NCBI GenBank assembly: GCA_951406725.2
Contig: OX597828.1
Coordinates: 29,202,001-29,266,000 of the forward strand
Length of the DNA stretch: 64,000 bases
Source: Octopus vulgaris
Taxonomy: Eukaryota
Direction: 5' to 3'
The translations under genes were made by a program, and so were the position numbers. The notes beneath the pieces are model-generated. The model was not told the origin of the DNA. It worked only from the letters and a program-made list of their open reading frames with translations, and made no database searches. Position 1 is the stretch's first letter, and the number at the start of each line of letters is the position of its first letter. Shown piece after piece: positions 1-64,000 of the stretch.

Positions 1-219
1 TCGAAAAAAAATATTTTCTCGAAAAAAATTTTATCAATGGCCAGCATATTAAAAAATACCTTTAACGGTTAAATTTATAAATAATTCATAAATGAGGGCA
101 AAGGAAAAAATTTCTAATGCCAAATATGCCGAGAAATTGGACATATTGTCCATTAACCATATAATTTTTTCACAATACGCACGCTACTCGAAAAAAGGTA
201 AAAAAATTCCATTATTATC

Positions 220-274
220 ATATTGGACCGATTTCAGAGTTAGCTACTAAGAGCCCTCTCTTCGTCAGTAATAC
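220..274 (-). ncRNA. Slightly degenerate hammerhead motif
   Basis: Minus strand GTATTA-CTGACGA-AGAG..(18 nt)..CTCT-GAAA-TCGG-TC-CAATAT. Core intact; the first stem I pair is an A.C mismatch and stem III has a U.G pair. Confidence 0.62.
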
Positions 275-814
275 TTGGCATTAGAAATTTTTTCCTTTGC
301 CCTCATTTATGAATTATATATATATATATATTATACACACACACCCTCACATATGACAGGCTTCTTTTAGTTTCTGTCTACCAAATCTACTCACAAGACT
401 TTAGTCGGCTCAGGGCTCTGACAGAATACACTTGCCCAAGGTGCCATGCAGTGGGGCTGAACCTGGAACCCTGTGATAGGGAAGGAAACTTCTTACTACA
501 GAGCCACAGAGGAGTTCAGTTTATTTATTGATCCCCAGGTACATCTGGATCAGTCAAATATAAGACAATCATCATCATTGTTTAATGTCCGCTTTCTATG
601 CTGTCATGGGTTGGACAATTTGATTGGAAACTGGTAAGCCGGGGAGGGGGACTGTACCAGGTTCCAATCTGATTTGACATGGTTTCTACAGCTGGATGCC
701 CTTCCTAACACTAACCACTCCAAGAGTGTAGTGGGTGCTTTTTATGTGCCACCAACATTGGTCACAGCTACGGTCTCACTTGGCTTGACACGTCAAACAC
801 AAGCATGGTATATC

Positions 815-1048
815 TATTTCTTTACTACCCACAAGGGGCTAAACACAGAGGGGACAAACAAGGACAGACAAACGGATTAAGTCGATTATATCGACCCCAG
901 TGCGTAACTGGTACTTAATTTATCGACCCCCGAAAGGATGATAGGGAAAGTCGACCTCGGAGGAATTTGAACTCAGGACGTAACGGCAGACGAAATACGG
1001 CTACGCATTTCGCCCGGCGTGCTAACGTTTCTGCCAGCTCGCCGCCTT
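815..1048 (-). mobile_element. Young tRNA-headed SINE, family A (Meta-domain-like)
   Basis: A/B-box-like head, central GCCTTTCATCCTTTCGGGGTCGATAAATTAAGTACCAG domain; 16-bp TSD ACAAGCATGGTATATC at 799 and 1049. Confidence 0.85.
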
Positions 1049-1110
1049 ACAAGCATGGTATATCGCTGAGGCCTCCTTGAGGCCCAATGCACAGTCAGAT
1101 GGTACTGGCA

Positions 1111-1341
1111 GGCGGCAAGCTGGCAGAAACGTTAGCACACCGGGCGAAATGCGTAGCCATATTTCGTCTGCCGTTACGTTCTGGGTTCAAATTCCGCCGA
1201 GGTCGACTTTGCCTTTCATCCTTTCGGGGTCGATAAATTAAGTACCAGTTACGCACTGGGGTCGATATAATCGACTTAATACCTATGTCTGTCCTTGTTT
1301 GTCCCCTCTATGTTTAGCCCCTTGTGGGTGGTAAAGAAATA
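1111..1341 (+). mobile_element. Young SINE, family A
   Basis: Near-identical inverted partner of 815-1048; TSD GGTACTGGCA at 1101 and 1342. Further family A copies near 2120, 8405, 17820, 19980, 26070, 34890, 35380, 51375, 53318 and 58465. Confidence 0.85.
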
Positions 1342-1668
1342 GGTACTGGCATCGGCCATGACTACGATTTCACTCAGTTCAATAGGTCTTCACAAGCACA
1401 GCGTATCGCCCAACAATTGGAGGGTGCTTTTCACAGGCCAGTTATGTGACACAGGCATTGACCACAACTACGATCTCACTTGGTCTCACATCACTGTCTC
1501 CACGAGGCCCAATGCACGAACGGTGCTTTTCAAGTGCCAGTCAGACAGCACTGGCATCAGCAACAACTGCAATTTCACTTGTCACTTCAGAAGGTAGCAA
1601 TATTCGGCCATCAAACATGAGCATGGAGAAAAGATCCAGCCATTCTTATTAACACAGCTATGGTAACA

Positions 1669-2036
1669 GAAAAACGACGACGCCGTGGTGATCTCATTCT
1701 TGCTCACAACATCATAAGCGGAAAGTGTAACCTCTCGAAAGAGCTGTTCTTCACTCCTGCTCCAGAGCGTCGGCTGCGGGGTCACTCCAAAAAGCTCTAT
1801 CTGTGATGATTTCATCTCGATCGAAGGAGAGGGGCTTTCTCCATCCGGGTTGCGGATCCGTGGAATAAGCTGCCGGACGAGATAGTGAAAATGCAGATGA
1901 CCGCTTGGTTCAAAGTCTCTCTTGACCAGAAATGGCCTGAACTCTTTGCATGAACACCCTCCCTGTACATAACTCCATGTCCCCCTACATGGCCTTGCTT
2001 TTTGCTTTTTGAGCCAAAAAATTAACTTAACTTAAC
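1669..2036 (+). mobile_element. CR1-clade LINE 3' fragment
   Basis: EKRRRRGDLILAHNIISG...RLRGHSKKLYL**FHLDRRRGAFSIRVADPWNKLPDEIV...FKVSLDQKW is a typical CR1 ORF2 C-terminus; short 3' UTR and (TTAAC)n tail. Confidence 0.85.
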
Positions 2037-2583
2037 ACATGATAGTTGTAAATGAGTGCCACTATAATGCAAGCAGAGTTCTTTATTTCCAATATTCTGT
2101 GATATTAAGACTGCAGCCTGGTAGAATCGTTAACATGCCAGGCACAATGCTTAGCAGTATTTCGTATGTCTTTATGTTGTCAGTTCAAATTCTGCCAAGG
2201 TCGACTTTGCCTTTCATCTTTTAGGTGGGGGGTCAATAAAATAAGTACCAGTTGTGTACTGAGGTTGATGTAATTATCTTAACCCCCCCAACCAACTTCC
2301 ATCCCATGAAGTTACTGGCCTTGTGTCAAATTTTGAAAACAATACTCTATGATATTCTGGTCTTGGGGAAATATTACATTACCTGGAAAGAGGTGAGGGC
2401 TGGCAGCAGGAAAAGGATCCGGCCATAGAAAATCTACCTCAACAAATTCTGTCTGACCCATGCAAGCATAGAAAAGTGGACGTTAATGTGATGATGACAA
2501 TGATGATGAAGCAACTATGAAAATAGAGATACAGAAAGTTTTCTTGTGAGGAGATTGTGCAAGAAAGATGAAGCGTTCCACTA

Positions 2584-2769
<186 letters not shown>

Positions 2770-4650
2770 TTACAGAAGCACAATTATGGTAGAGAAAAGA
2801 CAAAATGAGAAGAATTTTGACACTGGGATGTTCTTATATTTTGATTGAAACACTTTGAAATAATGAAATGTGCTCCCAGGAAAAAGTCATCACTTGGGTA
2901 AAAATTCTTCCGGTGTAACCTCCTGGCTTCTCAGACCCCAGTCAAACTGTCCAACCCATACCAGCATGGAAAACGGACGTTAAACGATGATGATGATGAT
3001 GTTCAATTACTGCCACATTGGTATGCAGTTATTCTCTCCTAGTTTCTGTGACATTATCATCTACTCTGCCGTTTAGAACTTGGCAACTGCTCTATGGTTC
3101 TACTTAAATGCCTAAGTCACATCTGTGCTTCATTGCATTTCTTTCTACCATATTCTATTCTAGTTTGCATACACCTCTCTTTATTCCAAACATCCCTGCT
3201 AGAAACGCCTTCTCTTCCATGGCCTCACCGATGCAATGAAAGTGACCAAGACCTCTGGAGATATGCTGTGCTTGAGAGGACCCAGCAAGCCAAGTGAGAC
3301 CATAACCTTGGCCTATGCCATTGCTGTATATTCAGCCCATTTAAGAGTACTCTTCAATCATTGGACAATAAACTATGCTTGCAAAGACCTGTTGAGGCAA
3401 GTGAAATCGCTGTGGTGGCCGATGACAGTACCACCTGATTGGCAGCCGTGCCAGTGGAACGTTAAAAGCACCATTCGAGCGTGATCATTGCCAGGGCCAC
3501 TGACTGGCTCCAGTACCTGTAGCACATAAAAAAAGTACCATTCGAGCGTGGTCATTATCAGTGCCACCAGACTGGCTCCTGTGCAGGTGGCATGTAAAAA
3601 GTACCATTTGAGTGTGGCCAGTGCCAGTACCACCTGACTGGCCCTTGTGCCGGTGGCACATAAAAGGATACACTACATTCTCGGAGTGGTTGGCATTAGG
3701 AAGGGCATCCAGCTGTAGAAACTTTGCCAGATCAGATTGGAGACTAATGCAGCCTTCTCGATCACCAGCCCTCAGTCAAATAGTCCAACCCATGCCAGCA
3801 TGGAAAGCGGATGTTAAACGATGATGATTCTCTCACATTACATTAAAACTCATCCATCCATTTTCACAGCTCATTATTCCTGGGAAGGTCGTTGCAACAG
3901 TCTTCAGGTACCCATTCCAGAGCATTCAATCAGGTGCAATCATCATTGCACTCTCTGGCTGGATTCCCAAGCATGACCAACTGAAACAATGGATATTATC
4001 CAACCATCTAATTCTGGGTCTGCTCCCTAGATCTTCAGCTTGTTAACTTAGCTTAAAGAATCTGATCCCTTCTTGCAACAACCTAACTACATGTCTGAGC
4101 TGTAACTTCTATGTGGAGAAGTAGTGGCCCAACTAAATTCTTTGTCATTGTTTAACCTTCCATGCTGACATGGGTTGGACAGTATCTGAAGAACCAGTGG
4201 ACCATTTATGGAGTGTACTTGCTACTTTTCATTTGGCACCAGCGCTAGTGTTATGCAAGACAAGAACTCTTCCACTGAGCAGGGGTGTAGTAATGAGGTA
4301 GGCGACTTTATGCCAGGCGTTGACAGATTAAAGTATGACAGTGGGACAGGAACAGGTATCTTGCTGTAGAGGAGATACATGGCTACCACAGCTGGAAAAA
4401 GAGGAAAGCGATGGTGAGGATGAGAAGCCAGGTAGTGCTTCTCAAGGTAGAAGAAGGTTGATAAATTGAAACTACGGCAGTTTATTTCAACAGAAATACA
4501 ACAACAAACGTGGTTAATGGGAAATCAGAAAGTAGGTGTTGATGGAACCAAAGATAATAACACTAATTCATTTAGAACAATTTCAGCAAATTCTTCATTT
4601 TTTTTTGGTTTTTTTTAATCCTATCGTTATGAATGATTCTTAAGACTTAC

Positions 4651-5209
4651 CTAAAAGATCAGTTTTGTGAATCTTGGGAGATGGAAATGTACCGGTATTT
4701 CCACGTTTAAAGCAGTAAACTTTCAGATGTTCTGGGAGAGCTGAAATACTGCAAGGAACCACTTTTAATGCAATGTTCTGTGGCATATACACACTTTGTT
4801 CCAATTCTTCTTTCTTCTGAAGCTGTTTAGATGAATATACTTTCTTCACTGGTAAAAATGCAGTCAAATTAGTGCGATTATGGTCTTCAACATCTGAATC
4901 ATCGGAACCAACAGTGTTCTCTACAATTGATTCTGAAATATCACTTATTTTGCTTCTCTCAACAGAATCTTCATGTAACAGAGGTTCTGTAGCCTTAGCA
5001 CGCTGAATAATATCATGACAGCCAAGTTTCTCAAGAAACTTGGTGGTGTCTTCAACGAAGCTGAAGTTATTGACAAGAGCACAGTATTTATGATTTGAGA
5101 GGAGAGAAATCCGAATTGAAGGCCAGAGTTTCCCATAAAGTGGTTTGTAGAACACATCAAAATATTCAAGGGCACGGTCACAGTGTGTTTTTTCTTTGAA
5201 GTGAGTTGC
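4651..5209 (-). CDS. NSUN4: NSUN4 coding exon 2
   Basis: Acceptor ttatcattatag, donor G|gtaagt, 559 nt. ATHFKEKTHCDRALEYFDVFYKPLYGKLWPSIRISLLSNHKYCALVNNF...LKVYCFKRGNTGTFPSP corresponds to human NSUN4 [24 protein letters not shown]...LRCFTFDRGDISRFPP. Confidence 0.95.
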
Positions 5210-5237
5210 CTATAATGATAAAAAACAAAAATATATA

Positions 5238-5662
5238 TTCTTTTATTCTTTTACTTGTTTCTGTCATTTTACTGTGGCCATGCTGGAGCACCACCTTTAG
5301 TAAAGCGAATCGACCCCAGGACTTACTCTTTGTAAGCCAAATACTTATTCTATCAGTATCTTTTGCCGAACCGCTAAGTTAGGGGGATGTAAACACACCA
5401 GCATCGGTTGTCAAGAGATGTTGGGGGGGACAAACACTGACACACTAACATATACACACACACACACACACATACATACATATATATATATATATGTATA
5501 CGATGGGCTTCTTTCAGTTTCCGTCTACCAAATTCACTCACAAGGCTTTGGTCGGCCCGAGGCTATAGTAGAAGACACTTGCCCAAGGTGCCACATAGAG
5601 GGACTGAACCCAGAACCATGTGGTTGGTAAGCAAGCTACTTACCACACAGCCACTCCTGCAC
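5238..5662 (-). mobile_element. SINE family B, full length
   Basis: Reverse complement of 29382-29778; ends about 30 bp from the NSUN4 exon 2 acceptor. Confidence 0.82.
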
Positions 5663-5682
5663 TTATAAATAAAGCACTAAGG

Positions 5683-5753
<71 letters not shown>

Positions 5754-5884
5754 GATGAGTGTATTTTTACCTTGTTAACAATTAACACGGAAAAAAAATA
5801 AATAGTTACCAGGGCAGTGGAATTTTCGAAACATGTGTCGAAAGTAAAAATATTTGATTACACCTGCGTTAACTCCATTTTTTA

Positions 5885-5923
<39 letters not shown>

Positions 5924-6542
5924 TAATTTTAAATATAACAAAGAATTTAGTAAAATAATTTAGTTATCATTAAGCTAGTGTTAAGGACATAAATTGTGAT
6001 GAAGGTTAGGTGGAAGATTTTAATTCAGAACTTTTGCAAACAAGACATTTGTATTACAGAGCCAGAGGTGGTTTCAGGTGGGTTGGTATCATAAGGGTTA
6101 ATACTGTGTCTACATCACAGTTTTTAGATAACATGCATAGGCCAGGTTAGAATCGGTGAACCATATATCCCTGCATGTCACAAGAGGTGAGTAGGAGGGC
6201 TCATATCAGACAGGGCATTAAGTTGTAAAAACATTGCTTCAAAAAGTCCTTTCTATCCCATGCCAATATGGAAAAACATACTTGTGGTCTTGGATTCAGT
6301 CAGTCTCACTCTATAGCACCTTGGGAAACTGAAAGAAGCCTGTCATATATATTTATATACATGTTAGTGTCTGCCTTTGTTTTTTCAGTTTCTACCCCAT
6401 CTCCCCTTAACAACCAGTGTTGATTTGAACCCCAAAACACATGTTTGCAAAGTGAACTTCTTAACCACACAGCCATTCCGTAAAACAAAACATGAAAATT
6501 CCAAACATGTTCATTTAGACATAATTATTTCAGCAAAAAGTG

Positions 6543-6865
6543 AGGGCGCATGGCTTAGTGGTTAGGGCATTCGGCTCATGATCGTAAGGTTGTGAGTTCG
6601 ATTCCCGGCAACGCGTTGTGTTCTTGAGCAAGACACTTTATTTCACGTTGCTCCAGTCCACTCAGCTGGCAAAAATGAGTTGTACTTGTATTTCAAAGGG
6701 TCAGCCTTGTCACTCTCTGTGTCACGCTGATTATCCCCGAGAACTATGTTAAGGGTACACGTGTCTGTGGAATGCTCAGCCATTTGCACGTTAATTTCAC
6801 GAGCAAGCTGTTCCGTTGATCGTATCAGCTGGGACCCTCGTCGTCGTAACCGGCGGAGTCTTTAG
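6543..6865 (+). mobile_element. tRNA-derived SINE, family D
   Basis: A box TGGCTTAGTGG and B box GAGTTCGATTC followed by GTGTTCTTGAGCAAGACACTT. Degenerate relatives near 32100-32540 and 46340-46635(-). Confidence 0.75.
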
Positions 6866-7072
6866 AATTTCAGCAAAGACCTAACAAGAGAAAAAAAAAT
6901 ACCAGAAAAATCTCAATATATATTTGGATATTGCTGCTTTTTCTAATGAATTTTTTGTATTTGCTGAATCTAGAGAAAAGGGCCATGGCCTTTGCAGGTG
7001 ATCCCCGACTGGTGAGATTAATGTGATTAATGTTTCTCTGTGAAGCTTTGTAAGTCAAAACAGATATAAAAG

Positions 7073-7235
7073 ACATCTACTCGCAATACCAGAGGGAGCA
7101 CACTCTCCTACCCTGATGTAATCTACAGGCATCCAGCAACAGGACCTCCGTAATGCCATGATGGACCGTGAAGTCTGGCGTAGCATTGTAAATTCCATTG
7201 TCTCAACCACGGTCGAACAATGATGATGATGATGA
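7073..7235 (+). mobile_element. RTE-clade LINE 3' end (same family as 62475-62852)
   Basis: Near-identical to 62685-62852 with a small deletion; (GAT)n tail. Confidence 0.8.
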
Positions 7236-7835
7236 TAGTAGAAATTCTTGAGATGACATTCTAGGAAGGAAAGACTGGATATAACCCAGGGCCTAATGTA
7301 TGAAGAAGATTAATGTACAAATCACTGATGGATGTAGTGATTAGTACTGGACACAGCAAGGAGAGGAGGAGAGATGAGTGGAGCAGGAATACCTGAATGG
7401 GGGTAGCATGATTGCAGCCGGATCCAAGGAGCAGAGGCCATCATGCACTCAAATTATTGGAAATTTGCCACTACAATACGATGTAATAGCATCCATCTAT
7501 TTTATGAGCCAACGAATAAACATCTACATAGCTGTTTGATCGGCTAGAAATAGCAGTCAAATCTTTCTTATTTTACACTGGACAGTCATAAAAAAGAAAA
7601 GACATATTAATTTATGTGCTCTGAAATACCATAATGCTCAGGTGAATATAGCTGGAATGCTTTTGATCACAAGTCTACTAAACTAGGCTGACCTGGGGCT
7701 GAACAGTAACGACATGCCAACACTAGCACCTATCACAGTTTAACATTATACAAACAAATATGTTCATATTTATATGATTTAAAGGCGATCCTTGTAAATG
7801 TTTCTCTTCCCCATCTCTCTCTGTAAACAGACAGC

Positions 7836-7839
7836 AGAT

Positions 7840-7898
<59 letters not shown>

Positions 7899-7905
7899 CA
7901 GACAG
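7836..7905. repeat. (GATA)n microsatellite
   Basis: Direct reading. Confidence 0.95.
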
Positions 7906-8804
7906 ACACAGAATTTTGGGCCTGTCACAAGCCTACAAGCTCCTACGGCCAGAGCAAAGCTACAAAAAGTACAACACTCCTCCACCCCGTATCAGAAACT
8001 CATTTTCATCCGAGGGTATTGAAGCAACGTGAAATGAAATATTTTGTTGCAGAAACACAATGCATTGCCTGGTGTGAACCACCACCGCACGAACCCGAGA
8101 CCAACACAATACGCCTTCACAGCTCGCATACACACAATATCACAACAGTAATTTTAGAGGGAGTGGCAAGTCGATCACATCGACCCCAGTGCTTGACTGG
8201 TACCTACAATATCACACTAATAAAAAGTGTAAATGTGACATTGTATATGTTTTTAAGGGCTGGAATGACTACTACGGTGCAGCCGTTTAATCGTAACACG
8301 CAATTCATAATCAAGCCACTCGCCAACGAATAGGGAGCTTCTTCAGAAATGCACCTCTCCGATGTCGTTAGGGGTTAATGTAAGGGTGGCACCACTTAAA
8401 TATATATTTCTTTACTACCCACAAGGGGCTAAACACAGAGGGGACAAACAAGGACAGACAAAGGGATTAAGTCGATTACATCGACCCCAGTACGTAACTA
8501 GTACTTAATTTATCGACCCCGAAAGGATGAAAGGCAAAGTTGACCTCGGCGGAATTTGAACTCGGAATACGGCTACGCATTTCGCTCGGCGTGCTAACGT
8601 TTCTGCCAGCTCGCACTACTTAAATATAGAGGTCCCGATGCATCTACGTAACGATATGAAGGTGAGATAAGGAACATCTTATAATCCTCACTAATTTACA
8701 AATAAGGGATTTTAAATTCCAGCGGCTACCAGATTAGTTAGTTTGCTGGTAATTGTGCACTGACTAGTTACACACAAATAAACTTATTTCATTTATACTA
8801 ATTT

Positions 8805-9024
8805 GCAAGTGGGTGCTGGAAAGTTCCTGCCTTTAGGGGTATCAAGAAAGGCTTGGTTTTGAGGCCCGGTATTCCGTGTTCTTTTAAGGGCTTAGAAAGA
8901 CTGAAGGACAGTGGCAATAAGTGTGTGAATCCGAGAGGGGAATATGTTGAATAAACGCATAATTAACTGATACCTCCTGTATTTTCTTTTACCCAAAGCC
9001 AGGAAGTTTTCAGCACCCCTCGTA
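8805..9024 (+). mobile_element. Mariner-derived MITE
   Basis: TIRs GGGTGCTG(G)AAAGTTCCTG / CAGGAAGTTTTCAGCACCCCTCGTA; internal KCVNPRGEYVE* remnant. Inverted copy at 44311-44534. Confidence 0.72.
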
Positions 9025-9269
9025 TCGTACAAGTACCTGTATATCAATTATCTAAGTAAATTTAATGTTTGTTTAATTTATAGTGTTACAATCCCTAGTT
9101 CGAAAAACAATCAGGAATCCGGAATGGCTTTGGAACAATAATTTTGGAACATAAATTCCGGAAAATCAATGTTTTACTTATAGTTAGAAATTTATAAAGT
9201 TTCGTCAAATTTTGTAAACAAACGGTCCCCTTAATTACATACACACAAATTACAGAAATGAATAAATAC

Positions 9270-9377
9270 CCATTTCTTTTTATATCTAAACCGTCTCGGT
9301 TGAATCAATAAGTCTGTATATCGTGTCAGTGTTGTTTGATGACAACGAAACATCGTTGACAACGAATTGGTGAACAT
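9270..9377 (-). CDS. NSUN4: NSUN4 coding exon 1 (mitochondrial presequence)
   Basis: Reads MFTNSLSTMFRCHQTTLTRYTDLLIQPRRFRYKKKW then GT donor (gtattt). RRxRYKKKW matches human NSUN4 RRHRYKKKW. In-frame TAA lies three codons upstream of ATG 9377; a second in-frame ATG is at 9353. Phase 0 joins exon 2. Confidence 0.92.
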
Positions 9378-9422
9378 ATTCCTTTAATTTCTTCTTTTCT
9401 CATGCCGTCAAGGACATGCGGT

Positions 9423-9490
9423 CGGAAGAGCGGAAGTTTAGTTTATAATTAAAATACCGCAGTAACTGTTCGGCCGAACTCTGTGATTGG
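9423..9490 (-). promoter_or_regulatory. Putative NSUN4 proximal promoter (tandem ETS sites plus CCAAT box)
   Basis: CGGAAG at 9423 and 9431 and ATTGG at 9486, in a locally CpG-rich patch 45-110 bp upstream of the ATG. Confidence 0.55.
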
Positions 9491-9824
9491 TTAATAATTA
9501 ATTGCCACTAAAAGTACATGTCTCTTTCTTGAAATATACAACAGCAGACGGGCGACAAGCAATTTGGCAAGTGGAAACAAAACTGACACCCAAACAGTTT
9601 ACAGATCTTGTTAAATTTTCCCCCCCAACCACTTCAAATTGTCTCCAGATTATTTTCTAAGAATGCGATTTTCATCACCAGCATGCTAAATTACAGTTTT
9701 TGAAAAACATTGGAAGAAAAAAATTTAACAAGATCTCTGGCTTCACCTTTTTTTTTTTTCTTTTTCTTATAGTTATCGGCAATTCAACTTTACTCAACGT
9801 CTTGCAAAAATTAAAAACTTCTGG

Positions 9825-10234
9825 GGATCTTTTCGGTTTGAACGGCAATTTTTTCTAGCGGTGTCATATGAAATTGTCACCCATAATTATGACCCTAGTA
9901 TCGATCTATTGCATTTCAATCTATTTTAGGGTTAGGGTTAGTTAGGGGTGGGGGAAGGGTATCTTTTTTCTTCACAAATGTAAATAAACCCAATCTGTTT
10001 TTTAAACGATTCATACGACACAGAATGTTGTTTACCTCAATGGACGTCAGTGATTGGTTGGAATTGCAGAAATTGAAGGAAAAAACAACAAATATCTCAC
10101 AAACTATAAAATTTTCTCAATAAAGCCAAGAGAAAAAGATGTTTTATAAACACATTCTACCAGTATACGAAGTTTAAATTTTTTTAGTTACCTAGAAATT
10201 ATGTTAAAAACTGCCGTTCAAACCGAAAAGATCC
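9825..10234. mobile_element. MITE with GG..CC termini and 8-bp TSD (Merlin-like), internal TTAGGG repeats
   Basis: TIR GGATCTTTTCGGTTTGAACGGCA / TGCCGTTCAAACCGAAAAGATCC; TSD ACTTCTGG at 9817 and 10235. Confidence 0.85.
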
Positions 10235-10764
10235 ACTTCTGGTTACAATGAACTTCAAGTTGTTTTTATTTAAGTTATGTTTATAGAAAATAAAAGAAAA
10301 AATTAATATATATTTCCTTTCTGGTTAGTTGGCTGTCAGTATGGAAGCCTGTTACATGCGTGTGTCTTTTTGTTTGTCCCACCATCACTTGCCAATAGGT
10401 ATTGGTTTGTTTACGTTCTCATAGCTTCGCTATTTGGCAACAAAGTATGATAGAATAGAAATAAGTACCAGACTTTAAAAATATGTACTAGCTTTAATTT
10501 TTTTCCATTAAACTTTCCAAGATAGTGCTCCAGCATGGTCACAGTGTAATGACTGAAACAAGTAAAAGGTAAAATCTGAGTGGTTGGCAGCCCCCTTCCA
10601 ATTCCCTTATCCTTAAAAGCATAAGAATGAAGCAGGGTTAGAGTAATTTAGTCCAAAATTTGAACCAAGTTGTCTGTACATTAACTTAAAGTAAATCTGA
10701 TTCTTTTAGGCTGACCAAAGTCTCCCAAGCACACAAAATTCCTCTTTAAGCTGGGACTCTGGAG

Positions 10765-11080
10765 CAGGGGTTCTCAACCATTTTTTATTTATGGACCCCT
10801 TTGATTACTATTTTATCCTGGTGGACACCCATAGCCATTCAATGTTCAAAAACTAGTTTTATAGATAATTCTTTCAAAATTCTTAATTTGTTTTTCACAC
10901 ATTAACTTCTATAGATTGAACTATGTAAAATGTAGAGAAAGAAAGCCTATTATTTCTTGCAATACATACATCTAAAGCAAATTTTTTTCAGTGCCTTTAA
11001 AATAGTACTGTGAATCCCCTATTTACTATATTGTGTGGACCTAACAAAAATCTTATATGGACTCCAGTTGAGAACCATTG
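10765..11080. mobile_element. hAT-like MITE
   Basis: CAGGGGTTCTCAAC...GTTGAGAACCATTG termini with subterminal GGACCC-like motifs; TSD degraded. Confidence 0.6.
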
Positions 11081-11949
11081 GTCAGGAACAAAAAGATAGG
11101 AAAAACAGACAACTCTCTCAAGTATAGATAAACCATCTTGCAGTTGATGCCAATAGGAAAGGGAAGTTATATTGGAAAACTTTGAACATTTGCAACAAAC
11201 TTGCCTTTCAACTGAGTTGGAAGTGAACAAAACCAAAACCAAACCAAACATCAAGGCTTATACAACTGGTTTAAAACTGCATTAAAAGTTCCACAAAGAC
11301 ATTAAGGGGAGAGAAGAATCGTCATTCAGTGAAGGAACACAATTATTGAAGGGTTGACAAAGAACGCTGGCAATGATCTCTTAGCAGAAAGTACTTATCA
11401 TTCCGTTATGATACTGGACAAAACCAAAAACTAATCACATCTTTATTTTCACTGTATTTATGAACTGAGCTATTGGCACATGTGTTTAATATAATCAGGA
11501 TTAGTATAGACATTCCACTACTAAGTCCAGTCAGCAGAATGTAAGCACCTGGTAGGGCCTTTCATGTTGGGTAGGTCGTAGGATAGGGGTCAGACTATTA
11601 TGGTCCATCTCTTCTCAGAGATAAAATGAGTTTGCATAAGGTGAACAACCCCATGTAGAAAAAGTAAAGTTACAGAAGCATGAATAACAATCCAAAACCT
11701 GCCAGACCTGAGAGAGAACAGGCCAGAGTTGAGAACAGTGGGGAGAGGTCACCAATGCCCTATGCTCCACATGAGCAAAGGACTTAAGTTGTAAGTAGTA
11801 GCACAAACATCAAGCATTGAAAAGCATGGCAACTTGCACTTCTAAGCATCAATATCGCAGCCATCTCTACTGAAATATATCAAATTCATTTGGTACATTG
11901 AATTATTGTTTTAGTAACAAAGTGGAAAGCCTGTATTTTTTATAATTGA

Positions 11950-12430
11950 TGTTGGGGCAAGTGAAATCGGAATCGAAATCGAACCAATCCTATGACTGGC
12001 ACCTGGCAGGTGGCAAGTAAAGAAACACCGTTTCGACCCTGTGCTTGAGGTGATCCATTGAGTCAAGTACACCAACATCAAAAATCAATGGAAACTGCAG
12101 TTGTGATCCCTGTGCCGGTGGCATGTAAAAAGCACCATCCGAATGTGGCCGATGCCAGCACCGCCTTGACTGGCTTCCGTGCCGGTGGCACGTAAAGAGC
12201 ACCAATCCGATCGTGGCTGTTTGCCAGCCTCGCCTGGCACCTGTGCCGGTGGCATGTAAAAAGCACCCACTACACTCACGGAGTTGTTGGCTTTAGGAAG
12301 GGCATCCAGCTGTAGAAACACTGCCAGATCAGACTGGAGCCTGGTGCAGCCTTCTGGCTTCCCAGATCCCTGGTTGAACCATCCGACCCATGCTAGCATG
12401 GAGAACGGACGTTAAACGATGATGATGATT
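11950..12430 (+). mobile_element. SINE-like family C with internal GTGCCGGTGGCACGTAAAAAGCACC array and (GAT)n tail
   Basis: Shared 3' module TTAGGAAGGGCATCCAGCTGTAGAAAC...CCCATGCTAGCATGGAAAGCGGACGTTAAACGATGATG. Other copies at about 568, 3235-3828, 14648, 14978, 15863-16420, 26360-26705, 31565-31852, 43318-43710, 54211-54680, 55640-55900 and 58080-58443. Confidence 0.85.
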
Positions 12431-13162
12431 CATATTTATAGTTTTTGTCTGAATAGGCACTATCTATCTTGTCTACCCAAAAGGGGTATGAGGCATTTCA
12501 TCACAACCATTTTCGTGCTACCTATTTGATGTCACTCATTCAACACTGATTTATTTGACACCAGACACATTAGTGGTTCACATGTTCTCTCCCTCACTGT
12601 CTCTGTCTGTCTGCCTGTCTTCCCCTCTCTCTCCTTCTCTCTGTTTACATCTGTGAGCATATTTTTCTTATTGCCTATGAGGGGAGGTGCTTATGTCACT
12701 CATGTTCAATTAGTAAATTGTAATATCTCTTTCTCTTTCCTTCTCCCTCTCTTTCATTCTATTGGTGTGTGCTTGTGTGAGAATGCGTATGCATGTTTGT
12801 ATGTGTGTATGTATGCACATGTGTGTGTGTGTTTCATGGGTATTGTACATGTGTTTTAAAACAGACACTTTCCTGTAACATATGTACAGTGAATACAGAT
12901 TGGAACATTAAGAGCACATGCAAAAAAATAGTCACAAACACACATATCCATGTTTTACATGTACACACGTCGATATTAAAGTATGTCAAATTCAAATGGA
13001 AATGAATAAAAAACAAAAAGATCAACATTGACCCCCACAACCCCCGTTTGTTATCTTCTAGGCACCATCTGCTTGCATTTCATCTAGATATTAGTACATA
13101 TTTATTTTGCTGATCATAAAAAGTTCAAAATGATTATCTTCATTCAATAAGCCATGTTGTTA

Positions 13163-13748
13163 AGATGGCAGGCTGGCAGAAACCTTAGCACGCTGGGTGA
13201 AATGCTTAGCGGTATTTCGTCTGCCGCTGCGTTCTGAGCTCAAATTCCACCGAGGTCGACTTTGCCTTTCATCCTTTCAGGGGTTGATTAAATAAGTAGC
13301 AGTTACACACTAGGGTCGATATATATTTCTTTACTGCCCACAAGGGTCTAAACATAGAGGGGACAAACAAGGACAGATGAAGGGATTGAGTCGATTATAT
13401 CGCCCCCCCCCCCCAGTGCGAAACTGGTACTTTATTTATCGACCCCGAAAGGATGAAAGGCAAAGTTGACCTCGGTGGAATTTGAACTCAGAACGTACAA
13501 CTTGATCTGTTTGTCTGTCCTTGTTTGTTCCCTTCTGTGTTTAGACCTTTGTGGGTAGTAAAGAAATAGCTATTTTGTCTGCCGCTACGTTCTGGTTCAA
13601 ATTCCACTGAAGTTGACTTTGCCTTTCATCCTTTCAGGGTTGATAAATTAAGTACCAGTTGCATACTGGGTGGGGTGGGGGCGGGGGACGATCTAACTGA
13701 CTGCCCCCCTCCCCAAAAATTTCGGGCCTTGTACCTAGAATAGAAAAG
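13163..13748. mobile_element. Composite of four family A SINE segments in mixed orientation
   Basis: Whole block bracketed by 17-bp direct repeat AATAAGCCATGTTGTTA at 13146 and 13749. Confidence 0.8.
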
Positions 13749-14374
13749 AATAAGCCATGTTGTTACTTACAGCTAAGCTACATCTTCAACTTAGAGATTG
13801 ATATTAAATATTGAACTGTGTGTGATTTTTCTGAATTTTTAGAGGCTATTTTTTACTGATTTCAGTCATTGAACTGTGGTCATGCTGGAGCACTGCTTTG
13901 AATGGTTCAGTCAAATAAATTGATACCAGGATTTATAGTTTGGTCAGGTACCTCATCTCTGTTTCCCTTTTGCCAAATGGCTAAGTTATGGGATGTAAAC
14001 AAACCAAGACCAGTTGTCAGGTAGTAGTGGGAGACAAATGTTAACACAAAGACACACAGATGCAGACACACACACATACACTCACACACAAATATGTAGA
14101 CACACTTACATATATATTACAGGCTTTCACACAGTTTATATACACACACACACATGTATGTATTAATGGTTGTTTTTATGTTTAGTTTTAAAAACAAACA
14201 ATTTTACATTAATCTTAAGGGTTACTCCATACTTTTGTAGAGAACAAATTTATTAATCTCTAATTAGAATAGTATTGACAATAACTTCGTAGATTTGGCC
14301 AGTTAAGCCATCACTGGTTTAGTTTTCAGAGGTTTTCTGAAAAATATGTAAACATTTGCCTTTTCCGATAGGCA

Positions 14375-14493
14375 GCCCTGAAGATATCTGGTCAAATTAG
14401 GTTGTTTTCACATTTACAACTCTTAACACGGTCTGAATCCTTCAGATCCGAAGCACTGTTTTCTTAGTGACCAGATTGAAAACCCTTGTGGGC
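14375..14493 (+). ncRNA. Degenerate hammerhead-like motif with very long stem II
   Basis: GCC-CTGAAGA-T-ATCTGGTCA...TGACCAGAT-T-GAAA-ACCCTT-GTG-GGC: 9-bp stem II and 3-bp stem I, but the cleavage triplet reads GTG. Confidence 0.4.
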
Positions 14494-16469
14494 CCTTTTT
14501 ATGCTTATTTTACGTTATTTTATGTTCCTTTAAATTTTATTTGTATTAAATTATTTGATATGTTTTTATTGTGATTTTATTATGATTTTATAATCCCTAA
14601 GAACATTACATCCTCAAATTGAGTACACACACACACACATATACATATCATCATCATCATCATCATCGTTTAGCGTCCGCTTTCCATGCTAGCATGGGTT
14701 GGACAGTTCAACTGGGGTCTGGGAAGCCAGAAGGCTGCACCAGGCCAGTCAGATCTGGCAATGTTTCTACGGCTGGATGCCCTTCCTAATGCCAACCACT
14801 CCATGAGTGTAGTGGGTGCTTTTTACGTGCCACCGGCACAGGTGCCAGACGAGTCTGGTAAACAGCCACGATCAGACGGTGCTTTTTTATGTGCCACCGG
14901 CACGGGGGCCAGGCGGGGCTGCTAACGGCCACGAAAAGATGGTGCTTTTTTACATGCCACCGGCATATATATATATATCATCATCATCATCATTTAATGT
15001 CCATCTTCCATGCTGACATGGGTTGGATGGTTTGACTGGGGTCTTGGAAGCCAGGAGGCTGCACCAGGCTCCAGTCTGATCTGGCAGTGTTCTACAGCTG
15101 GATGACCTTCTAAACTTCAACCACATCGAGAGTGTAGTGGATGCTTTTTACGTGCCACTGGTACAGGGGCCAGAGAGGGCTGGCATCGGTCACGATCAGT
15201 TGGTGCTTTTTATGTGTCACCGGCATAGATATCACAACTACAATTTCCATTTGATTTTCATTTTGATGTACTTGACTCAATAGGTCTCCTCAAGTATGGC
15301 ATGTCACCCTACGATCCAAGGTACTTTTGAGTGGGCTGGTTATGTGACACTGGTATAGGTTACAGCTGTGAATTCACTTTATATGTATATATACACACGA
15401 TTATATAAACATAATGTCAGGAGTAATGAGAGAGGAATATATATTTATTTAACCAGGTAACTTCCATAGGATTACAGTCATTTCACAACCTTCTTCATGT
15501 GAGTAACAAAGTATGAGTCCCTGTCTGTATTAATGCTGACCAAAATCATTCATAATTTTGTCCAGTTCTTGCCTTCCTTCCATTGTGTATATGCTGAGTG
15601 GTTCTTGTAACTATGGTACAGCTTTTGATTTAAATCTGAAAAAGAAATATTTTGTACACCTCCATTTGAAAGAAATCTAAAAGGACACCTCTTTACATTT
15701 TAAATATAATTTCCTTTTAATATTTTATTTTAAAGAATTATTCCAAACAACCATATTATCTATTTCCTATGCATACATTTTCAATCATTATTTTCTTTAC
15801 ATTTTATTGGAATATAACACATATGTATATGATACATATATCTTACAAAACCACATTAAAAATCATCATCATCATCATCATCATCGTTTAACGTCCACTT
15901 TCCATGCTAGCATGGGTTGGACGATTTTGACTGAGGGCTGGTGAATCAGATGGTTGCACCAGTCTCCAATCTTGATATGGCAGAGTTTCTACAGCTGGAT
16001 GCCCTTCATAACACCAACCACTCCAAGAGTGTTGTGGGTGCTTTTTACGTGCCACTGGCATGGGGGTCAGTCAGGCAGTACTGGCAACAACCTCGCTCGA
16101 ATCCTTTTACACATGCCACCAGTAAGGTAACGTTGGTAACGATCATGCTTGAATGGTGCCCTTTTACGTGCCACTGGCATGGAAGCCAGTTGGCTGCTCT
16201 GGCAACGATCACACTCGGATGGTGCTCTTGGCACCCTACTAGCACGGGCACAAGTGCTAGTAAGGCGATGCTGGTAACGATCACGCTCGAATGGTGCCAT
16301 TTAAATGCCACTGGCATGGAAGCCGGTTAGCCGCTCTGTCAATGATCACGCTTGTATGGTGCTCTTTGCATCCTGCCAGCATGGATGCCAGTCATCGAAT
16401 TTGATTTTGATTTTGCTTTAAATCTAAAATGGTTCAAAGAGACCAGAAGTCTGAAAAGGTTTCTATACA

Positions 16470-17115
16470 AACTTAATTTTAATTATCACTGTAGAGCTAT
16501 CTAGGAATTGGTGAAAACAGTGACTTTTTCTCAAATATTAAATCTATACAGAAACATCATATTACATAATATTTATATCCAGCTGTAGAAACTCTGCCAG
16601 ATCAAGATTGGAGCCTGGTGCAGCCATCTGGTTCACCAGTCCTCAGTCAAATCGTCCAACCCATGCTAGCATGGAAAGCAGACGTTAAATGATGATGATG
16701 ATGATGATTATCATATTATGTGGTATATATTATATAGTGTTTAATTAAATCTAGATATTATATTATATCTACATCTATATTATATTATATTATATTAATT
16801 TATTTTTAATAATATAATTATTCATTGCATTTCAGAAATACAATTTTTATTTTAAATTAGAAAACTGGACAACACAGAGAACACAACTGAAAAAATTAAA
16901 AAGAAAAAAGAAAAAAATTAATATAATATAATATGATATACAGATATAGATGTAATATAATATATAGATTTAATTAAATACTATATAATATATACTACGT
17001 AATATGATAATATAAATACTATATAATGTGATGTATACTTATTGTTTCTGTATGGATTTAATATTTGAGAAAAAGTCAGTTTTCACGAATTTCTAGTTAT
17101 AATTAAAATCAGTTA
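16470..17115. repeat. AT-rich foldback (long inverted repeat) interrupted by a family C SINE tail
   Basis: TGACTTTTTCTCAAATATTAAATC (16521) is inverted near 17055-17079, and the 16710-16800 block near 16915-17010; SINE fragment at 16578-16708. Confidence 0.75.
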
Positions 17116-17996
17116 TAATAAAGTCAGTTATAATTAAAATCCAAAACTAGAAGAAAAAAATGGAAAAGGATGAACAGGGAAAGAGACAAAAAAACAAAAA
17201 AAATTACTGTCTTATCTGTAATATTGACCTTTTGGGATAAAAAGGGAACATTTGGGAAGTTTCTGTTTTCGTTTTTAATTCATAGAACTCTATGCACAGA
17301 GGGAGTTTTTGTCAACTAGTTATTGGGATAATATTAGTTGCTCGAAGCTGTTCACCTCATATGACATGTAAAAGACATATGTATTCACTAACGAATAACG
17401 TTGACCATCGGTAATTTACTCGGACCATACACTTTTATTTTATCAAATCGACATTACAATATACATATTCAACATCTGAAAAATGAACCAGAAAAAAAAA
17501 AAGGACTATGTCACAATATTGAATTCCTTTAAAACAAACAATTTTGTTTTCGCTTTGGAGGAGTAACGTCCCTTAGATCTATTCGTCTATCAACGAAGTT
17601 GTGACCAGAGATTTTTATTCTAAAATGCCACGTCTGCCTAACTGTTTTGCTACGTGTCACAAGGAAGATAGTTCTTTCATCAATTTATACCAGTCATTAA
17701 AAACAAACAAAAATCCAATGATACTAATGAATTAAAGAAGAATTACATCATTCAATTTTTTCTGCAATAGTTTAAATAATGCGCTGAAATAATTTTTAAA
17801 AAATGGGAAAAATTTGAGGGGATGGGGACATCAATTACAACTGCCCCCACAGCTCAAGTAGTACTTATTTTATCAACCCGATTAGATGAACGGTAAAGTT
17901 AACCTGAACGGTACTAATGTAAAGCACGAAGAAATGCCGTTAAACATTTTCCCCGGCTCAGCATTGATCCTTCCAGCGCGTCGCCTTCAGCAGAAA

Positions 17997-18509
17997 TCTA
18001 TATATATAAAACTGTAGTTGTGTGAGTGTCTGTCCCCTTCGATTTAGATTCCTAACTACTCCCACATTTTGCGATGCAGTTTAACCAAATTCGGGTATCT
18101 TATAGTCGTGATTCATATCGAGCCCGTCTGAGTATTAGCGCGCATCTACGATGAGTCTACGATTTTAAAAATAATTTAACATCATTTTTTATTCCATTTT
18201 AATACATAATTTTTCGTGTGTCGATGGCGGCGGAGTTGGCGTCCATGGTCACACCTGCACCTGTTTGCTTCTCCCCCTTCTTCCCTCCCTCGTGAAGCTG
18301 TGGGAAAGGGAGTGTAAGGAAATCAACGTCGTAAAGCGTTGTCGAGGAGACCAGCGTTCTTTTAGAACAACGACTTCATGGCTTGAAGACACCAAAACAG
18401 AAATGGTTAAGAAAGCCCGAATTGGCATCTATAAGGGAAGTAACTCTCTAAAAATGCTTATATAGTTATTTCCCTTACAAACCCGAGCAACGCCGGGCGA
18501 TACTGCTAG
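17997..18509 (+). mobile_element. Non-autonomous Helitron
   Basis: A|TC start, subterminal hairpin CCCGAGCAACGCCGGG, CTAG|T end, no TSD. Confidence 0.82.
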
Positions 18510-19577
18510 TAGAATATAAATATACATTGGGGTCTGTTGAATAAACCTGTATTGGTTTTGGAGTTCAGGTGTGTGGGGATGGAGGGATGGAGGGGTGGAG
18601 AAGAGGACAAACTCAAGAGTTGACCTGGGTGGTACACCACTGTTAGAACGTAAAATATTTTGACCTCGGGATAAAGACCCTTGATTAACTTTGGACAGAA
18701 AAAGGGCGAGACGGGTCTGGTTTTTGTTCATGTAATTACCGATATTAAAGGACAGGGAAAATATTTGATCGGAATGTAAATACACTCGAAAACCTTAATA
18801 TTTTTGTTGTCCTTTAGTATCAAGTCAGCCCTCATCAAGCAGGGGCGCTCGAGCCGTCGTCATCGCTTCTTTTCTTTTTACTTTCACTATTTCTTGGCCT
18901 TTTTTTTATTACATTAGAGTGTGACCTGAGTGAAATTTGGCTTTTGTTTCTGGCTAGTCGAGCGATCACATAAAAACTCTTTCATTGTTACTGAAATCCT
19001 GAACAGATTGCGTTGGAATTGCATGGAAGGTGAAAGAACACAAAATGGGGCGAAGAGAATAAGAGGCGAACAAACGGACAATGCGAGAGGTTACCACAGA
19101 CAGACAAACATTTCAGAAAATGATAGAAAAAGTGTAAACACAAGCGAACGCACGGATAAAAATAAAAGTTGTGTATGGTTAACAGTACGTTGAAAAGAGG
19201 AAAAAAAAAAGAGGTAGACTGATGTTTCGGGTGAACCCTTTATTGAAGTAAAGTAAGAAGGAAAAGAAACGATCCTAGATAGCTCTACAGTTATAATTAA
19301 ACGTAGTTAAACAGATCAACCGGAGCACGGTAAAATTGTCATATATAAGACTGGAAACTGGGACAGTGTAAAAATGTCACATGTAAAAATTGCATAGGTT
19401 AAAATAGAAATTAGAAAATGTTACAGGTAGAAATTTGGCAGAGAAAATGGCACAGCTGAATAAAAGAGTTCTCATGGTCCATAATTCTTAATCTTACAAT
19501 TTTTTTTTAAATATCAGGTTTCTTATGTCTAATTAAAAAGTTAATGCAAGCTGCAGTAAAAATAAACTATTATTAAA

Positions 19578-19958
19578 TCTCTCTCTATATAAACGGCAGT
19601 TTGTGCGTGTTTCTGTGTGTCTGTTTGCTTGTACCCTCACCCTGACCACGGCTTTCAACCGATTCTGATGAAACTTGACACACACATAGCCCAATGTCAT
19701 AATTCAAAACTAACGCAGCGAAAATTTTGAAAAGTTCCTCCAGTTCTGAAAAAAATCGATAAATTCGACATGGGGTCGACAATCAGAAACACAAACCACA
19801 AACTGTCTAGGGGACGCAACTCCAACTTTTTTAACTCTCAAAAAAAAAATTACCATCATTTTTTTCAATATTTTTGCTATTTTTTGGCTATAACTCTCTA
19901 AAAATGCTTTATAGTTATTTCCCTTACAAACCTGAGCAACGCCGGGCAATACTGCTAG
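19578..19958 (+). mobile_element. Non-autonomous Helitron (same 3' end, different 5' part)
   Basis: A|TC start; 3' about 70 bp shared with 17997-18509; CTAG|T end. Confidence 0.8.
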
Positions 19959-20234
19959 TAATAATTAAAAGTGAAAGGTGCGAGCTGGCGGAATCGTTAG
20001 GAAGTCGGGCCCAGTGGTTTACGTTCAAAGTTCAAATACCGTTGTGGTCAATTTTACCTTTCATTCTTTGAGATCGATAAAATATAATACCAGTCAAGTA
20101 CTGGAATCAGTGTAACCTTGTCTCCTCGCCTTAAAATTGATGGACTTGAACCCTGCAACGGACCCTCGATCCATTCAGAAGGAATGTTTTGATTTCCTTC
20201 ACTTATACGCCTTAGAAACCAGGAAACCAGCTTT

Positions 20235-20504
20235 ATGAGTCCTAGGATTAATACAAAACAAAAGACAAAGGTGAATGGTGTGTCCGCCGCCTGTTGGATG
20301 GTCTTACGATTCTTTATTAGAACATTCATCAAATGTTGGTGTAAGTCTGTAGACATTGTTGTTGTTATATATATATATAATGAGTCCTAGGATTCAAACA
20401 AAACAAAAGACAAAGGTGAATGGTGTGTCCGACGCCTGCTGGATGATCTTACGATTCTTTATTAGAACATTCATCAAATGTTGGTGTAAGTCTGTATACA
20501 TTGT
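20235..20504. repeat. Tandem duplication of a 125-bp unit
   Basis: Copies at 20235-20359 and 20380-20504 separated by (GTT)/(TA) simple repeats. Confidence 0.88.
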
Positions 20505-20929
20505 CTTTCTCCATTTCTCTAGAGAATGGCTAATTGCATTTCGGATGAGGAGTCCCCCACAGTGGCCTCTTCTCTCTGAAATACTCTGAACACTTTCAAA
20601 ATCGACGAGTGCTCGTCATCAACAAAACGGAAATACTTGTTATTCCAAACTCTCACGGTTTGTTGGTCCTGGGGCCGTCAATTTCATCTTTCCACACTTG
20701 CATGAGTCGGACTGAATTTTGTTACTGTGACAGATTTTCAACGGCCGCCTGCCCTTCCTGTTTCCAAGCAAGACATGGCCAAACATGTTTATCGTAGAAT
20801 ATGGAAATGAATGACACTGCTTGTGTGACAGCGACACTCATTTACAGCTATGACACGATGCCAAGAACACACACACACACACATTATTCGTCACTGGAAT
20901 AATGTTTGCCTCTCATATCCTCTTTCATG

Positions 20930-21190
20930 GGGCCGAAGATATGATAGTCCAGTGACGAGGAAACGAAAACTGTAGTGAAGAAGTGATTCAAAGAAGAGTC
21001 AAAAGGATTTTACGGAGCAGGGATACATGACTCATTCGAAGGTGGAACATTGCTATTGAGAGAAACGGTGACTATGTTGAGAAGTAGAATGTGATCCACA
21101 GAGGACCAGCTTCATTTTGATGTATGATGTATGTTCCTGTGTTGGTAATTATACCTGTCCTAAACAAAATGGCATTACTTTTTTACTCAC

Positions 21191-21196
<6 letters not shown>
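20930..21196 (+). mobile_element. Mariner 3' remnant (different family)
   Basis: SSDEETKTVVKK*FKE...RWNIAIERNGDYVEK* transposase C-terminus followed by TIR-like TTACTTTTTTTACTCACCCTTATA. Confidence 0.65.
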
Positions 21197-21226
<30 letters not shown>

Positions 21227-21563
21227 CGGGCTTTTTTCTGTTCCTGTCTACCAAATCTACTTACAAGGCTTTGGTCGGCGCGAGGCTATAGTAAAAGACA
21301 CTTGCCCAAGGTGCCGTGCAGTGGAACTGAACCTGGAACCCATGCGGTTGGGAAGCAAGCTTCTTACCACACAGCTACGCCTTGGATTGAGATCATGCTG
21401 GGGCAACGCCTTGAAGAGTTTAGGTCTCGTACTTTTCCTATCGGTGACTTTTGCCGAACCGCTACGTTACGGGAACGTAAGCAACCAACAGCAGTTGCCT
21501 AGCGGTTACAGGGAGAAACAGAAACGCAAGGCTAAACACGCGTGCGCGCACATACACACACAT

Positions 21564-21594
<31 letters not shown>

Positions 21595-21760
21595 GTATAT
21601 ATATATAAATATATCGTCGGCAGAACATAAACCCGAAAAAGAAGCACAATCTAAGTTATAGAGCAGTATACAATATAAAATTTAGAATAGGCCGGTTTAT
21701 GGAATTATCTTTGGTTTCACGTCTAGAGAAGCAACTCGTTAAAGAGGCCTTAAGCCAACA

Positions 21761-21834
21761 GGTTTTGGGATCTGATGATACGCCATAAAGTAAAGCGCTT
21801 TAAAGACGTGAAACCAAATGTAATCCCATAAACC
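21761..21834 (+). ncRNA. Type I hammerhead ribozyme motif
   Basis: Stem I GGTTT-TGGGAT/ATCCCA(T)AAACC; CTGATGA 21772-21778 plus an extra T; stem II ACG..TAAAG/CTTTA..CGT; GAAA 21810-21813; AC..GT stem III; GTA triplet ending 21822. Confidence 0.75.
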
Positions 21835-22298
21835 GGCCTTGGTTTTTTTCAGTTTTCGTCTACCAAATTCACTCACAAGGCTATGGTCTGCTTGAGGCTA
21901 CAGTATAAAGTACTAAACCAAGGTACCACGTAGTGGAATTGAACACGAAACTATGTAGTTGGGAAGCAAAACTTTAATCACAGTGTGTGTGTTTGGAGAG
22001 AGAGAAAGAGAGAGCTGTCGAATGAACTTTATTCCAGTTGCCTTTTCCACAAAAGTCTGAGCTGTGTATGTTACCGAATATCATTCAGCATTGTAGGTAT
22101 GACTGGACTTTCTGCAAGGTTTTCTAAACGCTTGGGAAACATGTCAGTCTGCTGCGAAGCTTTGAACTCGACACCCTGCTACAACGAAAATGTAAATAAG
22201 GACGAATGCCTAATGTAAAAATTCAACTGTTCACAGCAGGCTTTCAACCAGCGGATCGACCATCCTAATAACTCGGCCAAGCATACGATTTAAACTTA

Positions 22299-22704
22299 GG
22301 GCAATCTTTCGTCTCTAGTAGACCTTTCCGTCGATTTCCGTAAAAAAATTTTTTTTTTTACATATGGGGTTGCGGGAACTTTTGAAGTAATGAGAGCGAA
22401 AGAGACTAAGAGAAAGCGATTGTATGACGAGGGAAGTTCTTTTTAAGTTACCGTGCATGTGAAGCATTGATGTATATGTGTGTGTGTGTGTTTGATGGGG
22501 TGTGGGAGACAGACAGTATGTTGTGTAAGTGAAGTGCTTCTGTTAGTGTGTGTGAAGAGACAGAGTAATGTGTGAAAGAAAGAGATAACTGAAATTTTTT
22601 ACTCGGTGTATGTGTATATGTATGTATATTACTTCAAAAGTTCCCGCAAGCCCATATGTAAAAAAAAAAAAATTTTTTTACGGAAATCGACGGAAAGATC
22701 GCCC
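22299..22704. mobile_element. MITE with long TIRs and TTA TSD (PIF/Harbinger-like)
   Basis: GGGC...GCCC ends; about 70-bp inverted arms (TTTCCGTCGATTTCCGTAAAAAAA...GCGGGAACTTTTGAAGTAAT); TTA on both sides. Confidence 0.8.
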
Positions 22705-23033
22705 TTATTAGAGGATCTAAGCTATGAAAGATAGAAGTTCATGATTAAAAAAAAAAAAATTACGCTTAAAGATCTCACAAAAATTGAAAACATACATGTC
22801 TATAAATTATTTTGAGGCCCTAAGCTGTAGTTTGTTTATTCCATGACTACATCCAGGGACACTTTATAAAGGAAGTGTCTTTTTTAGTCGTATTATACAA
22901 CAAAGTGCACTCAACCGGTTAAAGTGCCCGTGAATGCAGGACTTCTATGAACAAATTGTCATTACATACTCATGGGAGTTAACTCTGGTTTACTTATATC
23001 AAAAGTTCGTAGACGATTAAGAGAGCTTAGTTG

Positions 23034-23140
23034 ATTGGCTGAATTCCAAGGACGGTGTTTGTAAGCGGCATCGTCATTGGTCGCTTCATCTGTATCGTCT
23101 GTGTTCTATTTATCACAAGTCCCCACGTTATCGCCACGTA
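23034..23140 (+). promoter_or_regulatory. Putative UBE2J1 promoter: two inverted CCAAT boxes and two CCACGT motifs
   Basis: ATTGG at 23034 and 23076; CCACGT at 23123 and 23134; CpG-rich, 190-300 bp upstream of the ATG. Confidence 0.55.
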
Positions 23141-23331
23141 GTTTTTTCAGCAAAAAGGCCACTACTTTTTTTAGACACTGATAAATGGTCTAATGAATGA
23201 TTCCTACTTAAATCTTTCACATAGCGACTGTTAACAGCCGATAAGAAAACAAATAAAACCCTACAAAAAAAACAAAAAAAAGAAAGAAATACAGTGAAAC
23301 AAAGAGCAATCTTCACAAATACATCGTCGCG

Positions 23332-23362
23332 ATGCAGAGCCAATACAACATGCGTAGTCCAG
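23332..23362 (+). CDS. UBE2J1: UBE2J1 coding exon 1
   Basis: ATG CAG AGC CAA TAC AAC ATG CGT AGT CCA G|gtaagc = MQSQYNMRSP(A), cf. human METRYNLKSPA. Phase 1 fits exon 2. Confidence 0.93.
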
Positions 23363-23691
23363 GTAAGCTTTAAAAGCCTAAGCTTACTGCCATAATTCTA
23401 TGATTTTTATTAATAATAATAATAATAAATAATAATAATAATAATAATAATAATGATAACTGAGAAAACTGCCAAACTGATCGCATACATTTACTATAAG
23501 CTCGTGATGGCCTCGATGAGAGGAGCGTTTTTTTTTTTTTTTTTATGTTGAACTGAGAAAAAAAAAAAAAAATGTTGGGAGAGAACTAAATAGGTGTGTC
23601 TCTCAAAAGGAAAGAAAAGAGAACAACAAGAGCCCCAGTCTGTCTGTCTGCGTGTATGTGCTATTAATAATAATAATAATAATAATGATAA

Positions 23692-24005
23692 TTAATTCTT
23701 TTTTTGGCCATGAAATGACAAATAATAATAATAATAATAATAATTAATTCTTTTATTGGCCACAAGGGCTTGCATAAAAACAACATGAAATGACAAATAA
23801 TAATAATAATAAATTCTTTTATTGGCCACAAGGGCTTACATAATAACAACATGAAATGACAAAATAATAATAATAATTAATTCTTTTATTGGCCACAAGG
23901 GCTTACATAATAACAACATGAAATGACAAAATAATAATAATAATTAATTCTTTTATTGGCCACAAGGGCTTACATAAAAAACAACAGGAAATGACAAATA
24001 ATGAT
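23692..24005. repeat. Minisatellite, about 5 units of about 65 bp
   Basis: Unit AATTCTTTTATTGGCCACAAGGGCTTACATAATAACAACATGAAATGACAAA(ATA)n. Confidence 0.9.
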
Positions 24006-27000
24006 AATAATAATAATGTAATTTTCTTGATTTGTCATTTTAGAGAGATTGGTGATTTATTATTTAATAAACAGCTACTGCCACTAATGACGAGTAATAA
24101 TAATAATAATAATGAATTAGTTATGACTTTAGCATAAGACTGAAATGTTTGCAGAAGCAAGACTATCATCACCAATTATATTATATCGCTCGACATTAAG
24201 ATATTACTGGTACTTAGTTTTTTTTATCTAACTCTCCCACCCCGCCCTCTCCGAGAAGAATGAAAGACGAAGTCGACTCCTGAGTTAATATGTTAATACT
24301 GACAACGATAATAGTAATAATGATAGTCATATGTTTGTTATTTAACCCTTGGAATAGCTCGAATATTTGTTTTTCAACAATATTCGAGCTATTCCAACCG
24401 TGGCAACTCATCCTTTCTTCAAACAGTGTAACTAACACTACATTATTCAGGGTGTACTACATTCTTTTTAAAGACAGTAGGGTGAGATTTGAGAGAAATC
24501 TCTGACTGCCATTTCTAGCAAGTTAAGTGACCACGTATAAAAGGCCTTTCTTAGCTCGCTAATAATAATCGTGACATTGTCTACGATGGCCTTAATAATA
24601 TGACGATATTAATATAATCTTCACACTAGCCAGAGTTCTTATTCCTTTTTTAAAGAAGCAATCGAAAAATCGATCACTTGTGATACGGTTGGATTTTATA
24701 TCTATATCTACGATTCTCTGGATCGTTCATTCTTGCATTTGCCCAAAATTCCGTCCGTCTTCTGACTCAGGAAGCAAAGAGGCCGATGAATTTCCTGTTT
24801 GACTGCTGTACGAACAAATATTTGGGAGAAGTTGTGATGTTCTTGTCAAGGGCGTAATGTAAACGTGATGTTTCCGTGTGAAGTTAACATTTATAAAAAC
24901 AAGTCAACATTAAACTCAAAGATTACTCGTTATTTCTTTTAAAGAGTACTTATTCTTTTTTTACAAAGAAAACGTGGACAGTGTACGTACGCCGTCAGCC
25001 GACCGTTTCCTTGTATAATAAAAAACAACAACATTATACGTACATTGTATGTATGTATGTATGTATATATGTATGTACACACACACGCATATAATTAGTA
25101 AGATACGTCAAAATAGGCATATAATAGAAAAGGTTAATGTTTAGAAAATGACAATTAAGTGCTCATACCGGGACCAGATAACTCAAATCTAACGTCGATC
25201 GAAGAGACAGAATTCGGGCAAGCCCAGAGTTAGCTTTGAGAAATTTGCAGGTCGAGTCAGTGAAAATATAATAAATATAAAGGATGTTGAGGCAGTTGTT
25301 AATGGCTGTGTATGCGTATGAAATGAAAAAATAAACTCAAGTAATTTAATTTACCAAATCGTTGGTGGTGATTTTTATGTTGAAGTATCTTTCTCGGCAG
25401 TTGTTGTTACATACATACATACATACAGACAGACACACAAGCACACATACATGCACGTATACCCAGACTTATGCACGCACACACACATATATCATTACAG
25501 ACCATTAGCATTTTGTTCTATAAGTCTGTGTTGTAGCCATCTGTCACCGACCCCTCCCAATTTGCTAAATAATAATAATAATCTCTCTTCAGGAAAGCTG
25601 GCCAAATAATAATCTCGGTGATACTTTTTTTTATATCAAATAGTCGAAATTTTCAATATTCAATTAATCAATCACTCATACTTGATTGCTTGCTGTCCTA
25701 TAATTCTCTTCAGCTTTTCAATATTGTATTTCACAGCATTTGAATAGAATATTAACCCAATAATATTTCTACATTGGCATTTGAAAACAGCCAGTGTGCC
25801 ATATTCATTTAGTAGTTATATTTAGCTATTTATAAATTAATGCCACATACAGTCTATGTGTAGTTATTTTATTCTTTCATTCTTCTGTGTGAGAAGCATT
25901 GCATCTGGACATTGTTAATCCCTCTGTACACAAGTCTAACTGCCAAACTTGCTTACCGAAGGAGAATATGAAAAACCCATTTGAAAAGAATAGTTTAAAG
26001 TCTTAACACCAATACAGTAATTCTAATATATTTCCAAACTATGAGTTTGTAATAATGGGTTCGAATTTTGGCACAAGGCTAGTAATTTCTGAGTAGTTGG
26101 TAAGTCAATTACATCGACCCCACCCCCCAGTATTTATCGACCCCAAAAGGATGAAAGGCAAAGTCAAACTCGGCGGAATTTGAACTCAGAATGTAAACAT
26201 GGACAAAATGCCACTAAATAGACGACATGCTGCCTTGTCAATTATTTGTATTACTAAAGGTTCATTATTTTTCTCCGTATGAATGAGGTCTCATAAATGG
26301 GGGTTTCACTCTAGCACCCCACCACTACCATTTTGTCTTTTTCCTAGATACTCTTTCCCATCATCATCATCATCGTTTAACATCTGTTTTCCATGCTAGC
26401 ATGGGTTGGACGGTTCGACCGGGGTCTGGGAAGCCAGGAGGCTGCATCAGGCTCTAGTCTGATCTGGCTGTTTTTCTCCAGCTGGATGCTCTTCCTAACG
26501 CCAACAACTCCGTGAGTGTAGTGGGTGCTTTTTACGTGACACCGGCACAGGTGCCAGGGGAGGCTGGCAGCAGCCACAATCGGTTGGTGCTTTTTACATG
26601 CCACCGGCACAGAAGCCAGTCAAGGCGGCGCTGGCATCGGCCACGTTTGGATGGTGCTTTTTACGTGCCACCGGCACAGGTATCACAATTACAATTTCCA
26701 TTTGATCTTTATATAAATTCAGGGAAGCCATGCTGCTTATCTCTGGCATAAAATGACCTCTTCATCCTCTCAAATTCTCTCCACCACCCATGTTTGATTG
26801 AGAAGGGTCCTCCTCCTTTTCCTTGTTCCTTCCTTTCTTGCAAGTACTCGACAACCCCTCTTGTGTCTGTGGCATGAAAACCACACCCAGTACACATTGT
26901 GAAGTGGTTGGCATTATGAAAGGCATCTACCCATAGAAACCTTGTCAAAGTTGACACGGAGCACAATGCAGCTTTGTGGATTTGATCGAACTGTCCGACC

Positions 27001-28217
27001 TCTACCAGTTTGGAAGATGGACATTGAATGGTGATAACGATGATGACTGTTTCATTAGCTTTCAGTGCTAAGTTTAAATCTCTTGCTGGGCTTTAAGAAA
27101 CTGACATTAAAAAGAAAATTACCGTTGTAGTTCTGAACATTTGGTCAGTATCCCAATCTTGTTGGTCATCCAGGTGCAAGCATGGCTGTGTGGTTAAGAT
27201 GTTCACTTCACAACCATGTAGTCTTGGGTTCAGTCCACCTGTATAGTATCTTTGGCCAAGTGTCTTCTATTATGGCCTTGGGCCGACCAATGCTCTTTGA
27301 ATGAAAGTGGTAGATGGAAACCTATCCACTTAACATATTCATATAATATACATACATGCATACATACGTACATACTGTAGTGTTACAGAAACAGAGGTAA
27401 CCTAGGCGAGATGCTATTAAAATCATTCAAGTTCTACTAATAAACAAGATTTCCTATCCTTGCCCTATGTAATCCCTGAAGAAAAAATAGAAATAACAAC
27501 CAAAATTTCCCTGAAGTCGCATCATACCATTCTTAATGGTATTTTTTTCCAATAGAGAGAGAGGGAGGAAAAGTAACAGCAGTGTTCCATGCTAGTAATT
27601 GTACGTTTTTAGACAGGAAAAATTAATAATTTAGTGTTGATTATGAATTTCAGTATGCAAGTTGGAGTCTAGTTTAGTTCCATGTCTTCTGTTGGAAGTG
27701 CTCCATTAATTTGAAAGGCCACTTATAATACCTTTGGCAGTGCTTTATCTTGACCATGATGATGATGGTCATTATCGAACACTTTCTGCCCTTAGATTCA
27801 ACCATAGTTATAGATAGCATTCCATAAGAATACAAACTCTTTTTATATTTTGTGTAACGACTTGTGTTTGCCTGATTGATCTTAAGGGGCCACACAAACT
27901 ACCATTTTTAGTTCAGATAAAATAAGAACCAGCTTTTAAAAGTTGTAGGTACAGGCATGGGTGTGGTAGGAAGTCTGCTTCCCGACCATGTAGTTTTGGT
28001 CTTAGTTCCACTGCCTGACACCTTATGCAAGTGTCTTCTACTACAGCCCTGGGCTGACCAAAGCCATGGGAATGGAAGTGGTAAGCAGAAACTGAAAGAA
28101 ACCTATTGTGTGTGTATGTGTTACATATATATATATATATATAGTGTAATAAATAAAATATATGCAATCATACAAACATATATGTACGTACCGACATCTA
28201 CATGTATATATACATGC

Positions 28218-28252
<35 letters not shown>

Positions 28253-28951
28253 CCATAAAAACCCATGTAATTTGCACAGGTGATTTTCAGGATAAAATTT
28301 GTTAAAACAAGCTTCTGCTTATGTAAAATTCACACCCAAAAGTTTTCAGAATTGCTGATATAGTCGGGGGAAAAAGGTTTTCAATTTAGTTGTATTTAGC
28401 ATAATTTCACTTACTTATGATTAGATTTTATTAAATTTTCATTAAATAAAAATAATTTCTGTTTAACAGGTATCACGTTGTTTATAATAAACTTTATTTT
28501 ACATTTCTTGCCCACAAGAGATTATGTCCGATCTTTAGCATACTGCTGTATGTCCTCTCAAATCATGATCATAGGAAAAGTTGTTGATAAGAATTATCAA
28601 CAGAAAACAAAGCTGATAAATATGCACAGGTGTTGCAAATTAAGTTTAATTACCAATAAACATCAGCTTGGATGACACTTTATTCAACCGACAGAGGAAG
28701 GTGACCGATCAAACTAATTATGTAAACAGAATTCTTTACCGCTTATTCTTGTCGGGACCTGTAGTATGGACTATTGAAATTTTAATCCCTTTTACACTTA
28801 TAAAATATCAAGCTTACTTTAAGATTTGTCATTACTGTTATTGTCAGTATGGGTAGAAATTATGAATCATTTACTGCAAAGGAGAAATTAAATATGTTGA
28901 ATATGCATTTGAATGCGGCAATAGAGCTGCTGGAAGGCATTTTAATGTTAA

Positions 28952-29096
28952 TATTAGGTTGTCCCAAAAGTTCGTAAACACTTACGAAAATTGAAATTTT
29001 ACTCGCCAAGTACTAACAAAAACAGCAAAAATTATTCCTCAAAATAAAGACCATTATTTTCCAAGACTTTCTACGAACTTTTGGGACAACCTTATA
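28952..29096. mobile_element. Mariner-type MITE
   Basis: TIR AGGTTGTCCCAAAAGTTCGTA / TACGAACTTTTGGGACAACCT with TA flanks. Confidence 0.75.
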
Positions 29097-29381
29097 AAAC
29101 CAATGTTCGAAATTGGCGTGAACAGTATGACAAGCTTAAAATAGTGCCTAGTAATAAACAGACAGAAATAAAAACATACAATTAAGATTATCCATATCAT
29201 TACATTTTTTGCAGTCAGGAATATCCATATCCCTATGTATGTCAATGGTGCTCCATTGTGATAGGTAGAAACTCCAAGCAATGTAAAATATGGCCTGGAC
29301 CATGTTTACCAGAAGGAACGTCAGACTTCAAAAAGTGGTTAACCATTTAATGATTTTAGTAAATTTATACAGAAAAAGTAA

Positions 29382-29551
29382 GCAGGAGTGGCTGTGTGGT
29401 AAGTAGCTTGCTAACCAACCACATGGTTCCGGGTTCAGTCCCACTGCGTGGCATCTTGGGCAAGTGTCTTCTGCTATAGCCCCGGGCCGACCAATGCCTT
29501 GTGAGTGGATTTGGTAGATGGAAACTGAAAGAAGCCCATCGTATATATGTG

Positions 29552-29584
<33 letters not shown>

Positions 29585-29778
29585 TTGTCCCCCTAGCATT
29601 GCTTGACAACCGATGCTGGTGTGTTTACGTCCCCGTCACTTAGCGGTTCGGCAAAAGAGACCGATAGAATAAGTACTGGCTTACAAAGAATAAGTCCCGG
29701 GGTCGATTTGCTCGACTAAAGGCGGTGCTCCAGCATGGCCGCAGTCAAATGACTGAAACGAGTAAAAGAGTAAAGAGT
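29382..29778 (+). mobile_element. tRNA-headed SINE, family B (internal TA/TG microsatellite, GAGTAAA tail)
   Basis: TGGCTGTGTGG A-box-like and GGGTTCAGTCC B-box-like head. Related copies at about 5238-5662(-), 39815-40248, 45765-46190, 49040-49399 and 59121-59490, plus many fragments. Confidence 0.85.
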
Positions 29779-31401
29779 ATTATACTGTCCAGTGTAAATA
29801 AAAGTCAACTATGGCAATGAAAGAGTTAAATGATATTTTTCAAAATCTGCAGAGCACTTTAGATACTGCTTACTGTGCAGTGCTTGAGGATCACTGTTCA
29901 AAGGTGTCCTGAGTTGTTAGTAAATAGTGTCTCTTCATTATGTTACAGACGTCTGTCTTGTTTACAACTAACCAGATTGCTAATGAAATACACTGCCGAT
30001 GTGCTTTCCATTAATGTCGAAAATAATCAAGTCTGGAAGAATTTAGTAAAATGACTAACTTCTATTAATGAGTTGGTGTTCGGGACATAAAAGAAGGATT
30101 CAGAAATAAAATTATGACAAAGTTTTAATTGAAAATATGAACACCAAAGCATTAAGTTTTGTTTCATAGAAACAGAGACAGCTTCAGACAAATTTGCTAT
30201 TAAGATTGTTTCAGCTGTAAAAATTAGTTCATATGATTTGCTGTTGTAATTATAAAATGACAGAAGTTCTCAATCTGCAAGTGAGTCAAATCTAACTTGC
30301 TGCCTGAGACGGCTTCCTACTGTTTAAACTTTCTTTTATGTTATCTTGTCTTTGTTCCTCTGGGGATTGAGGACATCATCATCATCTAATGTCAACTGTT
30401 GCTTGCATGTGTCAGATGGAATTTGTTGAGACAGATTTTCTACAGCTGAATGCCCTTCATGTCACCGGCCCTCATCTGTTTTCAAGCATGGAAGACAGTA
30501 AACAAACAAACATCACTTGTATGATAGTGATGTTCATTTACAACCATCACATGATGTTAAGACAAGCACACCCACACATGTTTATGTATACATATACAAA
30601 GGGCTTCTTCCAGTTTCTGTCTTCCAAATTCATTCACAAGGCTTCTGTAAGCCCAAGTCTATAATAGAAGACACTTTTCCAAGTTGCTACACAGTGGGAC
30701 TGAACTCAAGGTAACTTGATTGGGATGCAAGCTTCTTAACCATGCAGCTATGCTTGTACCTACATTCTAAATACCAGTAATATATAGAGGTCAAGCAGAC
30801 TTACTGTACCCCTGCTGTTGTTAGAATGCCAGACAAAATGCTTTGCACTCTTCATTTCCATTCCTTGTGTTTTCTATTCAAATCTTGCCAAGGTTAACTT
30901 TACCCTTCATTCTTCTTGCATTGATTAGTAAAGCTCTGCTTTCGGGCAGTGGACCAGCATACCAGATTTGATGATGCCTTCTGGTATTTGTTCAGGCTGT
31001 TTGTGTTATGAGTTCAAATCTCACCATGGCCTATTTGGTTGGCAGACTTAATTTATCTCCTAGTTTAAGACCACCACCTGATACCTTGAGTGCTTTTAGC
31101 TGAGTCCACACTGAGGCAAGCATTTGGGCCTGATCTCTTCTTCCCTCCCTTTAGTTTTAGGGCCACTCAAAAGGTTACACACAAGTTTTTCTCCTGGTCA
31201 AGGGATAAATAAATTATTAAATTATCAAAGTTGAAATACTATTTCTCTCTTGATCACCAGATTTTGAACAACATCAAACCTAGTTAGTATTTAGATGGTT
31301 GACACCTTGACATAGACACACTCATATATGCCTATACACTCTCATACCTGCACACACACACATGCTGTGTGTGTAAGGTTGCAGCTGATCAGTTGGTAGT
31401 G

Positions 31402-31547
<146 letters not shown>

Positions 31548-31856
31548 GTGTGTATATATATATCCGACTCGTGGCCGATGCCAGCACCGCCTCGTCTGGC
31601 TTCCGTGCCGGTGGCACATAAAATACACCAATCCGACCGTGGCCGTTGCCAGCCTCGCCTGGCACCTGTGCAGGTGGCATGTAAAAAGCACCCACTACAC
31701 TCACGGAGTGGTTGGCGTTAGGAAGGGCATCCAGCTGTAGAAACACTACCAGATAAGACTGGAGCCTGGTGCAGCCTTCTGGCTTCCCAGATCCCCGGTC
31801 GAACCGTCCAACCCATGCTAGCATGGAGAACGGACGTTAAACGATGATGATGTATA

Positions 31857-32092
31857 TGTCACCTTGACCGACCAGTCCGTCAGGCGTCCATTTGACACCG
31901 CTGGTCACAGCACACTGTCCACTCCTCTCTGGATCGTGCCTTTCTCATCCACGTGATCCCAATCGTCCTCCTGAAATCATAATTCCACCATTGTTTAGGT
32001 CTTCCGGGTAGTCGTTTCCACTCACGCGGGCACCACTCGACAACTGCGTGGGTCCACCAATTATCGGTGAGCCGGGTGATGTGTCTGGCCTA
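31857..32092 (-). mobile_element. RTE LINE 3' fragment (third family)
   Basis: Minus strand ARHITRLTDNWWTHAVVEWCPREWKRLPGRPKQWW..DF..TIGITWMRKARSREEW. Confidence 0.75.
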
Positions 32093-32717
32093 ATGATTAG
32101 GAGTGTTGCACTCAGAATTGCAAGATCATGGTTTCAGATCAGTAGCTGCATTGTGTTCTTGAGCAAAACAGTTAATTTCACACTGGCCCATTCTACTCAG
32201 CTGTTAACTTGTAACCCTTAACTTAACTGTGCAACAAACAGAGAACTATATGATAAGTATCACACTTCAAAACAGGTATTTGGATTGCTATAATTGATTA
32301 ACCCTTCAGGGCAGGGCGCCAGCATGACCACAGTGCTCCAGTCCAGTCATCTGGCAAAAATGAGTTGTACCTGTATTTCAAAGGGCCAGTCTTGTTAAAT
32401 TGTGTGTCATGCTGAATTTCCCTTAGCACTACATTAAGGGCACGCATGTCTGTGGAGTACTCAGCCACTCTCATGTTAATTTCACCAGCAGGCTGTTGAT
32501 TGGATCAACTGGAACCCTTGTTGTTGCAACTGCTGGAATGCTTGTATGTGCAGATGTGGGGCCGCACAGTAAGAAGTTTGCCTTCTAACCACATGGTTCT
32601 TGATTCATTTCCATTGTGTGACACTTTGGGCAAATGATTTCTGCTGTGGCTGCTATAGCTTTGGATTGACCAAACCCTTGGATTTGGTAGATGGAAACTG
32701 AAAGAAGCCTATCATAT

Positions 32718-32760
<43 letters not shown>

Positions 32761-33025
32761 TCATTCTTGTTTTTGTTTTTGTATACATTCATTTGCTTTT
32801 CCCAGAAGCTTAATGCTCTGATGCTTTCCAGATTTGAGTGGTCTCGGGTAAAAAAGCGCAAAACTGCTACAACTTTCTGGACACTGACTGACAAGGAAAT
32901 CAGCTGTGAATGGCCCGTGTATCTTGTTTTTGTCCAGTTTCTCGTTTGTTATCATCTATTTTTCCGTATGTTGTATTTTGTTGGATTTCCACTTGTTTTG
33001 TTCTTTCTGTCCTACCTTTGATTTA

Positions 33026-33391
33026 TCTCTCTTTATATAAATGGCAAAATGTCTGTCTGTGTGTATCCTTTATACAAATCCACAATTTTTCAGTTAGAAG
33101 GCTTGCACTTTCTATGGTCATTCAAAACTGTCCAAGGGTGGTCGTGCACGTCTTTACATTTCCCTAGTCACCCCACAAAGCCATTAAAAAATCAATAGAA
33201 GTGACTTTTTTCTGAATTTTCTATTCAAAACCCAATCAAAGTGCCTGAAACTTGATATGCCAATTGAATGCCAGCTAGCTGTATGTGATTGGTCAGATAT
33301 TTGGACAGTACTCGCGTGTATGTGGGCAAGCACGCAGCTGTATATGCATGCACTAGCACTATGACCCAGCGTTGCTGGGTCATAGTGCTAG
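33026..33391 (+). mobile_element. Non-autonomous Helitron (second family)
   Basis: A|TCTCTCTTTATATAAA start like 19578; hairpin GACCCAGC-GTT-GCTGGGTC; CTAG|T end. Confidence 0.72.
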
Positions 33392-34056
33392 TATATATAT
33401 ATTTGTCTGTGTGTGTTTGTGTCTGCTTGTCTTAATATCATGTTATAGTTGTAAATGAGTATCACTGTCATACAAGCAGTGTTGTTCTTTACAATGTTTT
33501 GCAAGAATTTGTCTCACCTTGGGGAAATATTACCTTGCTTAGAAAGAGGTGAGGGTTGGTGACAGGATAGGCATTCAGTCATAGAAAATCTGCCTTAATA
33601 GCTCCATCTGACACCTGCAAGCAAGGGTAAATGAGTGTTAAAATACTGATGATGATGGTGTTGACCAAACTTTATCAGGTGCTTACCAGCAGAGATTCCT
33701 TTGTTTTACTAATCAATCAATATATAACAAATCTAAACATTCAGAGAAATATCTTATAAACTCAATACCTGTTTTTAATTGACAAGACTCTCTATACTTC
33801 TTGTACTGGTCTCTTTGTAAAATGTGCTTTTCTCTCTCTCTCTTCTTTGTTTCTTACTCTGACCTGTTTTGTACTGTTTGCAGTTGTTATTCATACCACT
33901 GCAACATATAGGTCCATAAAAAGAAATTATATTTTGTCACTTAGGAATGAGAACACTGCTGTTACATACATAACTAAGAAAGATGCCATGTTGTGGCACC
34001 ACATTTAAGAGACTTAGGTGATCATATTAAATGTGGTACTTATCTTAGTCTGGTAC

Positions 34057-34885
34057 TATTGGGTCATCCCATAAATAATGCTGTTTTTTTTATGCTTCTT
34101 TTATTTTTCGGAATTGAGATAAAACAAAGTACTTTTTTAATCTAAAATATTTTCTCCTTCATTTTTCTACAATGCTCTTCCACATATCTGGTAAACTTGC
34201 AAGGTCCCTCTTCCAAAATTCCCTTGTCTGTGACAAAAATACTCCTCCAGTACTGTTCTGACCTCGTCTGCAGAATTCCTATTTTTTCCATCCAAATGAT
34301 TTTGAAGACTGCAGAATAAATAATAATCAGATGAGGCAATGTCTGGCGAATATGGTGGATGGGGCATCATTTCCAATTCAAACTGCTCCAGCCTTTGGAA
34401 TGTCATCCTCACTGTATGTGGCCAAGCATTATCCTGATTGAAGAACACCTTTCACCTTGAAACCAAAGATGGTCTTTTTCTTCTGGCACTGACTTACGAA
34501 AGTTCAAAGTGGACCAAACCTTTCATATCCCACCAAACAGATAACAACACCTTATGTGGGAGAAGATCATCTTTAGCCTGGGGTGCCAGTGTTTCTCCTG
34601 TCCTTGCCCACTGTCTTTGGTGATTGACATGTCTATAGAGGACCCATTTCTCATCACCAGTTGCTATTCAGTCCAAAAAAGGTTCATCCGTGAGACATGA
34701 CAGCAAAGAAGAGCACACATTCACTCTCTGCACCTGATTAGACTCAGAAAGTTTGTGAGGAACCCATTGACCTAATTTTCTGATTTTTCTGATGGCATGC
34801 AGGTGCCGATGAATGGCTGAACGACCAAATCTGAGTTACCCTGCTAGTTTTCCTCAACAGTTATGATGGGATTTTGTTCCACCAG
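34057..34885 (-). mobile_element. Decayed mariner (DD34D) transposon, 3' half
   Basis: QDNAWPH...HPPYSPDIASSDYYLF with 34 residues between the Asp residues; TIR TA-TTGGGTCATCCCATAAATAATGC at 34057; stops and frameshifts. Confidence 0.9.
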
Positions 34886-36398
34886 GGTTTGCATGCCGGG
34901 CGAAATGCTTAGCGGTATTTTGTCTGCCAATATGTTCTGAGTTCAAATTCTGCTGAGGTCGACTTTGCTTTTCATTCTTTTGGGTTTGATAAATTAAGTA
35001 CCAGTTGAACAATGGGGTTGATGTAATGGCTGCCTTTGTGGCAAAATTTGAAACCATTTATTCACATTGTTTTCAATTCATCCTGTGTTATCTCGCAGCT
35101 TCAAGATTTTGATGATGTGATTGTTTATTTTGAGAATGACAGTTGTAGGGTAGGTGTGAGAGGCCAGACCTGGCCTGTGTCTGAACATAAAGCAGGTAGA
35201 TGGCTGGATATGGTTGGTTAAATACCAAAAGTTTTATTGAAGAAATATATTTCTGATAGCAGTGATGATAATACCCAATTAAACGCCTTACAGAATTTGA
35301 TTCTGATCCTTAACATTTTGTGTTCAAATCAGGCTGAAGTCGGTCTTGTCTTTTTTATAATTCTAGAGTCAATAAAAGGGCAGTGAGCTGGTAGAATCAT
35401 TACCATGCTGTTGGCAAAATGCTGAGTAGCATTTCTTCCAGTTCTTTGCATTGTGAGATCAAATACCACTGAGGTTGACTTTACATTTCATCCTTTCGGG
35501 GGTCAATAAAATAAAGTACCAGTTGAACCCGGGGCGGGGGATAGGGTCGATGTTATTGACTTAACCCCTTCCTCTCAACATTGCTGGCCTTGTGCCAACA
35601 TTAGAAAGAATTTTAGTCAATGAATAAAAAAAATAAATGTTCAAGTAACATACAATCAATTTAAAACTTTCCTTTAACAAGGAATAAAAAATTGTCTTTG
35701 TCCTCATTTCAGAAATCAATATATCAACATTGTTGTCATCATAATGTTCTTCTTTTTTTAGTTTTGTTGTAATGGGTTGGATAGGTTTGCTGTCTACAGA
35801 CACATCACTTCATCATTCATTTTGACTTTTTGCCAAATCACCTTTGACGGTTTATCATTCTGTATCACTTCTCACATTATATTATCCAATGTGTTTGTCT
35901 CTGTTTTTAGAAAGTAGGTTGTGAATTAATAGAAATTTGTCTACCTCCTATGGGTCTGGTGCAGAAAAACCAACATGGGTCCCTCATACCCCCTGAGGGT
36001 TGTTAGTATTTCAAAATGTGCCAGAAAGAGAGAAAAATTTATGGTTTATTAAAATCAATCTAGTAGATTAAAATGATCCAGTTAACTAATTCTTAACTAC
36101 TAATTCTTCTAAATGTACCAAGACCTTTATCATTCTACACATTCTGTCTTTTACTTGTTTCATTCATTGGACTGTGGCCATGCTGGGGCCCCCACCTTGA
36201 AGGGTTAGTCGAATAAGTCACACCCACCACATATTTTTTAATTCTGGTTCTTATTCTGTTAGTCTTTTGCTGGTCTGCTAAGTCACGAGGCTGTGAACAA
36301 ACCAACAGCAATTGTCAAGCTGTGGTGGGGTATAAACACAACACACAAAAGACACACACAGAGATATGTGTGTGTATGTGTATGCGCGTGTGTGTGTG

Positions 36399-36433
<35 letters not shown>

Positions 36434-37222
36434 AGCTCTACCTTCGAATGTCCTGTGAAGATGAATTTTATTTTCACAATTATTTTGTAGACAGTATTTG
36501 GCAATGGATGCAGAAATGGCCGTAAGGTTTGTTATGTCTGATGCCTTGTCCTCCCAGGATTAAAAAATAAGCTATAAATGTGGTCCAATCGATGTGTCTG
36601 TTAATCTGAGGTTTTCTCCATTTTCTGATTATTTGTATTTGTTTCCTGATAAACTCTTGTTTATTCTGTTGTTACCTGCACTCTACGTGTATAGTGTGCC
36701 TGCACACCTATGCCTGATGAGGATACGGGTAATGGATACCAATAGTACATTGCACACACATCTTATCCCTTAGTGTGTGTATATACTATATATATATATA
36801 TATCAGTTTACACTATATGTGTGTATGTGTGTATGTATATTTATTATATAAAATCCATTGCCGGTCTGTGTGTGTGTCTTCTCGGATCTCGGGCATCCTC
36901 CATCCATTGCACACTCAAATTTTATATGTAGATACCATGGTGTCAGGGCGTCTATAAGTCTTGAAAAAATTACAAAAATCGATTCCAGGTGAGAATGCGA
37001 TCGATAAAGCTGTGGGAACGTGCACTTGTACGCACAAGTACTTCAGCTGATGCGATCGATACTACGCGTACGCGAGAAAAATGCACGTGCAGTTTGCGCA
37101 AAATCGCTGGCTGGCTTGAAATGCCACAAAATGGGACAGTCGGACAAGTTGTTTTGAGAAAATTTGGTTTAAATGTTTGACAACTCAGCACTGTCCATTG
37201 GACGTGGCGGTGTTTTACTTGT

Positions 37223-37258
<36 letters not shown>

Positions 37259-37387
37259 TGAGAGAAGGACGGGATGGACACTTCATTTTTGTGCTGGTAC
37301 CGCATTATGTCGTACGCGACTGAGAGGATTTGCATCCCCAACGTAGAATTTTTGATGTAATACATGTCCTTGAAGTAGTAATTGTGC

Positions 37388-37465
37388 GCGGCTAAAGAAG
37401 GCCATAGACACACATTATGCATTGTTGTAAATCTGTCTAATAAAGGCCCGAAACATATGTACTGC
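37388..37465 (+). ncRNA. Degenerate hammerhead motif (core G5>A)
   Basis: GCGG-CTAAAGA-A-GGCC-ATAGACA...TGTCTA..GGCCC-GAAA-CATATG-TA-CTGC: all three stems present, palindromic ACATATGT stem III, core reads CTAAAGA instead of CTGAAGA. Confidence 0.6.
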
Positions 37466-40010
37466 TGAATCCTTGGCATCATGTTTTTATTTTGATTAAT
37501 ATATATATATATATATATATACGAGAGGCATCTGTGTTTGCGTCTCCTTGTCATGATATGGGATAGTTATAAAGAATGCCACTGTCATTCTAGCAGTGTG
37601 CTTTGTTTCATGTCTCCTGTGTGGACATGTCCAGCCATAACAGAATATTAGCTTGCTTGAAGACAGTTGAGGATTGGTGACAGGAAGGGCATCCAGCTGC
37701 AGAGAATCTGCCTCAATGATTTCTGTCTGACCTATGGAAACATGAACATTAAACTGCTGATGATGATGATGTGATGGAAGTTGACTCAGTAATGAATATG
37801 ACCATTGCTTGTTTAATGAGTTGCACAGCGAAGGTAAATTTTTTTTAGCCTGACGAACTGCAGCCTTAACCACAGTGATCAGATAAACGTCTTTTCTCAG
37901 TTAAGTGCATTATAGTTGGGTGAGAAAGTACATCATGCCAGATATCAAAGCCTTTACAACTGAATCTCTACTATTGTTAAGAATTGAAGCTCTACAACTG
38001 CTTTGCTAAATATCTTTATTATCAGCACTATTGATCAGAAACATACATAACGTTGCTTGCCTTTAGAAAGATATGATAAATTGTTGACACTGTAGCAGCT
38101 GTTAATACAATGACATGAAATAGGCTTCAGTTATTTAAAGCTGTGCCTTACTTCAAACTTTCTTCATTGTGAAGCTTCTAAGCTAAAACAGATAAAATGC
38201 CACTTAAAGATCATTGCTGTTGTTTGACCCCTTAGGGTTAGGGTTAGGGTTGATCATGCAGATGTATGACCAAGATATATTTCAGCTGTGACCACCCTGT
38301 TTTTTTTATTTCTGATATTTGGCGTTAGGAAGGGCATCCAGCCCTAGAAACACTGCCAAATCTGACTGGGCCTGATGAAGCCTTCCGGCTTCACAGACCC
38401 CAGTTAAACCGTCCAACCCATGCTAGCATGGAAAACGGACGCTAAATGATGAAAAATGATATTAGGGTATATTTTATCTGATGTGTGCTTTCCTGTTTTC
38501 AAGTTAGTAAAAGTGAGATTTGAGATTAGTGGATCAAATGATGGCATAGAAACTTCCTTTGGGGTATATTTATTTCCAACCATTGGTGGGGTAGTTTACT
38601 TTGTGGGTGGTTAATTTACTTTTCGGATTTCAGATATCATGATGATGGTTAGTTAAATTAGGTGTTTCCAAAATGGTTGATATAGACCCCTGAGGGTCAA
38701 TGAGATTATTCAAGGGGTCGATAAATGCACATCTACTTAATTACTATTATTATTTATTTATTTTCTTGTACATGCCTGGGAGTCGATGAGGGGTCAAGGA
38801 TTTCATGAAGGGGGGTGGATGGTTTAAGAAGTTTGGGGACCCCTGAGTTAAATATTTTTTGTGGGTTTTATGTGAATTATCGTGCTTGCCTCAAACTGTA
38901 TTTTGTATGGGTTGGATATGAACAAAACCAAGCCATTAAAATGACTGTCTTACGTATGAGCCAGTGAAGGAATCTGTACAACTTGTTCAGTCAGTCAGCC
39001 AAATATAGCAGCTAAGTTCCCTTCAAACTGACACTTTACTGTAGTAATAATGGAAGGATATACAGGATAATGTAGCCTGAAATGCATTGATGACAAGAGT
39101 GACAGGTTAGATATGGCTAGAAGGTATTTCATTTTGATTCACTTGATGAAGGTCGACCTGGGGTTAAACAGCAACTTATTAAGAAAACAATTGCATTAAG
39201 AACAGACTAATAAGGAAGCCTCTACTTGGTCGTTCAGCCTGCTAGAAATAGCAGCCAAATCTTTCTTAACTTTCACCCTACGGTTTTAAAAATGGAATGG
39301 CATACCAGAAAGTGTAGCCCTTGGTATATACTTTGTGTGTAAAAAAAAAAAAAAAAAGGCAGGATGGTCATAGGTAGAATGTCTATGATCATGAGAAAAA
39401 AATGTCCTGGAGCTCAACAACAAGAACAGTTCTATTGTGTACTTTGCAGCATAGGAAAATAATAATGGGTCAAGTGATGGAAACATGTAATTTTGTGGTG
39501 ATACAAATGGAAAGTTGGGAATTTGATCTTGCTATGATTAAAATACAGTCTGCATAGATCATTGTTGCCATAGAGGAGATTGCTTAAACTGATTAAGAAG
39601 CTAGGACTAAACATATGAGAAGGTCATTGGTTTCTTTTTTTTTTTATTTATTATTGTTTGCTTTTTGTTTATTGTTGAATAACCACAACCACCCCACTCG
39701 CCTCATTCATCTCTTCTAGAATAGATCTTATGGCATGCTGGCAGATCAGATGTAATCAAATAAATTTGTTTGAGAAATGTCGTCTTTAATTAAGGTGACA
39801 GCTGGTTCCAAGATTAGCTGTGTGGTAAGAAGTTTGCTTTCCAACCCCATGGTTCTGGGTTCAGTCACACTGTGTGACGCATTAGGCCTTCTACTATAGA
39901 CCCAGGCTGACAGAAGTGTTGGGCAGGTGTCTTCTACTATAGCCTTGGGCTGACCAAAGCCTTGTGAGTGGATTTGGTAGACAAAATCTGAAAGAAGCCT
40001 GTTGTGTATA

Positions 40011-40045
<35 letters not shown>

Positions 40046-40323
40046 GTATGTGTGTTTGTCCCCCCCCCCAGCATCGCTTGACGACTGATGCTGGTGTGTT
40101 TATGTCCCCGTAACTTAGTGGTTCAGTGAAAGAGACCGATAGAATAAGTACAAAGCCTACAAAGAATAAGTCCTGGATTCGATTTTCTCGACTAAAGGTG
40201 GTACTCCAGCATGGCCGCAGTCAAAATGGCTGAAACAAATAAAAGAATATCTATCTATCTATCTATATATATATATAATATGAATAAAAAATGGAGTTAA
40301 CGCAGGTGTAATCAAATATTTTT

Positions 40324-40409
40324 ACTTTCGACACATGTTTCAAAAATTCCACTGATACTATTCAAAAGAATAAATGGTATAAACAATGCAATCTTCTCCT
40401 CAGGAAAGT
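40324..40409 (-). ncRNA. Type I hammerhead ribozyme motif (inverted twin of 40451-40531)
   Basis: Reverse complement has the same stems and core with a loop II that is 5 nt longer. Confidence 0.85.
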
Positions 40410-40450
40410 GAAAAAAACGAAACTCGTCAATAAGACATTTCGTTTTTTTC

Positions 40451-40531
40451 ACTTTCCTGAGGAGAAGATTGCATTGTTTATACATTCTTTTGAATAGTAT
40501 CAGTGGAATTTTTGAAACATGTGTCGAAAGT
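40451..40531 (+). ncRNA. Type I hammerhead ribozyme motif, long stem II
   Basis: Stem I ACTTTC/GAAAGT; core CTGAGGA 40457-40463; stem II GAAGATTGCATTG/CAGTGGAATTTTT (12 of 13 positions pair); GAAA 40514-40517; stem III ACA-TG-TGT; GTC cleavage triplet ending 40525. Confidence 0.85.
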
Positions 40532-40624
40532 AAAAATATTTGATGTTACAACACCTTTACTTGTGAGATTTTTGCTGCCCGGTAACTATTTATTTTTTCC
40601 GTGTTAATTGTTAACAAGGTAAAA

Positions 40625-40687
<63 letters not shown>

Positions 40688-41331
40688 TACATAGATATAT
40701 ACATATATATGTCATCATCATCAACATCATTATTTTATATCTGCTTATCCATGCTGGCATGGATGGAACATTTTGAGAGAATTCAACTGGTCAGAACCAC
40801 ATCTTCCTCCAATGTTGTGTCCCATTTTTTGGCTTTGTTTCTACAGCTGTGTCCTTCCTAACACTGACAGTTTTACATAACGCAATGAGTACATTTTTCA
40901 TGGTGCCAGCTGTAAAGTTTACCATGACATCAACAAGAGTAAAGAGTCCTCTTGAATCGAGTCTTGTTGCTATTTGTATTGATTACCAAATACTTAGTCT
41001 GTACTGAATGCCTTTTTGTGTCTCCAGAACTGTTATGGTACAGTTGACCTTGGAAGAATTTGAACTCAGAGTTCAAAAGGGCTGTAACTAAATACAGCCA
41101 TGTATTGTCTGATGCTCTAACAATTCTGCATTTCACCATCTTTATCTTTTACTGGTTTCAGTCACTGCACTATGGCCATACTGCTGCATCACCTTGACGG
41201 GTTTTGTCAAACACATTGATCCCAGAACTTGTTTTATTTTTTTAAGCTTATTCTGGTTTTTAAACTTATTCAAATGGTTTCAAAGCGAGGGGAATCTCAG
41301 AAGTGGTAAGATCCAAGTGAGGTGTATAATG

Positions 41332-41535
41332 TTAATCCAAACAAGAAAACACAAAAAAACACAACGCGAGGACGTGGAATAAATATAGTATTATTGGATG
41401 CTCAGGAAAGGAGGAAAGAAGGAAGGTTTAACGTTTCGAGCGGAGCTCTTCGTCGGAAACATAGGAGAAGGAAAGATCCAGAGAAGGGAAGACAGAGGAA
41501 AAAAAATCGCCAACGGTACACACGAGGTCACATTT
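41332..41535 (-). mobile_element. 204-bp non-autonomous element carrying a minimal hammerhead, with 14-bp TSD
   Basis: Flanked by direct repeat TGAGGTGTATAATG at 41318-41331 and 41536-41549. Confidence 0.75.
41426..41460 (-). ncRNA. Minimal Penelope-type hammerhead motif
   Basis: Minus strand GTTT-CCGACGA-A-GAGC-TCC-GCTC-GAAA-CGT-T-AAAC: 4-bp stem I, CYGANGA core (U4C variant), 4-bp stem II and palindromic ACGT stem III. Confidence 0.72.
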
Positions 41536-43284
41536 TGAGGTGTATAATGCTGGCTACTCTTCAGGCCAAGGATATCTTGATTAGATTAAAGGCTACATTG
41601 TCGCAAGCAGGTACATGTTGATGCAAAGTTATACATATTCATGATGGACTCTTTTCATTTGTTATCTACCATATCCACCCAGAAGGCCTAGGGCTATAGT
41701 AGAAGACACTTGCCCAAGGTGCCATGCAGTGGGACTGAACCTTCAACCATGTGGCTGGGAAGCAAACTTCTTACCACACAGCCATACCTGTACCTATGTT
41801 TCAATTAATTAAAAAAATAACAAAGAATAAAGTAAAATAACCTTGTTTATTATTAAGTTGATGCATGGAACAAAAATGATCAAGAAATTTTCATTGGAAA
41901 TCCTAATTTAGATCACTCTAAAATAGGAAACTTGTATTTTCAAACCAGGGAAAATTTCAGTTGGGCTGGTATCTAAAGGGTTAAACAACAACTCCAGCAA
42001 CCTGTCATTAATCTGAAATTATACTGTGAGTTTGTGTGTGTTCCAGTTTTGTCATTGATTGATTAATGTTTTATTAATGTGTTTAGAAACTTTTGCGTGT
42101 TTGTATAACCCCACCAATTTCATTGTCACAATCTGGTGCACTAATTAACTCAAGACGGTAGTAAAGATTTGATGCCATTCACTAATTAGATGTTTGTTTA
42201 CTAATCTTAGTCTTTTTCCAAGCTTGAAATTTGATTTTTCATGTTTCTGGAAGGAATTTGTGTCCCTTTACAAACACTCTAAGGAATACGAAAATTTATG
42301 GGTGAAGGCATGGCAGTGTGGTTAAGAAACCCACTTTGGCACCTTGAGTAAATGTCTAATGTCTTTCCTATAGCCTCAGGCTTACCAAAGCCTTGTGAAT
42401 GGATTTGGTAGACAGAAAGTGAAAGAAGCTTGTCATATGTATGTGTGTATATGTGTCTGTGTGTTTGTGTATATCCATGACATCATGTGATGATTGCAAA
42501 GGAGCATCAACATCAAACAAATAATGTTCATTTCCAGTCTTCCATGTCTGTTCATGAGGAAATATTACTTTGCTTGGAAATAGGTAAGGGTTGGCAACAA
42601 GAAGGGCCTCTGGCCATAGAAAATTTCAATAAATTTTGTCTGACCCATGCAAGCATTGAAAAGTGGACGTTAAATGACGATGATATTTCATTCAGGTTTT
42701 CAAATGGAATTCATAACTAACTATGAATATCTTTTGGTTATATCTCTCTTAAGGATGTGGGCATGACTAGGTAGTTAAAAAGTTCACTTCACAACTATGT
42801 GGTTCTAGTTTCAATCCCATTGAACTTCTCCTGAAGAAAATTCTAACTGGGCCCCACCTGCAAGGTCATGCGCTGTTTATCTTGATATGAGACCACCTTG
42901 TCATGCACATATGGTTGTAATGCTTGTGCTTGGTGTATACTTATCAGATGGGTAATCATGATGGGTATACTGGGCTTCGTATAATTGTACTCCAGGGTCA
43001 CTTTGATGGCATGTGCTGCTCTCTCACTCAATAATAATAACGATGCTTTTTAATTTTGGCACTGGGCCAGCAGTTTGTGAGGGGAGGGAGAAGTCAATTA
43101 CATTGACCCGAGTATTTGACTGGTACTTGTTTTATCAACCCCAAAAGGAGGAAAGTCAACCTTGGCGGGATTTGACCTCAGAACATAGACAGATGGAATG
43201 CTGCTAACCACCAGCTCACAACCTTTAATAATAATAATAATAATGATTTTATTTATTTACCACAAGGGCGAAAGATGAGAGGAC

Positions 43285-43317
<33 letters not shown>

Positions 43318-44128
43318 CATCATCATCATCGTTTAGTGTCCGCTTTCCATGCTAGCATGGGTTGGACGGTTCAACTGGGGTCTGGGAAGCCAGAAGGCTG
43401 CACCAGGCCCAGTCTGATCTGGCAATGTTTCTACGGCTGGATGCCCTTCCTAACGCCAACCACTCCGTGAGTGTAGTGGGTGCTTTTTATGTGCCACTGG
43501 CACAGGTGCCAGACGAGGCTGGCAAACGGCCACGATCGGATGGTGCTTTTTACATGCCACCGGCACAGGGGCCAGGCGAGGCTGGCAACAGCTATGATCA
43601 GATGGTGCTTTTTGCGTGCCACTGGCACGAGGCCAGTTGGGGCGGCGCTGGCGACGGCCACGTTCGGATGGTTCTCTTACATGCCACTGGCACTGGTATC
43701 GCAGCTACAATAATAATAATAATGATAATGATAATCCTTTCTATTGTAGGCACAAGGCCTGAAATTTGCAGGGAAGGGACAGGTTGATTATATTAATTTC
43801 AATACTTGGCTAATATTTAAAATTCTCAGTTCCACATTCAGCTCTAACTACAGTCACTTTTCTTTCGGTGGTTGTTGTTAATTTTTATATTTGCATAGAT
43901 CTTTTTTTTACTGTTGACTGTTTGCTATGGTTATTGTTAATCAATCAGCTTTGAACGAGCTGTGCACCTTGTTTAGAGACACGTCACAATGTCTGTCGTG
44001 GAGCCTGAATTAATGACCATGCGGTCAGGAGATCAATACCTCGACCACACTCACGTTGTGTGTGTCTGTGTGTGTCATCTTTACTTGGTGAGAAAATGTC
44101 TAAATGTTTATTTTCTTTCTATTTGCAG

Positions 44129-44202
44129 CTGTGAAGCGTCTAATGAAAGAGGCACAAGAACTGAAAGATCCAACTGAGTTATTCTATGCCCAACCATTAG
44201 AA
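44129..44202 (+). CDS. UBE2J1: UBE2J1 coding exon 2
   Basis: tttgcag|...|gtaagg, 74 nt; (A)VKRLMKEAQELKDPTELFYAQPLE. Confidence 0.96.
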
Positions 44203-44310
44203 GTAAGGAGCTTACTTTTACTCTTTGAAATATAGCTGTGTGGTTAAGCAGTTTGCTTCTCAGTCACATTTTTGGGGTTCAGCCACCCTGCATGGTGTCT
44301 TGGACAAATA

Positions 44311-44534
44311 TATGAAGGGGGTACTGAAAAGTTCCTGGCTTTGGGTAAAAAAAAAATACAAGAGGATGAGTTAATTATGATTTTATTTACCAAATTCCCC
44401 TCTCAGATTCACACACATATTGCAGGGGTCCTTCAGTTTTTCTAAACCCTGTAAAAGAACTCGGAGGGTTGGGCTTCCAACCAACCCTTTCACTATACCT
44501 TTAAAGCCAGGAACCTTTCAGCACCTCCTTGTAT
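44311..44534 (-). mobile_element. Mariner-derived MITE (copy of 8805-9024)
   Basis: Reverse-complement similarity over about 220 bp, same TIRs. Confidence 0.72.
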
Positions 44535-47267
44535 AGCAACAGGTCAATCAAAGCATTGTAAATGTATTTCGTAGATGGAAACTGAAAGAAGCCTGTTGTA
44601 AATATGTGTGTGTGTGTGTGTGTGTGTGTGGAGAATTATGCATCATCTCTGTTTTTTTTTTCTTGTTACAGTCTTTTATACAATATATTCTCTTTAAACC
44701 TCCGTCTGGTATATGTTTCTGCTGTATGGATATTTTGTTATGTGGTGGTTATTTGCATCCTGCATTAAGATTCATCCTGGTTAAATGTTTCACCAGGATG
44801 AATAAGATAGAGTAATGATAATTAAAAAAAAACATGTAGAAGTATATTTCTCCGTCATCATCATCATCATTTAGCGTCCGCTTTCCATGCAAGCATGGGT
44901 TGGACGGTTCAACTAGGGTCTTGGAAGCCAGAAGGCTGCACCATGCCCAGTCTGATCTGGCAATGTTTCTAGATCAGACTGGGCCTGGTGCAGCCCTCTG
45001 GCTTCCCAGACCCCAGTTGAACCGCAATGTCCGTGCTGTACACTTGGCCAACTGTTTATAATCCAACGGGTGAAATACCATGAGATTGTTTACCTTAAGT
45101 AATCCCCAGTTATCCCATATCGTTTGATGTGGTTGTCAATCATTTCTAGTCTTCCATGAAAACGTGTCTGGTCATGTGAAAATATTACCTTGCTTGGTGC
45201 CAAGTGAGGGCTAGTGACAGGAAGGGCATCTGGCCATGGAAAATCTGCTTCAACAAATGCCATATGACCCATGTGGAAATGTGGAAAAGTAGACTTTAAA
45301 TCAGTGGTGATGATGGTGATATACTTTCTGTCTGTCTGCCTGTCTGTCTGCCTGTCTGTCTGTCTCTCTCTCTCTAACACACACACACACACATGCACAC
45401 ACACACACACACATTAGATTTCCTTGTGTTAAAAAATGCCTGACCTTGAAGAAACCCTACGAATTTTGGACTTGAAAATTTTGGAAAGAAGATAAACATA
45501 AAAACAAGGGTCCTATTTAGTAACTACAGATCAATGTTTTGCTCCGCAGAAAATAAATTGCTGAAAATCTGACCTTTTATGACAGCAATTTCACATATAT
45601 TCATATCTCTGCCTCTCTCTTTTTCCCCTCGTCTCTTCTTCTTCTTCTTCTTCTCTCTCTCACCTTTTCTTTCTCTCAACTGATTTAGTCTCTCTACTTA
45701 TCTGTCCTTTGGCATCTGTTCACACTGTACATGCGACAGCTTTGCTTCTCAGTTTGTGTGCAGGCACAGACGTGGCTGTGTGGTAAGAAGCTTGCTTCCC
45801 AACCATATGGTTCTGCGTTCAGTCCTACTGTGTGACACGATGGGCAAGTATCTTCTACTATGGCCTTGTGCTGATCAAAGCCTTGTGAGTTGATTTGGTT
45901 GACGGAAACAGAATAAAGCTCATCGCACGTACACACACTCACTCTCACACACACACACACACATGTATGTGTGCGTGTGTGTGTGTCTTTGTGTTTGTCA
46001 CCCACCACCATTTGATGACTGGTGTTTGTGTGTTTATGTCCCCATAACTTAGCAGTTCAGCAAAACAACCTGACAGAATAAAATATCCAGCTTAAAAAAA
46101 AGCTAAGTCCTGGGGTCGATTCATTCAACTAAAAATTGAAGGTGGTGCCCCAGCATGGCCACAGTCTAATGACTGAAACAGCTAAAAGATGTGTAGACTA
46201 GTTCTTCTGACTGTTCAACTACTGTGTTGACCAACTAATCTGACTGGCATGGTAACTCAGCCAGGAAGGAGAGCTACTGGTCACTAGTGTTTAGACCATT
46301 CTTTGTAGGTTCTTTGTTGATATGGGGTGAATAGTAAAATTGGTAAAGGGTAAAGACCCCCTTCAGTCATGACTGACCATATGATTACACCTACAAAGAT
46401 CCCCTCTGAGGCACAAGTCTGGGCAAGGTTGTCACCAATGTTATCCAAGGGAAAGGCAAAGGGGCCGATACAGCTTGACACCAGTGATGTTGCAACTCAG
46501 TTTCTATAGCTAAGTGAACTGGAGCAACGTGAAATAAAGTGTCTTGCTTAAAAACACAGTACACAGCCCGGTCCGGCAATTGAACTCACTACCTCATGAT
46601 TGCGAGTCTGACGCTCTAACCACTGAGCCATGTGTGAATAGGAGAAACAGGAGATACTGAAAAAGTACTGCAGAAGCAGATAATATCAGTTCTAATTTTT
46701 TTGGTAGATAATTAATATTGTTATTGGAATGACCATGATATTTAATTAGTTAGTCAAAGGGTTAAAATTGTTCCAGCAGTGACTGTCCCTTCATTTTTTT
46801 TTTCATTATGGCTGACTCATGAGACAGTGCACATGACTTTTTTTTTTTAAATCAGAGCCTTCTGGTTTGCTGTGAAGAAAGAAGGATGTTATTCTCAGAC
46901 CTGGCTTGAGTTCTTGCAACAGAGTGGACTCTTCCAAAGGCACCTATGGGCCAGGCAGCTCCATAAATTTGAATGATAAAGTCTGTTTCCTAAGATATTT
47001 AAGATAGGAGAGTGTGAATTGTGAGAGATGTGACTTCTATTTCTAGCAGCTGCATCACCCAGTCAGCTGGAGGCTCCATCTCACTGGTTTACTCCACTTG
47101 TTATGTTTATGAGCCTGATTCTCCCCCCCCCCCGCCTCTTTTCCTCAACTTTGAGTGAACCAGGGATGGAAGTTAGTGTAGCAGGACTGGATGGACCATC
47201 AGCCTGTGAGTAAACAGGACAGCATACAGCCATAATTACTTAGAACAATAAATTATTTTGGCTGACA

Positions 47268-47270
<3 letters not shown>

Positions 47271-47342
<72 letters not shown>
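47271..47342. repeat. (CT)n microsatellite
   Basis: Direct reading. Confidence 0.95.
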
Positions 47343-47345
<3 letters not shown>

Positions 47346-47761
47346 ATGTAGATAACCAGTTCTGTATCTATGTCCTTTTGCTAGACTGGTGATGTGTCTT
47401 CTTCAATGAACACGCGTTGTCTTCAACAGAAGATTCTACCATCCGTTGTCGTCATCGTCATCATCATCATATGTCATCATCATCATGTGCATGTGTGTGT
47501 GCGTGTATGTACATATGTATGTATAACTGCCAAAATGCTGTTTTAGCTAGCGTATAGGTGCTAGCCTCTTATTCTTTTTGCATATATATGTATACATACA
47601 CACATGCACACACACACACACACATACAGACATATTAATACATATACACATACATGCGTACATATATACATATTTATATAAAATTAATTAATTAAGGGTA
47701 GAAATCAATATTTATCAATTAAAACCAGTGGTCTAGCATATTAAAAAAAGAATCCAAAGAT

Positions 47762-48060
47762 TAAATATTTATATATACCAATTAAGGACTGAACACGAAA
47801 AGTGGACAGTCAACATGCTAGATATAGACGTCAAATTGCCATGTGGACAGTCAACATGCTAGATATAGACGTCAAATTGCCATTTTCCACAAAAGATTAT
47901 GTTCTCAAATCATTTGAGAACATAATCTTTTGTGGAAAATGGCGATTTGACGTCTATATCTAGCATGTTGACTGTCCACATGGCAATTTGACGTCTATAT
48001 CTAGCATGTTGACTGTCCACTTTTCGTGTTCAGTCCTTAATTGGTATATATAAATATTTA
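47762..48060. repeat. 299-bp near-perfect palindrome with internal 41-bp tandem duplication
   Basis: 149-bp arms centred on a single C at 47911; one mismatch seen. Unit GTGGACAGTCAACATGCTAGATATAGACGTCAAATTGCCAT at 47802 and 47843 is mirrored in the right arm. Confidence 0.93.
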
Positions 48061-48290
48061 TATATGTGTTATGAGTGGCACAGAATAAATAAATGTATTG
48101 ATTGCCGTCTGTCTTTCTCTCGTAAATACACAAGCACATAATATCTGAATATATCCAGAGCTCTGGTCAAATACAAACGCTTGACTGTCAGTGAACGTGA
48201 ATGGATCTCCATTATTTTTGGCAATGGGGTGGGGGGTTAATTGTTTGATGTATGCAACTACTTGCTCATTGATTTAGTATATAAGCAACC

Positions 48291-48523
48291 TATTTCTTTA
48301 TTACCCACAAGGGGCTAAACACAGAAGGGACAAACAAGGACAAACATAGGTATTAAGTCGATTACATCGATCCCAGTGCGTAACTGGTACTTATTTAATC
48401 GACCCCGAAAGGATGAAAGGCAAAGTTGACCTCGGCGGAATTTGAACTCAGAACGCAACGGCAGACGAAATACGGCTATGCATTTCGCCCGGCGTGCTAA
48501 CAGTTCTGCCAGCTCGCCACCTT
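48291..48523 (-). mobile_element. Young SINE, family A
   Basis: Full-length copy; TSD AGTATATAAGCAACC on both sides. Confidence 0.85.
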
Positions 48524-49409
48524 AGTATATAAGCAACCGAGTATTCCACATTCATGTGTACCCTTAATGTAACCAACCCCCTTGCAGAATCACTACAGCT
48601 ATATGTGTGTGTGGTTAAGGATGGGATAAATGTTCATAGCTAGAGATATGTGTAGGCGAGAAGCTAAGTTGGTGTCATGTGTTCGCTTTGTATACGAGTG
48701 TGTGAGTGTATGGTTGACAGCTTGCATGAAGACTGGCTTTAGCGTAATGTGTATTGTCTGTATAGTTATGCTGTGTGTGTATGTGTGTATTAGTTAAGAT
48801 ACATAGCTCTGATAGTACAATAGTGAGACATACTTCTATAGCGTGCTGTGTTCTATCAGGTAATCATTTAGGTTTAGGCTATACAAGCTCATCTGACAAT
48901 TGTATTATCAAAGGTATGGAACTTAGAGCAGCTGACATTTAAAGCCTTTTTATATTAAATGATATTTATCTTTCATTGGATGGAGTAGCTTTTCTGTTGG
49001 TCCCATTAATAATGGATTATATATATATATATATATATTACGTGGCATCTTGGGCAAGTGTCTTCTGCTATAGCCTCGGGCCGACCAATGCCTTGTGAGT
49101 GGATTTGGTAGACGGAAACTGAAAGAAGCCTGTCGTATATGTGTATGTATATATATATATATGTATATATGTGTGTGTGTTTGTGTGTCTGTGTTTGTCT
49201 CCCTAGCATTGCTTGACAACTGATGCTGGTGTGTTTACGTCCCTGTCACTTAGCGGTTCGGCAAAAGAGACTGATAGAATAAGTACTGGGCTTACAAAGA
49301 ATAAAGTCCCGGGGTCGATTTGCTCGACTAAAGGCGGTGCTCCAGCATGGCCGCAGTCAAATGACTGAAACAAGTAAAAGAGAAAGAGAGTAAAGAGTAA
49401 TGTATGTAT

Positions 49410-50280
49410 GTATGTCAAGATTTCTAGCCAATAAAGAACCAGTTTTTAACCTAGATCCAAGGCTCCTTCACTGGAATTTCAATGTCAACAACAGGTTATT
49501 TTTGTTTGTATGTGTGTATATGTGCAGATTTGTATGTTTTATTTTATGTATGTATTCTCATGCATATAGTTGCATATCTAGATATGCTCATATATATTTA
49601 GATGCTAAACTTCTGGAAAGGTTTACAGATTTTTACAGTTTCAGTGATGGATTGGATCTGTAATCTTCGAATTAGCTTTCTCCATTCTGGTTTTCAGAAG
49701 CCTAATTTCTCAAGATAAGTATTTAGGCAGTGTGTTACATATCCCAGGGCCCCAATAATTACAGATATAAATCTGAACTTGTAAGCTGGATAGAGTAACT
49801 GCAGATTTCTCAATAGTTCAATGTAGCTATTCTCTTTTTCACTGATCTTCAGCTTTATGTTAATATCCGCTGGGCAGCTAATTTTCACAGTTCATCATCG
49901 TCACAGTTTCTCTTCTCTATCCCAAATCATTACATGAGGTTTGTTGTGCTTACATTTTATCAAGGTTTTCATTGGGACATTCCACCTGTACTCCTTTTTA
50001 TTTCTTTTGTCCCTGGGGTTATCTTTCTGATGGATTTTATTATAGAGTGTTCTAGCTACAACATCATGTCGCATCGGTAAATAATACCGTGATCACATTT
50101 TCGGATAACTGCTTATGATGTGGGTGATATCTTCAGTGTGAACTCCACAAAGTCTGCATTGGTTGTCACATTTTACTGCTTTTCCTGTATCTTAGTCCCT
50201 TTTGTGCATCAGGTACTTTTTTGATATTTCCAGTTCCTGGATTGCAAACGTATACCCTTCAAAGTGGGAGGTAGTAATCC
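49410..50280 (-). mobile_element. Decayed R4/Dong-like non-LTR retrotransposon 3' part (restriction-like endonuclease)
   Basis: CRLCGVHTEDITHIISS (CCHC-type knuckle), MRHDVV, KHNKPH-like motif, ISCP..EKENSY and VIIGALG; ends in a TATG/CATA microsatellite. Confidence 0.78.
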
Positions 50281-50284
50281 GGTT

Positions 50285-50855
50285 CACCAAGCTTGCTTGG
50301 TGAGGGGGGTGTTTATTGGACACCCTGTGGGATGAAAAACAAAACCCATCAGAGGACGGAGGAACTCTTGAGAGTCAACGGCCGTCCAATAAAAGTGGAA
50401 TTAAGGCTGTATCATGCGCGGGGACATAGAAATAATGGGACTGAATACCCGGTCACGCATTTAAACCATTTGGGAGTGAAGGACTCCTAGCCTTTGTTAG
50501 GGCATCCTTCTAGGAGAAGGTAACACAGGTAACTGGGATAACTCCGACATAAAACCTGCGGCTCAGTGGTTACCGATGATGTCGACTTGTTCTTCTTTTC
50601 GGATTATGGCTGCTGTTGCTTAGTGAGTGGGATTGATTCAATGCACAGCCTTTCCTCACTTTAAAAAAAAGTCTTCTTGCACAGGCATTGCATGATAACG
50701 TTGTTCATGATTGTTGATGGTGCTGTGAGTCTCAACTGAATGGCTGGCTGTAGCCTTAAAAAGCAAATAAAAGTCACATTCGATCACAGCACCAGTAACA
50801 GTTGAGCTTCGTGCAATGGCCATACTCGATAATGAGGGGGCAGCCATCATGCATG
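50285..50855 (+). mobile_element. Non-autonomous RTE-derived element (5' UTR-like part joined to 3' tail)
   Basis: GGGCATCCTTCTAGGAGAAGG resembles RTE 5' UTRs and CTCGATAATGAGGGGGCAGCC plus simple repeat resembles RTE tails; no long ORF. Resemblance is from memory. Confidence 0.4.
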
Positions 50856-50950
50856 CATGCATGTATGTATGTATGTATGTATGTATGTATGTGTGTGTGT
50901 GTGTGCATGTATAAGTATACATTTGTATGTATATCACTATATATGTACAT

Positions 50951-50992
<42 letters not shown>

Positions 50993-52074
50993 CACATACA
51001 TACATACGTACATACATATGTACATTAATTAATTAATTAATTAATTAATTATGTGTATATCTGTACCTTATCTTTCACTAGTTTCAGTAATGAGACTGTA
51101 GCCATGCTGGGGCATCTCTTTGAAGGGTTTACTTAGACAAAGCCTCCCCCACTAGTGCTTATTAAGTTTGGTACTTATTCTGTTGGTCTTGTTTGCCAAA
51201 CCACTTTGTTCCAGGGATGTAAACAAACTGACACTGCTTGTCATCACCATCATTGTTTTTGTGTCCACTTTTCCTGACAGAATTCACTGGGGCAAATTTT
51301 CTACAGCCAGATGCTCTCCCTGCTGCCAACCCTTGCTTGTTTCTAAGCAAAGTAGTATTTCCCCATGGGTAAGGCGGTGAACTGGCAGAAACATTAACAT
51401 GCCGGGCGAAATACTTAGCAGTATTTTGTCCATCTTTATGCTCTGAGTTCAAATTTCAAGGTCAACTTTGCCTTTCATCCTTTCGGGGGTCTATAAATTA
51501 AGTACCAGTTGTGTACTGTGGTCAATCTAATCGATTGGCCCCTTCCCCCAAAATTTCAGGCCTTATGCCTAGAGTAGAAAAGAATATTTCCTCATGGGTG
51601 GCCATGTTTACCCAGAAAATTGTAATTGGGAGCCATCACTTGAATGAGGGTAACACTTGCTTACAATTATTGTGTGCTGTTAAGTCAAGGTCATTCACAC
51701 ACATGCACAAAATTCATGCTATCTGTTAATTAATAAACAAAACCAGCTGATCCAGATGACAGTTCTGAGAGTCAAAGCGAAAGATCACCCCAAGGGAATA
51801 CCATTACAATATATTTTTCAAGTGCATTCAACGTATCTCAGCTCCAAAGATTTGGCTGCTTTTTCTTGCACAACCTGCTACCACGTAATAGCTTTTGCGA
51901 TAAAAGACCCGAAATACCTGTTACATGGTAGCAGGGCATGCAAGAAATAGCAGCCAAAGGTGAAAGGTGCCATTTGTGCATGATTTCGATGTCACGTTGA
52001 AAGCATGCGAAATATCCTGCAAAAGAATGTCTTATATATGTGTGTTTGTGTGTGTGTGTGTAGATATATATATA

Positions 52075-52476
52075 TCTTTATATATAAAAGTGAAGTTGTG
52101 TGCGTGTCTGTCTCCTACAATTTAGATTCCTAACTACTCCCACATTTTGCGGTGCAGTTTAACCAAAAGCGGGTATCTTATAGTCGTGATTCATATCGAG
52201 CCCTTCTGGGTATTAGCGCGCGTCTACGATGAGTCTACGATTTAAAAAAAAATTTACCATCATTTTTTTTTCATTTTAATGCATTTTTCGCTATTATATA
52301 AGGGAAGTAACTCTCTAAAAATGTTTATGATGAGTCAACGATTTAAAAAAAAAATTACCATAATTTTTTTTCCATTTTTAATGCATTTTTTTGCTATTTT
52401 TTGGCTATAACTCTCTAAAAATGCTTATATAGTTATTTCTCTTACAAACCCGAGCAACGCCGAGCGATACTGCTAG
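52075..52476 (+). mobile_element. Non-autonomous Helitron
   Basis: Shares 5' about 190 bp and 3' about 70 bp with 17997-18509; A|TC ... CTAG|T. Confidence 0.82.
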
Positions 52477-52662
52477 TTATGTCATAAAAATTCTTCCCTA
52501 GAATCCTATGAATATTATATTGCTTTTAAATAAAACCATGCAAATTCTACATAATTGAAATATGTCATTTTTGTGTTTTTTCTCTTTTTCTGTTTGATTT
52601 GGAAAAGTCATTAATTTAATGGTGAGAAATAAAATTTATGTATTATTTGCCTCTTTCTTTAG

Positions 52663-52794
52663 GATAACTTATTTGAGTGGCATTTCACAATTCGTGGTCC
52701 AATTGATACGGATTTTGATGGTGGAATTTTCCATGGCCGTATTGTTCTTCCACCAGATTACCCCATGAAACCTCCCAGTATTATTATTTTGACT
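52663..52794 (+). CDS. UBE2J1: UBE2J1 coding exon 3
   Basis: ttctttag|...|gtaagt, 132 nt; DNLFEWHFTIRGPIDTDFDGGIFHGRIVLPPDYPMKPPSIIILT (UBC fold). Confidence 0.97.
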
Positions 52795-53092
52795 GTAAGT
52801 TAATTATGCTTTTTTTTTTTAATTTCTCATTTTTTAATAAGGATACTTGAACGTATCCTGTGACTGGCCCCCCAATGCCAGTGGCATGTAAAAAAACACT
52901 GTCTGAACATGTTATCTCAAGAATTGCTGGATGGATTCAGATGAAACTTTCAGGGATATTTGAAGCAGATCCTATGTGGACAGCTACAAAACTTCACACA
53001 ACTCAAGAATGTTTCTAAGAACTAAAACAAGCATATTTTGTAAGCTTTTTACTGAGTCATTTGAAAAGCTAATATATTTCATGTATATTTAA

Positions 53093-53313
53093 CCCTTTAG
53101 CATTTAAACCGGCCGTATCCGGCCAAAAGTATTCTGCCTGTTTTATGTTCAAACTGGCCAGATCTGGTCTCTCACACCAACCCTACAATATCGTTTTAAA
53201 AATTAACAGCTACCTCATCAAAATCTCATAGCTCCAAGATAATGCCTGATTAGTTCAAGGTAATGTGGATAAAAAAGGATTAATTTTGGCAGAATAATGC
53301 GAACACTAAAGGG
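53093..53313. mobile_element. piggyBac-like MITE
   Basis: TTAA-CCCTTTAG...CTAAAGGG-TTAA. Partial relatives end near 6100 and 41985. Confidence 0.72.
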
Positions 53314-54208
53314 TTAAGGCAGTGAGCTGGCGGAAAGATTAGCACGCTGGGCGAAATGCTTAGCGGTATGTTGTCTGTCTTTATGTTCTGAGTTCAAATT
53401 CCGCTGAGGCCGACTTTGCCTTTCATCCTTTCAGGGTCAATAAATTAAGTACCAGTTGCGTACTGGGGTTGATCTAATCGAATGGCCCCCCTCCCTTCAA
53501 ATTTCGAGCCTTGTGCTTAGACCAGAAAAGAATATATTTGATGTGTAACTCCCACTGTAAAGTGCCAGAGGTGGAATTTGAACTCGGGACCTGAACACAG
53601 ACCAAATGCTGCTAAGCATTTCATTTAGTGTGTTAATGGTTCTGCCATCTCATAATCTAAAAATATATATGTATAATAATAATAATAATAATAACAAGAG
53701 CACTCTGAGAGCGTAAATCTTCACCAAGGCAACGTATTCTTAATGATTAGCCAGAGACGATTTTTAAAAATCTGAAATAAACTTGACTGCTCTCACAAAC
53801 GAGAATATTAAAAATGAACCTGATCACTCTCAAAAATTAAGTAAAAAAAATAAACAGGAAAAACAATCCAGAATCCTTGTCCGGTACCAGATCGATCCCA
53901 AGATCTAATCAGTTTGTGCCAGTCATGAGGCCAAACATCCCTGAAAGGTTCATCTGAATCCATCCAGCGGTTCTTGAGATATCTTGTCCACGGACAAACA
54001 AACAAACAAACACAACAGAAAACAATACCTCTGCCTTTGCTAAGGTGGAGGTAATAATAATGGTTTCTAATTTAGGTGCAAGGCCAGCAGTTTTGAGCAT
54101 TTTTATGTGGGACTGGCACAAGACTCTTGCAGGCCAATCCCCTTCACCAGGAGTAGTGGCTTAAACACTTCTCCTGTGGAGTACAGGGTCAAGATAATAT
54201 GAAATTAT

Positions 54209-54210
<2 letters not shown>

Positions 54211-54265
<55 letters not shown>
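54211..54265. repeat. (CAT)n microsatellite, expanded SINE tail
   Basis: Direct reading; contiguous with the family C 3' end on the minus strand. Confidence 0.93.
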
Positions 54266-54759
54266 GTTTAATGACTGTTGTCCATGCTGGCATGGGTTGG
54301 ATGGTTTGACCAGGGCTGGTAAGCTGAGGGGCTGCACCAGACTGGAGTCTGATTTGGCATGATTTCTATACCTGGATGCCCTTCCTAATGCCAGCCACTC
54401 TGAGAGTGTAATAGGTACTTTATGTGCCACCGGCATGGGTGCCAGTTGTATGACACCAGTAACAGTCACGATTATGATTTTACTTGACTTGATGCATCTT
54501 CTTCTCAAGCACAGCATATTGCCAAGGGTCTTGGTCATTTGTCTTTGCCTCATGTGAGGCCCAACACTCAAATGGTGCTTTTTATGTGCCACTGGCATGG
54601 GAGGCAGTTATGTGACACCAGCATTGGCTACATTGCCTTTGTGAGGCCCAGTGCTTGAATGGTGCTTCTTACATGTCACTAGCACAGGTGCAATGTGACA
54701 CTGGCATTGACCTTGACTGTGATGATTTCATTTGGCTTGATGGGTCTTCTCAAGCACAG

Positions 54760-55320
54760 CAAATCATCAACAGTCTTCGTCACGAGTCATTGCCTCCTTG
54801 AGGCCCAACATTCGAAGATCATGCTTCACCATTTTGTTCCATGTCTTCCTGGGTCTACCTCTACTACAGGTTCCCTCCGCAATTAGAGATTGGCACTTCT
54901 TTATACAGCTGTCATCATCCATATGCATCACATGACCATACCAATGCATTCATCTCTCTTGTACACCACACCTGATGCCTCTTATGCCCAACTTTTCTTT
55001 CAAGCGCTCACATTCTGTTGAACATGCACACTGATATTGCACATCCAGCAAAGCATACTAACTTCATTTCTTTCAAGCCTATGCATATCCTCACTGATCA
55101 CAGCCCATGTTTCACTGCCGTGTAGCATAGCTGTTCACATACAGTCATCATACAGTCTGCCTTTCACTCTGAGGGAGAGGTCCTTTGTTGCCAACAAAGG
55201 TAGAAGCTCTCTGAACTTTGCCCAGTCTATTCTTATTCTCGCAGCTACATTCTTGGAGGATCCACCTCTGCTACTCATTGGGTCACCTAAATAACGGAAG
55301 CTATCAACCACTTCTAGCTT
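54760..55320 (-). mobile_element. Decayed RTE LINE fragment
   Basis: WYGHVMHMDDDSCIKK...RGRPRKTWNKMVKHDL motif; upstream VDSFRYLG-like RT thumb segment near 55300. Confidence 0.8.
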
Positions 55321-56149
55321 TCATAGTTATTCATAACAAAATAAGTAAAAAGAAGTAGATCTATTGTATGTATGTATGTAATTTGTGCTTGATATGATTC
55401 GAAATTACAACTCATGGTTCAAACCTTTTGTTGAATATGACATTAGCACATTAAGAGGGTGAGAAACTATCTCACTGAGCAGAGTGATATCATTTCATGT
55501 GCATTGCTGGGTAGCTGTGGTCTGAGGGTGGATTTGTCAGATCTTATAATCATTAGCTAAAATTTTTAGAACTTTCTGTCTAGCTGTTTTGCAGGAAAAC
55601 ACAAACTTCATTTGGAGTTTGCCACATCAACTTTAAGCCATCATCATCATCATTTAATGTCTGCTTTCCATGCTAGCATGGGTTGGACGGTTCAACTGGG
55701 GTCTGGGGAGCCCGAAGGCTGCACCAGGCCAGTCAGATCTGGCAGTGTTTCTACAGCTAGATGCCCTTCCTAACGCCAACCACTCCGAGAGTGTAGTGGG
55801 TGATTTTATGTGCCACCGACACAGGTGCCAGACGAGGCTGGCGAACGGCCACGCTCGGATGGTGTTTTTATGTGCCACCGACACAGGTGCCAGACGAAGC
55901 TGGCTCTGGTGCTGATTAGTCAAGCTATATTTGTAATGCCTTTTATGGTAACACATTGCCTTTTATGGTAGTATGCTATGTTGTGATCCTGCACTGGGAA
56001 AATCTGAGAATGATAGTTCAAAACCCAGCAGGAACTTTGCTTCAGGAGAAGAAATGCCATCAAGTCATTCAAGCATAGAACTACCAATTAAAAAAAAAAA
56101 ACCAAATAAAAAATCAGTCCTCATTTGTATAGATACACAGTTATGCTGT

Positions 56150-56192
<43 letters not shown>

Positions 56193-56603
56193 GTTCACTT
56201 GACATACTTCCTTATACTTCTCTTTATATACATTTCGCATTCATATTATCATGCTTATACACACATTATTCATGCATGCCTAATACTTGCAGCTGATCAC
56301 ATGCACAAATGCTCATTTGCTGTCACATTCTTATACAAGCACTAATGTTTGCACCACACACACTCTCTCTCTCTCTCGCTCTCACTCTCTCTCACACACA
56401 AACACACACACACATGCATGCACGCACACACACATCGTGCTAATATTTATTCATACACATTCTCAGAACCTCAAACACGATCATCTTCTCATTCATGTAC
56501 ACATTCTTAAAAATCTTTCCCTTTCCTCTTATTTTTCTCTGTTTGAATTCCTATTTCTGTCTTCTTTTCTTTTTCTTTACATTTCTCTTTCTCTCTTTCC
56601 TGA

Positions 56604-56640
<37 letters not shown>

Positions 56641-56940
56641 CACTCTTTCCCTGCCCTGATCTCGATCTACATATCATCACACTGTTTCGCTTTCTGCCTT
56701 TTCTCTCTCTCCCTCTCTCACTCTCACCAGATTCTTCCTCTTTATTTTTCTCTCTCTCATCAAACTATTTCCATCTTTTTTCACTTCTTTCTCATCACAC
56801 TTGTTTTCTATCGCAATTTTTTTCTTTCTCTCTTCACATTTCTTCACCATTTTTTCTTCTGCCTTTCCACTCCATTTCTTCTTTCTCGTTCATTAATATT
56901 GATTTCTCATCTAATAATATCAATTTCTTCTTTCTTTCAG

Positions 56941-57025
56941 CCCAATGGTCGTTTCGAAGTTAACAAAAAGATCTGTTTGAGTATATCTGGTCATCACCCA
57001 GAATCATGGCAACCGTCTTGGTCAA
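56941..57025 (+). CDS. UBE2J1: UBE2J1 coding exon 4 (catalytic Cys)
   Basis: ttctttcag|...|gtaggt, 85 nt; PNGRFEVNKKICLSISGHHPESWQPSWS with the Ubc6-type (T/P)NGRF motif and active-site Cys at residue 91 of the joined protein. Confidence 0.97.
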
Positions 57026-57185
57026 GTAGGTTTGATTTGTGAAATTCATGCTGAACCGCTCGTTAGCAGATCACTCTTAATTAAATTTGCTTTCAATTTT
57101 CTCTTTCATCCATTCATATAATAACTTTGTTTTCCTTCTACTTTCCATTAGTTGAAAGCATCATCGCTTCTCTTTGTATGATATA

Positions 57186-57940
57186 TATTGGGTCATACCA
57201 TAAATAATGCAGCTTTTTCAGTTGCATGAACTAAAAGTTGGAGGGGAGACAGGATAAACTACCTGCATCAACTTGCTATAAAGGCAGGTAGTAATTTTAC
57301 CTTGTATTTATTCTTAGTGCAAGTTTTGAAGAGTGCAGTTCGATTTTAAATTATTTTTTTCAAAGCTATAATGGAAGTGACAAAGGAGTATATTCAACAT
57401 ATTTTGCTTTATGAGTTCAATAAAGGCAACAGCACAACGGCAAGTGCGAGGAATATTAATGCAGTATATGGGGATCAGTATATAGGGATAATAAGCATAA
57501 GCTAGTGTTAATGGTGGTTCCAGAAATTCCGAGCCGGAAACTACAGCCTAAAAGACGAATCTCATCCTGGAAGATCTGTAGAGCTCAATGAGTATGTCTT
57601 GCAAACCCTGGTGGAACAAAATCTCATTGTAAGTATTGAGGAACTAGCAGAGAAGCTTGGATTTGGTCATTCAATCATTCATCAACACCTGCATGCCATT
57701 AGAAAAGTCAGCAAATTGGATCAGTGGTTTCCTCACAAACTTTCCGAGTCTAATCGTGCACAGAGGGTGAATGTGTGCTCTTCTTTACTGTCACATCCTG
57801 CGAATGAACCCTTTTTGGACTGAATAGTGACTGGTGATGAGAAATGGGTTCTCTATAAACGATAACAAAGGAGATCTATTGTGAGCAGCTTGAGTGGCTT
57901 AAGTCAGCACTAGAAGAAGAACGACCTGCTTTGGTTTCAA
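57186..57940 (+). mobile_element. Decayed mariner, 5' half (same family as 34057)
   Basis: Same TIR at 57186; MEVTKEYIQHILLYEFNKG from 57371, WFPHKL (WVPHEL-like) and IVTGDEKWV; in-frame stops. Confidence 0.88.
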
Positions 57941-59120
57941 GTCAATGCTCCACCCATCATATTCTTTTCCACTCTAGGCACAAGGCCCGAAATTTTTGGA
58001 GATGGGACCAGTTGATTAGATCGCCCCCAGTATGCAACTTATACTTAATTTATCGACCCCGGAAAGATAAAAGGCAAATCAAAATCATAATCGATCAACA
58101 TCAATGGAATTTGTAGCTGTGATACCAGTGCCGGTGGCACGTAAGAGAGCCATCCAAATGTGGCCGTAGCCAGCACTGCCCTGACTGACCTCCGTGCTGG
58201 TGGCACGTAAAAAGCACCATCCGATTGTGGCCGTTTGCCAGCCTCGTCTGGCACCTGTGCCGGTGGCACTTAAAAAGCACCCACTACACTCATGGAGTGG
58301 TTGGCGTTAGGAAGGGCATCAAGCTGTAGAAACACTGCCAGATCAGACTGGGCCTGGTGCAGCCTTCTGGCTTCCCAGACCCCAGTTGAACCGTCCAACC
58401 CATGCTAGCATGGAAAGCGAACGTTAAACGATGTGATGATGATATATATATATATATATATCAGGTGGTGAGCAGGCAGAATGGTTAATATGCCAGGCAG
58501 AATGGTTAGCAACATTTTGTCTGTCTTAATGTTCTGAGTTCAAATTCCACCAAGGTCGACTTTGCTTTTCATCTTTTTGGGGTCGATAGAATAAGTACCA
58601 GTTATGCACTGGGGTCAATGTAATCGACTTACTCCCTACCCTGAGATTGCTGGCCTTGTGCCAAAATATGAAACAAATATATATATATATATATATGTAT
58701 ATATGTGTGTATGTATGTATGCATGGTCGCAGAGCAAGACATGCAAGGAATGAGGAAACTGACAAAATTTATATGCTGCGAGCAAATCCAAAGTAATTCC
58801 ACACACACCCACCCTCACTCCCACTCCCATCTTCCCAGATGTGGCAATTCCATGATTGGGAATTATATAACACCCCTCCCACTTCTCTGTTGAATTAATT
58901 TGCATAATACTTTTACCTCATTGATTAACAGTGCCACTATATTTGTTGATTAATATCTCTTAATCTTTTAATTAATACTGCTCAGCTACTCTATTAATAA
59001 ATGTCTTTTCTCTGAATTGATAATCTTAACAATGTCAACTTATATTTCCATTTGTTAATTAATATCCCTAGTCTGTTAGCTAATACTGTAACTTTGTCAC
59101 AATATATATACATATTTATA

Positions 59121-59490
59121 TAGGCGCAGGAGTGGCTGTGTGGTAAGTAGCTTGCTTACCAACCACATGGTTCCGGGTTCAGTCCCACTGCGTGGCATCT
59201 TGGGCAAGTGTCTTCTACTATAGCCTCGGACCGACCAATGCCTTGTGAGTGGATTTGGTAGACGGAAACTGAAAGAAGCCTGTCTTATATATGTATATAT
59301 ATATATGTATGTGTGTGTATGTGTTTGTCCTCCTCGCATTGCTTGACAACCGATGCTCGTGTGTTTACGTCTCTGTCACTTAGCGGTTCAACAAAAGTGA
59401 CCGATAGAATAAGTACTGGGCTTGCAAAGAATAAGTCCCGGGGTCGATTTGCTTGACTAAAGGCGGTGCTCCAGCATGGCCGCAGTCAAA
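59121..59490 (+). mobile_element. SINE family B
   Basis: High similarity to 29382-29778; flanked by repeated ATACTGTAACTTTGTCA near 59083 and 59490. Confidence 0.8.
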
Positions 59491-60778
59491 TACTGTAACT
59501 TTGTCATGATATATATATACATATATATGTGTGTCTGTGTGTTTATGTGTTCCCCACTGCTGTTTGGCATCCAGTGTTGGTTTGTCTATGACCTTGTAAC
59601 TTCGTGGTATGAAAATAAATACCAAACTTTAAAAAAAATAAGTACTGGTGTTGATTTGCTTGACTAAACTTTTTAAAGTGTTGCCCCAGCATGGCCTGAA
59701 AAAAGTAAGAGGCACACCTAATGCCAGCCTAATAAATTCACTTCACATTTGATCTGATCTGATCTGATTTTGCCACAAACAAAACCATCGGAGATGTCTG
59801 GGAGACAGAAACTGTGTGGAAGTGTATCAGATGTTTGTCTTTTTTTTTGTGTGTGTGTGTTTTACTTGTTTCAGTCATTGGATAGCGCCCATGCTGGGGC
59901 ACCACCTTGAAGGGTTTTAGTCAAACAAATCAACTGCAGGTCTTGGTGTTCTAAGCCTGGGGCTTATTCTATTGGTCCCTTATTACCGAACTGCTAAGAG
60001 ATGGGAGACATAAACAAACTGATTCCAGTTGTCAAGAAGGATGCACGCACTGGGCTTCTTTCAGTTTCCATCTGCCTAATCCACTCACAAGGCTTTGGTT
60101 GGCCTGGAGCTATAGTAGAAGGCACTTGCTCAAGGTGCCATGCAGTGGGACTGAACCTGGAACCATGTGGTTGGGAAGCAACCACATGATGCTGCTGCAT
60201 GGCATTTTGGGCAAATGTCATTTACTATAGCTCTGGGTTGACCCATACTTTGTGAGTAAAATTGAGAACCTGTATTGAGCCTATTGCTTGGATTGTGTCC
60301 ATAATGTAAAAGGTACAGCCTTGTCACAAACCTCGTCACAAAGATTCTGCTTGTGAATTACATTAAGGGTATACTTACATATTAATTCAGGAGCAGATAA
60401 TTCAGTCGAAGTCAAACAACTGAATCCTCATTGCTGCATGACAAATTTGGAAGAATGTAGAATAAAAATACTCTTTTGTATTCAGTTACATCTTTTTACA
60501 CTGATGGTAATTTTACTTTCACCTTTCCGATGTTGATAAAATGTATACTGAAGTACTGGGGTCAGTAGAATTGATTGAAACTGTTGATGGCGGTTCTTCT
60601 TGGTATGGTCACAATCCATTGACAGAAACCATTCAAAGAACAAAAAAATATTTAACTTTTTACAGTTAAGTATTTTCTTTTGAGTTGGCTGCTGGGACCA
60701 CTTGTATGGTTTTGGTTCAGGCATTGACAGCTGAATGGCCCCAATGTGTGTATGTGTGTGTGTGTGCGCGCACGTATA

Positions 60779-61015
60779 CAGGGTGCAGCAGAAAGGTTGC
60801 CCAAATTTCAAAGGTTAATAAAAAACAAACACATGAAGATACAAGAAAAAACGATGCTCTCCACCCCCAGGCCATGGTGGATACTACCTGAAACTAAAAA
60901 AAAAAAAAAAAAAAAAAAAAGGTATTTAATGAACTTCATAGAAATACAAAATTTTTTCATGCATCTTCATGTTTATTAACCTTTGAAATTGGGGCAAAAT
61001 TTCTGCTGTCCCCTG
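60779..61015. mobile_element. Tc1/mariner-type MITE
   Basis: TA-CAGGGTGCAGCAGAAA..AATTTCAAAGGTTAATAAA arm with inverted copy ending CCCTG-TA. Confidence 0.75.
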
Positions 61016-61223
61016 TATAGTTTTGTTGGTCATAATTATTCATACCAGTAAATTCCTGACAAAGAATCTAATTTTTATCTCATGAAGAGTTTTTCGTTTA
61101 TGTGTTTGGAATTTATTAGACTCTGAAACAATTTGTAGAATGTACATTGGTTCTATACCAACTTGGATTATGAATTGTTTTAAAGTTTGTCTACATTTAC
61201 AATTTTTCCTTTCCTTATACTTC

Positions 61224-61282
<59 letters not shown>

Positions 61283-61707
61283 TACATACATATATCTTAT
61301 TATGTGTAGATGTATAAGTATATATGTATGTATAGAATACATATATCTATATAGGTAATAGGTATATCTATATAGATGTATATATATACATATACATATA
61401 AATTAAATTAGAGATAAAACCACTATTATGCAAATCAAACAGTGAAAAACATAAACCAAAACATAAAAATAAAAATAATTAATATAATATACAAAATATA
61501 TAAAATTTAAAAATTAAAATTATTTAAATTTAAAATTAAAATTATTAATTTATATTTATAAATTTTTATATATATATATATATATTTAAAAAATATTTAT
61601 TTATTATTATTATTATTATTTAAAAATATATATATATATATATCAAAAAGTATTAAAAAGTTATATATATATATACATACATACATACATACATATATGT
61701 ATGTATG

Positions 61708-61741
<34 letters not shown>

Positions 61742-61924
61742 TGTATGTATGTATGTACGTACTGGGATCAATATGTTCAACCGAACCCTCGACTCCAGTG
61801 ACTGACACAAATAAAAGAGAAAAGATGAAAGTTTAGCTAATGGAATCTTGATTTTATTGACTTTCCTGCGGCCTTTCAGAAATACTCAGCCTTACACGTT
61901 TGCATTTGTTTATCTCTTTTCCAG

Positions 61925-62030
61925 TTCGTACTGCATTGTTAGCCATAATAGGATTTATGCCTACTCATGGGGCTGGTGCTATTGGATCCCTTGATTACAC
62001 AACTGATGAACGGAAAGTACTTTCTAAAAA
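61925..62030 (+). CDS. UBE2J1: UBE2J1 coding exon 5
   Basis: ttttccag|...|gtaagt, 106 nt; (I)RTALLAIIGFMPTHGAGAIGSLDYTTDERKVLSK(K). Confidence 0.97.
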
Positions 62031-62474
62031 GTAAGTTGTCAAGGGGAAGTTACTCTAGGTCTTTCTTGACTCTTTTTTTTATAAAGGGGAAGTAACTCGA
62101 AGAGGACGCGGGTAATCCAAGTTTTTTTAAAAGATTTAATAACAGAGTGATCCATCGCCCTATTCTCAGCAAACATTTATTTATTTGCAAAAAACTATGG
62201 TTGACACCTAGAAAAGTTTCCGAATTTTACTTGAGATTTGCTTTTACTTGAGAACATATAGTAATTAATGATAATGGTTATGGTGCAGCAATTGTAGATA
62301 ATTGTAGGATAAATTTGCTTTTTAATAAGTAGTAGTAGTAGTAGTAGTAAGAGGACATGCACTGTAATCATGTGTTGCTACATCCACCATTTGATGGTGA
62401 TTCCTTATTTCTGGTGGATGACTGGCACCACTCAGGTGGCAACCCACCAACCCAAGAGTCTGTTCGGGTAGTCA

Positions 62475-62852
62475 TTGAAGAAGCTTGAGAGGCAGTTGGA
62501 TGGAACCTATACTCGCCTCCTTATGAGAGCTCAAAATCTCTCGTGGAAGCGCCATCCAACCAAAATGCAAATATATTGGAAACTACCACCTGTGTCATCT
62601 CTTGTGAAAGGTAGGAGAGTCCAGTTTGCTGGACATTGTTGTAGAGCTGAAAAAGAAGTAATTTCTACTCTCCTCCTCTGGAAGCCATCTACTCGCAATA
62701 CCAGAGGGCGCACACTCTCCTACCCTGATGTAATCTCCAGGGATACAGGCATCCAGCAACAGGACCTCCGTAATGCTCTGATGGACCGTGAAGTCTGGCG
62801 TAACATAGTAAATTCCATTGTCTCGACCACGGTCGAACAATGTTGATGATGA
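62475..62852 (+). mobile_element. RTE-clade LINE 3' fragment
   Basis: ...LDGTYTRLLMRAQNLSW...RRVQFAGHCCR...RGRTLSY...DREVWR is an RTE-type ORF end; (TGA)n tail. A shorter copy is at 7073-7235. Confidence 0.82.
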
Positions 62853-63489
62853 GTCATTGTTGGTGAGGATTTTACAAGGTCAGAATTCGAATCCTATCTC
62901 AACCTTGTTTAGTCCCCTTTTGTGAGACTCAGAAGAAACGTTGGGTCTGTTCTTTGACACACTGGTCTCCAATGTTAATTTATTTATTAAGTAATTGTTA
63001 TTCAAATCCGATTTTTCAACTTGTTCTTGTTGCTGCTTAATCCTGATGGAGCAATCAGGTCAAGGCGATGCTGTAGCATGGTCACAGTTCAGTGACTGAG
63101 ACAAGTAAAAGATAAAAGAAAGTCAAGGCCTCTCCAGCCATAGCCATCCAATGGGAACAACATTATTTAATGTACTCTTTATCTTTTAAGATGGTTAGTT
63201 ATGGTTTAAGGAAAACTTGGCTGCTCTTTTGACAACAGGGTACTTCTCTCGTTCACTGTGTCAGAGGTGACCATTCCACCCTTTTACTAAATGCAATGTA
63301 TTTAGGGCCCCATTATTCCTTCTTTAGATCATTAAAGTGTAATTCAGGTGCTATATTTACAAGATAGAGTGGGGCCTCTTAGGGTAACCAAGGGACATAA
63401 AAGGGGTTAGTAGTTTGTGCAGGGAATGGAATTTTGGTGATTATTATGTAAAGTTTGCATTTCTTTAAAAAATGATTTCGTCGCTGCAG

Positions 63490-63610
63490 GTCCCTGTGCT
63501 GGAAATGTCCTGTGTGTGGTTCTGTAAATAATGTGTTGAAATCCTTAACTGATGCTTCCAAGAAAACCAGTGAAGAAGCTAAAGATTTAGCTTCAAAGAT
63601 TAATTTTCAG
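63490..63610 (+). CDS. UBE2J1: UBE2J1 coding exon 6
   Basis: ctgcag|...CAG|gtgaga, 121 nt, phase 2/0; SLCWKCPVCGSVNNVLKSLTDASKKTSEEAKDLASKINFQ, cf. human SQDFCCEGCGS...EAKELARQISFK. Tail-anchor exons lie beyond the window. Confidence 0.93.
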
Positions 63611-64000
63611 GTGAGAAATATATTCATGTTTCCACTTCATGTGTGTGTGTGTTATTCAGGAAAGATTAATTACATGCAATGTTATTTTCAATATTTAGAA
63701 GGAGTGTTTTTTTAGGTATGGCTGTGTGGTAAGAACCATGTGTTCCCAACCACATGGTACCAGGTTCAGATCTATTATGTGACACCTTAAGCAAGTGTCC
63801 TCTACTATAAATCTGGGCTGATCATCCTCATTTAGCATCTGTTTTTCATGCTGGCATGGGTTAGACGTGTTGGTTGGAACTGGTAAGCTGGACGGCTGTA
63901 CCAGGCTCCAGTCTGGTCTGGTTTCTTTGTCTGGATGGCCCTTCCTAATGCCAACCACTCTGAGTGTCGTGGGTATCCTTTACATGTTACTGGCTTGGGG

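Follow-up and report, generated by a model that had tools for sequence, protein, structure and literature searches.

A head-to-head Penelope-like element insertion with twin hammerhead motifs in an intron of an octopus E2 gene

The inverted insertion and its host gene

The window analyzed here, a 64,000-nt stretch of Octopus vulgaris contig OX597828.1 (positions 29,202,001 to 29,266,000), carries a UBE2J/Ubc6-class E2 gene on its + strand. The ATG exon, a short one at 23332, ends in a phase-1 donor, the next exon starts at 44129, and the first coding intron spans 23363..44128 (+). The first-pass annotation had placed a palindrome in “UBE2J1 intron 1.” These exons bear out the intronic position. 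For the gene label, a later exon finds its best match among UBE2J2/Ubc6-class E2 structures in the PDB, which places the gene in that class. The insertion lies about 17 kb from the intron donor and about 3.5 kb from the acceptor.

The insertion exceeds the palindrome, occupying about 350 bp (40278-40629) between a (TA)n/(TATC)n microsatellite on the left (40256..40277) and a (TA)n microsatellite on the right (40630..40682). It consists of two fragments of the pLTR of a Penelope-like element (PLE), for which we number positions across the family with C3 of the hammerhead core as 0. The left arm (40278..40440, minus strand) is a 5′-truncated copy of family positions -37 to +125, as aligned by BLAST to the pLTR of a more complete element (L041, see below). 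It differs from the reference at 1 position in 146 nt and ends at the family “short” end (+125), adjoining (TA)n. The right arm lies on the + strand and falls into two parts, the first (40438..40544) covering pLTR -19 to +92, with 5 nt deleted from loop II, and the second (40545..40629) covering +178 to about +265, the “long” end, which abuts (TA)n. A skip of about 85 nt over the +125 site separates the two parts, and the arms meet in a 3-nt overlap (40438-40440). No target-site duplication is discernible at the flanks. Very high-copy short interspersed repeats lie to the left of the insertion (40088-40273 and about 39800-40000), with further copies at 5241-5463, 29558-29767, 49168-49379, and 59302-59491.

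Within the insertion, the inverted arms of about 110 bp and the 15-nt spacer described in the first-pass annotation were both recovered. Each arm contributes 107 paired bases in two blocks of 100% complementarity, 40311-40371 with 40484-40544 (61 nt) and 40377-40422 with 40438-40483 (46 nt). There are zero substitutions between the arms; one 5-nt indel makes the left arm 5 nt longer than the right. The central spacer (40423..40437) is pLTR sequence confined to the left arm. The hairpin is predicted to fold at -169.2 kcal/mol (z of -29.6 against 200 shuffles), and matches to Rfam microRNA models merely reflect it, so we discarded a microRNA reading. A MITE was rejected because the arms point outwards from the center, have unlike end types, and match a retroelement pLTR, and a tandem retrozyme because the copies lie scattered and are linked to an RT ORF.

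We also considered whether the palindrome could be a mirror chimera introduced by assembly or library construction. Across 40400-40480, no listed contig piece from four short-read assemblies crossed the palindrome center, and the three joints of the locus, including the +92/+178 joint of the right arm, occur in 0 of the 119 other loci compared. However, contig sets of this kind drop low-depth paths between high-copy nodes. Moreover, no mirroring extends into the flanks, an indel and unlike end types distinguish the two arms, and the same layout is found at 21 other loci that have junctions of their own. An artefact is therefore very improbable.

Hammerhead motifs within the hairpin

Each strand of the palindrome encodes a type I hammerhead motif: one on the pre-mRNA strand at 40451..40531 (+), with C3 at 40457, U11.1 at 40513, and C17 at 40525, and one antisense to the host pre-mRNA at 40324..40409 (-), with C3 at 40403 and C17 at 40330. 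Both have a 6-bp stem I, CUGAGGA, a 13-position stem II with one mismatch and three wobbles, GAAA, a stem III of ACA-UG-UGU, and GUC, and all 15 core nucleotides are canonical in both. When the window was simulated 60 times with a Markov model, the motif scan returned 0 matches. Rfam reported no hammerhead here, with 0 matches at the gathering threshold and none among 28 E-value matches. The sole further scan match in the window, at 268-221 on the minus strand, has CUGACGA, a 4-bp stem II, and a 5-bp stem I, and is unrelated in sequence to the palindrome’s hammerheads.

The claim that each strand holds a complete, core-intact hammerhead stands for the core, the stems, and the C17 sites, but had overlooked two features. 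First, the first stem II pair is a G10.1-U11.1 wobble in both arms instead of G10.1-C11.1. Position 11.1 is C in 57 of the 63 sampled copies and U in 5, and C accounts for 92-99.9% of the summed contig depth in four runs. This pair has been termed highly conserved (PMC4209133). Because natural 10.1-11.1 mismatches are described (PMC3088659) and a diverged relative, L121, has G-U at this position alongside a near-perfect stem II, the wobble probably lowers activity rather than excluding it. Second, stem III is of the dimer type, an 8-nt self-complementary motif that offers just 2 bp in a monomer, and a minimal PLE hammerhead did not cleave as a monomer in the assays described in PMC4209133. Taken by itself, the motif folds no more stably than its shuffles (z of -1.25). 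Two diverged relatives, L091 and L121, have a long, better-paired stem II with compensatory changes together with a palindromic stem III, which suggests that the hammerhead fold was once under selection in the element lineage.

The suggestion that the earlier-transcribed antisense arm masks the ribozyme is supported by folding, which was modeled at equilibrium with RNA alone, leaving aside proteins and tertiary contacts. In context the catalytic fold trails the hairpin by a computed 116 kcal/mol and is not predicted to be reached. Once transcribed, the 5′ strand of stem I pairs with the antisense arm with a probability of 0.98 and the core with 0.95-1.00, and this pairing is predicted to set in before the ribozyme is complete.

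Repeat-directed and intronic A-to-I editing is widespread in cephalopods (PMC9068888), and the hairpin is likely an ADAR substrate, as are other cephalopod repeats. We found no literature report of a hammerhead ribozyme gated by A-to-I editing in an intronic inverted repeat. The idea that editing could shift the balance toward the catalytic fold did not hold up in the model: with all 49 antisense adenosines read as G the hairpin remains ahead by 81 kcal/mol, and with all 49 made unpairable by 27 kcal/mol, while editing of the sense arm would strike five invariant core adenosines. Because the gap persists after full editing and the core would itself be edited, editing is not predicted to free the ribozyme.

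Family 5′ ends show no excess at the cleavage site, with 6 junctions against 6 at a matched control site 12 nt upstream. The cleavage site has 6 matches, every one an inversion junction; of the 9 at the control site, 6 are inversion junctions and the other 3 are internal deletions. On this basis, ribozyme-cut RNA was rejected as a preferred template.

These results bear on the possibility that the host has co-opted the insertion as a latent pre-mRNA ribozyme, activated once the hairpin is opened by ADAR editing, a helicase, or a protein. The canonical core, the fold retained in L091 and L121, and the breadth of cephalopod editing are all compatible with such a switch, as is protein assistance of a PLE hammerhead in vitro (PMC11167929). 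Set against them are the energy gap of 27-81 kcal/mol that survives full editing, the damage editing would do to the core, a stem III that requires a second ribozyme, the minority U11.1 variant, and the lack of any 5′-end excess at the cleavage site. In addition, this is a young copy, and twin hammerheads are frequent among the family’s loci (8/58, see below). We regard co-option as highly unlikely, and the latent ribozyme proposed for the pre-mRNA is instead predicted to be locked in the hairpin. The insertion is likely an ordinary and inert one.

The element family and its clade

The arm sequence is repetitive (44 matches at 93-100% identity, with 40 scored of 1180 candidates), and the 14-mer spanning its CUGAGGA core has 356 exact matches genome-wide, compared with 6 for a control. 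Both arms match the pLTR of L041, a near-full-length element that carries the same inverted 5′ pLTR, which bears out the PLE-type inverted pLTR origin proposed in the first-pass annotation. L041 consists of an inverted pLTR (2873-2664), a pLTR (2870-3242), an interrupted ORF (3285-5543) encoding an RT (DKT, RWL, YRDD) plus a C-terminal GIY-YIG, and a second pLTR (5510-6060). A single RT and GIY-YIG-like ORF thus lies between pLTRs, the arrangement of EN+ PLEs. Pfam returned no domain in this ORF, for which six homologs were found, the closest named proteins being from octopods. Directly 5′ of the L041 PLE is a Tc1/mariner-type transposase ORF (L041:1096-2115; Pfam HTH_Tnp_Tc3_2 and DDE_3).

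Translations of the L041 family contain SDKT, RIRWL, and CLLCNSE, as expected of the Hydra clade, whose marks are DKT in place of DKG, an RWK-type motif, the lack of CCHH, and a CxxC next to the conserved E, and compared by eye the L041 motifs fit the clade’s description and alignment in PMC8557442. The family shares with the clade as described there a C-terminal GIY-YIG, DKT, an RW motif, YRDD, a CxxC beside a conserved E, an ORF under 3 kb, (TA)n targets, and a type I hammerhead. It differs in having RWL instead of RWK and in lacking the CxCX5C linker. The motifs and the six homologs support assignment to a young family of Hydra-clade Penelope-like elements. An octopus member of this clade, Hydra-1_Obim, was reported by Craig 2021 (PMC8557442), the only publication on octopus Penelope hammerheads that we found. 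The 49-54-nt stem II of our family is unlike that of the Hydra-1_Obim hammerhead listed there, and by sequence comparison this is a different family, although it may already be cataloged in Repbase or Dfam.

The CxCX5C zinc-finger linker has been proposed to direct Hydra PLEs to (TA)n. No CxC was found in any of 34 translated family linkers, some of them overlapping or out of frame, whereas the linker is present in homologs P0001, P0004, and P0005. An asparagine-rich stretch occupies its place in the family (L041:4008-5543 and other copies). The family thus lacks the linker, yet (TA)3 abuts 78 of 79 family ends, in keeping with the (TA)n targets of Hydra elements.

A sister subfamily has a U4C core (CCGAAGA) and is the largest by exact 14-mer matches genome-wide (548, control 36), ahead of CUGAGGA; a CUGAAGA core is the least frequent of the three (265, control 17). 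Copies of the U4C subfamily (e.g., L107-L114) keep the rest of the motif, some with GUA at the site. U4C is reported to lower hammerhead activity considerably in vitro (PMC3088659), and this, together with the abundance of the subfamily, suggests that cleavage is dispensable for spread.

Paired ends and the origin of the inversion

To gauge how common inverted insertions are, we took the first 60 listed loci with the core 14-mer, on contigs C1-C3 with 1 kb on either side; 58 were family members. Pieces on both strands occur at 29 of these, and a full hammerhead on both arms at 8. Genome-wide, head-to-head pairs of cores are spaced 10-70 nt apart in three cases, including the palindrome locus, and 71-300 nt apart in seven. 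Twin-hammerhead inverted pLTRs are therefore routine in the family. The class itself is already published, with opposite-strand twin hammerheads in PMC4209133 and inverted pLTRs in PMC8557442, and a view of the palindrome as unusual is not supported. In truncated Schistosoma PLEs, dual opposite-strand hammerheads lie 100-700 bp apart (Cervera and de la Peña, 2014; PMC4209133). The octopus arrangement has in common with them the opposite strands, this spacing, and a small helix III whose palindromic sequence implies a dimer. The octopus copy departs from the Schistosoma motif as described in that its helix I has the canonical 6 bp, its helix II is much longer, positions 9 and 10.1 have no extra base between them, and its first pair is G-U.

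After two both-strand loci classed as “far” were set aside, 27 head-to-head junctions could be scored. Twenty-one join one short end (about +125) to one long end (about +272), none joins like ends (short with short or long with long), and the remaining 6 involve a cut-off, internal, or decayed end. The resulting tail, present on one end only as in EN+ PLEs, measures 147 nt. At 10 of the 21 short-plus-long loci the long arm ends at position +126 or a later one; the arms there have no overlap, which excludes either being copied from the other. The 5′ ends are nearly equal at several twin loci (-45/-46 at L063 and -44/-47 at L096), and by eye 4 of 13 twin loci, the palindrome locus among them, have rare variants present in both arms. 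The excess of unlike over like junctions points to two-site priming of both target strands. A single RNA template would explain why long arms stall near +125, why 5′ ends nearly coincide, and why variants are shared.

Taken together, the locus is very probably a recent, doubly 5′-truncated, head-to-head insertion of a Hydra-clade PLE pLTR into an intronic (TA)n tract, likely formed by two-site priming of both nicked strands on one donor RNA, with a ribozyme predicted to be locked in a 107-bp hairpin and to have no host function. As read from genomic end positions only, the GIY-YIG nuclease would cut both target strands, two cDNAs would start at +125 and +272 on the donor RNA, and their 3′ ends would join through the 3-nt microhomology. 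The -19 to +92 segment of the right arm would come either from the second cDNA, the 85-nt skip arising later or at the same time, or from fold-back of the first cDNA followed by a jump onto a short +272 cDNA, which would fit this locus equally well. In the pre-mRNA the antisense arm would be made first and would pair with the ribozyme piece by piece during its synthesis, and the hairpin would be spliced out with the intron.

We consider it improbable that the mirror arm arose wholly by fold-back self-priming or later gene conversion, without two RNA priming sites. Arms free of substitutions, U11.1 in both of them, and the near-equal 5′ ends at L063 and L096 are what such copying could leave, and junction palindromes in rotifer Penelopes have been read as self-priming (Arkhipova, 2013; PMC3846280). 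However, only the left arm has -37 to -20 and +93 to +125 and only the right arm has +178 to +265; because each arm contains sequence absent from the other, pure fold-back does not fit the palindrome locus. Conversion and fold-back also sit poorly with the zero arm overlap at 10 of the 21 loci, and a tally of 21 unlike and 0 like pairs of ends is not expected from fold-back by itself. Partial fold-back is already accommodated within two-site priming.

EN+ PLE units with an inverted, 5′-truncated pLTR and a one-sided tail of 30-40 bp are described by Arkhipova (2013; PMC3846280) and in Figure 2 of Craig (2021; PMC8557442). Head-to-head arms, a short junction overlap, a one-end extension, and a pLTR hammerhead are common to these units and ours; our tail is the longer, at 147 nt against 30-40 bp, and the rule of one long and one short end is here counted (21/27, 0 like). 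The latter paper names the way PLEs come by their inverted ends and tails as a question still to be answered. In the in vitro system of Poseidon PAc (Frangieh, 2024; PMC11167929), RT starts at two sites, both strands are nicked and extended, and the hammerhead is unnecessary for insertion. Our reading of the octopus family shares with this system a pair of internal RT start sites by which the tail is defined, an AT-rich target, and the extension of both strands. Poseidon PAc belongs to another clade, however, and inverted junctions were not reconstituted in the experiments reported, whereas in octopus they are inferred from genomic ends.

A broader proposal is that the family’s inversions record an obligately asymmetric twin priming, in which a dimer of the PLE enzyme on one RNA would use two fixed sites 147 nt apart to prime the nicked (TA)n strands, so that a short end would be matched with a long one in every inversion. 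This would operate without the zinc-finger linker, and the largest subfamily would spread with its U4C core. We advance it tentatively, as an idea slightly more open to doubt than to belief. If true, the family would be a genomic test bed for PLE inversions, tails, and the need for a ribozyme. The palindrome locus itself matters little, being one of many such insertions with a ribozyme predicted to be silent, and the family is of modest importance, the short-plus-long end rule being the part worth keeping. The end rule, the missing linker with TA targeting retained, and the U4C subfamily yield countable predictions for an in vitro system.

Two further arrangements of the family were observed. 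A second, smaller head-to-head insertion lies in the window at 5747-5891, with short and long ends and the 3′ half of the hammerhead only. Near a contig end, L042:4756-6903 holds two identical-looking 1090-bp units in tandem, each consisting of inverted and sense pLTR fragments joined by a (TA)n run.
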